DNA of 48,905 bases from assembly GCA_044359815.1 (NCBI GenBank), contig JBIKLL010000015.1, forward strand, positions 1-48,905, read 5' to 3'. Position 1 is the first letter of the stretch; each line of letters begins with the position of its first letter. The notes below the pieces were generated by a model. It ran no database searches. It saw nothing but the letters and a program-made list of their open reading frames with translations, and was not told where the DNA came from. Origin of the DNA: Pseudobdellovibrionaceae bacterium (lineage in GTDB: Bacteria > Bdellovibrionota > Bdellovibrionia > Bdellovibrionales > Bdellovibrionaceae). This document shows, in pieces, positions 1-48,905 of the stretch. A program made the position numbers and the translations under genes.

Positions 1-125
1 TCACTTTCAGAAACTTCTCCGTCTTTTTTAAATTTAAAGAATTTTTGATGAATCTCAGTTACCGATGCAAATTTCATATTCATAACAAACCGCACAATTT
101 CCGTATCCCTTTTTGTCACATACAT
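1..125 (-). CDS. Partial CDS (N-terminus only; runs off the window start), replication-relaxation (Replic_Relax)-like protein
   Basis: Hand translation from ATG at 125: MYVTKRDTEIVRFVMNMKFASVTEIHQKFFKFKKDGEVSES. The T-x-RD-x-x-I...F-x-S-x-x-E-I...F pattern resembles the wHTH start of Replic_Relax proteins. RBS-like AGAAAGGAA lies upstream. Not in the ORF track. Confidence 0.45.
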   Translation of the reverse strand, partial: MYVTKRDTEIVRFVMNMKFASVTEIHQKFFKFKKDGEVSES

Positions 126-139
126 TGTTATTTCCTTTC

Positions 140-214
140 TTCCGCAAGCTGCATTTGTTCGTGACCACCCTATCGTTGTGAGAGGGTGGTCACGAACAAA
201 TGCAGCTTGCGGAA
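140..214. repeat. Perfect 32-bp inverted repeat with 11-nt loop
   Basis: 140-171 TTCCGCAAGCTGCATTTGTTCGTGACCACCCT is the exact reverse complement of 183-214. Confidence 0.95.
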
Positions 215-300
215 CCTAAATTATTTGATCTTTGCAATTATTTAGCTGGGGCCCCCTACCCCAATCGCTGTGTGACGTGCTCAGTGAGTCTGCAATTTTA

Positions 301-519
301 GTTTGCAAAATTGGCTACAATTTGACCTTCGGGCTATCGCGACCTTCGCACTAAATTTGAGCGATTTTTTTCGTCAATCGACGTCTACATTTTGGCTACA
401 AAGTACCGAAAACCACCAAAATTGACCGAATTTAAACGAACTGATTTTTTGCTGCAAGTGATTGATATAAAACGATTTATTTATATATTTCGTACGTTTA
501 TAAAATGCCCGGTCCCAAT
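301..519. mobile_element. Probable end (att arm region) of an integrative element extending left of the window
   Basis: Direct repeat TTGGCTACAA at 311-320 and 392-401, tandem GTCTACA/GGCTACA, and AAGTGATTGAT, all just before a tRNA 3' fragment that begins at the anticodon loop. Confidence 0.45.
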
Positions 520-677
520 CTCATAACCCGAAGTTGTGCCGGCGGCAAAATGTGACTGTGACTTTGCCTGTGGCACATTTTGATGACGAGCATGGAACGA
601 AGGCAAAAGGGCTTGGCCCTTTTGCAGCAGTGACGTCGGCGGCTCGCCGACTGGTTCAAATCCTGCCCCCGCAACCA
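520..677 (+). pseudogene. 3' fragment of tRNA-fMet(CAT) interrupted by a ~119-nt structured insert (repeat copy 1)
   Basis: CTCATAACCCGAAG (520-533) and GGTTCAAATCCTGCCCCCGCAACCA (653-677) match the anticodon arm and T-arm/acceptor/CCA end of bacterial initiator tRNA. The 5' half is absent. The insert 534-652 has hairpins at 546-582, 603-625 and 635-651. Confidence 0.85.
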
Positions 678-703
678 ATTTCGAACCTAGAGAAATTGGC
701 TAA

Positions 704-1111
704 GTGATCGAAGCAAATAAGAAAATTAAAACTGAAAGCGGTGCTCCGTGGGAAAAGGTTGTCGGTTACTGCCGAGCTATTCGTATGGGAAATATCATCG
801 CCGTTACAGGAACAGCCTCAGTTTCAGATGATGGAAGAATCTTTGCCGTTGGCAAGCCATACGAACAAGCAAAGCGATGTCTTGAGATCATTGAAAAGGC
901 CATTCAACCACTTGGAGCAATTCGAGAGGACATTATCCGCACTCGTATCTTTGTAACTGACATTAGCAAGTGGCAAGAGTTCGGTCGGGCTCATGGCGAG
1001 TTTTTTGTGAATCATCCTCCCGCAACAAGCATGATTGAGGTTAAGTCCTTAATTGATCCCGACATGCTTATTGAGATTGAAGCCGATGCCATTATTGGTG
1101 AGAGAATCTAG
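704..1111 (+). CDS. RidA/YjgF/YER057c/UK114 family protein
   Basis: SGAPWE..VGY.RA, GRAHGEFF, PATSMIEV and LIEIEADA motifs. Confidence 0.9.
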   Translation: MIEANKKIKTESGAPWEKVVGYCRAIRMGNIIAVTGTASVSDDGRIFAVGKPYEQAKRCLEIIEKAIQPLGAIREDIIRTRIFVTDISKWQEFGRAHGEFFVNHPPATSMIEVKSLIDPDMLIEIEADAIIGERI

Positions 1112-1125
1112 CAATGGGTCACACC

Positions 1126-1366
1126 CTTCTAGCCCCTGATATACGTTGGACACATTTACTACGTCGACTAGGCGTGGTACTAAACCAAGAAAAAGGTGTT
1201 CAAAATGAAGAGTTTCACGGTTGAATTTAAAGACCAAATTGTTAAAGAGGTTCAAGAGGTCGGCAATATTAGTTTAGTTTGTCGAAAGCACAACTTAAGA
1301 ACCAGCACTGTTCATACGTGGTTTCATAAATTTTCGAGTAGATTCTCTATCGTCAACTTTCAGTGA
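1126..1366 (+). mobile_element. Truncated IS3-family remnant (OrfA HTH fragment at 1205-1366 plus probable left end)
   Basis: Hand translation of 1205-1366: [43 protein letters not shown]..., a typical transposase OrfA helix-turn-helix. Upstream GCCCC...GTTGGACAC resembles IS3-type IR ends. No DDE OrfB is present. Confidence 0.65.
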
Positions 1367-1549
1367 CATTCTCACTTCAAAATCTTGACTCCACAAAACC
1401 ATAGGGAGTTCATTGGCCTCGCCATCTATTAAATGATGTGAGCAATTCGGATTTGCAAGACTTTTATGTCTGACTCGAATGGCCTTGAGAGTCACCTCAA
1501 AGCCCGATGCCTTTCGAAAAGCTGAAGGTGCATTTACAAGTAAATTCAT
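1295..1549 (-). CDS. Hypothetical protein, possibly truncated by the IS3 remnant
   Basis: ATGA overlap with the COG0523 stop codon suggests translational coupling. The 3' end runs into the IS remnant. Confidence 0.35.
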
Positions 1550-2772
1550 AGAGAGATTTGCCGACTCTCGAGATCATTCATCAATTGCCATTTGGGAAGT
1601 GGGTCCTTTAACTTCTTCCACGCGGGAACACCCTGCAAATCTTCTTCATCCGTTAATAAGCAAGAATCCAGCAAATTTTTATCAGCCTCTTTATCTAAAT
1701 TTTGACCGATAAAAACCAACTCTTGGCCTCTATCACCGTAAACCTCATCCCAATCTTTTTTAATAATATCGAGATCTTCTTTTACGGTAGGCCAATCTTC
1801 TTGAGGCGAAGCCGCATACCAGCGCCCCACACACTCTAGTGTTACAACTTGGCCTGCCTGCGACCACAGCCCAATATAATTCGGGCGAGTAGCGATCCAA
1901 AATAAGCCCTTAACTCGTAAAAATCGCTTCCCTTCTTTTAAAAGAAAGTTCCAAAGACGTTCTGGATGAAAAGGTTTTCTCGCCCGATAAACAAAGCTGC
2001 TGACACCATATTCTTCGGTTTCAGGCCTTTCTTCACCGCGCAAAACAGCCATCCAGCCGGGTGCCTCGTGGGCTTTTTCAAAATTAAAAAGGCCCGTGTT
2101 TAAAATAGCTTGGAGCGGCACTCTCGATTGAATGGATTCAATGACCTTGGCGGTTGAATTGAGTGACGTTAAAATCGCCTTCAGGGTTTCTTTTTCTTCA
2201 GCTGTGATGAGATCAATTTTATTCAGCACAATCACATCGGCAAACTCAACCTGTTCGATTAAAAGGTCTGTGATTGTTCGCTCATCATCTTTTCCCAACT
2301 CAAGATGACGTGATTTTAGACTTTTTGACGCTTTGTAATCTTGTAAAAAATTCTTCGCATCAACAACTGTAACCATAGTGTCCAGCCGGGCAACGTCAGA
2401 AAGGCTTTTGCCACTTTCTTCAGTAAACGTGAAAGTCTCTGCCACTGGCATAGGCTCTGAGATGCCCGTCGACTCAATCAATAAGTAATCAAATCTCTTT
2501 TCTTTGGCTAAACGCGAAACCTCGGCCAGCAGATCTTCACGTAGGGTGCAGCAAATACAACCGTTACTCATCTCAACAAGTTTTTCTTCAGTTCGACTTA
2601 AAGCAGAGCCACCGTTTTTAACTAACTTTTCGTCAATATTGACTTCTGACATGTCGTTGACAATCACGGCGACTTTTAAACCTTCTCGATTGTTTAAAAC
2701 ATGATTCAAAAGTGTCGTCTTTCCAGCACCTAAAAAGCCAGAAAGTACAGTGACTGGTAATTTTTGCTTCAT
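1546..2772 (-). CDS. COG0523 (CobW/ZigA/YciC-type) zinc metallochaperone GTPase
   Basis: GFLGAGKTT Walker A, GCICC motif, IESTG, NKID and C-terminal CobW_C ([20 protein letters not shown]). Zur-regulated context. Confidence 0.95.
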
Positions 2773-2852
2773 TGACTGCTCCTCCAGGTTGAATCTTTAC
2801 ATATATGTAAAGCAATTGAGAAAAGCAGTATATATGACGAAAAGATTGCAAA

Positions 2853-2867
2853 TGCAACTAGGTTGCA
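2853..2867. promoter_or_regulatory. Putative Zur box between the divergent COG0523 gene and zinc-uptake operon
   Basis: Perfect palindrome TGCAAC-TAG-GTTGCA. The same TGCAA-N5-TTGCA core occurs upstream of the Fur-family gene (8107-8121). Confidence 0.75.
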
Positions 2868-2911
2868 CTACATGTATTCCCAGATTACATAACGAACTAT
2901 TAGAGGTATAT

Positions 2912-3535
2912 ATGAAAAATATTTTAACGATGATGTTGTCACTGACTTTGATTTATTCGTTCTCGGCTAACGCCCACGGCGACCACCCAAAGAATCTTAA
3001 TCTTGCGAAATCACCCACCATTTTAGCTGGCTTTGAAGCCGCCGCAGTGTTTGCGAAAAGCTTTAAAGAAGCTAATGGAAAGAAAATTACAAACGAATTG
3101 ATCGGAATTCATTCACAGGCTGCAAACGATGAAGTCTTGGTAGGCGTATACAATGTGCTATCGCAAAGTCAGGCCGCAAAAGACTTATACGGATGTCATT
3201 TTCACAACGATAAAAATGGTAAAATCGAGAGCACGCACTGCCACTTTGAAGAAAAAATAACTTTTGAATATTTTGCTTCGCCTAAAAGCTATTCAATCGA
3301 AGAGTATGCAATTAGCGCCAATAGCGCTATTGAACTCTTCGAATCTCGAGGCGGTAACCCTGCCACAATTGATAAAGCTAAAATTTGGAAAGCAGGCGAC
3401 GATATTCAAATTTCATTTAAATGGACTGGAGAAAACAACAATGCAAAAGTAGCCTACTTTATGTGTCACTACCACGGTAACCATATAGATTGCCATCGCC
3501 AAAGTCGACCCGGCCCCAATGAGCCACAGGATTAA
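2912..3535 (+). CDS. Secreted His/Cys-rich putative zinc-binding protein
   Basis: Start reassigned to ATG 2912 (GAGG RBS, signal peptide ending ANA-HGDH). Duplicated motif YGCHFH...HCH and FMCHYHGNHIDCH. Confidence 0.75.
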   Translation: MKNILTMMLSLTLIYSFSANAHGDHPKNLNLAKSPTILAGFEAAAVFAKSFKEANGKKITNELIGIHSQAANDEVLVGVYNVLSQSQAAKDLYGCHFHNDKNGKIESTHCHFEEKITFEYFASPKSYSIEEYAISANSAIELFESRGGNPATIDKAKIWKAGDDIQISFKWTGENNNAKVAYFMCHYHGNHIDCHRQSRPGPNEPQD

Positions 3536-3538
3536 TTT

Positions 3539-4174
3539 ATGGTTAATTGTTTGATGTTACGCGCACTTTTGACTCTTTTTTGCACTTTTGCTCTTATCGC
3601 TTGCGGTGGGGGCAGAAATCCTGACCTTGATGCCGCAAAACAAATCCCGGCTTCACAAAAAATAGGCAGTCAAAAAGCGGAAGTATTAATCGGAGAAGAC
3701 ACCCTAGTTTTTACTAACGGTACGCTTGAGGGCTCTGGCGTCGTGCGTTTTGCTTCGCCACTCGACAAGACGGAATCAGCAAACAACTTTACAATTCAGA
3801 TCGAGCTTGCCGAGAACTCTTCTGTCACGCTGGTGGCAAATTCGAATCGCAACCTAGCGGCTGGTGTAGAAATTGAGATTTCTCGGCCAGCGGGTTCGAC
3901 TTCGCCTCATGTGATCGCGCGCACAAGCCAAGATTCTCTGGATATCAGTACTAGCTTCTCTAACGTTGATGTCACAAGTGCAATGCATCTGTCCTTTGAT
4001 ATTCACAATGATCACGGAAATTCTTTGCATTTTTTGGCATGGAACGAGCAAACAGGTGAAGAGCTATTAAGCGATATCTTGAGCGGTCGCGGATTCGGCG
4101 CCAACTGGGGGCTAAAGTTACAAACAGCAAAAATAACCGGTATTGTAAAAAACGGACCCAAGGATAAACACTGA
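3539..4174 (+). CDS. Hypothetical lipoprotein in the zinc operon
   Basis: Lipobox LIAC, beta-rich body, HNDH..LH motif. TGATG overlap with the next gene. Confidence 0.75.
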   Translation: MVNCLMLRALLTLFCTFALIACGGGRNPDLDAAKQIPASQKIGSQKAEVLIGEDTLVFTNGTLEGSGVVRFASPLDKTESANNFTIQIELAENSSVTLVANSNRNLAAGVEIEISRPAGSTSPHVIARTSQDSLDISTSFSNVDVTSAMHLSFDIHNDHGNSLHFLAWNEQTGEELLSDILSGRGFGANWGLKLQTAKITGIVKNGPKDKH

Positions 4175-5247
4175 TGTTGATTTTAGTTTCTTTTCTACTT
4201 TTATCAACTACCGGCAATGCGCAATCGCTTTTACAAAATTTAAATGTTGCAGCTGCTGTTGATATTGTTGCGCCCACGTCATTTGACGAATCAGAAGACA
4301 ACAAGGTTGGCGTGCGATCAGCCGAACTTATGTTCTACGCTCCGATTGATCATATCTTTGACGGTGTTTTAAATGTTGCGGGTCATGATGATGAAGGAGA
4401 ATTTCACTTTGAGCTTCATGAAGGCTATATAGGGTCATCAAAGCTGATTCCACAATCGCGATTTCGTATCGGAAAGTTTTTCTTAAATGTAGGTAGATTA
4501 AATACATTTCATCAACATGACTGGCCATTCATTGCAGCACCCAAAGTTCACCGCGAGTTTTTTAATCCTGGTGCCCATTCTGCTATCGAAGCCGAAGGTG
4601 CGGCTGATACAGGCATCGAATATTCTTGGATTTTGCCCACGGATAGATACTTTGACATCACTGTCGGCGTCACTAACGGCTACTGCTTCGGACATTGCCA
4701 CGATGAAGGCGAGCGACCGCCCTACCCACTTCACTATATTCATCCCACGACATTTTTTGACTGGGGCACCGGCCGCGGTATACTGCTAGGCGCATCTTAT
4801 CTGGGAAGAAAAGATTCTTCGGATGTTAAAACTGATCTCTTTGGCATTGATCTCACCTATAAAAATCGCGAAGGCCGAAAGCTGAAATGGCTTGTGCAAA
4901 GCGAGGTGTATTATCAGATGCAGTCCGCCCCAGCTATGGAGACTTCAAAAAAAGCAGGTCTCTATATCTACCCCCAATACGGCATCAATGAAAACATCAG
5001 CTTTGGCGTTCGACTTGATGGTTTTTCTCATTTGAATTTGGAGTTTCAATCGAATGGCGAATCTCGCGAAGACTTTGATTATGCTTTTGCACCGACACTC
5101 ACTTATAAACCGAGTGAGTTCTCTGCGCTTCGCTTGGCTTATAGTCACGAAGTTGACACCACCCAAGGCGTAAGCGACGTCACTGATCGCCAGATTCAAA
5201 TGCAGTTTCTTTTTATTTTGGGCGCGCACCCAGCTCACGAGTTTTGA
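4174..5247 (+). CDS. Zinc-regulated outer-membrane beta-barrel/porin
   Basis: Signal peptide, amphipathic beta-strands, RLN.FHQHDWPF motif, and PSEFS..R and C-terminal LGAHPAHEF typical of outer-membrane proteins encoded beside metal ABC transporters. Confidence 0.75.
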   Translation: MLILVSFLLLSTTGNAQSLLQNLNVAAAVDIVAPTSFDESEDNKVGVRSAELMFYAPIDHIFDGVLNVAGHDDEGEFHFELHEGYIGSSKLIPQSRFRIGKFFLNVGRLNTFHQHDWPFIAAPKVHREFFNPGAHSAIEAEGAADTGIEYSWILPTDRYFDITVGVTNGYCFGHCHDEGERPPYPLHYIHPTTFFDWGTGRGILLGASYLGRKDSSDVKTDLFGIDLTYKNREGRKLKWLVQSEVYYQMQSAPAMETSKKAGLYIYPQYGINENISFGVRLDGFSHLNLEFQSNGESREDFDYAFAPTLTYKPSEFSALRLAYSHEVDTTQGVSDVTDRQIQMQFLFILGAHPAHEF

Positions 5248-5255
5248 GGTAAAAT

Positions 5256-6167
5256 ATGAGAATATTTATAAAAACACTTTTTATTATCATGGTCGCGGCC
5301 ACACCAGCTGATGCCAGTGCCCGCCTCAAGGTTATCACGACTCTTCCTGATTTAGCTGAAGCCGCGCGTGTCATCGGTGGCGACCATGCCGAAGTGGATT
5401 CACTTCTAGAAGGCACAGAGGATGCCCACTTCTTAGATGCCGTGCCAACTTTTATTCGAAAAGTGGCTAACGCTGATATCGTTTGTGTCATCGGACTTGA
5501 GCTTGAGGTTGGATGGATGCCAAAAATACTTTCAAAATCGGCCAATTCCAAAGTGCAGCCCGGCGGCATTGGCTACTGCGAAACAGGATCATTTATCAAT
5601 GCCCTTGATAAAGCGACGGGCCCTGTGGATCGTTCAATGGGTGACGTACATCCCGCCGGTAATCCGCATTTTACACTCGATCCCAAGACTCTTGCTGTAG
5701 GCGCAAGAGGCATTCTCGAAGCTCTTGTGCGCGCAAAACCAGATGCCAGTGAAACATTTCATTCAAACTACAGAAGCTTACAAGAACAAATGAGCTCACT
5801 ACACTCGGCAATTGATAACAAATTAAAACCCTTACAAAACACAAATCAACTTGCTTTTGTCGAATACCACAAAGACTTCACTTACTTTTTTAATAGTTAT
5901 AATTTAAAGTCTCTTGGTGCCATTGAAGAAAAGCCTGGTGTTCCACCTTCAGCCGCACGTCTTGCCATTTTTTCTAAAACAGCAAAAACCAACCAGGTTC
6001 GTATGGCACTTGGAGCACTCCACAGCCCAGAAAAACATCTCCGCCGCTTTTCTGAACTCAGTGGCATTCCTTTTAAAAAGCTCCCGACTATGGTTCAACC
6101 CAAAAATAAGAATCTCGACTCGATTGAAAAAGTCCAGCACTTTATCGCTGATTCAATTCTCAAATGA
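5256..6167 (+). CDS. znuA: Zn/Mn ABC transporter substrate-binding protein (ZnuA/TroA-like)
   Basis: LKVITT, DAHF, GLELE.GW, GDVHPAGNPHF, YH..F.YF and EEKPG.PP motifs. Confidence 0.88.
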   Translation: MRIFIKTLFIIMVAATPADASARLKVITTLPDLAEAARVIGGDHAEVDSLLEGTEDAHFLDAVPTFIRKVANADIVCVIGLELEVGWMPKILSKSANSKVQPGGIGYCETGSFINALDKATGPVDRSMGDVHPAGNPHFTLDPKTLAVGARGILEALVRAKPDASETFHSNYRSLQEQMSSLHSAIDNKLKPLQNTNQLAFVEYHKDFTYFFNSYNLKSLGAIEEKPGVPPSAARLAIFSKTAKTNQVRMALGALHSPEKHLRRFSELSGIPFKKLPTMVQPKNKNLDSIEKVQHFIADSILK

Positions 6168-6763
6168 ACCCAAGCCTTCAACTCAACGATGTAGCGGCTT
6201 TCACACCAGATGGGCGTCGGCTTTTTGAAGACATAAATTTTGAATTATCGCCTGGTCAAATTTTGATGATCGAAGGCGCCAATGGCTCTGGCAAAACCAC
6301 TCTGGTAAAAGTGATTTTAGGCCTTCACCCCTATTATCAGGGCATTGTTAAGAACGATTTTTCTGAGACCACCTATCTACCGCAGATTGGCAACGTGCAG
6401 TTTTTTTTACCACTCACCGTATTAGACGTGATTCAACTGCAAGCACCTCACGCAAATGAAGAATCAGTTTTAAATCTTGGTTTACTTACAGATAAAAATT
6501 CACTATCTCGGCCATGGAACACCGCCAGCGGTGGCGAAAGACAAAAGTCTCTTCTTACACGGGCCTTTTTAAGGTTTGGTCACATCCTCGTTCTCGATGA
6601 GCCGTTTAATCATCTTGATAAGGTGGCCCGGCATCAACTCGTTGATTTAATCCTGAAGAAAAAATATGAAGAGTGTGCTGTGCTTTTGATTTCTCACGAA
6701 CAAATCACTGAGTTTAAAGATTTTAAAAAAATTTCTATTCCTGCACATAGTAGCTACACATGA
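6164..6763 (+). CDS. znuC: Metal ABC transporter ATP-binding protein (ZnuC-like)
   Basis: GANGSGKTT, SGGERQK, LVLDEP and SH switch. Confidence 0.88.
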   Translation: MNPSLQLNDVAAFTPDGRRLFEDINFELSPGQILMIEGANGSGKTTLVKVILGLHPYYQGIVKNDFSETTYLPQIGNVQFFLPLTVLDVIQLQAPHANEESVLNLGLLTDKNSLSRPWNTASGGERQKSLLTRAFLRFGHILVLDEPFNHLDKVARHQLVDLILKKKYEECAVLLISHEQITEFKDFKKISIPAHSSYT

Positions 6764-7602
6764 TTTTACTTCTTGAAGCCTATAAATGGACCATTCTCGG
6801 CGGGATTTTAGGCGGCGCCGCGCTTTCGCTGATTGGCAGTCAACTGGCCAGCCGCAATCAGTCTGTCCAAACGTTGGTGGTCAGCCAAGCGGCTGCCATG
6901 GGCACCGTGATCGGGCTGGCACTGACTGTTCTTTTCAGATCACAAAAATTTCATCTCGAAGAAAGTAGCATCATACCATTGATAACAAGTTTTATCTCAG
7001 CACTCTTGTTTTACACTTTATGTGAAACTTTAATTTCCTACAAATGGCCTTCTCGCAATACCTACTATGTAGGTATTTTTGGCCTCTTGATGGCCGTTAC
7101 ATATAGCATAATATCCTTAGTACCGGGTCTAGAAACACATATGGCAGCCTCTTATTTTGGTGATCTAGCTTTAGCCAGCAATTCAGACTCTATCATCATG
7201 GCAGCAATTGGACTAATTGCAATTTTCTTCTTTAAATTTACTTGGCGACAAGTGACCGCTTGGTCGTTTGATACAGTGATTTTTGGGATTCAATCGCAAA
7301 GAAAATCTGATCGCACTTTGCAAGTTATTTTTGTTTCAGTTTCTCTTGTGACTATTGCTGCCAGTATTCAACTTTTAGGTTTTTTATTTACAGTGTCCTG
7401 CCTATTTCTACCTGCGATGATTCTGACAAGAACTCAAAAAAGACTGAGAGGGCTTAAAGCAAGGCTTGTTTCAGGTAGCGCCTTAGGTGTCGCGCTTGGA
7501 TTCATATTGTCGCTTTGGCACGGGCAGCTACCAACAGTACCCGCAATTGGAATCTGCCTGCTTTTCACTTCACTTTCGATGGGAATTCGGCGGGCACGAT
7601 AG
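6760..7602 (+). CDS. znuB: Metal ABC transporter permease (ZnuB/ABC-3-like)
   Basis: Multi-TM protein with YFGD and LPA motifs, coupled to the ATPase gene. Confidence 0.82.
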   Translation: MILLLEAYKWTILGGILGGAALSLIGSQLASRNQSVQTLVVSQAAAMGTVIGLALTVLFRSQKFHLEESSIIPLITSFISALLFYTLCETLISYKWPSRNTYYVGIFGLLMAVTYSIISLVPGLETHMAASYFGDLALASNSDSIIMAAIGLIAIFFFKFTWRQVTAWSFDTVIFGIQSQRKSDRTLQVIFVSVSLVTIAASIQLLGFLFTVSCLFLPAMILTRTQKRLRGLKARLVSGSALGVALGFILSLWHGQLPTVPAIGICLLFTSLSMGIRRAR

Positions 7603-7611
7603 TCTCAAGTT

Positions 7612-8055
7612 TCAGTACGTACATCCAGTACAAACCCCACGAAGAAAAATTGGCTGCTTTTTACCAAAGAAACGAAAGTCACCAAGTGCCGCCATAAAAT
7701 CGCGAATCCGGCTATGATCTTTTATTTCTTGATGGCGATGGCATTTTTGACAAAAAAGTAAAAGGTGGGCGTGGCTTTCACATTCGTGTGAGCAAAAAAC
7801 ATAACTGTTGGAATCGACTTCGTGTAAAACTCCAGCCTGTTTTAAATTGGCCAAATTGCGGTAAATAGAAACGCGGTCAACAACCTCAATATCTTTTGAA
7901 ATAGCTGCAATGAGGTCCGCTTGACTCAAGGCCAACTTAGCTTCTGCAAAAGCCAGCAATATACGACGACGTAATGGTGTTTTTTTTAAAGAGTGTTTTT
8001 CCAATACCTCATCGATACGCAGAAGCTCTTTTTTTCTTTGTGCTGACTGAACCAT
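7612..8055 (-). CDS. zur: Fur-family regulator, probable Zur
   Basis: T..R..IL, VSIYRNL..L...G, HAHLL..CQKC and C-terminal CTGC. Adjacent to the zinc ABC operon. Confidence 0.85.
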   Translation of the reverse strand: MVQSAQRKKELLRIDEVLEKHSLKKTPLRRRILLAFAEAKLALSQADLIAAISKDIEVVDRVSIYRNLANLKQAGVLHEVDSNSYVFCSHECESHAHLLLFCQKCHRHQEIKDHSRIRDFMAALGDFRFFGKKQPIFLRGVCTGCTY

Positions 8056-8102
8056 CCTCGTAATCTCCTAAAATCAGGCCCTATTATAAACCATGATTTC
8101 GA

Positions 8103-8125
8103 TAGATGCAATAATGTTGCATCTA
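8103..8125. promoter_or_regulatory. Putative autoregulatory Zur box
   Basis: TAGATGCAA-TAATG-TTGCATCTA, a 9-bp-arm palindrome ~50 bp upstream of the zur start. Confidence 0.75.
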
Positions 8126-8300
8126 CTCACTCAGCTTGGTATTCATAGGCTATAACGATGGCTTCGCCAGTTTTCTACACCAAATAGCGTTTTGTCTTTT
8201 AATTTCAATATGTTGGAAGGTCCACGATATATATAGGCATGGGATTGCGTTTTTCTACGCGAACTCATAGTTTAGAAAAGAACATCAGGCGCGCAACAGT

Positions 8301-8313
8301 CCCCCGCAACCAA
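8301..8313 (+). repeat. tRNA-fMet 3'-end duplication (att-like core), identical to 666-678
   Basis: CCCCCGCAACCAA occurs at both 666-678 and 8301-8313. Confidence 0.75.
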
Positions 8314-8432
8314 CTCCTAAAATAACTTATGACTTTGTTGAACTTCGGCGGCGCTTCCTTGCGACGTGGCGGTAACCACGCCTCAGTCGCTTGCCTCGTT
8401 CGCCTCGTCATAAGCTATTTTAGGAGTTGGTT
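8308..8432. mobile_element. 125-bp MITE-like element with 26-bp terminal inverted repeats
   Basis: AACCAACTCCTAAAATAACTTATGAC (8308-8333) vs GTCATAAGCTATTTTAGGAGTTGGTT (8407-8432), one mismatch. GC-rich internal hairpin GCGAC-GTGG...CCAC...GTCGC. Confidence 0.75.
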
Positions 8433-8484
8433 CTTGCTGAGGGTTGTTTTGAATCTTTGTGCTTGGGGTTTTTGTCGGAGCCCC

Positions 8485-8629
8485 GCTCATAACCCGAAGT
8501 TGTGCCGGCGGCAAAATGTGACTGTGACTTTGCCTGTGGCACATTTTGATGACGAGCATGGAACGAAGGCGAAAGGGCTTGGCCCTTTTGCCTGAGAGAC
8601 GTCGGCGAAACGCCGACTGGTTCTAATCC
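8485..8629 (+). repeat. tRNA-fMet fragment plus three-hairpin insert (copy 2)
   Basis: 8486-8570 is identical to 520-604 (85 nt). The remainder differs in loop and linker positions and ends GGTTCTAATCC, without the acceptor end. Confidence 0.92.
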
Positions 8630-8661
8630 CACAAAAAGACAGAAAAATATTTGGCTTTAGT

Positions 8662-8696
8662 AAAAAAAAAAAGGCCGCACTTTATGCGACCTTTTT
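8662..8696. terminator. Rho-independent terminator
   Basis: A-tract, GGCCGCA/TGCGACC stem and T-tract, downstream of the minus-strand gene ending at 8731. Confidence 0.65.
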
Positions 8697-8730
8697 CATC
8701 TGTTGTCGAATTTAATATGGAATTTAGTTT

Positions 8731-9648
8731 CTAATTTGCATTTACAGTACAAGCTTCAGCGGCAACGTCAAAACTTTTTTCTTGTGCCAGAAGATCGTCA
8801 ATGCACTTTGATTTCAATTTTACTCTATCTGCTCCACCTGTTAAACATGCTTGACTCGCAAGAAGTCCCAACTGTACCGCATCTTCTTCATCCACGCTTT
8901 TACGCATCTCTGGTGAATTAGTAATCTCACTAATGTATAAAATGTTTTTCGAAACACTTTTAATGCAAGCAGGTAGCTTATTCAGCTCTACTGCTATTTC
9001 ATTTGAAATTTTCTGTTTTTTAACGCTGTTACGTACTTTATAAGTTCCATTTAAGTCCAAAGCTTCAAGGACTCCAAACCTATTACTGATAAATATATTG
9101 TTAATCGAGCTGGATCCATCAGGATCACAAATCTTCTGCCTTGCAAGCCGAATAATCTCTAGATGAAACTCAAGACCACCCGACTTCGAATAAGGCAAGA
9201 CAGGATAGATTTTAGTTTTTTCTTCTGACCACACAATACCTTTTACGTTTACTTTGGCTGAAAAGGTTGTACTACCTAGTACATTCAAACAATCAACTAC
9301 CTTAGAATTATAAAATCTAGCAAAACTGCGAAGATTTTCAGAGGTACTACAAAGCACTATCGGTGAATACACTTGAATCTTGTTATGAAGTTCAGGATCC
9401 GTTTCGCGATATTGATTTAAATCAATAAATTTGTTTAAGTTTCTTGTACAAGACAAGACTTCCGTCACTCTTTCGATGTCATATGCATTTTGTGCACAGA
9501 CCAGAGCAGCAGATTCTACCGAACGACCTAGTCCATTATTATCCTTCATAGTCGAGAATTTTTGAATACATTCTGCTTTTTGTTTGGCTGATTGCGCGAA
9601 ACTCAATTGCGCAGCTAAAGTAAACCCAATTATTAAAATCAATTTCAC
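8731..9648 (-). CDS. Hypothetical secreted Cys-containing protein
   Basis: Long ORF. Likely GTG start at 9648 after an AAGGAG RBS, with a signal peptide ending SFA. Confidence 0.75.
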   Translation of the reverse strand: MKLILIIGFTLAAQLSFAQSAKQKAECIQKFSTMKDNNGLGRSVESAALVCAQNAYDIERVTEVLSCTRNLNKFIDLNQYRETDPELHNKIQVYSPIVLCSTSENLRSFARFYNSKVVDCLNVLGSTTFSAKVNVKGIVWSEEKTKIYPVLPYSKSGGLEFHLEIIRLARQKICDPDGSSSINNIFISNRFGVLEALDLNGTYKVRNSVKKQKISNEIAVELNKLPACIKSVSKNILYISEITNSPEMRKSVDEEDAVQLGLLASQACLTGGADRVKLKSKCIDDLLAQEKSFDVAAEACTVNAN

Positions 9649-9751
9649 AAAAAAACTCCTTTTTAGATTAGTGGCGAAATTTACTATGCAATCAGATGCC
9701 AGCCATATTTTAATCAATAGTTGTCTAAAAAAGATTCGAACTTTAATAAAA

Positions 9752-9775
9752 AAGGTAAGGTAAGGTAAGGTAAGG
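9752..9775. repeat. Pentanucleotide microsatellite (AAGGT)4 AAGG
   Basis: Read directly from the sequence. Confidence 0.85.
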
Positions 9776-9889
9776 CTTTTTTAATAATCCGACTAATAAA
9801 TCTGCACCCTGACTAAAAACGGCACCTAATCAACCCCTCAGTTCTGCATATTTTAACTAAATGGCAGACGAACCGTCTATCAGGGAAAC

Positions 9890-9972
9890 CCCGAAGTTGT
9901 GCCGGCGGCAAAATGTGCCAGTGGCACATTTTGATGACGAGCATGGAACGAAGGCTACAAAAAACCTGGCTC
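9890..9972 (+). repeat. 5' part of the tRNA-fragment/hairpin element (copy 3)
   Basis: CCCGAAGTTGTGCCGGCGGCAAAATGTGCCAGTGGCACATTTTGATGACGAGCATGGAACGAAGGC matches copies 1 and 2 with a shorter hairpin-1 loop, then ends at TGGCTC. Confidence 0.88.
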
Positions 9973-10023
9973 CCGCGCTAGCGATATAAGTAATCAAACA
10001 AACTACTTTGCAACTTTCCAAAT

Positions 10024-10797
10024 TTATTGTGCGACCCAACCGCCATCAACAGCCATTGAATGACCCGTGATAAACGAAGCTCCGTCTGAACATAGCCAAA
10101 GAGCGGCCTCTGCAATTTCAGCTGGTTGACCAACTCTACCGATGGGTTCACCTTCAACAAGTTGTTTTCTGATTTGAGCTTCCCCGTGAACAAATCGATC
10201 GATCATAGGTGTTTCTATAACTCCGGGACAAACTGCATTCACTCGAATATTGGACTTCGCACATTCGAGAGCCGCCGTTTTTGTCAGACCAATGACCCCG
10301 TGTTTACTTGCGACATAAGCGGGAATTCCAGGAAATCCGATCAGTCCTGCGATGGACGAACAATTGACAATAGCACCATGTCCTTGTTTTAGCATTTGGG
10401 GAATCTGGTACTTCATGCAGAGCCAAACGCCCTTCAAATTGGTATTGATAACCCGATCCCAGTTTTCCTCCGAGCAATCCACGGTAAAGGCTTGCTCGCC
10501 TTCGACGCCAGCGTTGTTGAAGGCATAGTCCAGACCTCCAAAGCGTTTGACCGTATCCTGGATTGCGGTTTTGACTTCAGCACTACTAGAAATATCGCAT
10601 TTTATAAAATGAGCTCTCCCTCCGGCTTCTTGAACCATATGGGCTGTTTGAGCGCCCGCATCAGCATTTACGTCTACAACGACTACCTGAGCTTTATTTC
10701 TTCCGAAAGCCAAAGCTGTTGCGCGACCAATACCCGTCGCAGCCCCAGTAATAAAAGCAACTTTCTGAGCAAAGTTGTACGTAGCTTGATTCTCCAT
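10024..10797 (-). CDS. Classical short-chain dehydrogenase/reductase (SDR)
   Basis: TGAATGIG, NNAG, YVASK, VNAVCPG and VDGG motifs. Confidence 0.95.
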   Translation of the reverse strand: MENQATYNFAQKVAFITGAATGIGRATALAFGRNKAQVVVVDVNADAGAQTAHMVQEAGGRAHFIKCDISSSAEVKTAIQDTVKRFGGLDYAFNNAGVEGEQAFTVDCSEENWDRVINTNLKGVWLCMKYQIPQMLKQGHGAIVNCSSIAGLIGFPGIPAYVASKHGVIGLTKTAALECAKSNIRVNAVCPGVIETPMIDRFVHGEAQIRKQLVEGEPIGRVGQPAEIAEAALWLCSDGASFITGHSMAVDGGWVAQ

Positions 10798-11056
10798 ATT
10801 TTCCTCCGTTATTGTATGACAATGAGTGGTGCAGGCACCCTTTTCATCATCGTGATAGTTTCAATTTTAGACAAAAATCCCGGTGGGCTACGATAGGCCA
10901 AGACCAGTAAGTCGTAAACAAGATATTTCTAATTAGGATATCTTAAGAAATTTTTAACCTAGTGAACCGAATAATTAAACCCATCACTTCAATTATTTTC
11001 TTTTTACAACTATTTGACAGACACTTTTTAACTTCCTAGCCTATTAATCTAAAAAA

Positions 11057-11671
11057 ATGGGAGCAATTATGAATATGTTAATTTTATTTGTGTCTGTATT
11101 TGGATATCAATTCACTTTTGCAAATGTTCAATTGCTGGCGCTAAATCCTGATTCAATAGAACAACTAGCAAGTCCACTTTCAAATGATAGTGTTTATGGA
11201 AATTTGGAGAATTTATACAAAACCGGGACATCAGCTAGCGAGCAAACTACGAGCGGATGGTGGACTGGAAGGTGCTATTATTCTGGCAGTCGATCAGTTG
11301 CTCGAAATTCACTACTTGTTGGTGAGAAAAGACGTGATTCAAACAATGACGGTCCGATTAATCCACCAAAAGATAAATTTAAATTGATTAGCGTTTTTGC
11401 TGAATACGAAGCCCCTGATGCTTTTGATAATATTTCAGAGGGATTTCGCCGTGAAATAAGTAGCTTTATAGACAGCACATTCCCCTCGATAGGCGAAGCA
11501 AGGCACACGGAAAACAGCTTTGCTAGCGACAATTTGAACGCTAAAGTTCAATACAGAATCAGAATTTCAGGGAACTACCTCGTCAACAAAGTTGTAATAA
11601 CAGAAAATCAAGATAGCTTTAAAGCTGGAGATACTTTTGGCTACTGCTATTACTTTAAAAAAGTTCAATAG
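11057..11671 (+). CDS. Hypothetical secreted protein
   Basis: 204-aa ORF with signal peptide, GWWTGRC motif and C-terminal YCYYF. Confidence 0.75.
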   Translation: MGAIMNMLILFVSVFGYQFTFANVQLLALNPDSIEQLASPLSNDSVYGNLENLYKTGTSASEQTTSGWWTGRCYYSGSRSVARNSLLVGEKRRDSNNDGPINPPKDKFKLISVFAEYEAPDAFDNISEGFRREISSFIDSTFPSIGEARHTENSFASDNLNAKVQYRIRISGNYLVNKVVITENQDSFKAGDTFGYCYYFKKVQ

Positions 11672-11746
11672 GCTTGCAGTGATTTTTTAAATTAAAAATA
11701 ACCGCTTTGATTTAAACAAAACAGACTTCATAATAAGGGGGAAAAA

Positions 11747-12025
11747 ATGAAATTCTTAATAGCAGTGCTATTGCTTTTAAATACGGTATCCGCATTTGGT
11801 ACTAACTGCAGAGTATTTGATAATAATCCACAAAGTTGTATTGCAAATGATTGCTTGATTGCAACAATCGGAAAATGCACCCCCACAGCAAACAGCTCTT
11901 ATCCTGACAGATGCAATGATACAAAGTATGATGAGTTCACTTGTCGACATTATGCTGACTTTGGCTGGTGCAAATGGTCTGTGGAAGAGAGCTATTGTCT
12001 AGACAGAAAGATCTGCAAACAGTAA
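11747..12025 (+). CDS. Small secreted Cys-rich protein
   Basis: AAGGGGG RBS, signal peptide MKFLIAVLLLLNTVSAFG and 9 Cys in the mature part. Confidence 0.75.
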   Translation: MKFLIAVLLLLNTVSAFGTNCRVFDNNPQSCIANDCLIATIGKCTPTANSSYPDRCNDTKYDEFTCRHYADFGWCKWSVEESYCLDRKICKQ

Positions 12026-12029
12026 TAAA

Positions 12030-12053
12030 TGGCTCGCCGACTGGTTCGAATCC
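12030..12053 (+). repeat. 3' part of the tRNA-fragment/hairpin element (copy 4)
   Basis: TGGCTCGCCGACTGGTTCGAATCC matches 641-663 of copy 1 (hairpin-3 loop and right arm plus tRNA T-loop). Confidence 0.8.
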
Positions 12054-12089
12054 ACTTGAACTCTTTAATTGGTAAGTTAACATTTTATC

Positions 12090-13169
12090 ATGAAATTTTG
12101 CCTGATTCTTTTAATAGTATTTGTCAGTTCTTGCGCTACTCATAAAGTCCAAAATTCTGTGATTGATTGCCGGTTGCAATACGCCAATGAAGACGTGCTA
12201 GAACAATTGGATTCTTTTTCGGAATTATTTCAGCAAAAATGTTTTAATGAAGCAATTCAATTGGGAAAGCAAATTCGCAAAAACTACCGGGATAAATATT
12301 TTTCGGTCACAAAAGAAATCGGTGAAGTTTTCGTGGGGGAAGGCGCTTTCAATGACTATACCCTTGAATCCTATGAAAGATCCTATTTGTCGTACCTGAT
12401 GGCCATTGGATATTTGAATTTAGGTGAAATTGAAAATGCGAAAATTGAGCTCAGAAAATCAGCCGAAGAAAATTCTGCAGTGCTTTACAATTATGGGGAT
12501 GACCCTGTAATCCTGGTTTTACAGGCAACTCTTTGGGAAAAATTAAATCATCCTGCCGAAGCCAGGCCTTTTTGGCGAAAAGCTTTTGAACATCCAAACG
12601 CTGAGCCTTCTTTAAAAAGCTTTTGTAAAACCCAGATTGACCGTATCGATAGGAAAGAAAAAGTGAACTGGAAAATCCGGGGTGTTTCTGACTTTCCACC
12701 GATCGATTGGGAAATCTCAGGCAAAAAAATGAACGAATCCTATTACAGCATTTATGCAAAAAATGAATTTCCCCAAGTTTGTAAAAGCAATGACAGTTTA
12801 GTCATCAACACAGAAACTTGGATGAACAAAATTAAAATCCGACATTTTTATGACTACCACCCTGTTTTAAATGTGAAAACTTGGACTCGAATGCCTGTGG
12901 GTTTGGCTTATGGTGCAGGATTATTTGCCAGCGGTGTGGCTGTAACTGTGGGCACTTGTTTTGCGGCGGCCTATGCACATGCCAGTAACCTGTGCCAATA
13001 TTCCCACAAAGCCGGTAGCTATTTTGTAAATAAATCTGAAGAAGTCTTTCAATACACCGTAGCCCCTGATCTAAGACACTGGAAGCGAGTGCCCGCAGGG
13101 TTTTACCTATCAAGCCAAGCAAACTCTAAAGAATGTGACAAATACGGTGTTGTGACCGATATTTTTTGA
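12090..13169 (+). CDS. Lipoprotein with helical TPR-like region (COG3014-like)
   Basis: Lipobox VSSC and Y..ESYE...L.Y..A..YL..G..E.A.IE.R pattern. Confidence 0.65.
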   Translation: MKFCLILLIVFVSSCATHKVQNSVIDCRLQYANEDVLEQLDSFSELFQQKCFNEAIQLGKQIRKNYRDKYFSVTKEIGEVFVGEGAFNDYTLESYERSYLSYLMAIGYLNLGEIENAKIELRKSAEENSAVLYNYGDDPVILVLQATLWEKLNHPAEARPFWRKAFEHPNAEPSLKSFCKTQIDRIDRKEKVNWKIRGVSDFPPIDWEISGKKMNESYYSIYAKNEFPQVCKSNDSLVINTETWMNKIKIRHFYDYHPVLNVKTWTRMPVGLAYGAGLFASGVAVTVGTCFAAAYAHASNLCQYSHKAGSYFVNKSEEVFQYTVAPDLRHWKRVPAGFYLSSQANSKECDKYGVVTDIF

Positions 13170-13280
13170 TTTACAGAAGACCATTTTAATACCCTGATCC
13201 GAAATGAAAATCTCATTTATGCGTGAAAAACAAAAATAACAGACCTTAAACAGATCAAGGTATTTATAAAAATCAAGAAC

Positions 13281-13694
13281 CTATTTTTTATTGCTTACAC
13301 ATTTGTAATTTACATTCGCGCCAATCAAACCAGTACTGGCTGCTTTAAACAAAACCGTTGCTGTCTTTAGGTCTGCATTTACCAGAATGATTGCATCTTC
13401 ATTCGCACAGGAAACTGGGTAGAATTTTGCGTTACCAATCCTGGCTACATCGCCTAATGCGCATTCAAATTTATTGTCTAAACCTTCAATGGAAACATTG
13501 GCGACCATGGTGCCATCGTCATTAATATTTTCAGATTTTCTGTCAGTGCTAAACTGAATCAAAAATACCGGCATCACACCGTCACCTGGTTGCGCCAAAA
13601 CATTTGCAGAACATTTAAGGTCAGCCTTTACCACTGTCGCTGCCTGGGCTACTGAAAAACCGATCAAACCAAAAATCACTAATAATGCTTTCAT
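13281..13694 (-). CDS. Hypothetical secreted protein
   Basis: GGAGG RBS, signal peptide ending AQA and 4 Cys. Confidence 0.8.
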   Translation of the reverse strand: MKALLVIFGLIGFSVAQAATVVKADLKCSANVLAQPGDGVMPVFLIQFSTDRKSENINDDGTMVANVSIEGLDNKFECALGDVARIGNAKFYPVSCANEDAIILVNADLKTATVLFKAASTGLIGANVNYKCVSNKK

Positions 13695-13900
13695 AGAAAC
13701 CTCCGCTACAGCCTTGTACTATAGAAAACGATTTTCGCAAGAACCCGCGTTGACACTTATGCTTAGTAAGCGTCAATACGGATTTGAATTGCAAAGGCCA
13801 TAGTCAGCTCCTGTCCTTGACAGATTATTTAATAAAATATTCAGGCTGGTGACACCTACGCTTATTGTTTTTATTCAAAACAGGTTCATTAATCACAGCA

Positions 13901-14863
13901 CTAGTGATCTTTGTCAGAAAAATACTTTTTCATTTCAGGTATGGACTTTAAAAATACGGGTGGCTGAATGGCATTGAATTCTGGCAACGGCTGCCCTTTT
14001 GACAGAGCTTCCTTACAGAGTCCTTCCCATTTCATGTGCCACCGGTAAAGACAAGCCATATACATTTGCTCTAAATAGATACTAAAACTCCAAGCAAAGC
14101 CTGTATAGATAATCACACCCACCCATACCTCTGGAGGGAACTCAATAAGGGGTGGTTTGCCATCGTGTTTTGTCCCAAACAGGATACATAGAAAAACCGG
14201 TAAAAAAACCCACCCACTAGCAACCCAAGTTAAAACATAGCCAAAGGTAAATTGTTTCAATCGAGCTTTGAAAATAGCGATTCCCCTCTTCAGGGCATCT
14301 TTTGTTCCATACCCTTCCCAAGCAATCGCTGGGATCACCAAAAAAACGGCCATGCGAATTCCCTTTTGAAGGGCGTCAATTAAAACTCTGGAAAAAGAAA
14401 ACTTCTCGTACCCAGCTAGAGTTTCAGCAACCGCCTGAACAGAACGCTCATGGTCCTCTTGAGTCTCTTCACTTTTTAAGAGGGCATTGATAACTGATAA
14501 AATAAACCACAAAAATGCCCAAACTAGGGCTATGGGCAAAATCTTATAAAAACTTTCGACCAAAACTCTTTTAAATGTATCAAATAATCTAATTTCTTTT
14601 CCCTCATCGATGTCTTGAAGCATTTCAAGCAGCCACGCGCACGAAAAGCACAACGAAACTGAAAACATCACAGTCAAACCAAAGACCACTAATATGTTTT
14701 GCAGTTCTGGGTGCTGCTTCCAAAGGTAAAAAAACTTTAGATAGATCACACTGGGAGCATAGATCAACCAAGCCAAAAGCATTGGTAAAATCAAAACAGG
14801 TTTCCTTACAAAAATGGAAAACGAATTTCCAATCAATTCAAAACTATCGCTGACATCCCTCAT
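13901..14863 (-). CDS. Integral membrane protein of unknown function
   Basis: About 6 hydrophobic segments and a GGAGG RBS. Confidence 0.8.
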   Translation of the reverse strand: MRDVSDSFELIGNSFSIFVRKPVLILPMLLAWLIYAPSVIYLKFFYLWKQHPELQNILVVFGLTVMFSVSLCFSCAWLLEMLQDIDEGKEIRLFDTFKRVLVESFYKILPIALVWAFLWFILSVINALLKSEETQEDHERSVQAVAETLAGYEKFSFSRVLIDALQKGIRMAVFLVIPAIAWEGYGTKDALKRGIAIFKARLKQFTFGYVLTWVASGWVFLPVFLCILFGTKHDGKPPLIEFPPEVWVGVIIYTGFAWSFSIYLEQMYMACLYRWHMKWEGLCKEALSKGQPLPEFNAIQPPVFLKSIPEMKKYFSDKDH

Positions 14864-15054
14864 AAAACCCCTCCGAAATCCACCCGCACAAAAAACTAGT
14901 TACTGAGGTGAAATGGACCTGCCACTAAGGCCGCGGGAAATGATCTAAATAGTTCTGCTTTTACTTTTACTTTTGCTTTTGCTTTCATTGCCCTACCTCA
15001 ATGCAAACTCGCTACCACTATACCCATTTTATCAGTCACTCAAATTTTCGCAAT

Positions 15055-16008
15055 CTACGGCACTAAATAAATCAGAGCTGATGATCTGAAAAACCCTGCA
15101 GGAAATGGAGATGATGGCAGCAGCATGGCTCCGTATTCAATGGGCTCACCTACAATCGGATTTATAAAACGAGTGCCCATATACTGTTTGTGATCATTGT
15201 ATAAGGGCGTGGCGTTGGGATCCAGAGAAGACCATATATGCACGTTATCCACTATCCGATTGCCTGACAGCAAATACCCGTTGACCTCAATGTCCGTATG
15301 GCTAAACACACTAATAAAAGCTGCAATCCCTTTGCTGGTCAAAATAGCGTCGTTGTATGGAGAAGATCTGCGAATTAAATCATAGACCGCTGCTTCGCTG
15401 GTACTCAATCCCTGCCCCCAAAAACGAACGTCGAACAAAGCTCGATTAACATTTTTAAAAACCTGAATGGTCATTTTCCATTTGTTATTAGGCACTACGG
15501 TGTACCTAGTAATATAAACCGATAACTGTCCTGGTTGAATATCTTGATTAACTTTACCACCCCAAATATCAAATTCGTGAATGCCTTCTCCGTTGAAAGC
15601 CGGATTAGGGGGTGAAGCAAAATTTCGATGGATTAATGTATAAGCCGTACCTTGAGCATCCGTAATCCTAAAATCCCCAGGATAATGTTTCGCACTGACA
15701 GTTACTAAAATATAACTTCCACTGGGAATTATCTTGGTGTTCCGAGCCTCTGTGGCAGATACAATGACGCCTTCATCATATTCGACAAACTGTGGATCAG
15801 TCGGCAGCGTTGTAGTGGTAGTTGTAGTTGTTGAATCAGTAAAACCTGACGGATTCGTGGTGGTCGTATTCTGAGATGAATTGCTATCAGAAAAAACCTG
15901 GCTTCCAAAGTCAGTTGATTTTTTGCCACAGTTTTGAAATGCCAAAACAACTGCCGACATAAAAATCAAACTAAACAAAAATGTTGAGGGCTTTTTTAAT
16001 TTAATCAT
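15055..16008 (-). CDS. FQNC-type lipoprotein with Thr-rich linker
   Basis: LAFQNC lipobox variant, poly-Thr linker and beta-rich C-terminal domain. Confidence 0.8.
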   Translation of the reverse strand: MIKLKKPSTFLFSLIFMSAVVLAFQNCGKKSTDFGSQVFSDSNSSQNTTTTNPSGFTDSTTTTTTTTLPTDPQFVEYDEGVIVSATEARNTKIIPSGSYILVTVSAKHYPGDFRITDAQGTAYTLIHRNFASPPNPAFNGEGIHEFDIWGGKVNQDIQPGQLSVYITRYTVVPNNKWKMTIQVFKNVNRALFDVRFWGQGLSTSEAAVYDLIRRSSPYNDAILTSKGIAAFISVFSHTDIEVNGYLLSGNRIVDNVHIWSSLDPNATPLYNDHKQYMGTRFINPIVGEPIEYGAMLLPSSPFPAGFFRSSALIYLVP

Positions 16009-16009
16009 T

Positions 16010-17017
16010 TCAATAGTCCTGCGTTACACAATTGGTGCCATTGGCGGAACAGCGGTGTAATTTAACAGTTTTAGTTCCTATTTTACCCAAGATATTTCCA
16101 CCATACATAAATATTTCGTTCACACCTTGATCGAAGTCAGTTCTGATTAAATTAATATTTCCACCATAGACTTCAACTTTAGAAGCCGACAGCTGTCCAA
16201 GGTTTGCCACATCACCATAAATCTTCACCTGACTGTTTTGCAAATCGTATACACCGTCCAAAACATCCCCAAAAATTTCTGCCGTACTGTTATACAAAGA
16301 ACTTATTCCATCGACATTTCCCGCCACACTTAAATTGACGTACTCGTAAAAAGAATTCGAATCTTGATTTCGAGGTAGATAGGAACCTAATACCGAAACA
16401 TTCATTATTTTACCGCGAATCGGATTACTGATGCGCTCAATAACCGGAATGTTAAATCCACAAACCACTAAATTATCGGCATGGATATTCGTCACACGAT
16501 CGAGTTCACCTAAATTTGTAAAGTTCTGAATATTTCCTGCATTGAGGTTGCTGTTAATTAAATACAAACCAGAATTTTGATTACCAGAAGTTGCCATTCC
16601 AAAAAAACGAACTACAGACACAGTATTAGGTATCCAAAAATAGTGGCCAAAAGCTGATCCGGTGATTTCAATTCTTCTAAAATTAAACCCATTCACGTAA
16701 CTGTTTCCTGAAATTGTCAGAGGAAACGGCATAAATGTTCCCATCTCACTTACAGGCTCCGCAGTTGCCGTTGTCGGAGCAACAGACAATGCGCTTAAAC
16801 AATCCCGGTAAGCCTTGCTATTGGTGATAGAACCCACGTTGGAAGCCTGAGTGGTCGTGGGTGCAGAATTTGTATTGTTGTTATTGGAACCAGAACCTGT
16901 CCCCAAAGATGTTAAGTTTTCAGATTGAAAAATGGCTGTGAAGCTTGAAGGAGTGCAATTGGTGAAAGCCAATGCTAAAACCAAAATTAATCCTGAAATC
17001 CCCAAAAATCTTCGCAA
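16010..17017 (-). CDS. FTNC-type lipoprotein with possible beta-helix C-terminus
   Basis: LAFTNC, S/N/T-rich linker and repeated (V/I)-x-(I/V)-(F/Y)-G-D-V units. Confidence 0.78.
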   Translation of the reverse strand: MRRFLGISGLILVLALAFTNCTPSSFTAIFQSENLTSLGTGSGSNNNNTNSAPTTTQASNVGSITNSKAYRDCLSALSVAPTTATAEPVSEMGTFMPFPLTISGNSYVNGFNFRRIEITGSAFGHYFWIPNTVSVVRFFGMATSGNQNSGLYLINSNLNAGNIQNFTNLGELDRVTNIHADNLVVCGFNIPVIERISNPIRGKIMNVSVLGSYLPRNQDSNSFYEYVNLSVAGNVDGISSLYNSTAEIFGDVLDGVYDLQNSQVKIYGDVANLGQLSASKVEVYGGNINLIRTDFDQGVNEIFMYGGNILGKIGTKTVKLHRCSANGTNCVTQDY

Positions 17018-17184
17018 ACATCCCCCACTGAAACACTCAACTCAAATACTAATATATTATTGTATCATCGGCAGATTTTCAACACTACAGGATACCGGAC
17101 GCAGTCTCATTTTGATACAGTGTCAATTCAGTTTGGAATAAAAGCATTTTAACCCAGGGGAACAGGGTCAATTGCCAATGGGAA

Positions 17185-17793
17185 CTATTTCTTCTCGAAG
17201 CAAGAATTTTTTGATGAATCAAAGGATTTTGAATCGCACTCCGACAAATCAGAAAAAGACAGTTCTTTATTGATCACTGCTTGTATGCATACCAATTTGT
17301 CTCTTGTAGAGTCCATTTTTGCACAAATCCCTTTAGCTTCAGGATTGACGAATTTAAAACTATCTTCCAAAGCATTTTTGCATTTATCTACATCCGAAGA
17401 AAAAGAGAACATCAAACTCTCGCAGACCTTTCTTGCAGATTGTTGTCCGCCGCCATAATATCCACCAACAGAAACTCCAGAAGATTCCAAACACTCTGTC
17501 TTGCTACTTTCAAATGCTTCTTTCTGACATTTCAAAAGTTCTGAGTTTCGATATTTTTTACTCTTAATTATTTCAAGGCATTTCAATTTGCCATCATCAA
17601 ATGAAAATTTAGAACAGATTAAAATAGCATTTTCATTCACAAAACCAACTTCATCGGTAGCTGATTTGCATTTTTCTTTTGATGAAGAAAACGTCAAATT
17701 CAAAGCACTGCAGACTATTTCAGGGTTGCGCATTTCTGCCTTCACCGACTGAGAAAGACCCATCATAAAAACAACTGAAAAAAGAAGCTTCAT
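17185..17793 (-). CDS. Secreted Cys-rich protein with two internal repeats
   Basis: Start reassigned to ATG 17793 (GGAG RBS, signal peptide). VCSALNLTFSSSKEKCKSA and VCESLMFSFSSDVDKCKNA begin two homologous ~85-aa halves. Confidence 0.78.
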   Translation of the reverse strand: MKLLFSVVFMMGLSQSVKAEMRNPEIVCSALNLTFSSSKEKCKSATDEVGFVNENAILICSKFSFDDGKLKCLEIIKSKKYRNSELLKCQKEAFESSKTECLESSGVSVGGYYGGGQQSARKVCESLMFSFSSDVDKCKNALEDSFKFVNPEAKGICAKMDSTRDKLVCIQAVINKELSFSDLSECDSKSFDSSKNSCFEKK

Positions 17794-17927
17794 AATACAC
17801 TCCAAAGGTATTGACTTAAAGTGAATGAAATCTAACAGCAAATCAGGGGTTTGAGAAGGTGTTGGGATTTTAGACAGATTAAATTTACACTGTGAATCTA
17901 GTTTAATCGAAAATAACCTAGTTAAAA

Positions 17928-18824
17928 TCAATGAATCAAAAAAGCATTTTCGCATTTGTTAACAGTTTCTATTCCAACTCGGTCATTGTGAACGACATAA
18001 TATTGTTCAGCAGTACGAACGATCACTGTGGATCCTGTCGTGTCCACGCCAGAACCAGGCATCGAGTATCGAACATCTTCGGCTGTGAAACCAGTGCGAC
18101 TGATAACATCCAATAAAATCCATTTTGGCCGGGCCGAGCCAATATCCAATAACGCTAATAAATCGACCAATATTTCAAAATTATAATTAAATCTGTCAAA
18201 ACTTTTTTGACTGCGAAAAACCACATTGCCATCTGAATCCACAACGGCATCGTTAAACATATGTCGCAGCCAAGACTCGTAGGAAGAAAATCTTTGCATT
18301 TTTTCAAAGCCTGAACGCAATGGTGTTCTGAGCCGAGTCCAATCAGTGGTCTTTAAACTCTTTAAGGAAAAATTTGCCACCACATTTTTTTGTGAATCAA
18401 CCACAATACCATCATAGGCTGGCACTGTTTTACCCTGCCAAGATCCAATGAGTACAATCGTTAATCCGTATTTACCGTAAAGCAACTCAGACATTTTTCG
18501 CACTGATTCGATTTCGTGGTCCTCGCCGGTACCAACTACCAACACTCCGTTTTCAGCAGGAGCCTTCAAAAATTTTTCCAACGGACGCGCCGCCTGCACC
18601 CGTTCGCTTAGATAGGCTAAAAGCGAATCCACTGTCAGCGGAATATGTGGGGGAATTCGGGCCTGCGATTGCAGTGCCGCTAACGATATGATCACAAAAA
18701 TCAATGCTATTAAATTCAGGGTAGGCCTTAAATACTTGAAGTTGCCAAATAACGGCCTACCGGTGACCAACATCTGATCAAGAAGTGCCATTAAAATGCG
18801 TCTAAGCCCGGAGCTTTGAAACAT
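17928..18824 (-). CDS. Hypothetical exported protein, possible restriction-endonuclease-like fold
   Basis: Hydrophobic N-terminal segment and E..E...PAYDG...NFSLK pattern. The start codon is uncertain. Confidence 0.6.
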   Translation of the reverse strand: MFQSSGLRRILMALLDQMLVTGRPLFGNFKYLRPTLNLIALIFVIISLAALQSQARIPPHIPLTVDSLLAYLSERVQAARPLEKFLKAPAENGVLVVGTGEDHEIESVRKMSELLYGKYGLTIVLIGSWQGKTVPAYDGIVVDSQKNVVANFSLKSLKTTDWTRLRTPLRSGFEKMQRFSSYESWLRHMFNDAVVDSDGNVVFRSQKSFDRFNYNFEILVDLLALLDIGSARPKWILLDVISRTGFTAEDVRYSMPGSGVDTTGSTVIVRTAEQYYVVHNDRVGIETVNKCENAFLIH

Positions 18825-18886
18825 TATTTTTCAAGCTGAAATATCCGTGCCCGCATTTTTTGCGACAGTGGTGTCGCTGACTTCTT

Positions 18887-20179
18887 TTAAGGACCGCAGC
18901 TTGGGCCAACGCCTGGAACTATTGGACAAGGTTTGCAAGTCGCATCACCGTATTCGATAAAGCCATTGATATCATCCACACACCCACGAGAGCCTGAGCC
19001 ACCCCAACCACCGCCGGCAGCAGTAACATTGATCGCCCCACCCGTCCAAGTTGCTGACGTGTAGTGAAATTTTCTTCCGCCATGTCTGAATTCGACAAGC
19101 TTTCCATCGTTCTGCAATCGCAAAGGATAATCATTTGAGTGATCTGCACAAATACCATTCTGAAACAGATTCCCAGATGAGGTATTGGTAGAAAAATTGT
19201 GATTTAAAATTAGAGCCTTCACAGTGCCCGCAGGCAGAGCGCTCAGCTCGGTGATTCTGCTGTCAGAAAAGGTAACACTGCATGTGCCATTGGTACCAGT
19301 AGCCAAACATTTGGTTACGCCCAACTCATCAGCCAATCGGAAAGCCTGATACAAACAGTTGCCCTTATTATTTAAAACCAATGGCGGCGGGGTAGTCGTG
19401 GTCGTTGACGTAGTCACTACCGGGGGCAGAGTTGTTGGTACCGGTGGAACCACAGACACAGGGGGAACAGGCACAGGGTTTTGATTGGAAGCCGTTTTAA
19501 ATTCCACACAGGATTCTAATTTGGGTAATTGTGATTGAACACAGGCCAACCATCGACCACCAGCTAATCTGGCTTCTAAGGCATCATTATAAACAAACTG
19601 CGCAGATCCCAAATTAATAATTTCAGTCTGTGGAATCAAAGTCTTGGAACTCACTTTAGCAAATGCCATTGTAGAGTTTTGATATTTAGCAGAATTAGTC
19701 TGAAATGTTGGATCAGAAACCTGTATTGGACCACCCGGTGCAAACTCAATATTAACATCAATTACAGGGGTAGCAATCTCATATCCTAAACTCTCTAAAT
19801 CAATTTCAGCAGTGGCATCAACCGAACGCCCTTCGTTAAGCAGTGGGCTGACGGCAGTGACCTCGCTGGCAGGATTGGCATCCAAAGTCCATGGTTGCAT
19901 ATTGGTAGCGGTAGCCTTTCCACCGATCAGAATCAGCTTAGACTCTGCTGGATTCAGCCCATTGGCTAGCACAGCCTCTGATCCGCTGACTTCTACCGTA
20001 TAGGTTTGACCTTTTTCCAAGGTCACTGATGGCTGCCCGTTGACCTTCATCAGTAAATAGTCTGATTCAGACAGTAGTGATTCTAAACTGTTAAAATTAA
20101 CCTGCGAGCAGTTTTGAAAAAACACCGCAGAAACCGCTAATGCAATACACATCGATTTAACATTATTTAGCTTTCCCAT
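18887..20179 (-). CDS. FQNC lipoprotein, paralog of 31385-32968, with Cys/Gly-rich C-terminal domain
   Basis: FFQNCSQVNFNS start, conserved N-terminal domain and Pro/Thr linker. Confidence 0.85.
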   Translation of the reverse strand: MGKLNNVKSMCIALAVSAVFFQNCSQVNFNSLESLLSESDYLLMKVNGQPSVTLEKGQTYTVEVSGSEAVLANGLNPAESKLILIGGKATATNMQPWTLDANPASEVTAVSPLLNEGRSVDATAEIDLESLGYEIATPVIDVNIEFAPGGPIQVSDPTFQTNSAKYQNSTMAFAKVSSKTLIPQTEIINLGSAQFVYNDALEARLAGGRWLACVQSQLPKLESCVEFKTASNQNPVPVPPVSVVPPVPTTLPPVVTTSTTTTTPPPLVLNNKGNCLYQAFRLADELGVTKCLATGTNGTCSVTFSDSRITELSALPAGTVKALILNHNFSTNTSSGNLFQNGICADHSNDYPLRLQNDGKLVEFRHGGRKFHYTSATWTGGAINVTAAGGGWGGSGSRGCVDDINGFIEYGDATCKPCPIVPGVGPSCGP

Positions 20180-20423
20180 TTTACACTCCGTTACCGATAC
20201 CTTAATGCAACAGAGATACCCGCCAAATGCGATAGGCGTCGTGCTGGAACAACCTAAATGTCGAAAATTTTGAATTAGTCTACTGCCTGTACATTTTTGA
20301 GTGTCTCAGAACGATACTGCTCAATGCGACTGTCTAACAAAATTTGTCCCCTGTTAGTTTTCAGACCATGGCTGTTTTGTATATTCCCTCTTATTGGGTT
20401 CTTTCTTTGCAATCTGTTAAGGT

Positions 20424-23400
20424 ATGACTTCTATTTTGTTAAAAATCATAATGACTCCCTTTTTTGTGGCCCAAGCTTTTTCTGGTTCCTCTGATGATTG
20501 CATCATCATGGTCAAGCCAGATATGCCACAGGCTTTGATTTCACAGATGTCAAAAAAAGGATACAGAGTCATTCAAGCTCCTATTAAAATCGATCAAACT
20601 TTAAAAATTGGAATTCACACTCCCCGATCAACAGACCTGCTCAGTGCTTGGAAGCAGATTCCGGCAAATAGCTTTATAATTTCAGAACACACTGAATACG
20701 GCAGTTGGGATTTAGCTAAATTGTTTCCCAAAAAAACATGGAATTTACATTTTCGATCACCTGATTTCCCTGAATCCGTGGGCACCTTTAACACTCAATT
20801 AATTGGGCTTTCTAACCTGGGGCACACTGAAGATGCATTAAAAAACTTTCCAAGCTGCAAAAATATTTTTCAGTTTAAAGACAGGTTTCGAAGATCCTTC
20901 GCCATAGACAGAATTGCCGGACATTTCGCATATCAGGTCAAAAATCACAATCGACCCCAACCGACTATGGATTGGGCCAAAATGATTTTGATGTTTGAAA
21001 ATCTGCTCAGGCATTCAAAAACTCAATTGGCCTACGAAAGGGCTCAGTATGAACATCAGCTATTTACTGATAAAACAGAGTCATTAAAATCCAGTCTTGC
21101 AACAATCAAAGATCCCAAAAAACAATTAGAAGTTTACCGACAATCAGTTTTGGCATCATTTCCGGTTGAAAAATATGTAAGAGCTTATGATGTGATGCAA
21201 ACATATTTTTTGCAGACTAAACCCGGTGGAAATTGCGTGTCCCAAACAATGTTGTTTACGACTGTAGCAAAAAATGTTGGATTAAAAATGGATCCTAACT
21301 GGACTCAGGGTGTGCAACTATTCAGTGACCATATCAGACCTGTCTTGGTGAACTTAAAAGCCAAAAAGGTTTTTGATCTTGTCTACGGAAAAATGGACAA
21401 CGAAATAGTGACCCCAGTGCTAAAACCAGAATTTATATTGCTGCAAGCACTGCAATCCCTCAAGCGCAATTACACAGGTTTCGCTACGGACCTAACAACG
21501 ATTTTAGACAAAAATTTTGTAACATCTGAACTTTTGATTCATCCAGGAAAAATGACCCTGTCCGAAATCAAAAATGCTCTTGATTTGTCAGACGATATGA
21601 AAGCAAACTCATTGGGCAATTTAGAATCCGACACCAGTATGTCCCAAGGCAATTTAGAACCCGACACCAGTAAGTCCAAAGGTAATTCGAAACACAACAA
21701 CAGTGTGTCCAAAGGTAATTCAAAAGCCTCCAACAGTATGTCCAAAGACAATAGAGCAAACCTGTACTCAGACATTTTACCTGGCATTCGCCAAGAATTT
21801 AACAACCGGACTCCTCCTGAATCAGCACAGTTAGTATTCTTGCAAAACAGCGATCTGGACGCAGAAGGAACTCTGTTCACAAGCCTGAATGCATCACCGG
21901 ATGCAAACAATGATGTGACTGTCAGTGAAAATACTGTTAGCGAAATCGTATCACACCTGAATTCAATCAAAGATTTTGTCAACGACTCCGACCGTAAACA
22001 TATCGACGATCTGGCCAGATCCAATCTAAAATCTGCAGACTTAAATAAATTTTTAAACAGCCTCAAGATCACAAAAGAATTTTATTCTAAACCAAAATTT
22101 ATCATCGATAGTTCCTATAATTACACGGCTTTTAATTATCCATTTAGGGTCGTAGATGAGGGAAAATATTTAGAACAAAAATCCAATGATCCCATTGGCA
22201 GTTTAATTAAAAGCACCGAAAATCACACAAGAATTCGATGGTGGTATATTAATGGTAAAATCCAGCTGAGAGTCCCAGATACAGTTGTCATAGTGCCGGA
22301 TCAAGAAACTTTTGATTTATTGAAATCCATTCCGATGATTGATTTTGATCGTTACTTATTTGATGAAGAACTCAGGCGCGATGAAGCTTTATATGAGTAT
22401 TTAAAAGCCAGTCATTTTACAGAAAAACTGCAGAATCCTGAATCATTGGCACTTTTGCCCAGCAGCAAACTGGCAATGTGGACAGATGCATTTGATCAAT
22501 TATACTTAAACGGAATAGTACGCGCCAAGGCAGCTTCAGATAGTACTCGTTGGTGCAACGCAGGTTATTTAATGTTTTTCAATAAGGATCTTGGTAATCG
22601 ATTGGTTAAATCACTTTCGATGGCCAACGATAAACTCAAAGAAAATCATGCTCAGTTTATCCAAAATTTTGCCAAAAGAAATTCCCAGGACCAAAAAACA
22701 ATAGTTAATTTATTTAAATCATTAAACACATATGTATTTGAATCTTTGGTTGAAGTTGGTCAAAATGGAGATACTTGGCTCAATGGAAATTGCATTGACA
22801 CAAAGCCGCTGCTGGATTTTGATGGACGCCATTCACTGGAAAAACTGCTTCCGATCAGAAGCCTTATAGTCAGTATGTTCACGGATCCTAAAATTATTTA
22901 TACTCCTCTGAAAATTGAGCCTTTAAAAAGTTTAAACTTTAAAAAATATGGCAGATTACAACCTTTGCCCGCAGGACCTACAATAAAATCAGAAACTGGA
23001 CAAATTCCCCACAGCACAGGAAATGGATCAGGAATCAATATTGATGGAACCACTCTAGAACTGATTTCCGAGGAACAATACCAAGAAATCCAAAAACAAT
23101 CTCCACAACGTCAAGCCAGCCGATTGGAAAAACTTAAAGCTCGAGAAATCGTGTCTCTACAGCCAGAAACATTTGCGCGGCTGATTTTATTGGCGGACCA
23201 AGAATTTCTAACCCACAGAATGGTGCAATTTATGATTGCAGCTCACACCAATGAAGGGGTTCAAAAAGAAATTACATCCTCTGGAGCCTCGCTCTTTCCA
23301 TGGGCCAATATTCCCGCTCTGGCCTTTTTGAATATTTCTGCAAACACAAACACTCAAAAGCAGTGCGCATATAAGCTTGGATACCCGGCAGGCACCCCAT

Positions 23401-24107
23401 TCAAAGACGTCAAAAAGGCTTTGGAACACTCAAAAACCCAAAGCATACTTTTAGAAACCTACTTTACAACAGCCCAATCTGGATTTTTTAAAATTAATCA
23501 TCCACATATATTGACTCATGCGCCTGATTGGGTTCGACAAAATGATCATCTGGTTTTTTTGTGGGAATTAATTAAATCCCAAGGCGAAGCAGATCTCATT
23601 GCCCCATATGTTACAAACTTTGGAACTTCAGGAACATTAATCAAATACCCAAAATGGTTTAATTCTTTGATTGTTAAGATGGGTGAAGAAGCTGGTAAAA
23701 CCAATTCTTTAATAAACACAGCAGGTAGCAAGTATTCTTTCGAGTCAAAAACCATAATGAATAGTGAATCCATTCTTAAATCGACCATGCCCTGGATTCA
23801 TCTAGAAATATTTAATGGCGGGTGGTCCATTATACGACAAGTTCAAGCATCGTCGGTTGTGGATTCTTTCGAATCAAGCTTTTACACTGATCCCGAATCA
23901 AAAGAAGTGACTTTTCTAGGCTTTGAATTTGGCTCAGGTCAGTTAATTATGGCCCATTACGGTGAAAACAACCAATTACATAAAAGCATACTTTTACAAC
24001 CCAAAGACTTTGTATTTCGCGGGACGCAAAACCACCAAACCTTGGGTGCCAGAAAAGTTTTGGCTAATCCAAACAATAAACTGCCACAAGACTGCAACGA
24101 AAATTAA
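20424..24107 (+). CDS. Large secreted protein with a putative transglutaminase-like Cys-His-Asp domain
   Basis: 1227-aa ORF with signal peptide. GGNCVSQT...DHIRPV...VFDL spacing resembles the transglutaminase-like catalytic triad. Confidence 0.65.
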   Translation: MTSILLKIIMTPFFVAQAFSGSSDDCIIMVKPDMPQALISQMSKKGYRVIQAPIKIDQTLKIGIHTPRSTDLLSAWKQIPANSFIISEHTEYGSWDLAKLFPKKTWNLHFRSPDFPESVGTFNTQLIGLSNLGHTEDALKNFPSCKNIFQFKDRFRRSFAIDRIAGHFAYQVKNHNRPQPTMDWAKMILMFENLLRHSKTQLAYERAQYEHQLFTDKTESLKSSLATIKDPKKQLEVYRQSVLASFPVEKYVRAYDVMQTYFLQTKPGGNCVSQTMLFTTVAKNVGLKMDPNWTQGVQLFSDHIRPVLVNLKAKKVFDLVYGKMDNEIVTPVLKPEFILLQALQSLKRNYTGFATDLTTILDKNFVTSELLIHPGKMTLSEIKNALDLSDDMKANSLGNLESDTSMSQGNLEPDTSKSKGNSKHNNSVSKGNSKASNSMSKDNRANLYSDILPGIRQEFNNRTPPESAQLVFLQNSDLDAEGTLFTSLNASPDANNDVTVSENTVSEIVSHLNSIKDFVNDSDRKHIDDLARSNLKSADLNKFLNSLKITKEFYSKPKFIIDSSYNYTAFNYPFRVVDEGKYLEQKSNDPIGSLIKSTENHTRIRWWYINGKIQLRVPDTVVIVPDQETFDLLKSIPMIDFDRYLFDEELRRDEALYEYLKASHFTEKLQNPESLALLPSSKLAMWTDAFDQLYLNGIVRAKAASDSTRWCNAGYLMFFNKDLGNRLVKSLSMANDKLKENHAQFIQNFAKRNSQDQKTIVNLFKSLNTYVFESLVEVGQNGDTWLNGNCIDTKPLLDFDGRHSLEKLLPIRSLIVSMFTDPKIIYTPLKIEPLKSLNFKKYGRLQPLPAGPTIKSETGQIPHSTGNGSGINIDGTTLELISEEQYQEIQKQSPQRQASRLEKLKAREIVSLQPETFARLILLADQEFLTHRMVQFMIAAHTNEGVQKEITSSGASLFPWANIPALAFLNISANTNTQKQCAYKLGYPAGTPFKDVKKALEHSKTQSILLETYFTTAQSGFFKINHPHILTHAPDWVRQNDHLVFLWELIKSQGEADLIAPYVTNFGTSGTLIKYPKWFNSLIVKMGEEAGKTNSLINTAGSKYSFESKTIMNSESILKSTMPWIHLEIFNGGWSIIRQVQASSVVDSFESSFYTDPESKEVTFLGFEFGSGQLIMAHYGENNQLHKSILLQPKDFVFRGTQNHQTLGARKVLANPNNKLPQDCNEN
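21615..21746 (+). repeat. In-frame tandem repeat, 4 x 33 bp (degenerate)
   Basis: Units start at 21615, 21648, 21681 and 21714 and encode GNLESDTSMSQ, GNLEPDTSKSK, GNSKHNNSVSK and GNSKASNSMSK. Confidence 0.9.
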
Positions 24108-24110
24108 GCC

Positions 24111-24578
24111 TTACTCGCTAATTTCTAGGGAGCGAATTTTTGGGTTGTTTGATTTTTTGATCGAATAACCGATGAGCCACTGATTGGATGCGATTTGATC
24201 TTCGACGTCAGCCTCAGATTTTGCCTGCACTGGGGGAACTGATTTCCCAGTGAAAATCATTCGCGACCAATACCGTTTCATGTCGATTCTGGAATTTCCG
24301 ACCACTCGTTTATAAAATAAATCCCTGACTTCAGAAAGCTCGGGCCCATCCAGTGGCTGATAACTTTCGTTATCCCTAATCAACTCACCCTGCTTTAAAA
24401 ATAAAATTCTCAGCTCACCCCTGCTGATGGAATTCACTTTTGACTGAACATTCACCAAAGCAAAAATCTTCTGATCAGAATCAGCTTTTGGATTGTTAGC
24501 CCAAGACACATTTAAAAAAATCATCATGGATAGGGCAACAGTTAAACTAAATATTTGAAACACTCTCATTCTCATCAT
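24111..24578 (-). CDS. Small periplasmic-binding-protein-like protein (often annotated as phosphate ABC substrate-binding)
   Basis: IS..EL..LFL, R..FY..V.G, YWSRMIFTGK..PP and IGY motifs. Follows a porin gene. Confidence 0.75.
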   Translation of the reverse strand: MMRMRVFQIFSLTVALSMMIFLNVSWANNPKADSDQKIFALVNVQSKVNSISRGELRILFLKQGELIRDNESYQPLDGPELSEVRDLFYKRVVGNSRIDMKRYWSRMIFTGKSVPPVQAKSEADVEDQIASNQWLIGYSIKKSNNPKIRSLEISE

Positions 24579-24583
24579 TACCC

Positions 24584-25741
24584 CTAAAACACGATATCCG
24601 TTAAAATTGTGTAAACATTGAAATCATTTTTATCACTACCGTTTAAGGACCTATTGTAAGATTCAATAAAACTGGTTACACCGGTTTTAACAACAATATT
24701 TTCAAATCCATAATAATTCATACTGATCGCATAGGCTTCGCTTTTTGTTATTTTGGTCTGACCTAAGGGATCATTGGTTACAGTAAAATTAGCTCCATCC
24801 AAAGAGCTCTTCTGCGAATAAGTCACAAAAGGGGTCCAATCGCCCATTTTATAACCATAGGAAAAATATCCACCTTCAAAATAATTTATGTTGTCTGGAC
24901 TGATTGCTAAATTTGCATACTCTGTGGCAAAAACTGAATTTCCAAAAGTTCCATTTAATCCGACGGATTTCATTTCTCCGTTTTTATGTTTGACCGAGCT
25001 GTAGATTCCTACATTCGGCACACCCAAGGTTGTCGTCACGATATCAGTAGCTGTCCGAGAACGCGAATAACCAATCCTAAACGTCCAGCTGTTGCGATCA
25101 TATCTAATTTCACTGGCAACTAAATCATCAATTTTTACATGTGTTTTGATATTTGCCTTGGTTAAACCTCCTGAGCCATTTGGTATTGTTTGCGTCGTCA
25201 TAGCTGGAAACGCGGATGCTCCGTAAATAACCTGAACAGACAAAACACCATCAGCCATAGGTTTTACGTATCTAATACCTGCACCATCAGCATTTCGCAA
25301 AGTCGCCGTTGAATACAACAGAGTCGGCGGTCTAATCCATGGCGAATTATAACCAATGCTTTGCTCTTCGCTATAAAGCCAAATTGGTGCTACCACTCGG
25401 CCCATTAAAATCTCAAATCCAGTGTTATCAATCTTGGACGCTAAAAAAGCCAAATCGACTTCTGGCGAAAAGCTGTTCCTGTCACCCAACATCACTGTTT
25501 GAAAGGCAAATCGTTTCGATCCCCCCAAGGACTTAGTAACATTAAATCCAATTTTCGAATCACGGGTAAAGCTTGTGCTATTATATTCTTCGGTTCCAAA
25601 ATCATTAAATCTTTCGTTTGAATCAATAACAGAGGCCCCAAAAGTTCCAAATCCCGTAAACAGAGTTTGGTCCGTGTTGATTCCCCAAGAATATTGTCCA
25701 ACTAACAGCATCATGGTCCAGACCAGGCTTGTTTTAATCAT
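24584..25741 (-). CDS. Outer-membrane porin-like beta-barrel
   Basis: Signal peptide, F.GFGT.G, GR...P.WLYSE...GY..PWIRPP motif and terminal Phe. Confidence 0.8.
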   Translation of the reverse strand: MIKTSLVWTMMLLVGQYSWGINTDQTLFTGFGTFGASVIDSNERFNDFGTEEYNSTSFTRDSKIGFNVTKSLGGSKRFAFQTVMLGDRNSFSPEVDLAFLASKIDNTGFEILMGRVVAPIWLYSEEQSIGYNSPWIRPPTLLYSTATLRNADGAGIRYVKPMADGVLSVQVIYGASAFPAMTTQTIPNGSGGLTKANIKTHVKIDDLVASEIRYDRNSWTFRIGYSRSRTATDIVTTTLGVPNVGIYSSVKHKNGEMKSVGLNGTFGNSVFATEYANLAISPDNINYFEGGYFSYGYKMGDWTPFVTYSQKSSLDGANFTVTNDPLGQTKITKSEAYAISMNYYGFENIVVKTGVTSFIESYNRSLNGSDKNDFNVYTILTDIVF

Positions 25742-25785
25742 TAATAAACTCCCTCAAAGTATTTAGCCAATTAGAACATAAATAT

Positions 25786-27240
25786 TTGATAAATATAATG
25801 TTAACGCCAAGCTGCATACTTAAGGTATTTTCAGCAAAATCCGATTTTAACATTGTGAAAATCTCTCTCAGGTTAGCCTTATTTCTGGCAGCAACTCAAT
25901 TGACGTTGATCGTAGTGTCTTCGCTATTTGTGTATCAAAAAATTAAAAATGAAATCAGATCTGATTTTTCATTGCAAGCTGACAAAATCATCTGCGGATT
26001 CTCGGATGACATCGAGGGTATTCTGATCGAAAAACAATCTGAGCTGAAAAAATTTTTGGATGATCGGGTGACTCATTTTGGATTGTCATTTTTAAAGGTC
26101 ATCGATCACGGATCCAACAAAACCTGGGAAGCTGAAAATCTCCACTCTCATACAACTTCAAATCAATCAGCTTCCAATGCTAAAAATACTTACAGCTCAT
26201 TTTGCGAAATCCCAGGCTTTCCTGATTTTGAGCTGACCGGCGGAATCAGTTATGAAAACCTAGCAAGTCTGGAAAATTCCATTGTCAAAAATATTTATGT
26301 CACAATTTTTGGACAAATAGTTTTGCTATTAGCTGTTACTTTTTATTTAGCTTACTTTATTCAGTACCGAACGGCCCCTATTTTATCTGTGTGTAATAGA
26401 ATTTCCAATGGCGATCTGGAAGCTCGAGTTCCCATCGAAGGCCGCGACGAGCTAACTCAAATTGCTGAAAGCATTAATTTGATGGCGTCAGGATTATTGC
26501 TCCACAATCAAACTGCCCACTCACAATCAAAGCTGGTTGCATTAGGTGAGATGGCTGGTGGCATTGCCCACGAAATCAATAACCCCCTGGCAATCATTTC
26601 ATCCAGAGCCACGTTGCTAAAAACTTTGGCTCAAAAAGCACCTCCAGAATTTGCTGAAAAATTAGCCCTTGAAGCAGACAAAATCGACAATGTTGTTCAA
26701 AGGATAGCAAAAATCGTTAAAGGACTTTTGAATTTTGCCAGAAACCAAAACTCTGCACCCTTGGCAACTACAACAGTGCAAGCGTTAATTGATGAAACAC
26801 TAACCCTGTGTCTGGAAAAATTCACCAGTCACCATGTTAAACTGCATCTGGAAATCCCAAAGGACTTAGTGGTCAGCGTTCGGCAAACAGAAATGACTCA
26901 AGTTTTGCTGAACCTTTTAAACAATTCATTTTATGCAATCAAAGACCTGCAGGACAAATGGATCAAGGTTTCGGCGCAGAAAAATTCAGAAAAAATCGAA
27001 ATCCTGGTTTCTGACAGCGGCCCAGGGATTCCACCTGAAATTGCTGAAAAAATCATGCAGCCCTTTTACACTACAAAACCTGTGGGTGAAGGCACTGGCT
27101 TGGGCTTAAGTATTTCTTTGGGAATCATTCAGTCATTCCAAGGTCGCTTGGAACTGCTAAAGGACACACAAAACACGACTTTCAAAATCACCCTTCCCGT
27201 TTCAACCGAAGTTGTTTCTAAAAACACGGCCGCTGCCTGA
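25786..27240 (+). CDS. Membrane sensor histidine kinase (2 TM, HAMP, HisKA, HATPase)
   Basis: GRDEL HAMP, LGEMAGGIAHEINNPL H-box, NLL.N, D.GPGI, PFYTTK and GTGLGL. The true start may be ~25855. Confidence 0.92.
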   Translation: MINIMLTPSCILKVFSAKSDFNIVKISLRLALFLAATQLTLIVVSSLFVYQKIKNEIRSDFSLQADKIICGFSDDIEGILIEKQSELKKFLDDRVTHFGLSFLKVIDHGSNKTWEAENLHSHTTSNQSASNAKNTYSSFCEIPGFPDFELTGGISYENLASLENSIVKNIYVTIFGQIVLLLAVTFYLAYFIQYRTAPILSVCNRISNGDLEARVPIEGRDELTQIAESINLMASGLLLHNQTAHSQSKLVALGEMAGGIAHEINNPLAIISSRATLLKTLAQKAPPEFAEKLALEADKIDNVVQRIAKIVKGLLNFARNQNSAPLATTTVQALIDETLTLCLEKFTSHHVKLHLEIPKDLVVSVRQTEMTQVLLNLLNNSFYAIKDLQDKWIKVSAQKNSEKIEILVSDSGPGIPPEIAEKIMQPFYTTKPVGEGTGLGLSISLGIIQSFQGRLELLKDTQNTTFKITLPVSTEVVSKNTAAA

Positions 27241-27321
27241 AATAAATTTATGGGACTTTGTAACAGTCCACCGGATTGAAAATTCAAAATCAACTAACAC
27301 ATCATACAGGCTATAAATCCC

Positions 27322-27337
27322 GGGCACAGCCATTGCA
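27322..27337 (+). promoter_or_regulatory. Putative sigma-54 (-24/-12) promoter
   Basis: GGGCAC-AGCCA-TTGCA with exact GG-N10-GC spacing, ~55 bp upstream of the ATG at 27391. Confidence 0.6.
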
Positions 27338-27390
27338 AATACGGCTGCAAAGCAAAGTCAAAATGACACCAAATTTTCGGGGGGATATCC

Positions 27391-28779
27391 ATGAATGCAA
27401 AATCCAAAATTAATCTTGCGGCCTTATCACTACTGGCAATGGGCTTAGCTGCCTGTCAGCCAAATATTTCAGAAAACGATCCGCAATTAAGCCCTGACCA
27501 CATCCAGATTGAAGACTCCCGCATGGGCGAATGGTCCAATGCCAAGGCAAACAGTTTAAATACTGAAAATCTGAATTCAATGACAGCTACTTTGAATCAT
27601 TTCACTGTCAAATTGGAAATCTTAAACCAACTACCCATAGCATCAGTAAAAGCTGTCAATCAGTTTGAGCCAGCTAATCCCCGTGAACTGACTGATGGCA
27701 AAATCGAAGGCTCGTCAGTCTATTACACAGAGCTAATTGACTTGAGCACTCAAAAGCAAAATCAAGAATTTAAAATCAAATACACTATCACACTGACTAA
27801 TGGTCAGACTGTTGAAAAAACAAAAACCCTCAGAAAAGACTTAGTGATTTCAGACTTATTCAGCACTCAGCAATACGGTATTTCAACAAAAGACAATGCA
27901 AATTATTTTGGTAAACTGTGGCTGATGAAAGGATCTGTGCTGAGAACCTCTGGTGATGATATTAAAATCATCGCCGAAGAAATCATTTCAGATGGTGCAA
28001 CTATTGAGAGCTTTTCTGAAGCAGAGACTTTAATCCCATCCGCACAAGGTTTCCCCGGCATAAACGGTGGTAATATCACAGTTGAAACAGATTTGATTGC
28101 TGGTGAACTGACTGTGAACATGCGTGGCGCAAAAGGCGGCCGCGGTTTGCAAGGACCTGCCAGAGACTCTGGCGACAGACCCGAAAAACGAACTGCTGAC
28201 GGAAAAAACGCTGAACTCAAATACAGAACCCTGGGTGGAGTTACCGGCATCACTAATCCCAGATCACCTGATGCCAGGGCGGCATATTCCTATTGCGCAC
28301 AAGAGCCCACTAATGGCCAAGACGCCACCAGAGTTGGATTTCAAGGCATCAAGGGCGGCACAGGCATGCCTGGGGGAAATTCAGGAACCTTCAATCTGAA
28401 GGCTAAAAAGGTTGTTCAGTTTAACCGAACCATAAATCTGCTGCCTGGATTGGGTGGTGACCCAGGACCAGGTGGACCTGGCGGAATGGGTGAGCAAGGT
28501 GGCTTAGCAGGCAAACAAGTGTCTTTGGACTTTGGTTCTTTTGAAAATCAACCCATGACGACTGATAAAGCCGACATCCAAAATTCTTGGGATTCTAACA
28601 CAACACCTGGATTACGTGCGAATGCAAAAGCCTGCACAGGCAAAGCCGAACCAGGCAAGGACGGCCCCAGTGGAGCCCCCGGACCAGAAGGCGACACTGG
28701 TCGATCAGGATATCAGAATTCTTACTGTGCACCAAAGGGCGATTCGGCTGAAGTCGAATGCAGTCACTACACTCGGTAA
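27391..28779 (+). CDS. Lipoprotein with interrupted collagen-like Gly-X-Y segments
   Basis: Lipobox LAAC and several G-X-Y runs (e.g. GGDPGPGGPGGMGEQGG, GKDGPSGAPGPEGDTGRSG). Confidence 0.82.
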   Translation: MNAKSKINLAALSLLAMGLAACQPNISENDPQLSPDHIQIEDSRMGEWSNAKANSLNTENLNSMTATLNHFTVKLEILNQLPIASVKAVNQFEPANPRELTDGKIEGSSVYYTELIDLSTQKQNQEFKIKYTITLTNGQTVEKTKTLRKDLVISDLFSTQQYGISTKDNANYFGKLWLMKGSVLRTSGDDIKIIAEEIISDGATIESFSEAETLIPSAQGFPGINGGNITVETDLIAGELTVNMRGAKGGRGLQGPARDSGDRPEKRTADGKNAELKYRTLGGVTGITNPRSPDARAAYSYCAQEPTNGQDATRVGFQGIKGGTGMPGGNSGTFNLKAKKVVQFNRTINLLPGLGGDPGPGGPGGMGEQGGLAGKQVSLDFGSFENQPMTTDKADIQNSWDSNTTPGLRANAKACTGKAEPGKDGPSGAPGPEGDTGRSGYQNSYCAPKGDSAEVECSHYTR

Positions 28780-29685
28780 CTATCTGAGCCAGCGTTTTTG
28801 CAGCTGTACTGACAATGATTTGCTAAGAGCCACATTGCTGGGGCTGCCAAAAACGCTTTGGTCTGAACAATTAATCGCAATGGACCATTCTGATCGCAGT
28901 GCTAAATTCATTGCTACCGAAGCTGCGACAAACTGCTGAGACTGTCCTTTTGAATTAATGTCGCCGGATACATTGATAGGATCATCATAATTAAAACTGA
29001 GACCCGCTCCAACTCGAAGATTTTCAAAATTATATCCCAGACCTAAACCAGTGATTGTTCCAAAACCTGGTTTGTATTTGCGAATTGCATTTTGATCATT
29101 CTGCGAACGCTCCAGTGAATTACGAACTTCAAAATTAGCAAATCCATCTAGGCGGCCAATATTTTTTGAAAGTATAGTTCCCAATCCAAAACTCCAAAAA
29201 CCCTTCCCCAGCCCATTAACTGCACCCATTGAATCTGTATCATAAATTGATTTTCCACTGGGAACAGAAATCTGCAAATACCCAAGACCTTTTGGTCGCC
29301 AAGGATTGTAATCCCAGTCGGTCAAATATTCGTAGCCAACATTCACAGTCAAATCACCAATTCCTGAAACCTTTTGATCCGAAACTGACCTTTGAACAAT
29401 CGGTAAAGAAACTCCGGCTTGCCATCTGTCCTGAAAAACTAGGGATCCATTCAGAATAACAGTATCCGTTTGATCTTTTGCTGAAGCCTTCTGCCACAAA
29501 GAGTCCCGATCAACGTAGTCTGATACTTTTGATTGAGTCAGACCCAATCCCATTTGGGCTTTTTCATCGCCTAGAATCAACACAGGAATAGCGCTTGCGC
29601 CGCCACAACAGGATGATGCAGAAATTTGCTCAGCAAATCCCAGACTAAAAATTAAAATTATAAATAAATTGTTCATTGATTTCAT
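28780..29685 (-). CDS. Outer-membrane beta-barrel (transporter/MetA-like) with N-terminal CC motif
   Basis: Signal peptide then SSCCGG, plus SG.GD, P.G and G.G.W motifs and amphipathic strands. Confidence 0.65.
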   Translation of the reverse strand: MKSMNNLFIILIFSLGFAEQISASSCCGGASAIPVLILGDEKAQMGLGLTQSKVSDYVDRDSLWQKASAKDQTDTVILNGSLVFQDRWQAGVSLPIVQRSVSDQKVSGIGDLTVNVGYEYLTDWDYNPWRPKGLGYLQISVPSGKSIYDTDSMGAVNGLGKGFWSFGLGTILSKNIGRLDGFANFEVRNSLERSQNDQNAIRKYKPGFGTITGLGLGYNFENLRVGAGLSFNYDDPINVSGDINSKGQSQQFVAASVAMNLALRSEWSIAINCSDQSVFGSPSNVALSKSLSVQLQKRWLR

Positions 29686-30094
29686 TATTGAGTTTTAAAA
29701 TAAATCTGATTTCCCATTCACCTTTCATACTAAAAAACACTTTATTGATCTTGTAGGTACCCACATCCACTTTACTGACAGTGACTGGCGATGAACCATG
29801 CCCCATACTGGGCATCCACAAAATCACACTCAGCTCACCCTTTAAATCGGTTAACACATCAGATCCATCAGTCGGATTGCCATTAAAAACTTGTAATAAA
29901 AAACTGCCAAAATCATCTGTTGTAGGCTCAGTCACCCACTGCAGATGGCCACAAACATCATTCTGAAATCTAACATCGCAGGACAATGAATTTTGTTTTT
30001 CAGTCATTGCGGGTTTAGGTTGTGCGTATTTGGGTTCAGCACAGGATATCAAAAATCCTGCGACTACAATTGAAAATAAAACCCTACCAAACAT
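29645..30094 (-). CDS. YtkA/FixH-like lipoprotein
   Basis: Lipobox LISC, LWMPSMGHGS and FSM.GEWEI motifs. Confidence 0.8.
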   Translation of the reverse strand: MFGRVLFSIVVAGFLISCAEPKYAQPKPAMTEKQNSLSCDVRFQNDVCGHLQWVTEPTTDDFGSFLLQVFNGNPTDGSDVLTDLKGELSVILWMPSMGHGSSPVTVSKVDVGTYKINKVFFSMKGEWEIRFILKLNNEINEQFIYNFNF

Positions 30095-30662
30095 TTTTAC
30101 CTCTGGAAATCGCGCATCCTAAAGTGCGTCCCTCGGCAAGCTTAATGGGCTGGTTATTGCTGATGTCATTCAAAGCCTCTTGCAAATAAATTCTGTCTGC
30201 AGCATCAGCAGTGGCCGAACTGGTGACTCCCCCTTTGTATAAAACATTGCCCGCAATATCTAAAACAAATGAATGTGGAGTTTTGTAGGCCTTAAATTTA
30301 TCGGCTAATTTAAAATCAACATCTCTGATTACACCGAACTTAAAATCTGCATTTTTAAAATATTTTTGAGCCTCTGCAAGAGACTCATCACCATTTGAAT
30401 GGATCACCACAAAAGAAAAATCCGAAAACTGCTGGGAAAGTTTTTTAATGATCTGAACATGACTGTTTGAGCAAGGGCATTTGGCTGACATAAAAATCAA
30501 AACCTGGCCAAGTTTGCCTGATTCAATTGTGACATTTTTTCCCGAAAATAAGTCTTTACCAAAAATCGATGCGTTTGCTTGAGCCTGGCTGAAAATGCCG
30601 AAACTGATTGCGAAACCAACTACTGCTATTTTGATTTTGGAAACAAAAGGCATTCTGATCAC
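30084..30662 (-). CDS. Periplasmic thioredoxin-fold/AhpC-TSA redoxin
   Basis: CPCS, LA..F.A.KTP, LY.G and C-terminal GCAI motifs. Confidence 0.8.
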   Translation of the reverse strand: MIRMPFVSKIKIAVVGFAISFGIFSQAQANASIFGKDLFSGKNVTIESGKLGQVLIFMSAKCPCSNSHVQIIKKLSQQFSDFSFVVIHSNGDESLAEAQKYFKNADFKFGVIRDVDFKLADKFKAYKTPHSFVLDIAGNVLYKGGVTSSATADAADRIYLQEALNDISNNQPIKLAEGRTLGCAISRGKNVW

Positions 30663-30861
30663 CTCATTAATCGATCTTACTTTTCGAGCTTTAGTCCCTT
30701 TTCAGTTATCTGCTTTTAAAAACACATGTTTTCATACATTCTGGTATTCTAAATTGACAACTAACATCACAAAATTTTATCGACTGAACTCAATGCTGTA
30801 TTGTATATCCTCAATCAGAATTTTTGTTCAACAGTTTTGATGAAAGGTTTAAACACATTTT

Positions 30862-31302
30862 ATGAAATCATCCGTAGCTTTAATAATGGGATTGTTTTTT
30901 TCTGTAATGACCTATGCCCAACACATTCATGAAAAACAAATTGAATTGAAATTTGAAAAATTAGGGGTGCATGCCCAAGTCCGTTGGATTAAAGGCCCCA
31001 TAGTTTCAGAGGAATCAAAGCTACTGGTAGAATGGAAAACCGCCAGTGAACAAAAAGCCACAAATCCGGGATCCTTTAAAGTTTCCATATCAATGCCCGA
31101 AATGGATCATGGATCTGCACCTACACAGATTGAACAAGCCGTTGATAAACAAGGAAAAGCCATATTAGGCTTATACAATGTTAATGAAATCTATTTCACG
31201 ATGGGTGGACATTGGGAAGTTAAAATTGCCATCAAACAAGCTGACGGCTCAGTCGAATCACAAACTTTTTCAGTTGATTTGGCAGGCGGACACCATCACT
31301 AA
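30862..31302 (+). CDS. YtkA/FixH-like secreted protein
   Basis: Signal peptide, MPEMDHGS, FTMGG.WEV and His-rich termini. Confidence 0.8.
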   Translation: MKSSVALIMGLFFSVMTYAQHIHEKQIELKFEKLGVHAQVRWIKGPIVSEESKLLVEWKTASEQKATNPGSFKVSISMPEMDHGSAPTQIEQAVDKQGKAILGLYNVNEIYFTMGGHWEVKIAIKQADGSVESQTFSVDLAGGHHH

Positions 31303-31384
31303 AAATTTTAAGCTGCGTTGTCCACCTTATTCATCACTTCAATGACAATTCAAAATCACAAAGTGGGCAGTTTAGATAACAGGT

Positions 31385-32968
31385 TTACCACTTTATCACA
31401 ACACAACCATGGGAACCACGGCGTGACCTGAAGTTCACCGCATTTTCCGGCGCTACGATCTGGTCAACATATTCTCCGCCGCCGCCACCGCAGCCATTAA
31501 AATCTTCTTTCGTTGAAATACCATTGCCACCGTATTCGCTGGCACCGCCGCCACCGCCACCAGAGGTTCTGTTACCAGCATAAATGGCTGGATTTAAACT
31601 TTTACCTGAAGGCACTCCCTCACAAACCGGAGCGTCACCGCCGTGACAGTAAAAATATCCGTTCAGACAAAATGAACCCACTCCGCCTTTACAATTAACA
31701 TCTCCACCAGTACCGTCCCCGCCCGCAGCAGGAGTCACAACAGCTCTAGGCACGCGGCCACCGGCAACTTGCCATCTGGCAACCTTACCTCCGGTGCCGG
31801 TAATGACAGTCGCTGGATGATTAAAAACTGAAGACTGCCCCTCTGTGCCAGTTTGCCCCCATCCTAAACCACTGCTGCCCGCCCCTCCGGAACCACCAGC
31901 ACCCACTGTTAAATCATAAACCTCTCCAGAATTAACTGTGAATGTTTTAATCGCAGCTCCACCGCCACCGCCATGTGCTCCTGACCAGTGACTGTAGTCC
32001 CTGGATGAAGCTCCACCGCCACCACCAATGGCTGTGACTTTTATTGAGCTGACGCCCGCTGGAACTGTAAATTTAAAATTTCCAGCGTTATGAAATCTGC
32101 ACCCATTTTCAATATTTTCACCACCCATAGAAACACAATCAGCCGCAATCGGTGATCCAAAATTAACTGCCGGCAGAGTTGTAGTGGTTACTGTGACAAC
32201 TTCATTGGTCGTTGGAGGCGCTGGATTAGTCACAACTTCTGATTGTGTTTTTAACTCGACGCAGGTTTCAAGCTTTGGATCGCCTGATTGAACACATCCC
32301 AACCAACGACAGCCATTCAATCTGCTATCTAAGGTTTTATCATAAACAAAATCACGCGTGCCCAGATTAATGATCATGGCTTCGCTCCCTGAGGATAAAG
32401 CTTGGTTCATCATTTTATTTTGCAAGCCCCCTGCGCCCAATCGCACAGTACCACCAATTGCTGGATCCGGAGTCATTGGTAAATTAGTATCAGGATTATT
32501 TGTGATGGGCGCATTAGGATCTGCAACAATTGTTGGAATTGGGATTTCTATCATTGGAATATAGATTTCGAAACCCAAACTGTTGATATCAACTCCTGAT
32601 GAAGCAGCGACAGAAAGACCGTTATTAAGCAATGGCGTCACAGCTGCGACTTCAGTCAATGGATCTGCATTTGCTGTCCACGGCTGCATGTTTTCAGCAG
32701 CGCAACTGCCAGCAATTTTAACCAGTTTTGATTCAGCTACATTCAGACCTGATTGCTGAACATTTTCAGAGCCAGAAACTTCTAGAGAATAGGTTTTACC
32801 AAGCTCCAAGGTAACTGTGGATTCTCCATTAACCTTCATCAACAGAAAATCTTGTTCACCTAATGCTGATTCAATGGAATTAAAGTTCACCTGCGAGCAG
32901 TTTTGAAAAAACAAAACCACTGTGGCCGCAATTAGAATTGGACTAACTAATCCCTTGAACTTTCCCAT
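31385..32968 (-). CDS. FQNC lipoprotein with C-terminal glycine-rich domain, paralog of 18887-20179
   Basis: Start reassigned to ATG 32968 (GGGGAG RBS, same MGK start as the paralog). FTVPAGVSSIKVTAIGGGGG...GGGGG...L.VGAGG...G..G.V.I.W is the glycine-rich domain seen in phage tail-fibre-like proteins. Confidence 0.85.
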   Translation of the reverse strand: MGKFKGLVSPILIAATVVLFFQNCSQVNFNSIESALGEQDFLLMKVNGESTVTLELGKTYSLEVSGSENVQQSGLNVAESKLVKIAGSCAAENMQPWTANADPLTEVAAVTPLLNNGLSVAASSGVDINSLGFEIYIPMIEIPIPTIVADPNAPITNNPDTNLPMTPDPAIGGTVRLGAGGLQNKMMNQALSSGSEAMIINLGTRDFVYDKTLDSRLNGCRWLGCVQSGDPKLETCVELKTQSEVVTNPAPPTTNEVVTVTTTTLPAVNFGSPIAADCVSMGGENIENGCRFHNAGNFKFTVPAGVSSIKVTAIGGGGGASSRDYSHWSGAHGGGGGAAIKTFTVNSGEVYDLTVGAGGSGGAGSSGLGWGQTGTEGQSSVFNHPATVITGTGGKVARWQVAGGRVPRAVVTPAAGGDGTGGDVNCKGGVGSFCLNGYFYCHGGDAPVCEGVPSGKSLNPAIYAGNRTSGGGGGGASEYGGNGISTKEDFNGCGGGGGEYVDQIVAPENAVNFRSRRGSHGCVVIKW

Positions 32969-33496
32969 TAGTACTCCCCTAACTAATAGTATAAGCAACT
33001 GCTAGGCCCGCCGGCACGGCTTTATTTTGAACTGCAGACATAGGCACTGTTTAAAGTTTTGAATTAGACCACTTCCTAGTCAATCTCTGTCTGGTGAATC
33101 AGTACTGCCAAACGCTTGATACTGTCTCATTTCGAAACAGATGGATGGCTACGATGACTTCCAGACCCTACCAAGCCAAATTGATTTCTAATCAATCTAT
33201 GTATCCTTAACAAAACTTTTTTTGAATGACTGAATTGATCACTCACTTTCTGTCGATTTGATTTTTCGCAATTGCAGATTTTGAAAAATTATTTTCCCAG
33301 TTCTTAGACAGATGGTTTTTTCGAAAATATTTTGTTCGGCTCAATTTTGTAATCGAACAAAATATGATCACTATCTTTGAAACAAAACTGAAAATTTTAA
33401 TTTTACTTAAGTTATACTGGACCAAGGCCGAGGAAATGTTTGGCGATCGGATTGTAAGCTCTTGCCAGAAGAAACCACAACACAAAGGAGAGCGCT

Positions 33497-34279
33497 ATGA
33501 ACAGACAACAGACAACGGGACGCTTAACTATGGCAATGGCCATAGCCTTTTTAGGCATGTCCCTATCAGCATGTTCGAACAGTTCTTGGGTAAAGGGAGC
33601 CTCACTGGCAACTGAAACAGTCAATAATAATGACTACATCAGTTTAACCACAACATTAGATACAGGCAGCATGACATTGATCCCAATTTCAATCCCAATC
33701 CAGAATCCAAACAACCCCTCTGAGCAACTGGGACAGTTGTCGATTCAGACTGGGATGGGAACTGGGGCTCAATTGAGTTTGAAAGTTAATCTTTCATCCG
33801 CATTGAACATACCTGGTAGTTCCAGCGCAGGAAAATTACCAAACGGAACAGACATCCCTGTTGCCACACCTGATGCCAATAAATGGATTCAAATTCCAAT
33901 CAGAGGTCAATCGTCACGGATTTACCTGAACCTAGACACAGCTAACAAGACTGCTGTTATGGGTGTTGCTGTTGGAATTTCCAACCTAAATGTTGGAGTC
34001 GGTGCAAACTTGCTGATTCCATTTAGCGTTTCAGGTGTTAACGGTTTAGCAGGTGTTTACTCAGGCACCGTTGCTGGACAGAGCGGTTTTGCATTGTTTG
34101 CAGACGCTAGCAGTTTGTTAAAAACCACAAATATCGGTTTTGGCAAATTGGCTATGGGTGATTTTTCAGACGCAGCCACTGGTAGCGTGACCTTTATGCC
34201 AGCTGCTAAAAATGATAATTACCTGACTTACAGGTTGTATCATTTGAACCGAAAAAAATCACAGTTGCAAATGCAGTAG
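33497..34279 (+). CDS. Hypothetical lipoprotein
   Basis: AAGGAG RBS, lipobox LSAC and beta-rich body. Confidence 0.82.
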   Translation: MNRQQTTGRLTMAMAIAFLGMSLSACSNSSWVKGASLATETVNNNDYISLTTTLDTGSMTLIPISIPIQNPNNPSEQLGQLSIQTGMGTGAQLSLKVNLSSALNIPGSSSAGKLPNGTDIPVATPDANKWIQIPIRGQSSRIYLNLDTANKTAVMGVAVGISNLNVGVGANLLIPFSVSGVNGLAGVYSGTVAGQSGFALFADASSLLKTTNIGFGKLAMGDFSDAATGSVTFMPAAKNDNYLTYRLYHLNRKKSQLQMQ

Positions 34280-34301
34280 TTTGATTTTTACATTCAAGAA
34301 C

Positions 34302-34331
34302 AAAAAAGGCTCCGCAAGGAGCCTTTTTTTT
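34302..34331. terminator. Bidirectional rho-independent terminator
   Basis: AAAAAAGGCTCC-GCAA-GGAGCCTTTTTT between convergent genes. Confidence 0.9.
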
Positions 34332-34366
34332 AAACCTGAAATATATTATTTTACTGATTTAATAAC

Positions 34367-34836
34367 TTAAGGATTTACTCTTAAGAAATTTGAAATCCAG
34401 TAACCATTAAGTTTTGCATGAATATAAGTATCTAAAGCCCCTACAATACTAATGTTGTAGTTAGCGCATCGTGATCCGGCGCTGATAATCACACTGGCTG
34501 GAACCTGTGCCACAGTTGTTGAATATGACTCTAAAGCTACAGTCACATTAGAGACTGCGTTTTGACTCAAACAAACAGTCGCACCAATTGATCTGGTTGA
34601 TGCAAATGAAATTTCTGAAGCTCCTAATTGATGAGAGGCCAAAAATCCAATGTAGCTGCCTGCCGTGCAAGTATAAGTGCTTTTAGCAACCCATTCGGTT
34701 CTGACCAGTTTTATTGTTTTTTGAGTAACTGTTGGCTCTGATGCTTTAAATTGCCCGTTAACAGTGCTCAACCGACAATTGTTAGAGACAGTTAAAACAT
34801 TGTTCATCAATGCCATTTTGGCCAGATGAACTTCAT
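34367..34836 (-). pseudogene. Probable internally deleted or frameshifted gene (C-terminal beta-rich fragment)
   Basis: The RBS (GGGGG)-led ATG at 34836 reads only MKFIWPKWH*. The 149-aa ORF 34367-34816 is in another frame and lacks a signal peptide or clear RBS. Confidence 0.4.
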
Positions 34837-35189
34837 TAATAACCCCCGTTATTTGTTTTGGACTTGTTTATTCTGATTGCAATCACCTATTGCAAACAAG
34901 GGACCCGAAAAGCCTGGGTTAATTTTGAGTTCAAATCAAAATCGTCATAAAAATCCGTGATTGTGGCCCTAAATATTTTCTAAGCTTTGGTTTCATTAAG
35001 CCAATTTAAAGATTTGCTCAAAAGCTGATGAGCCGTCTAAAAATTTGACGGGCCCCATTTTGTCTGAGCCTGACTTAAACTTTTTCAGGCCCTTGTGCTC
35101 GCAATCCGCTAAAAGCCCTAATCAGACTTCAGTAAATTGGTATGTTTCTAGCAATTTAGCTTGGATGAAACCGAACAAAAGGGAAATCG

Positions 35190-36332
35190 ATGAAATCGTT
35201 TTTGGTAGCACTTTCTGTATTAATGAATTCCATACCTTCCATTGCAGCTTTGGAAAACGAACCAAAATTGGAATTAAAAATTGCAAAATACTGCATCGTC
35301 GCAGGTCACCTTAGAGAAGTTATCGATGGCCACCCCTGTGGCTCCGTCATAGATGCAACGGGCAATGTGGTTTTGGATCCAACCATTGTTGGTGATTGCA
35401 AACCAAAGTCTGAAGGCGAACCAACGGTTGCATGTAATCCTCTGATTTTTGGCAGAAACAATACCTGTGTCCGATTGCCTTTACTCACAAAGGTCACACC
35501 CACCAGCACAGAATCTTGCAAATCATTATTAAACCGTGGCGATCAGAACATGATTGACCGCATGAAACATGAACTGGTGACAACCACGGACGCTGAACAA
35601 TTCAGATCAGAGGCCTTTGAAAGGACCAACGAATACCTATCGCTTTCAAACTGCGGAATTTACTTTGCCAAAGACCAAGGACATTTGGCTCAGCAAAAAC
35701 AAGACTTAATGGTTCGAAATATGTCCAGAGAATGCTATGCACTTAGAGACGTGTGGACTCATCTGTCCGCGGCCAACTGTTCTATGGATCGAAGCGGCCT
35801 AGCTTTGTTTAGAAAACTAAAAGCATCAGGGCAGGCTTGGATCACTAAGTTTAATAATAATTTTCGACTGTCTTATATCAAAAAAACTCAACTGACTGAC
35901 TATTTACCCGATGCTGCCGGCAGGCCTCCGAAATTAGTTATTTCACAGGTTCCCTACTGCCAGGCCACCTATATGATGCAATTAAAACAGTTACTGGCTT
36001 TACATGAAGTCGCACCTGAAGATGACAATGAAGACTCAACAAAACTTGCTTTGGATTCTCAGGCCAGCCCAACAACTGAGGGCAGCACCGATGATTCCGA
36101 ATTAACAGAATCTCAGGTTGCAGAATCCCCTGCCCCAATCCCAACTCCGCGAGCCAAACCCTCAATGGCAAGCCCAGTTAAACCAGCAATAGCACCTATT
36201 AAGGCACAAACCATAGGGTCAGCAATCATAGATGACAACCAAGACGCAGATGCTGCCTATAGCGGCGGTGGCTTTAAATGCCCAAGAGGCACTACTATAG
36301 GGCCTAATCGTACTTGCATACCTAGGAACTAG
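35190..36332 (+). CDS. Secreted Cys-rich protein with low-complexity C-terminal linker
   Basis: Signal peptide, CNPLIFG motif, acidic/Pro-rich tail and terminal CPRG...C module. Confidence 0.8.
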   Translation: MKSFLVALSVLMNSIPSIAALENEPKLELKIAKYCIVAGHLREVIDGHPCGSVIDATGNVVLDPTIVGDCKPKSEGEPTVACNPLIFGRNNTCVRLPLLTKVTPTSTESCKSLLNRGDQNMIDRMKHELVTTTDAEQFRSEAFERTNEYLSLSNCGIYFAKDQGHLAQQKQDLMVRNMSRECYALRDVWTHLSAANCSMDRSGLALFRKLKASGQAWITKFNNNFRLSYIKKTQLTDYLPDAAGRPPKLVISQVPYCQATYMMQLKQLLALHEVAPEDDNEDSTKLALDSQASPTTEGSTDDSELTESQVAESPAPIPTPRAKPSMASPVKPAIAPIKAQTIGSAIIDDNQDADAAYSGGGFKCPRGTTIGPNRTCIPRN

Positions 36333-36452
36333 AAATTGAGTCCTACTGTGGCACTGGTGGGACTCTAAAAAATCTTCCTGCCTTTGATTTTTTGCTGATA
36401 CCAAAATCCTTTTTATCTATATTGGGCGGATCTTTTTGAAGGGAATCCCTCA

Positions 36453-37391
36453 ATGAAAAACATGAATATTTTTGCCTGCATTAAAATTTTATTTATCGCC
36501 TTAGCCTTTGCCTTATCTGAAAAAGCTTCTGCTCAAGAATCACAATCCCCAATCAAGGCTAACGAAAAATGGATTGTGATTTCTGACATCGATGACACAA
36601 TTAAAAACACTTATTCCAGAGCCCGTTTTAATTTCGGTTATTTTGGATACTTGTTATCTGCTCAAGCTATTTTGCAACACCCAATGTCTATGAATGGCAT
36701 GCCTGAACTGTATCAGCATTTAAACAGGCACTTAGGTTTAAAGTTTTTTTACGTCACAAATTTTCCCTATGCTCATTATAATAATCTGACCGCTGATTTT
36801 TTAAAATACTCTGGATTCCCGCAAGGCCCTTACTACAATCCTGCCCCAGATGTTTCACGCAAAGAATTTAAATTACAGATAATTTCTGAAATCATAGAAA
36901 CCGAAAAACCAGACGGCGTGATTATGATCGGCGATAACTCGGATGCTGATGGCATGTCGTATTTTTGGGTTGCAGACAAATTTCAAGATATCAAAACCAT
37001 TACTTTTATCAAACAATCCAACAGCACTAAATACAACAAAAGGTTTCCCGGCGACGAAGTTTTAAGTCTGTTCCCACAACAAAAGGGTTATGTTACGTCT
37101 GTGGATTTAGCTGCTGAATTAGCTCTGATGGGATTTTTAAACACAGATTTTTTATTTGATATGAATAAAATATTTTTTGAAAATTTCTATAACGAAGTTA
37201 ACTATTTCCGTGAACCTAATTTAAGTTACAAACCCATCAGTTTCCCGCCATGGATTGATTGCCAAGACTATAAACCAAATGCAGAGTCCTTGGCTCGTTA
37301 TGCGTTCTTACACAAATATTATAAAACACTTCAGCAAAAATGCACTCCGCCTAAACCCGCTAATCCCAACAAAATGCTTTACACAAAGTAA
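36453..37391 (+). CDS. Secreted HAD-superfamily phosphatase (App1/phosphatidate phosphatase-like)
   Basis: VISDIDDTIK, GM.ELY, FYVT, FP.G and IGDNS..D motifs. Confidence 0.82.
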   Translation: MKNMNIFACIKILFIALAFALSEKASAQESQSPIKANEKWIVISDIDDTIKNTYSRARFNFGYFGYLLSAQAILQHPMSMNGMPELYQHLNRHLGLKFFYVTNFPYAHYNNLTADFLKYSGFPQGPYYNPAPDVSRKEFKLQIISEIIETEKPDGVIMIGDNSDADGMSYFWVADKFQDIKTITFIKQSNSTKYNKRFPGDEVLSLFPQQKGYVTSVDLAAELALMGFLNTDFLFDMNKIFFENFYNEVNYFREPNLSYKPISFPPWIDCQDYKPNAESLARYAFLHKYYKTLQQKCTPPKPANPNKMLYTK

Positions 37392-38298
37392 GCTTAGTAG
37401 ATTTATTGGCTCTGCCAAAGCGATCGATGTAATTGCAATGCTGGCAAAGCTTTTCGGTTAATTTCCTGTGTCTGAATCCGTTTAAAATTTTCTGAGCTTT
37501 TTCTGACGACAAGATTTGATCCAGATTTTCAGCTGGCAATTTTCCCAGTGGCATTACACCTTCTTTGTCCAAGCAACAGGGAACCACAGTTCCATCAGCT
37601 AATATGCCTATATGATCTGTCAGTGCTTTGCATGTGCCCTGGGTACCTAAAAAAGGCTGATCTAATGAGGGCCACACAAACTCGGTATCAAAATGCAGAT
37701 ACACTCGATTAAAAATTTTAAGGCTTTTTTGAAGTCTTAAATCCAAGGCTTGCTTGATCTGAAAGCCATAGTGCTGCTGTATCATCGACAAAATTTTAAT
37801 ATGACTGTGCTGGTTTGACCTGGGATCTTTCAGATTCCAGATTCTAAAGTTTATATACAGGTCAGGTCTGTTGGCGGTTGCAGTTTCGGTAAATTTAAAA
37901 ATCTTGGCTAAATATTCCGTGGGATCTTTGTCAGGAAAATTATCATTAAAACTATGCAGCGAAAAGTTAACCTGTTCGACAGATTTATTCAGCAAAATTT
38001 CAGAGTGTTTTTCCTTCAGCAAAACCCCATTAGTGACCAAAAATATCTTTACCTGATGCTGTTCACAGACGTTGATAAATTGCTCAAGCTTGGGATGCAG
38101 CAAAGGCTCACCCATCAAATGCAGACAAACCTGTTTTGTCAGTGGACCTGCCTGCTGGATAATGGACTCAAACAATTCAAGCGGCATCAAACGCTTTTCG
38201 CGAAGCACTTCAGGACAAAAACTGCATTGCAGATTGCAGATATTGCTGATTTCAATATTGATTTTTTTAAAACGCTTTTTCACGGTCTGCTCAGCCAA
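37360..38298 (-). CDS. Radical SAM/SPASM-domain protein
   Basis: CNLQCSFC, GEPLLHP, TNG, ILADGTVVPCCLD and C-terminal CQHC. Confidence 0.92.
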   Translation of the reverse strand: MAEQTVKKRFKKINIEISNICNLQCSFCPEVLREKRLMPLELFESIIQQAGPLTKQVCLHLMGEPLLHPKLEQFINVCEQHQVKIFLVTNGVLLKEKHSEILLNKSVEQVNFSLHSFNDNFPDKDPTEYLAKIFKFTETATANRPDLYINFRIWNLKDPRSNQHSHIKILSMIQQHYGFQIKQALDLRLQKSLKIFNRVYLHFDTEFVWPSLDQPFLGTQGTCKALTDHIGILADGTVVPCCLDKEGVMPLGKLPAENLDQILSSEKAQKILNGFRHRKLTEKLCQHCNYIDRFGRANKSTKLTLCKAFCWD

Positions 38299-38331
38299 CT
38301 GTCCCCCAGTAGAATGAGTCCAGACCTTAAA

Positions 38332-38748
38332 CTACATGCACTTAAAAATCATCTCTACCGTGTAACCTTTGCCAGCCACATCGTCGGCAATGGCTCCGCC
38401 CAATCCAACCACACCGCCAGCGTTAGATTCGTTTCTACCGCCCAGGGCCCACACTGTGCCGCCAACACCCTTCGCGATCTTGGCTCCGGTCTTAGTGGCG
38501 TTATAGCTCTCCTCTGACATAGAACCCGTGTATTTAGCATTTTCTGAAACGACTGCGTAGCTCCTGTTTGATTCTTGGCAGTAATGTTGGGCTTGTTTAC
38601 TGGCTTCTCGGGCACCCTGCTCTTTGTCTTCGGCCACAATCACCACTCGGTGATTACCATCGGCCGAAGGCCTAACATCTTTGTGATGGGCACAGCCAAC
38701 AAGGGCCATTAAACCGATACTGATTGATAAAACTTTAATTGATTTCAT
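38332..38748 (-). CDS. Small lipoprotein with glycine-zipper-like segment
   Basis: Lipobox LVGC, AGGAG RBS, A..YC...FKC Cys pair. Confidence 0.82.
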   Translation of the reverse strand: MKSIKVLSISIGLMALVGCAHHKDVRPSADGNHRVVIVAEDKEQGAREASKQAQHYCQESNRSYAVVSENAKYTGSMSEESYNATKTGAKIAKGVGGTVWALGGRNESNAGGVVGLGGAIADDVAGKGYTVEMIFKCM

Positions 38749-38783
38749 TTTTACTTTCTCCTGTCTTAGTCAGATTACTTATC

Positions 38784-40799
38784 TTAATTGCCACCGGTCA
38801 AAGATTTCAAATACTCAGCCCTGGTTGATGCAAAAGCCGAATTCAAACCGTTGATTCTGGAATCAATAGGGGCCTTTTCTGCACGGTATCTGTCCAAAAC
38901 TGGTTGTAATCCCCTGAGCTCATTCTGACTTTGTGCTAAATCATTTTGCATCTGAGCTAAGTCATTTTTAAAAGCTTGCAGTCTTTGCAGAAACTCTTGG
39001 ATGTTTCTCTCCAATGTGGTTTTTTGATCCTGAGCCCTTCTGAATTCTGATTTAGCAGCATTTAGTTTTGATAAAGCTAAATCCGCGCTGGCCTTTTTAC
39101 CTGCATAACCAACTCTGGCATCATAGGCATTCAAAGCTGATTTTGCTGATTGCAGAGAATTTCGCAGCCCTGGAATTTGCCCCCTCAAACTTTGTTCACG
39201 GGATTCCAACTGTGACTCCTCAGATCTGAGGTTTGGCAGCTGAGTCATTTGGATGCTGTCGATTTCTCGTCGCTTAGATGAAATGCTGTTATCAATATCG
39301 TCGAATCTTCTTTGGGCGCGGTCCCTGTTATTGATCAATCTGTCTTGAATCTGCCTAGCTTCGCGCTCGGCGTTTCTTTCAATTCTTTCCACTTCGTTTC
39401 TGGCGCTCCATAGCCTTCTGTTCACATCACGCTCTTGGTCTTTGGCGATGTCCAACTGTCGATTGGCTTCGCGCTGCTCGGCCTGCTGGACAGTACAATC
39501 TGCACCGGGTGTTGATTGACACTGACGCAGACTTTGATCAGCTCGGTCCCGATCAGCTCTTTTTCTGTTAACTTCATTATTTGCCATCTGAGATTCCCGC
39601 TCATACCGGCTCACATCATTTTTTGCCTGATTATAACCCGGATCAGCTTGTCTGCGTTTTTCAATCTCCCACCTTAAATCAAAACGATCTAATTCAGATT
39701 GCGCCTGCCTCAGATCAGACTGAGCATCCACTCGGTCTCGCTCTAAGGATTGGATCTCTGATGACAAACTTCTGGCTCTAGCTTCCAGCTGCTGCTGTTC
39801 AGATCTATTATTTGCCAATCTTCTGATTGTGGCTTCAAGACTGGATTGAGCATTATCTAAATTACTTTCTGCTTCATCGACTTCGTTTTGCAGACGATCG
39901 TGTTCAGGGGCTACCTGATCCAAAATTTCTTTTTTATTTTTGTAGTCAGCTTGCAAAGGCACGATAGCGGCTTCTAATCCTGGCAATCGAGCATTCACAT
40001 TGGCCAGCTCAGATCTGGAATTGACCAGGGATCTTTCGGTTTCAGAAATGCTTCGTTGCTTAGCTGGGATCAAATTATTTTTCAGATCATTAATATGAAA
40101 ATCTAACTGCTCAGCCCTGACCAGCTCTGAACCATATTTTGCTTTCAGATCAGCTAATTCTTTTTTAGCCCCTTCAGTTTGATTAAACAGATCATAGGCC
40201 CTTGCCAACAATCCCCTCAGATTTGTAGTTCTGGCTATGTCCATCTTGGCCGCGTCAACGACTGCGGGTATCCCCTGTAAAAACAAATTATCAAACTGAG
40301 GTCTAAGGATCGATTGTCCTTTGTTACATCGCTTTTCTAGCTCAGCAACGGTTTCAGCCAATCCTCTCAGTGAAAACTGCACAGGCTTGGTTTCGTTATT
40401 AGGTGGAGCAAATTTAATTTCTTTAGTGCTTGTCAGCGCTTCCATCACAGAAGCCAAAGATCTGTTACCCAAATAAATAAAGTTTTCTGCGCTGCCTGAT
40501 GATACAATCCCAAACTGCATCAGGATCGGATTTGCTCCCAAACCACCTTGCAATGCAGGAACCTTTGCCCCCCGGCCAGTTCTGACGATGTACCATTCAG
40601 CCAGTTTGTTGGATTCCTTAGGCAACATCACGCCGAACTGGTAATCCTGTTCTTCCCGATCACCTTCGGTGAAGGCATAGCAGACATTGGATTTAATAGC
40701 TAAATTCCAATCTCTGGCGCTGGATACAATATCAGATCCCGCTGTCGCAAATCTAAACGTAAATAAAACCGACAAAATAAAGATAGTTTTCATATTCAC
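38784..40799 (-). CDS. Secreted long coiled-coil protein
   Basis: Signal peptide, ~170-aa globular N-terminal domain, then ~480 aa of heptad-rich helix with a central CQSTPGADC turn. Confidence 0.85.
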   Translation of the reverse strand: MNMKTIFILSVLFTFRFATAGSDIVSSARDWNLAIKSNVCYAFTEGDREEQDYQFGVMLPKESNKLAEWYIVRTGRGAKVPALQGGLGANPILMQFGIVSSGSAENFIYLGNRSLASVMEALTSTKEIKFAPPNNETKPVQFSLRGLAETVAELEKRCNKGQSILRPQFDNLFLQGIPAVVDAAKMDIARTTNLRGLLARAYDLFNQTEGAKKELADLKAKYGSELVRAEQLDFHINDLKNNLIPAKQRSISETERSLVNSRSELANVNARLPGLEAAIVPLQADYKNKKEILDQVAPEHDRLQNEVDEAESNLDNAQSSLEATIRRLANNRSEQQQLEARARSLSSEIQSLERDRVDAQSDLRQAQSELDRFDLRWEIEKRRQADPGYNQAKNDVSRYERESQMANNEVNRKRADRDRADQSLRQCQSTPGADCTVQQAEQREANRQLDIAKDQERDVNRRLWSARNEVERIERNAEREARQIQDRLINNRDRAQRRFDDIDNSISSKRREIDSIQMTQLPNLRSEESQLESREQSLRGQIPGLRNSLQSAKSALNAYDARVGYAGKKASADLALSKLNAAKSEFRRAQDQKTTLERNIQEFLQRLQAFKNDLAQMQNDLAQSQNELRGLQPVLDRYRAEKAPIDSRINGLNSAFASTRAEYLKSLTGGN

Positions 40800-40944
40800 C
40801 CCTCAGCAAATTCTGACTTTCCTTAGTTATTTTATCAAGGATCGACTGAAATCCCAGGGTGTCAAAATGACTCTGTAGGCTAAGTTAAAATCCCAGGACA
40901 TTTACCAACATTGATCTTAGACTTTTTAAATACCCGAGGGGGAT

Positions 40945-41745
40945 TTGATGCTAGCGATTCTGAACAAGAGTTCTAAATATTCTGTTAAGTTTTTGGGCCT
41001 TATGCTGCCTGCAATATTGTTTTTCAATTTCAGCTGGGCACAAGAACTGAATAAATCAAATCCATCCGCAACTGCACCCAACAGCGCCATGGACAGCTTG
41101 AGTGGATACACAGTTTCATTAAATAATTTAGAACTTGTTAACAGAACTCAGTGGCAATCCCATTTAGAATGCTACAAAGCTTCAGCAAATCTGCTGAAAG
41201 AAATTAAAAACACTGCAGGCCCACAGCTTTTTGAATTGCCAGGGAGTGATTCCCTGTTTGGACTGGCATCCAGCAGAGGCAATATCAGTTATAAAACAAA
41301 GATCTATGTTTTCAACAAAGACCAAATAGTTTTGAGTTTCGCAAAAAATCCCGCAGACAAAGTCGAAGGCAATTATCTGGGGCAAATAACCTTACCTATA
41401 TCTGTACAAAGCAAAAGTTCACCCACTAAAAATTATTGCATCAGAATGAAAAATCAAATGATTACCGACACCATCCTTAATATGAAGTCCAACGGAACCG
41501 TGGCAAAATGCAATCCCGAAAACTCTAATTATCCTGTTGCACAGTTTATCCCGCCCAAAGAAAGCTTAACCCTGACTGACGCAAAGGTGTTTGAAGATGC
41601 CATGATGATTTTACGCGACAGCATCGACAGAAATTTGGGTCATATAAAAACCGACCTTAAATCTGTAACCCTTAAGGAATCAGGTTTGAAACTTCAGGCA
41701 ATTGTTAACACAGCCTGTGACCCGACTATGCTGTCTAAAAAATAA
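40945..41745 (+). CDS. Hypothetical secreted protein
   Basis: 266-aa ORF with GAGGGGG RBS and signal peptide. Confidence 0.75.
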   Translation: MMLAILNKSSKYSVKFLGLMLPAILFFNFSWAQELNKSNPSATAPNSAMDSLSGYTVSLNNLELVNRTQWQSHLECYKASANLLKEIKNTAGPQLFELPGSDSLFGLASSRGNISYKTKIYVFNKDQIVLSFAKNPADKVEGNYLGQITLPISVQSKSSPTKNYCIRMKNQMITDTILNMKSNGTVAKCNPENSNYPVAQFIPPKESLTLTDAKVFEDAMMILRDSIDRNLGHIKTDLKSVTLKESGLKLQAIVNTACDPTMLSKK

Positions 41746-41748
41746 TTT

Positions 41749-42075
41749 TTAGGTTTTCTTTTTGGAAATTTCTATTTCCGCTGTGATTTTAAATTTATGA
41801 CTTTCGGCAAACTTTGAAAATTCGCTGACTATATCTATTTTTTGAATCAGGCCTGAAATCTCTTTACCCACACGGGTTGTGACTTCCTCTTTGCTTTTTT
41901 GAGCGCTTTGCAAAACCACATTCAGGATTTCCTTTGGAAGCTTTAATTCACTTAAATAAATTCTAATGCTTTCCTCGGTCATAAAGGCCGCACTAACTCC
42001 CAATGCGAAAACCTTTCTGATGGTTTCAGAAATCAACCCCGAATTTTGTTTATCGTCCGAATCTTTACCTGCCAT
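41749..42075 (-). CDS. Conserved hypothetical protein
   Basis: Likely start MAGKD at 42075, overlapping the START gene stop. G..AAFMTEE.IR motif. Confidence 0.75.
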   Translation of the reverse strand: MAGKDSDDKQNSGLISETIRKVFALGVSAAFMTEESIRIYLSELKLPKEILNVVLQSAQKSKEEVTTRVGKEISGLIQKIDIVSEFSKFAESHKFKITAEIEISKKKT

Positions 42076-42496
42076 ACAGATTTGCAATCCTTTTGTGATA
42101 AGAAGACATCATATTAGGTAAATTCACACTGACCAAAACCTTGGCCAACGGCCCTGGCACCATTAAGCCAAAGGTTGCTTCCACACTGTAGGTTGCCCTG
42201 GTTTTACCGCCTTCGGCTTCCATTTTCCAAAAACCGCTAGAGGTTTTAAAAATTTCCCCAGAGGCAAATTCCCATTTTATCAAATTTGGTTTCTCCTCAG
42301 TCATCCACAGGCAGTATTTAAAATTTTTAACAACAGACACTGAGTATTCAACCAGCTTTCTGTTTCCTTCGGTTTTTAAAACCTGACAGGCTTTAACCTC
42401 CTGTAAAAATTCTGGATATTTTGCGTAATCAGCCACCACATTAAAAAACTGTTCGGGTGTGCAGTTAAAAATCTCTGATGTTTGCGCTCCTGCCAT
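42065..42496 (-). CDS. SRPBCC/START (polyketide cyclase, RatA/Coq10-like) protein
   Basis: F.VVADY.KYPEFL and G.W motifs. Confidence 0.88.
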   Translation of the reverse strand: MAGAQTSEIFNCTPEQFFNVVADYAKYPEFLQEVKACQVLKTEGNRKLVEYSVSVVKNFKYCLWMTEEKPNLIKWEFASGEIFKTSSGFWKMEAEGGKTRATYSVEATFGLMVPGPLAKVLVSVNLPNMMSSYHKRIANLYGR

Positions 42497-42497
42497 T

Positions 42498-43472
42498 TTA
42501 AACTCCTGTCGAATACCCTGGCTTTAATCCCAAATTATGAATGGACTCCACTGTACGAATCGTACCTGATTTTGATCTCATGACAAGTGATTGCGTGGTT
42601 GCTTTATCATGAGCTAAAAATTTAACCCCTTTCAATAAAGGCCCATCAGTTACACCCGTTGCGATAAACATCACCGAACCTGTAGCTAGCTCATCGATGG
42701 TGTATTTCTTGTTAAAGTCTTTGATTCCCATTTTTTCGGCTCTGGATTTTTCAGAATCGGTTCTAAAAACCAAACGCCCCTGAAAATCCCCACCCAAACA
42801 CTGTAAAGCAGCCGCCGAGATCACTCCCTCGGGGGCCCCACCCGTGCCCAGCAATAAATCTATACCAGTAAAATCCCAACTGGATGCCACTGCTGCTGAT
42901 ACATCTCCATCGCCAATTAATTGGATCCTTGCCCCCGTTTTGCGTACAGCCTGAATCAGATTTTCATGACGTGGTCTATCCAAAATAACGACAGTTACAT
43001 CTTCAACGTGTTTACCCAAAGCTGCGGCGACCCTTTTGATATTTTCAGCCGGTGGCAAATCAATATCAATTTTACCCTTGGCCGCTGGCCCACAGGCAAT
43101 TTTGTCCATATAGGTATCAGGAGCATGCAGAAACTTTCCTTTTTCAGCCACCGCAATGACCGAGATTGATCCCACTCCACCCTTTGCGCAGATAGTAGTT
43201 CCCTCCAAGGGATCCAGAGCAATATCAATTTTGGGACAATCAGGTCCCGTTTGACCGACCTTTTCGCCGATGTACAACATCGGGGCCTCATCACGCTCGC
43301 CTTCACCAATCACCACGGTTCCGTCGATTCTGACCGAGTCAAAAGCTTTTCTCATGGCATCGACAGCGGCTTGATCGGCGGCCTTTTCATCACCACGTCC
43401 CATAAACCGGGCGCAAGCCAAGGATGCGGCCTCGGTGATTCTGACAAATTCCAATGCAAGATTTCTGTCCAT
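42498..43472 (-). CDS. glpX: Class II fructose-1,6-bisphosphatase
   Basis: ADQAAVDAMR, VVIGEGERDEAPMLYIGE, DPLEGT, DGDV, GGAPEGV and ATGVTDG motifs. Confidence 0.97.
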   Translation of the reverse strand: MDRNLALEFVRITEAASLACARFMGRGDEKAADQAAVDAMRKAFDSVRIDGTVVIGEGERDEAPMLYIGEKVGQTGPDCPKIDIALDPLEGTTICAKGGVGSISVIAVAEKGKFLHAPDTYMDKIACGPAAKGKIDIDLPPAENIKRVAAALGKHVEDVTVVILDRPRHENLIQAVRKTGARIQLIGDGDVSAAVASSWDFTGIDLLLGTGGAPEGVISAAALQCLGGDFQGRLVFRTDSEKSRAEKMGIKDFNKKYTIDELATGSVMFIATGVTDGPLLKGVKFLAHDKATTQSLVMRSKSGTIRTVESIHNLGLKPGYSTGV

Positions 43473-43478
43473 TGCTTC

Positions 43479-44144
43479 CTACCTTTGTTCGATATGAGTT
43501 CTCATGATTTCTGCAACATATTTCATGACGGCCTCTATGGTCACTTGAAAAATTGTTTCATTAAAACTGACTTCTTTTTCATAAAACGCCAAACACTCTA
43601 CCTGTGTTCCTTGGCCTTGCGAGTCTAAAAATATCACATCACCTTGAGCGCCTTTAAAATAACCTTCGATCACTTTCATATGCACAACTCTCTCTGCGGA
43701 CTGTGATTGAGGATCAAAATCAAGCTTTAGTTTGAGCGGAAATTCCTTACCCAAAATACTGATGACTAGGCTCAGATTTTTAAGAGCCTCATCATACTTA
43801 ACTTCGTGCAAAAATCTGCTGGCTTTTTTTAGTTCCGAAAACTCCAGTGCCCTCTTCCAGCTGGTGTTTAAATCTGTTTTTAATCCACCAACTCCTTTGA
43901 AACTCCAACCCTGGTCCAATTTGCGAGCAGAAATTAAAATCTTGCGATTTTCAAACAGCAGCTCTTTCAACTGAGGATTCTTAAGCCAAAACTTGGCCGA
44001 TTTATCAGTGTTTTTTGATTTCTCTGCCGAATTGGCTTGCAATGCAAAAAATGAAAGCACCAATATTGCAAAAAGGACATTGACAGTTCTTTGAGCATTT
44101 CTTCCAATAGGACTAGATGAATAAAAAAAGTTTAAATATTCCAA
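43479..44144 (-). CDS. Hypothetical exported protein
   Basis: 221-aa ORF directly upstream of glpX with a signal-like segment. The true start is probably downstream of 44144, because the ORF overlaps pgsA head-to-head. Confidence 0.7.
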   Translation of the reverse strand: MEYLNFFYSSSPIGRNAQRTVNVLFAILVLSFFALQANSAEKSKNTDKSAKFWLKNPQLKELLFENRKILISARKLDQGWSFKGVGGLKTDLNTSWKRALEFSELKKASRFLHEVKYDEALKNLSLVISILGKEFPLKLKLDFDPQSQSAERVVHMKVIEGYFKGAQGDVIFLDSQGQGTQVECLAFYEKEVSFNETIFQVTIEAVMKYVAEIMRTHIEQR

Positions 44145-44689
44145 TGATGCTAACTTACTCCAGAATTTTTGTAGTTCCAGTGATAATGTATTTTGTTAGC
44201 TTAGATTCTTTGTCTGGAAACATTCTGGCGGCTTTATTTTTTATTTTAGCCTCGATTTCAGATTACTATGACGGGTATTTTGCCAGAAAATTAAACATGG
44301 TTAGTAATATGGGTAAACTGATGGACCCCGTGGCAGACAAAATTTTTATCACATCTGTTTTAATATTAATGATTCCCAAGGGCATCATTCACCCCATTAT
44401 GGTAATAGTGATTTTAGCCCGCGATACTTTTATAGGCGGCATCAGGTCAGTAGCTGCCGCAGACAATATCGTCATTGATGCCAAGGCTGCTGGCAAATGG
44501 AAGACAGCTTTACAAATGGTAGCTATCCCAGCTGTTTTGGTGGGCGATTTTGAATACCTAAGTCAAACCATCCCTGTGGGAAAGTTTGGTCACGCCATTT
44601 TGTGGATTGCTGTGATTCTGAGTATCATCAGCGGAGTTCAGTATTATCTGGCCTATTTAAAATCACGCTCGAAATCGACTGGCAGATAA
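44117..44689 (+). CDS. pgsA: CDP-diacylglycerol--glycerol-3-phosphate 3-phosphatidyltransferase
   Basis: D..DG..AR.......G..MDP.ADK CDP-alcohol phosphotransferase motif and GKWKTALQM. Confidence 0.93.
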   Translation: MNKKSLNIPMMLTYSRIFVVPVIMYFVSLDSLSGNILAALFFILASISDYYDGYFARKLNMVSNMGKLMDPVADKIFITSVLILMIPKGIIHPIMVIVILARDTFIGGIRSVAAADNIVIDAKAAGKWKTALQMVAIPAVLVGDFEYLSQTIPVGKFGHAILWIAVILSIISGVQYYLAYLKSRSKSTGR

Positions 44690-44832
44690 TTTTTGGTATT
44701 GAGCCTATAGTAAGTGCCCAGATAAAAACCTGCCGTCAATGACCCCAACCCCAACAATACAATCAATAGCCAAAGCTTAAAGGAAAAGCCTTTTTGAAAT
44801 ATTTCAGTGGCGCTGGTCGTGCTGATTTTCAT
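44653..44832 (-). CDS. Small single-TM protein (59 aa, below the ORF-track cutoff)
   Basis: Hand translation: MKISTTSATEIFQKGFSFKLWLLIVLLGLGSLTAGFYLGTYYRLNTKNYLPVDFERDFK*. AAGGT RBS upstream. Overlaps the pgsA 3' end by 37 bp. Confidence 0.5.
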   Translation of the reverse strand: MKISTTSATEIFQKGFSFKLWLLIVLLGLGSLTAGFYLGTYYRLNTKNYLPVDFERDFK

Positions 44833-44885
44833 AAAAATACCTTATTCAAAATCTTTCGCCTGCGCAACCACTGATATCTTATTGC

Positions 44886-44976
44886 CAGCCATTTTATCTT
44901 TTGCCGAATTTGAAATCTAAAAAATCGTATATTTAGATTTTTTAGATTTCAAATTCGGCAAAAGATAACTTGGCTG
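44886..44976. repeat. Long hairpin: 33-bp perfect inverted repeat with 9-nt loop
   Basis: 44894-44926 is the reverse complement of 44936-44968, extended by CAGCCA/TGGCTG. Confidence 0.93.
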
Positions 44977-44982
44977 ACTGAA

Positions 44983-46521
44983 TCAGTCGGGGCAATGATG
45001 AGCCAAGATCATCAAGCCCTTGGCTTCGCCCTCGGGAATCAGGGCGCTGGTTTTTAGATTCATAAAGGGGCTATTGTTCCATTGATTTGTTGTGAGCGCT
45101 AAATCAATACAGAATTTCATTTTTTTGTTTTTTGAATTGATCACTAAATTATAGCTTTTCCCCACTGCAAAATCATTTCCCTCGACGATAAAATCACATT
45201 GTGGATGGCAGGCCCAGTTTTGCTGATAATTTGTGTACCAAATATGAAAATAAGGCTCAGCAGTTTCTGAATACAGTTTGTTATCTGCAGACAAATTATT
45301 TTGCATTCTCTTATCAGGCATGAGGGCGATGGGATTTTTTAAATACCAATTGGCTAACTGAGGAACATATTCAATCAAAACAGGCTGACTCTGCTGACTG
45401 TCCACATTTTTGATTTGATCTAACACAATCCTCAAGGGTTGCTTAAGCCCTAACTGATCCCATTTAAATTCTGTATAAACTAACCTAAACGACTGAAAGG
45501 GCCTTTCAACAGGTGGCAAAAACTCGATCATCAAAATAAAAAACAAAGCCACATATTCGGTTTTAATTTTTGGGATTTTTATTGATCCAATCAAATACAG
45601 GCTCAGCACGCTGATCCAAATATAATACCTGCCCTGCGAAAAGGGATGAGCTCCCATTACAAACAAACCCAAGGCAAAAGCCACCAGCGCCATTACAAAT
45701 TGTTTTGACCGATTAAAATAATAATCCAGACCTACAAGCACTGTCGCAAACAAAAACCCCGGCCACACCATGGAATCTTTCAATACGTCGAACTGCGGCC
45801 TCCCCAATCCACCCCAAGCTGACTGCAACCAAGGTCTGCACAAGACAGCAATACCAATCACCGCAACAGCTATGGGAATCAAATCAAAAAACATTTTTTT
45901 GTTTTTAAAATCAATCCTAGAATTTTTAAGGCAAAACAACACTCCTGATGCCACAAGCCCAGACAGGGTCTGCGTGTTTACTAAAGGCACTGCCATCCAA
46001 AGAGCCCAGGATTTTTTATACTTCAATGCTAACAAACCAAATACAAACAGTAATTCCAGCAAGGCATGATATCTGGCAGTTCGATGATGGACGAACTGCA
46101 CAGAGCTCATGCCATAAAATATTCCAGACACAATTTTAAATCCTGCAGACACTGGCAAAAACTCAACGGCAATAATTGCAGAGCTCAATGAATGAAAAAA
46201 CACAAAAGGTATTCTGACCCAAAAGTCTGAATCAGTGCTGTTAACAAGCTTTCCCACAGCTAGCCCCAGTGCTCCTGTATAAAATTGCAACCAAGGCGTG
46301 TATCTGTGCAAATTGGAATCTTCGATTTCTTTACCAGCAGCATTTACACTGATGCGATTTTCAGAATCCACCAATCTGGGAAGCCCACCGTCCAATATGG
46401 ATCTGGCTCTTTCAACGGTTTCAACTTCGTCAGCCCACATATGCCTTTGGCTAAGAGTCACCCCCTGTAATACCAACAGTGAAATCAGAACAGAAATAAA
46501 AACAATTACCTTCAAACACAC
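44983..46521 (-). CDS. GT-C fold membrane glycosyltransferase (ArnT/PMT-like)
   Basis: W.DE motif after TM1, many TM helices, R.P and ARY motifs, soluble C-terminal domain. Confidence 0.7.
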   Translation of the reverse strand: MCLKVIVFISVLISLLVLQGVTLSQRHMWADEVETVERARSILDGGLPRLVDSENRISVNAAGKEIEDSNLHRYTPWLQFYTGALGLAVGKLVNSTDSDFWVRIPFVFFHSLSSAIIAVEFLPVSAGFKIVSGIFYGMSSVQFVHHRTARYHALLELLFVFGLLALKYKKSWALWMAVPLVNTQTLSGLVASGVLFCLKNSRIDFKNKKMFFDLIPIAVAVIGIAVLCRPWLQSAWGGLGRPQFDVLKDSMVWPGFLFATVLVGLDYYFNRSKQFVMALVAFALGLFVMGAHPFSQGRYYIWISVLSLYLIGSIKIPKIKTEYVALFFILMIEFLPPVERPFQSFRLVYTEFKWDQLGLKQPLRIVLDQIKNVDSQQSQPVLIEYVPQLANWYLKNPIALMPDKRMQNNLSADNKLYSETAEPYFHIWYTNYQQNWACHPQCDFIVEGNDFAVGKSYNLVINSKNKKMKFCIDLALTTNQWNNSPFMNLKTSALIPEGEAKGLMILAHHCPD

Positions 46522-46656
46522 ATCCCAGTAGTGACCAAAAAGCGCCCTTTGATCGTAGTTTTTGCTTATTCAAATATCCCTGACAGGTTAATTATGAATC
46601 CAAAAAAAATCATGCTAATATTTGTTCAATTTATAAATCTTTAAAAGGAAATCGAT

Positions 46657-47124
46657 ATGAAAACCTTAGTGATGATTTTAATTGCAACCTCAGGTCTGTT
46701 GGCCCAAGCGGAACCTGCCTGCGAAACCATGCTGCAATGCCAGGTCAGCTACAGATTCCCCCTGGGTATGCATCATTATTATGACGTCAAGGTCACTGAT
46801 CATTTAGAAGTCCAGATGTCCAAGACTCACCCCCATTATCCAGAAGTTAAACTGGATAACTGCTATGCTGAAATCCAACACAAGGACTCAGCTACAGATT
46901 TGAATTTTTTTGCTCAGGTCTATAGTGAAACCATAGAGACCCAAGACAGCAATCAGTACACCATGCAATTGGGGCAAGAGCAGAATGTTGTTACCTATTT
47001 AAATGAAAATTCTGAAAAATTTAAAAGCCTTAATAACAAGCCAAAACATGAGATGACCGACATTAACGGGCGAATTATGTCAAATGTCGTATTTAGCTGC
47101 ATGGTTAAAAAAATTAGAAACTAA
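46657..47124 (+). CDS. Hypothetical secreted protein
   Basis: AAGGA RBS and signal peptide ending AQA. Confidence 0.8.
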   Translation: MKTLVMILIATSGLLAQAEPACETMLQCQVSYRFPLGMHHYYDVKVTDHLEVQMSKTHPHYPEVKLDNCYAEIQHKDSATDLNFFAQVYSETIETQDSNQYTMQLGQEQNVVTYLNENSEKFKSLNNKPKHEMTDINGRIMSNVVFSCMVKKIRN

Positions 47125-47181
47125 AGGGCTTTTTTGATTGACCCAAACCCGCAGGATTAGTTTATATTTCAGCCTCAGAAA

Positions 47182-48597
47182 ATGAGGGGAAATATGAACA
47201 AGTTTTTTTTAGCCACAGGCTTTTTACTGCTTTTTATTTTGCAGTTTAATATCGCCGCTGCAAATTCATCAAAAATAAAATGTGAAAGTATCTTTCAGCC
47301 GATTTCTGCCCCGCACGGGTACCAACAGCAATCAGTAAGACATTCAGATTTGCAAAACACCCTGAAGGTCTGGAGACTGCAATCCACATTGGAGTTTCTC
47401 AGAAAAATCAACGGGACGCTTTTTCAAAGTTCTGATCTGCAAGTTTTTGGCAGATTTCTCCAGCTGAAACAGCACATAAAAAATGGTGGCAGGGAAAAAA
47501 AGGCCGTCGTCGACATGTACAGAAATTTATTTTCACAGGTTGAGTCTAATTATTTTCTACTAAACAAATATTATGACCTGCGCGAAAAAGTCTTGAGCGA
47601 AAAGCCTCTAACCGCCGCTGAATCCGAAAGCTATCAAGCTCTCAGAAAACAACATTACAAATTGGCCAGAATGTTTGGATCACAGTATAGCGAATATCTG
47701 GTTGTCAGAACTTTCTTGGAAGGCTTAGCCAACAAAGTCGACCAATTGGACACATCCGGCGTGACCAACGAAACCGTTCAACCTGAAGCAAAATCTAAAG
47801 GTAATAGCTCACAGAATGTAGCAAGCCTGAACATCACCAAGGATGAGGCCTCCATACGAGCAAAGGAAATTTTGGAATCCTTGGGTGGTCACGACATGGG
47901 CAACAGATCCAAGGCCTACGGGATTAATCAAAAAACATCAGAACGTGTCAGTATCAACGACATCACCAGATTATTTAGACGCGAACTGCCTGATGATCCT
48001 GATATTTTATTATCAAAATTGTACCATGACTTACACCAAGAACGTGGCATGTTGCTAACAACAGCTTCGCAAGCGTTGAGCGCAGTGACCTTTGGCCCCG
48101 AAACTGTGAACACTTTCTTGGCCAAGGCTTATCTGAATCTTCCGAAAGAAATCAAAAATCATATTCTAATTCTTAGAAAATCCTCATTGGATATGTACCT
48201 CAGGTCAAAATACATCGAGCCCATCGAAAGAATTTCTGAACGCCAGGGGAAAATTCAGGACAAATTAGCTTTGTTAATCGAAGAAAACGCAAAAACTCCT
48301 AACGATGAATTGCTGTATGCTTTTGCCAGAACTTTGGTCAGAAACCCTGAATGGCTAGAGCTTGTGCAGTTTTCAAAACTGCAGCGCGAACAGTTTGGGA
48401 CAAATTCATTGCAGGGAAAATTTTATGAACGCATGGCCAAGGCCAGCAAATCAGCCATCGAAGACGGAGAGCTGACTTATTTTGCCAATGATAGCTTTGC
48501 TGTTTATGTTTCCACCAGCATCAGGCTTATCGGTTTTGCAGTGTTTGTTTATTTAGCTGACGACGATATCTTGCCACTGCAGGAAACCCAGAAATAG
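47182..48597 (+). CDS. Hypothetical exported helical protein with C-terminal hydrophobic segment
   Basis: 471-aa ORF with signal peptide followed by C..IF. The start is probably MNKFF at 47194. Confidence 0.78.
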   Translation: MRGNMNKFFLATGFLLLFILQFNIAAANSSKIKCESIFQPISAPHGYQQQSVRHSDLQNTLKVWRLQSTLEFLRKINGTLFQSSDLQVFGRFLQLKQHIKNGGREKKAVVDMYRNLFSQVESNYFLLNKYYDLREKVLSEKPLTAAESESYQALRKQHYKLARMFGSQYSEYLVVRTFLEGLANKVDQLDTSGVTNETVQPEAKSKGNSSQNVASLNITKDEASIRAKEILESLGGHDMGNRSKAYGINQKTSERVSINDITRLFRRELPDDPDILLSKLYHDLHQERGMLLTTASQALSAVTFGPETVNTFLAKAYLNLPKEIKNHILILRKSSLDMYLRSKYIEPIERISERQGKIQDKLALLIEENAKTPNDELLYAFARTLVRNPEWLELVQFSKLQREQFGTNSLQGKFYERMAKASKSAIEDGELTYFANDSFAVYVSTSIRLIGFAVFVYLADDDILPLQETQK

Positions 48598-48733
48598 GCT
48601 TCCCTTATCTGCGGTTAAATTGAATTTTAAAAAATATTTCTTTGTTTTACACCTTGAGAAAACATTTGCGAGCGCGACGTTTAATTTACCGCCGCATATC
48701 TCGTGATGCGTAAATACAAAGGTAATTTTTTTC

Positions 48734-48894
48734 ACTATTTTTAGACACTCGCTAACGGCCGCGGGCTCATCTCTCGTATTGAATCATTTAGACTAATCAC
48801 TTTTACGATTAATAAATTATCTTAAAACTGATTAGTCTAAATGACTCAACACCAGATATGCCCCGCACGCTCGCTGCATGTGTCTAAAAACAGT
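48734..48894. mobile_element. ~160-bp MITE-like fold-back element
   Basis: TIRs ACTATTTTTAGACAC / GTGTCTAAAAACAGT (1 mismatch) with a nested stem TTGAATCATTTAGACTAATCA / TGATTAGTCTAAATGACTCAA. Confidence 0.75.
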
Positions 48895-48905
48895 AAAAAC
48901 AAATT

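Follow-up and report, generated by a model that had tools for sequence, protein, structure and literature searches.

Hairpin-interrupted copies of the tRNA-fMet gene end bound cargo blocks downstream of tRNA-fMet in a Pseudobdellovibrionaceae bacterium

Integron attC and CTX-phage attP are recombination sites that work as folded single strands, and the IS200/IS605-derived and IS91-family HUH elements have subterminal hairpins, use a fixed short target and leave no target duplication. Accretion at tRNA genes brings together integrase-borne islands and decayed, integrase-less CIMEs, the latter described as keeping their att sites after loss of the recombination genes (PMC5704250), and the tycheposons of Prochlorococcus are described as islands of cargo that start from the tmRNA gene and a small number of tRNA genes (10.1101/2020.12.28.424599). 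The locus considered here lies in a 48,905-nt stretch of a Pseudobdellovibrionaceae genome (GCA_044359815.1 JBIKLL010000015.1:1-48905), hereafter the window.

A repeated non-coding unit, picked out from the sequence in an earlier note on this DNA, is real. A repeat search of the window gives four copies or part-copies, 83-94% alike, of CTCATAACCCGAAG plus a 119-nt three-hairpin insert plus GGTTCNAATCC: positions 520-663 and 8486-8629 share 94% identity across 144 nt, the unit's 5' part is found again at 9890-9955 (94-98% over 34-40-nt blocks) and the 3' part at 12031-12053 (96% over 23 nt). The four sites of that note stand, with the corrections that the second copy starts at 8486 and lacks the acceptor end, and that the third, whose 5' part does begin at 9890, opens on CCCGAAG with no CTCATAA and ends at 9955 instead of 9972. 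BLAST against the whole assembly adds a fifth, full copy at C30:5081-4935 (89% over 159 nt) and no other fMet-type copy. The first copy, U1 (520..678, plus strand), consists of CTCATAACCCGAAG at 520-533, the 119-nt insert at 534-652, GGTTCAAATCC at 653-663 and TGCCCCCGCAACCA to 677; it reads from tRNA-fMet positions 32-45 through the insert and on from the T-loop to ACCA, and its left edge in the anticodon loop (520) adjoins unrelated DNA. The insert sits between tRNA positions 45 and 52 and breaks the colinearity of the repeated fragment with the tRNA; once it is left out, copy 1 matches the intact tRNA-fMet gene of contig C30 exactly over the 3' part. The unit amounts to a dead copy of the initiator tRNA gene end, interrupted by hairpins, and ARAGORN calls no tRNA in the window. 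The insert also proved to be structured, as had been claimed: the single-stranded DNA fold of 8433-8640 shows three hairpins at -44.7 kcal/mol (z -5.68; none of 200 shuffles folds as well), and in 15 copies of the fMet insert hairpin 1 keeps 96% pairing, with compensatory change in 5 of its 11 pairs and an observed score reached by 0 of 500 shuffles.

Block A (679..8300) follows U1 and is flanked by direct repeats of CCCCCGCAACCAA at 666-678 and 8301-8313. It holds about nine genes on both strands; Pfam identifies RidA, a CobW-type GTPase, ZnuA, an ABC ATPase, an ABC-3 permease and the block's own Fur-family regulator, while a porin-like protein scores below the Pfam cut-off and two further ORFs have no Pfam match. 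The extra 13-nt tRNA end at 8301-8313 opens a segment (8301..8432, plus strand) that continues into palindrome H, whose 26-nt arms begin AACCAA and whose core reads ..TTCCTTGCGACGT-hairpin-ACGCCTCAGTCGC... Next comes, at 8433..8485 (plus strand), a degenerate antisense copy of tRNA-fMet positions 39-74 with a spacer, in which 24 of 36 positions are identical, ungapped, to the perfect antisense (score matched by 1 of 2000 shuffles). The antisense copy and the long palindrome, just upstream of the second unit (8301-8485), are parts of the module that the first reading had missed. Unit U2 (8486..8629, plus strand; repeat search and BLAST) ends in GGTTCTAATCC and has lost its acceptor end. Block B (8630..9889) is one 328-aa ORF on the minus strand with no Pfam match. 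It leads to U3 (9890..9955, plus strand), which represents the 5' part of a unit: it runs from CCCGAAG across hairpin 1 as far as ..GAACGAAGGC and is 98% identical to the unit of the related metagenome contig L143. Block C (9956..12030) carries a short-chain dehydrogenase on the minus strand together with 204- and 92-aa ORFs that have no Pfam match, and U4 (12031..12053, plus strand), half of hairpin 3 plus GGTTCGAATCC, meets the conserved flank of the chromosome. Repeats of the unit thus lie on either side of blocks B and C. Three parts of the tRNA sequence coincide with junctions: the anticodon loop, where U1 and U3 have their left edges; the T-loop/T-stem edge, where U2 and U4 stop in ..AATCC; and the acceptor end, represented by the 13-nt repeat. 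Genes do lie close to the repeats, the RidA ORF starting at 704 and the 92-aa ORF ending at 12025. An Rfam scan of the window gave no match at the gathering score, and Rfam searches of eight loci with H and units gave no relevant match at E up to 1.

Contig C30 carries the tRNA-fMet gene intact and colinear (c[5279-5355]); behind it come H, an antisense copy that has degenerated, and a complete unit. In L143 (91% identity with C30:6383-4950) the order is tRNA-fMet, H as found in the window, the antisense copy and one unit, after which the contig continues as the window does from 12054 onward, the passage from unit to U4's flank being 93% identical over 12035-12092. Blocks A, B and C are all missing from L143. 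The DNA downstream on C30, window 1-8300 and window 8630-12030 are therefore insertions, and with its blocks inserted relative to L143 the window is an accretion island at tRNA-fMet; the suggestion that the repeats mark recombination junctions was right. Synteny with L143 also places the C30 tRNA-fMet, on a contig separate from the window, to the left of H-U2 and of the flank at 12054, the side on which the earlier note had proposed to look for an intact tRNA-Met. Cargo varies among relatives: beyond the missing blocks, the end of U1 (682-685) has five continuations besides the window's own in four lake-water metagenome runs, one of them that of C30. The junctions are not an assembly artefact: contigs from four other lake-water runs cover them (185-682, 7499-8515, 8541-9892 and 11595-13312) at 0 differences.

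The tie of the unit to tRNA-Met did not survive, since about 13 of the 34 tRNA/tmRNA genes of this genome have the same downstream layout: a terminator-like palindrome, an antisense tRNA 3' part, and a sense copy split by a homologous three-hairpin insert. The unit is a member of a genome-wide family fitted to many tRNAs and the tmRNA. For 11 of the 34 genes the last 16 nt, with at most 2 mismatches, are repeated 130-330 nt downstream, and an insert profile has 19 matches in this genome, all at tRNA/tmRNA flanks except those on C99 and C75. In most tRNAs the insert site is T-loop position 58/59, and in fMet it is 45/46; non-fMet inserts are 79-168 nt long, and the T-stem halves bordering them match the tRNA at that locus. 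T-loop GTTCR(A) always precedes the insert, which ends 6-10 nt past hairpin 3 with terminal letters that vary and makes no target duplication of its own, the whole unit being flanked by long tRNA repeats. Hairpin loops are commonly AGGA/ATGA, and hairpin 1 has the A-tract, stem and T-tract of a two-way terminator. The small units are only 150-340 nt, and most family members, in this and other genomes, have no cargo. Of 60 relatives searched with a covariance model, 13 have the family, with 1-7 copies each, and the fMet module occurs, among the matches listed, in at least nine relatives from six families of the order; the antisense copy is near-perfect in relatives and decayed in this genome. 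In the BLASTN and covariance searches that the earlier note had proposed, the fMet copies are confined to the window and C30, and 14 of 27 examined covariance-model matches lie within 600 nt behind a same-strand tRNA or tmRNA. Identical units stand in tandem in G051. In G008 a 173-nt unit lies between 18-nt repeats of tRNA-Pro positions 59-76, and in G072 the same tRNA-Pro is joined straight to G008's flank without the unit, a presence/absence difference between two species of a related genus. Deletion between the repeats could explain this difference in place of insertion.

Only two tyrosine recombinases are present in the 91%-complete assembly; both are Xer-like, score best against XerC/XerD and lie away from the array. 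Neither is an integron integrase, at 123.5 and 80.2 bits on the integron models (cut-off 265), and no integrase was found in the window, on C30 or beside any unit of this genome. Any enzyme must act in trans, as had been supposed. HUH enzymes are represented by nine Y1_Tnp matches and three places with Y2_Tnp matches; IS91-family Y2 transposase fragments lie between the C30 tRNA-fMet and the window, and two Y2 fragments are found a few kb downstream of tRNA-linked units, at the ends of C30 and C95. Of the integrase or HUH gene that the earlier note had proposed to look for left of the window, HUH fragments lie on C30, and no integrase was found on that contig.

We propose, with a probability of about one half, that the units belong to small gene-less integrative elements and that islands use the tRNA-like ends of these elements for secondary attachment, the enzymes being supplied in trans. 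The unit would be the tRNA-like end of such an element at the tRNA-fMet 3' end; it has homologues downstream of many further tRNA genes and of the tmRNA gene. A complete element runs from tRNA-CCA through a terminator-like palindrome, whose loop may hold the H core, an antisense tRNA 3' part, a spacer, and a sense tRNA 3' part split by the conserved three-hairpin module, to the tRNA 3' end again; it is therefore bounded by direct repeats of the tRNA 3' end, like an integrated circle, and always leaves the real tRNA intact. The anticodon loop, T-loop edge and acceptor end of the unit may then offer extra attachment sites into which successive islands recombine, splitting or duplicating it, with the order U1, block A, H-U2, block B, U3, block C and U4 downstream of tRNA-fMet as the plausible outcome. 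Movement was probably by site-specific recombination, with the tyrosine integrases of larger elements as the most likely enzymes acting in trans, and the islands would have grown by accretion of integrase-less elements with the insert as an arm of the attachment site. In two relatives, G048 and G024, about 100 nt separate the end of a Phage_integrase gene from AATCCTGCCCCCGCAACCA, which is followed by a hairpin, an antisense copy and a unit. Several observations sit awkwardly with an integrase: the recombinases of this genome are only Xer-like, with none beside the units; a single conserved insert family serves a dozen tRNA targets, whereas integrase sites are specified by the protein; the insert falls inside the would-be core of a T-loop attachment site; and classical integrase models give the antisense tRNA copy no role.

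Alternatively, the element could move as folded single-stranded DNA, inserted under hairpin guidance by an HUH (Y1/Y2) or Xer-type enzyme, an explanation that we consider unlikely. Paired with each other, the antisense and sense tRNA copies would mimic a duplex target from which the three-hairpin module branches off, one strand would be joined at the fixed T-loop position after GTTCRA, and the palindromic arms would arise by fold-back copying, akin to CTX-phage or integron attC integration or to IS200/IS605 and IS91 insertion. By analogy with the CTX model, the sense-antisense-sense order would fit integration of a folded single-strand hairpin. The fixed position of the insert without its own target duplication, its subterminal hairpins, the last about 8-10 nt from the 3' end, and the T-loop GTTC, the target of IS91, point the same way, as do the use of one insert family for many tRNAs and the antisense copy itself, near-perfect in some relatives and decayed here as if needed only at insertion. 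A dedicated integrase is lacking, while the two Xer-like recombinases, the Y1_Tnp matches and the Y2 fragments, two of them downstream of tRNA-linked units, are at hand. Against this, the eight-copy Y1-like genes and a RAYT-like gene have no H- or insert-like ends, the Y2 genes are only fragments at contig ends, no complete element was found in which such ends enclose a transposase, the terminal letters at the insert 3' end vary, and integrase genes do occur at the fMet site in G048 and G024. On this model the target would be programmable by the element's own sequence. A bolder form of it, in which the units are undescribed, widespread miniature mobile elements that choose their target through a single-stranded target mimic and three-hairpin branch, re-create the tRNA end on HUH- or Xer-like insertion at the fixed T-loop position and only then capture islands at their ends, is rather doubtful; if true, the tRNA-like ends would be landing pads for cargo islands and tRNA targeting would be programmable.

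It is improbable that the module is instead a structured RNA or DNA feature of tRNA loci kept by the host, whether a terminator/insulator complex or a small RNA with an acceptor/T-arm-like antisense-sense helix, with island insertion incidental. The compensatory change in the hairpins, the two-way terminator form of hairpin 1, the recurrent AGGA/ATGA loops and the spread of the fMet module over at least nine relatives from six families, among the matches listed, agree with such a role; the patchy distribution (13 of 60 relatives, 1-14 copies), tandem units, presence/absence between species, decay of the antisense part in this genome and lack of an Rfam family speak against it, and plain terminators upstream would already block read-through from the tRNA. 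Integron-like capture, as the earlier note had suggested, in which a dedicated recombinase stacks promoterless cassettes at tRNA-Met through an attC-like folded unit, is very improbable: the strongly structured unit does part unrelated and variable gene blocks whose genes adjoin it closely, but no IntI was found, the blocks have one to about nine genes in place of single one-way ORFs (block A on both strands with its own regulator, blocks B and C on mixed strands), the unit is no simple imperfect palindrome of the attC type, and most family members are cargo-free.

The units resemble HUH elements and their miniature derivatives in having subterminal hairpins and an apparently fixed short target without target duplication, and the genome does contain HUH genes, including two located downstream of tRNA-linked units. 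They differ in carrying long tRNA-derived repeats, which HUH elements do not make, and no HUH gene with matching ends was found here. With attC and CTX attP they share strong structure, antisense and sense copies that could mimic a duplex target, a branch or bulge where exchange would putatively occur and a genome with only Xer-like recombinases, whereas the target here is a tRNA gene and not attI or dif, no IntI was found, and the single-stranded intermediate is putative. Tycheposons, as described, likewise have neighbouring elements parted only by a partial tRNA copy, scattered remnants and partial tRNAs, and variability that peaks beside the tRNA; they carry their own tRNA-specific tyrosine recombinases, and their partial tRNAs are presented as plain copies, about 40 nt long, and neither a structured insert nor an inverted copy appears in that description (10.1101/2020.12.28.424599). 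Unlike the CIMEs of accretion islands, the repeat here is not colinear with the tRNA, being accompanied by an antisense tRNA copy and interrupted by the conserved insert with its three hairpins; the small units measure only 150-340 nt, one homologous family serves many tRNAs, and no cognate integrase was found in this genome. The likeness lies in an intact proximal tRNA, in tRNA 3' direct repeats round each block and in elements that retain att sites after losing their recombination genes, as the accretion systems are described (PMC5704250), and at this locus the presence or absence of blocks between relatives falls exactly at the repeats.

The repeat described in the earlier note, with copies at 520, 8485, 9890 and 12030 of the window, was confirmed by a repeat search and by a BLAST search of the whole assembly (G000; 2.95 Mb in 125 contigs) with copy 1 as query. 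All four copies lie on the plus strand: the full unit U1 (520-678); U2 (8486-8629), 94% identical to copy 1 over 144 nt; U3 (9890-9955), a 5' part of the unit; and U4 (12031-12053), a 3' part. BLAST against the whole assembly returned one further copy and no others, at 5081-4935 of contig C30 (89% over 159 nt). Without its 119-nt insert the unit matches tRNA-fMet in every letter over two stretches, one between the anticodon loop and position 45, the other between the T-loop and ACCA. ARAGORN called no tRNA in the window; no Rfam family reached its gathering score there, and eight loci searched at E up to 1 gave no relevant match. Folded as single-stranded DNA, window 8433-8640 forms three hairpins (-44.7 kcal/mol, z -5.68). 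Contigs of four other lake-water runs cover the junctions with zero differences, and an assembly artefact, a concern that the earlier note had raised, is thereby ruled out. To the left of U1, window 140-214 holds a palindrome with 35-nt arms (97% complementary, 5-nt loop), located between U1 and a minus-strand ORF that extends past the contig start, and a promoter-like site (TTGATA, 16 nt, TATATT; 10 of 12 matches) lies at 462-489, 30 nt upstream of U1. A promoter and terminator scan gave site counts no higher than the shuffled expectation and did not call hairpin 1.

An intact, colinear tRNA-fMet gene is present on C30 (c[5279-5355]) and is placed to the left of the window, as had been anticipated, by synteny with the related metagenome contig L143. 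It is followed on the same strand by the long palindrome H, whose 5' arm begins within the AACCA end of the tRNA, by a degenerate antisense copy of the tRNA 3' half and by a full unit. Window 8301-8629 has the same three parts, preceded by only the last 13 nt of the tRNA; its antisense copy is identical at 24 of 36 positions, which was equalled by 1 of 2000 shuffles. A group I/II or archaeal-type tRNA intron was rejected as an explanation of the insert: no model matches it, the 5' half of the tRNA is missing from the copies, and the real tRNA-fMet is colinear.

L143 was the single contig returned by a metagenome scan for the fMet unit, and it is 91% identical to C30:6383-4950. It carries, in order, tRNA-fMet, H with exactly the arms of the window, the antisense copy, one uninterrupted unit and window 12035-12092. 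Aligned with this arrangement, everything between the tRNA and window 8300 is an insertion. It takes in block A (679-8300; RidA and a zinc-uptake set) and no less than 4.9 kb of C30, where FIST and histidine-kinase genes lie together with fragments of IS91-family transposases. Window 8630-12030, comprising blocks B (8630-9889) and C (9956-12030) with U3 between them, is likewise inserted relative to L143. The 3' part of U2 (..GAAACGCCGACTGGTTCTAATCC) differs from that of the L143 unit, whereas U4 and its flank match L143, so at least one exchange happened within the unit. Beyond the end of U1 (682-685), five continuations besides that of the window were found in four runs, one of them being that of C30; together with the absence of blocks A, B and C from the L143 arrangement, they show that block content varies among relatives. 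A joint of 8406 to 520 in run X5 was set aside, as it was seen in one short contig only, with 44 letters on one side.

The edges of the copies fall at three places in the tRNA-like sequence. U1 and U3 break on the left at the anticodon loop, U2 and U4 both end in ..AATCC at the T-loop/T-stem edge, and the acceptor-end break is marked by the 13-nt repeat CCCCCGCAACCAA at 666-678 and 8301-8313 (two exact matches, against a chance expectation of none at this stringency). Williams reportedly described in 2002 the anticodon loop, the T-loop edge and the acceptor end as sublocations used by integrase families in tRNA genes.

A recurring layout emerged when the 3' flank of each of the 34 tRNA/tmRNA genes in the genome was read: tRNA-CCA, a palindrome, an antisense copy covering roughly positions 76 to 54, a spacer, the T-stem 5' strand of the same tRNA with TTCRA, an insert of 79-168 nt, and positions 59-76. 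The palindrome starts its 5' arm in the tRNA end, and its loop contains one of two conserved cores or is short, as in a plain two-way terminator. The last 16 nt of the tRNA are copied with at most 2 mismatches 130-330 nt downstream in 11 of the 34 genes, and copies at the Cys and Glu tRNA genes are more diverged. The inserts are homologous (alignment A1), with the consensus RRCAAAAA-stem-loop-stem-TTTTTG, then a CCCC..GGGG-type hairpin, a third hairpin and ..CGARNC; their stems vary between copies yet remain paired. Applied to the inserts as aligned with MAFFT, RNAalifold found no more than 6 pairs owing to the misalignment of hairpin 3; hairpins 2 and 3 were read by eye from alignment A1. The fMet insert is a divergent member of this family (E 0.009 to the insert profile), located at position 45/46 versus 58/59 elsewhere. 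Thus the view of the units as recombination junctions at tRNA-Met stands as far as the block insertions relative to L143 go, and its restriction to tRNA-Met does not, since the same layout occurs behind many tRNAs and the tmRNA. The insert profile has 19 matches in the genome, all at tRNA-type flanks except two tandem copies on contig C99 and copies on the short contig C75. The C99 copies (71440-71671) are three-hairpin inserts behind a terminator and an antisense-tRNA-like stretch, with no tRNA gene nearby.

The core of H (window 8334-8406) has the form ..TCCYTGCGACGT-hairpin-ACGCCTCAGTCGC.. and no Rfam match. That it is a tRNA-specific part was rejected, as a pattern scan found the same core as an intergenic palindrome of 130-150 nt (loci L020-L142) in Nitrospira (many loci), Acidobacteriota, Thermoanaerobaculia, Actinomycetota, Bacteriovoracales and others, where it does not lie beside tRNAs; ARAGORN found no tRNA in any of 54 extended-motif loci (at most 900 nt per side, some 300 nt or less). 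The arms at these loci are variable, paired and terminator-like, so H seems to be a separate element sitting in terminator loops. The second core (..CCTCAGACAGCGGTGCTCGGCG..) directly follows tRNA-Asn (C4), Arg-TCG (C21), Leu-TAA (C27) and Asp (C38) in very long arms of up to about 45 nt, and is inverted in the Asn copy.

A search of 384 genomes of the order found the fMet unit with the antisense copy in at least nine relatives among the matches listed (G048, G263, G024, G280, G228, G225, G226, G215 and G043); most other matches were the 26-nt tRNA end only. The antisense copy of these relatives is a near-perfect complement of tRNA positions 41-72. Hairpin 1 of the fMet insert is 96% paired across 15 copies, with compensatory changes in 5 of 11 pairs and a covariation score reached by none of 500 shuffles. 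Units occur in tandem in G228, and in G048 and G024 a Phage_integrase gene (363 or 378 aa) ends about 100 nt before AATCCTGCCCCCGCAACCA, which is followed by the hairpin, the antisense copy and the unit. In G280 the tRNA-fMet 5' half (positions 1-45) is joined directly to the insert (L147, G280:C1 1186-1340), a mirror image of the usual 3'-part copies, and the intact tRNA-fMet gene lies about 50 nt further downstream. For the T-loop inserts, covariance model R1 gave matches in 14 of 61 genomes, with 14 copies in G000 and 1-7 each in 13 relatives from 8 families. Of the 27 relative matches examined, 14 are found behind a tRNA or tmRNA on the same strand, no more than 600 nt away, and several of the others still end in a tRNA-like 3' part. 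In G008 a terminator, a decayed antisense copy, sense 45-58 and the insert make up a 173-nt unit, with tRNA-Pro on one side and positions 59-76, as an 18-nt repeat, on the other; in G072, of the same genus, tRNA-Pro is joined straight to the same flank and the unit is absent. Identical units stand in tandem in G051, and the repeat extends on through the terminator in G058 and G050.

We propose, with a probability of about 0.5, that the units are integrated mini-elements and that an accretion island was built at their tRNA-like ends. This reading is supported by the compact unit flanked by direct repeats of the tRNA end, the intact tRNA, the tandem copies, the precise presence or absence and the cargo between copies that a near relative lacks. 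We rate it no higher because several features do not suit a plain integrase story, namely the conserved insert inside the would-be core, the antisense copy of the target, the service of many tRNAs by one family and the absence of an integrase from G000. A single-strand, hairpin-guided insertion of the HUH or Xer type would account for all four, and we hold it as a tentative alternative of rather low likelihood. Host upkeep of the units as an RNA or terminator module agrees with the covariation and is at odds with the patchy, tandem and indel pattern, making it improbable. The integron-like system suggested earlier by analogy with attC fails its defining tests and is very improbable.

Candidate enzymes were sought in this assembly, which is 91% complete. 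Its two tyrosine recombinases are both best matched by XerC/XerD, both under the equivalog cut-offs; no match to TnpB or RVT_1 was found in the genome. Retroelement priming on the antisense copy was rejected on the latter ground and because the antisense arm also covers genomic flank past CCA. Nine Y1_Tnp matches comprise one RAYT-like gene (C8:9501-10136), flanked by inverted copies of its own REP (GAGACCGTACGAC), and eight copies of a weakly matching HUH gene encoding a protein of ~206 aa (C23:201-821, C48:48177-48797, C56:2969-3616, C47:11964-12584, C49:93331-93951, C100:633-1253, C125:2378-2998 and C8:23373-24056). The latter is conserved only between its stop codon and a point ~70 nt ahead of the start, with a different microsatellite-like tandem array before each copy. 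Both were rejected as mobilisers, their flanks being microsatellites or a different REP without H or insert hairpins. IS91-family Y2_Tnp fragments lie at the end of C30 (182-830), between tRNA-fMet and the window, at the end of C95 (12213-12431), 4 kb behind the tRNA-Cys unit, and at C120:22038-22202; the two at contig ends share the strand of the tRNA, with a tRNA-linked unit a few kb upstream of each.

Islands at tRNA genes are textbook knowledge. The att-like repeats here are part of a family of gene-less elements, tiny and structured, that is tailored to a dozen tRNAs and the tmRNA, spans a bacterial order and carries an antisense copy of its own target. A word search of open-access main texts found no description of such units; the probability that the mini-elements form a new class is real, if rather low. 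Should they move by information in their own sequence, these elements would represent a novel kind of site-specific mobile DNA and possibly a programmable insertion tool. Even when read conservatively, they explain why flexible gene blocks (zinc uptake, RidA, a dehydrogenase and secreted proteins) gather behind tRNA-fMet in this lineage of lake-water predators, which has no resident integrase, why assemblies break at this site and how pseudo-tRNA fragments can misdirect annotation. The island would have grown by accretion in the same sense as in CIME accretion (PMC5704250) and in the tycheposon islands (preprint 10.1101/2020.12.28.424599).

Follow-up and report, generated by a model that had tools for sequence, protein, structure and literature searches.

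The 119-nt stretch at positions 534-652 of the window, that is, of the whole 48,905-nt contig (C58) under analysis, is one copy of a small ORF-less module of three hairpins, which we term S2, and this copy is embedded in a displaced 3' fragment of a tRNA-fMet gene. S2, the fMet-type module, belongs to a larger set that also includes a sister type, S1, common in the source genome (G000; 2.95 Mb in 125 contigs, 91% complete, 41% G+C). In G000 and in many Bdellovibrionales these modules have an intact tRNA or tmRNA gene on one side and a duplicated end of that gene on the other, and they vary in presence, in partner tRNA and in orientation. Altogether, S2 and S1 are probably DNA-level mobile or recombination modules tied to the duplication of tRNA-gene ends; each module would then be either a mobile element of miniature size or the part of a small integrating cassette that serves as its recombination site.

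Copies of the S2 module in the source genome

The module in the window is framed by exact pieces of the tRNA-fMet of G000 itself, CTCATAACCCGAAG on the left and GGTTCAAATCCTGCCCCCGCAACCA on the right, and the DNA upstream of position 520 bears no resemblance to a tRNA. Further full or partial copies lie downstream in the window, and a search of the whole assembly revealed a fourth copy on contig C30. The features are as follows.

520-533, + strand: left tRNA-fMet piece of copy 1 (anticodon loop, 3' strand of the anticodon stem and start of the variable loop), with CTCATAACCCGAAG identical to the tRNA-fMet on C30
534-652, + strand: S2 module, copy 1 (model R2, 81.9 bits on 522-608)
546-554/574-582, + strand: hairpin 1 (H1) of copy 1, arms CAAAATGTG/CACATTTTG
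603-612/616-625, + strand: hairpin 2 (H2) of copy 1, arms GCAAAAGGGC/GCCCTTTTGC
635-641/645-651, + strand: hairpin 3 (H3) of copy 1, arms GTCGGCG/CGCCGAC
653-677, + strand: direct duplicate of the last 25 nt of tRNA-fMet (3' part of the T arm, 3' strand of the acceptor stem and CCA), the single exact match in the window
704-8055, no strand assigned: cargo between copies 1 and 2, a zinc-uptake island (Pfam scan and ORF list)
8296-8432, + strand: 12-nt remnant of the tRNA-fMet 3' end (8301-8312), then a long inverted-repeat module, also found directly after the tRNA-fMet on C30
8486-8629, + strand: copy 2, with left tRNA piece (8486-8499), module (8500-8618) and degenerate T-loop remnant (8619-8629)
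9890-9955, + strand: copy 3, 5' half of the module only (module part 9897-9955), with left piece, short-loop H1 and linker up to GAACGAAGGC
12031-12053, + strand: 23-nt remnant of the module 3' end (H3 loop and 3' arm, start of the T loop), a 96% match to 641-663
C30:4933-5081 of G000, - strand: fourth copy, 89% alike

Copy 2 (8486-8629) shares 94% identity with copy 1 (520-663) and has the same R2 score of 81.9 bits, and copy 3 scores 86.2 bits on 9885-9959; by R2, S2 has four copies in G000. The stretch 653-677 is identical to its counterpart at the C30 copy, on which the length of the exact 25-nt duplicate was measured.

The three stems described in the sequence-only reading are borne out by direct reading of the sequence, and so is the pattern of variation that it reported. 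Among the three full copies (copy 1, copy 2 and the C30 copy) nine columns are substituted, and only one of them falls within the 52 stem positions of the 119, a bias that is weak by itself (binomial P = 0.045). This sole stem substitution is the A-to-G change previously noted in H2 (605 A>G), which leaves a G-T pair. The H3 loop indeed reads GCT in copy 1 and AAA in copy 2, and the C30 copy adds GCA as a third version. The 12-nt length difference sits in the H1 loop, which is short in copy 3, as had been stated, and likewise in the C30 copy, and long in copies 1 and 2. RNA folding of 513-677 gave z = -1.81 for the plus strand, with 10 of 200 shuffles equally good, and z = -3.45 for the minus strand, with none of 200 equally good. 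As the plus-strand fold alone is near chance, support for the structure rests on comparison, and conservation of the fold judged from the G000 copies alone is only suggestive.

A tRNA fragment rather than a tRNA gene

None of the four copies has a tRNA 5' half; each is a fragment of the 3' part of the tRNA. The left flank of every copy is limited to the anticodon loop and the 3' strand of the anticodon stem, and the right flank corresponds to the stretch from the T loop to CCA; the sequence 5' of each copy differs between copies and lacks the 5' strands of the acceptor, D and anticodon stems. At copy 1 the 5' strand of the T stem is replaced, so that at most three of the five T-stem pairs can form. 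ARAGORN finds no tRNA gene in the window, and the Rfam tRNA model has no match there. An intact initiator-type tRNA-Met(CAT) with a normal variable loop is located on C30, a different contig from that of the window copies. The order on C30 is intact tRNA-fMet, long inverted-repeat module, S2 copy (about 190 nt downstream of the gene) and exact 25-nt duplicate of the tRNA 3' end, which lies 331 nt downstream of the intact tRNA-fMet.

According to the sequence-only reading, the insert might belong to a tRNA-like RNA whose variable arm is giant, or might be an intervening sequence that can be excised, and the flanks are indeed exact pieces of tRNA-fMet in the correct order. However, the missing 5' half and the replaced 5' strand of the T stem rule out both a giant-variable-arm tRNA and an intron in a live gene, an intact tRNA-fMet is present elsewhere in G000, and a module of identical type occurs beside other tRNAs, also on the opposite strand. 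The suggested check for a full-length tRNA-Met that carries the insert came out negative, in that no module lies inside an intact tRNA gene among the genomes inspected. That the stretch gives rise to a functional tRNA-like molecule, with a giant variable arm or with an intervening sequence that is removed, is therefore extremely improbable. The proposed reuse of the tRNA's GTCG as the left arm of H3 is probably a coincidence, because GTCGGC..GCCGAC or CTCGGC..GCCGAG belongs to the module itself in the relative G186 and in the tRNA-Pro copy of the relative G213.

Conservation of the S2 fold across Bdellovibrionales

Among named genomes, an exact-pattern scan returned a single relative, a Bdellovibrionota MAG. 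Of 384 genomes of the order, 18 were matched in a pattern search, with true S2 modules in eight (G000, G024, G186, G200, G212, G213 with a truncated copy, G215 with two copies, and G253) and the remaining matches in coding DNA. A MAFFT alignment of nine S2 copies from seven genomes contains 35 invariant columns, and its consensus runs from CATAACCCGAAG through TTGTGCCCGCG and a hairpin 1 with a GCC-AGT-GGC tip to TGCGGAGCATG.

Hairpin 1, with 12 pairs, is paired in 93.5% of the alignment cells, compared to 79.8% in shuffles and 40-50% in slid controls. Double changes occur in 13 cells, compared to 3.8 in shuffles, a value reached by none of 500 shuffles, in an alignment that was not fitted to structure and with counts that ignore phylogeny. 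The H1 loop is AGT in seven of the nine copies. Hairpins 2 and 3 are unalignable across families and recur as hairpins of different sequence: the G186 copy retains GAACGAAG and GTCGGC-GAA-GCCGAC, and the tRNA-Pro copy of G213 has an A/T-rich H2 followed by CTCGGC-GCAA-GCCGAG and the T loop. The earlier claim that selection acts on the fold thus gains support from both the covariation of H1 across seven genomes and the recurrence of H2 and H3 with other sequences in relatives.

Model R2 (E <= 1e-3) detected S2 in 42 of 151 sampled genomes of the order, belonging to 10 of 13 families, with one to five copies each. The module lies downstream of a tRNA on the same strand in seven genomes, with tRNA-fMet in G000, G200, G253, G212 and G024 and tRNA-Pro in G194 and G213, and downstream on the opposite strand in seven others, with tRNA-Met in G085, G104 and G122, Leu in G008, Arg in G115, Ala in G185 and Asn in G230. 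In the opposite-strand cases the TTGTGCC left end of the module abuts the reverse complement of the last 15-25 nt of the tRNA, so that on the tRNA strand a direct duplicate again follows the module. In G190, S2 is located upstream of tRNA-Gly, after a direct copy of the first 25 nt of that tRNA. Such freedom of tRNA partner and orientation fits inserted DNA and is hard to square with a transcript shared with the tRNA. A comparison with Rfam, which the sequence-only reading had recommended, assigned the module to no family: Rfam 15 has no match in the window at gathering score, and at E <= 1 only tRNA and tmRNA pass the cut-offs at eight module-bearing loci.

Duplicated tRNA ends in the source genome

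Nine of the 34 tRNA/tmRNA genes of G000 have an exact duplicate of their 3' end, of at least 12 nt, within 1.5 kb downstream, the nearest being 162-331 nt away. The exact repeats measure 15-25 nt, and that of tRNA-Ala reaches 63 nt including its terminator. When up to three mismatches in 15 nt are allowed, five more genes join (tRNA-Leu(gag), Val(tac), Cys, Glu and tmRNA), giving 14 of 34; the duplicate of tRNA-Leu(tag), a gene located at the end of a contig, was found on C75. In the complete genome of a member of the same family (G042), none of 33 tRNAs has a duplicate.

The units share one layout, in which the tRNA is followed by a terminator or long inverted repeat, the three-hairpin module and the duplicate of the tRNA 3' end. 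The arms of the terminator or inverted repeat include the last bases of the tRNA, and the first base of the duplicate mostly lies 2-3 nt into the T loop. In many units the module is preceded by a degenerate reverse complement of the tRNA 3' end; this arm reaches z >= 3.6 at nine genes, namely eight unit-bearing genes and the tRNA-Asn on C4, which may lack a unit, and is insignificant at the fMet locus of G000 (z = 0.1). A copy of the T-stem 5' strand followed by TTCRA also stands before the module, with the exact 8-nt version directly before hairpin 1 in five cases. All units of G000 are co-oriented with their tRNA. Hairpin-rich sequence precedes all 14 of the proximal duplicates inspected in G000; covariance model R1 places an S1 module ahead of 10 of the 14, and R1 or R2 confirms a module at 11, with a weak score at C76 and none at C25 and C107. 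Elsewhere in G000, second duplicates with truncated module ends lie about 0.9 kb farther out.

Three units, those of Ala on C76 and Leu(tag) on C75 and an orphan on C29, form an intermediate "type 2"; as in S2, their hairpin 1 begins with GGC-AAAAT, and they have the GAACGAA linker. Model R1 does not detect the fMet (S2) copies and gives E = 0.003 for the type 2 unit of C76. The presumed kinship of S2 and S1 rests only on layout, position and these intermediate units. At C99:71510-71678 of G000 two tandem S1 modules follow a terminator with no tRNA within reach, which suggests that modules can multiply locally.

Fold and distribution of the sister module S1

From a MAFFT alignment of 11 S1 units, RNAalifold derived a hairpin 1 of 10 pairs, three of which show three pair types each. 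Model R1 recovers 13 S1 copies in G000 (E <= 2.5e-14). Within the family it detects S1 in 47 of 151 genomes (E <= 1e-5), a single genome containing as many as 18 copies, and in one genus 27 of the 32 genomes carry the module. Among 30 S1 loci inspected, nine have an adjoining tRNA or tmRNA (Glu, Ser, Arg, Pro, Lys-Glu and tmRNA) and 21 have none, and in these 21 the core lies within larger nested palindromes. In genus g9, represented by many complete genomes, S1 is scattered in intergenic DNA apart from tRNAs, and in a comparison of loci across g9, with one genome per species, the flanking gene alone aligns.

Over 82 S1 copies, 95.1% of the cells are paired, compared to 78.8% in shuffles and 35-53% in slid controls, and 196 cells carry double changes, compared to 45 in shuffles; this alignment (A3) was fitted to the model and carries no phylogeny correction, and as the sequences are related, the figures are not probabilities. 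Only 85 of 1522 cells are other than Watson-Crick, with G-T in 10 and A-C in 7. As G-T is as rare as A-C, there is no wobble excess or strand bias, and the palindromes are clean on both strands. Loop sequences are conserved in a strand-specific manner, here as in S2, which would be expected if a protein reads the hairpin: the H1 loop of S1 is AGGAT in 37 of the 82 copies, AGGAA in 10 and ATGAT in 9, and the H3 loop is AGGA in 48 of the 82 and AGGAT in 11. The AGGA(T) of these loops stands within CAGGATG or CAGGAG, and we take such motifs (CAGGAUG-, CAGGAG-like) to resemble CsrA-binding sites; a csrA gene is located at C116:45828-45986 of G000.

In viral contigs, a degenerate S1 motif gave at least 120 matches, and the upstream hairpin signature appears in none among the matches listed. 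A loose hairpin descriptor run across G000 returned 499 matches and proved too noisy.

Cargo and surroundings of the modules

In the window, units of module plus duplicate bracket cargo genes in a row. The zinc-uptake island between copies 1 and 2 encodes a RidA-like protein, an IS3-type transposase fragment, a CobW GTPase, a porin-like protein, ZnuA, an ABC ATPase, an ABC-3 permease and a Fur-family regulator, in addition to two ORFs without an assigned name; more ORFs lie between copy 2, copy 3 and the remnant at 12031-12053. NCBIfam assigned no name to the seven cargo ORFs submitted to it. The transposase fragment within the island, a 44-aa IS3-type HTH (PF01527) at 1199-1330, points to earlier activity of an IS element in the cargo.

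The long inverted-repeat module measures about 150 nt and consists of a conserved core hairpin, GCGACGTGG..CCACGCCTCAGTCGC, with variable, self-complementary arms. It is present at 8307-8432 of the window, on C30, C33, C84, C95, C107 and C75 of G000, and at the loci L027-L035. In G000 it directly follows the CCA ends of tRNAs, the last bases of which are included in its arms, and in seven other genomes of the family it is intergenic, after protein genes. In several genomes, small ORFs that resemble toxin-antitoxin genes directly follow units or inverted-repeat modules, namely at C122:26800-27150 (minus strand) and, after the first duplicate, on C21 of G000, and at L027 and L029; the ORF that starts the stretch after the first tRNA-Arg(tcg) duplicate in G000 is presumably a look-alike of a BrnT-type toxin. 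Other repeats in the window are a near-perfect palindrome of about 80 nt with 35-nt arms (140-225), which precedes copy 1 and has no sequence relation to the modules, a short GGTAA/TAAGG microsatellite (9754-9775) between a 328-aa ORF and copy 3, and four tandem 33-nt repeats (21615-21746, 70-100% alike), probably within a coding region.

In four lake-water metagenome DNA runs the contigs stop at the module, and directly past the duplicate, at positions 682/685, there are at least six different continuations. These varied continuations may represent strains, relatives or the other copies of G000 itself. In the contigs of the four runs no island-deleting joint, excision junction or empty site was seen.

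Search for a recombinase

No recombinase linked to the modules was found in G000 (91% complete). Phage_integrase (PF00589) has two matches in the genome, at C96:31633-32079 and C26:7200-7664 in frames of 312 and 324 aa, both on other contigs, and no integrase lies beside any unit. A Pfam scan of 19 ORFs at 704-14863 of the window revealed no recombinase except the 44-aa IS3-type HTH fragment. The idea of an IS110 bridge RNA was dropped, as G000 has no match to a DEDD transposase, and those of a casposon, a retroelement or a serine recombinase likewise, as there is no match to Cas1, RVT_1 or Resolvase in G000. The module shows no terminal inverted repeats by eye, and no target duplication of fixed length accompanies it (15-25 nt, in one case 63 nt).

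G000 also encodes nine Y1_Tnp (Y1 HUH) genes, of which eight are paralogues of about 206 aa with 86-92% identity (C23:201-818, C48:48177-48794, C56:2996-3607, C47:11964-12581, C49:93331-93948, C100:636-1253, C125:2387-2998 and C8:23382-23993). These paralogues share a conserved upstream region of about 90 nt, each preceded by a different tandem-repeat array of 5-8 nt, and their flanks contain no conserved downstream end and no module. The protein family is multi-copy in many genomes of the taxonomic family (94 of 182). It is not proposed as the mobiliser of S1, because four S1-rich genomes (G105, G091, G119 and G130) have no match to the G000 Y1 query.

Alternative explanations

An unlikely alternative, which nonetheless deserves weight, is that the module encodes a structured non-coding RNA, made with the tRNA or from a promoter of its own, as a protein-binding sRNA or a 3'-trailer element whose tRNA-like ends would serve processing or stability. 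It is consistent with the covariation of S2 hairpin 1, with unpaired linkers and loops that are conserved across at least four families and with the shared orientation of units and tRNAs in G000; a promoter-like site lies at 462-489 before copy 1, a kind of site no more frequent than in shuffles. However, S2 is on the strand opposite the tRNA in 7 of 15 inspected loci with a neighbouring tRNA, its distribution is patchy with a variable copy number, Rfam offers no match at either cut-off, and G-U is no commoner than A-C (10 vs 7 of 1522), which is unusual for selection at the RNA level. The resemblance of S1 loops to CsrA sites, in a genome with csrA, speaks for an RNA, whereas the S2 loops (TGA/AGT, TTG and GCT/AAA/GCA) contain no GGA, and the identity of S2 as a CsrA-binding sRNA was rejected on this ground. 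Far less probable still is a small protein encoded on the minus strand, to which we give next to no credence: one minus-strand frame is stop-free through the three full copies and the 12-nt indel keeps it in frame, but the homologues are set apart by indels of lengths not divisible by three, and 5 of 12 S2 copies examined (G024, G186, G200, G215a and G194) have a stop in all six frames within 150 nt.

The units might instead be inert scars, that is, decayed attR-type tRNA fragments left by integrase-borne islands and combined by chance with unrelated palindromic repeats, so that the module would be functionless. Integration of elements is known to yield partial tRNA genes, according to PMC9897764, in which the word "hairpin" does not occur. 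The truncated distal copies, and the cargo with its IS3 fragment between the copies, would also suit a scar. Chance association is hard to reconcile, however, with hairpin-rich sequence before every one of the 14 proximal duplicates in G000 (11 of them with a module confirmed by the models), with a module order and linkers that are conserved across families of the order, and with stems kept by compensatory changes. We therefore regard a functionless scar as improbable.

Proposed mechanism and significance

Returning to a DNA-level mobile or recombination module, we propose that insertion at the end of a tRNA gene would be accompanied by duplication of 15-25 nt of the tRNA end, by which the tRNA gene would stay intact. 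More speculatively, the hairpins might act as folded single-stranded DNA that is recognised by a recombinase or transposase, with the tRNA-derived flanks supplying the match to the target. Such a role is suggested by compensation that is almost purely Watson-Crick in S1, by the conserved hairpin loops and by the reverse-complement copy of the tRNA 3' half that precedes the module in relatives. By virtue of this copy, a strand that folds back on itself would recreate the target as a duplex, the module forming the tip. Integration of this kind should yield the order tRNA, cargo, reverse arm, tip and duplicate, which matches the units observed. The putative ssDNA recognition structure of the sequence-only reading comes close to the interpretation preferred here.

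Two observations count against folded single-stranded DNA, namely the weak reverse arm at the fMet locus of G000 and the failure of the searches to reveal an enzyme. Moreover, the single-stranded linkers (TGCGGAGCATG in S2) and loops that are conserved across families would also fit an RNA and to this extent weigh against a DNA-level module in general. A bolder version, which we consider rather doubtful, takes the modules as working parts of an undescribed integrase-poor system. Small ssDNA or hairpin elements would home to tRNA/tmRNA ends by tRNA-specific flanks, duplicate the gene ends so that the tRNA survives and build integron-like rows of cargo at tRNA genes throughout Bdellovibrionales, in the window the zinc-uptake island and other genes, and a conserved protein, of the host or other, would read the AGGA or AGT loops.

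A conserved, covarying hairpin module is built into partial tRNA copies at about 40% of the tRNA/tmRNA genes of G000. About one in four of the genomes sampled from the order contains it, with no integrase next to it. An active insertion site would point to a mode of tRNA-end targeting that is undescribed in the sources searched, and to a platform on which predatory bacteria collect cargo; an RNA would constitute a widespread family that lacks annotation. Under either reading, the module explains why pseudo-tRNA hits of this class, and assembly breaks, turn up in these genomes. A full-text literature search, in which Bdellovibrio is hardly covered, found no description of the module.

Comparison with known systems

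Genomic islands classically insert at tRNA genes, and a partial tRNA copy is usually taken for a passive scar of an integrase. Sublocation classes of integration within tRNA genes were reportedly set out by Williams in 2002, and the anticodon loop and the T loop are the classical places of crossover. The units described here resemble the attL/attR fragments of integrated elements in the exact tRNA 3' duplicate beside an intact gene, in the start of the left piece within the anticodon loop (S2) or the T loop (other units), in the tandem rows of units with cargo in between and in the use of tmRNA genes. They differ in that no integrase lies beside any unit, most units are gene-free and only 160-330 nt long, the tRNA fragment is split by a conserved three-hairpin module, and this module can face either way and in one case stands 5' of the tRNA.

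Like REP/BIME and MITE-like palindromic repeats and the ends of IS200/IS605-type elements, which are read as ssDNA hairpins, the modules are short, ORF-less and multi-copy (four S2 and 13 S1 in G000) and form nested perfect palindromes with conserved loops, and the S1 copies of genus g9 are scattered intergenically. By eye, however, no terminal inverted repeats were seen in them, nor was a fixed short target found; their link to duplicated tRNA ends is tight, and the S1-rich genomes gave no match to the Y1 query from G000.

The attC sites of integrons and attP(+) of CTXphi are recombination sites that work as folded single strands, and attC carries R''/L''...L'/R' boxes, with GTTRRRY at the crossover, for the IntI integrase. 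The S2 ends (TTGTGCC... and ...CGCCGACT) have no R/L boxes, and no IntI-type gene was identified in G000, where two tyrosine recombinases are present. The targets here are tRNA genes in place of attI or dif, and at the fMet locus of G000 the arm that would fold is degenerate. Despite these differences, the modules and the two kinds of folded site are alike in a structure that is conserved more than the sequence and in units that separate cargo in a row, and the reverse-complement tRNA 3' half found in relatives would similarly let a folded strand rebuild the duplex target.
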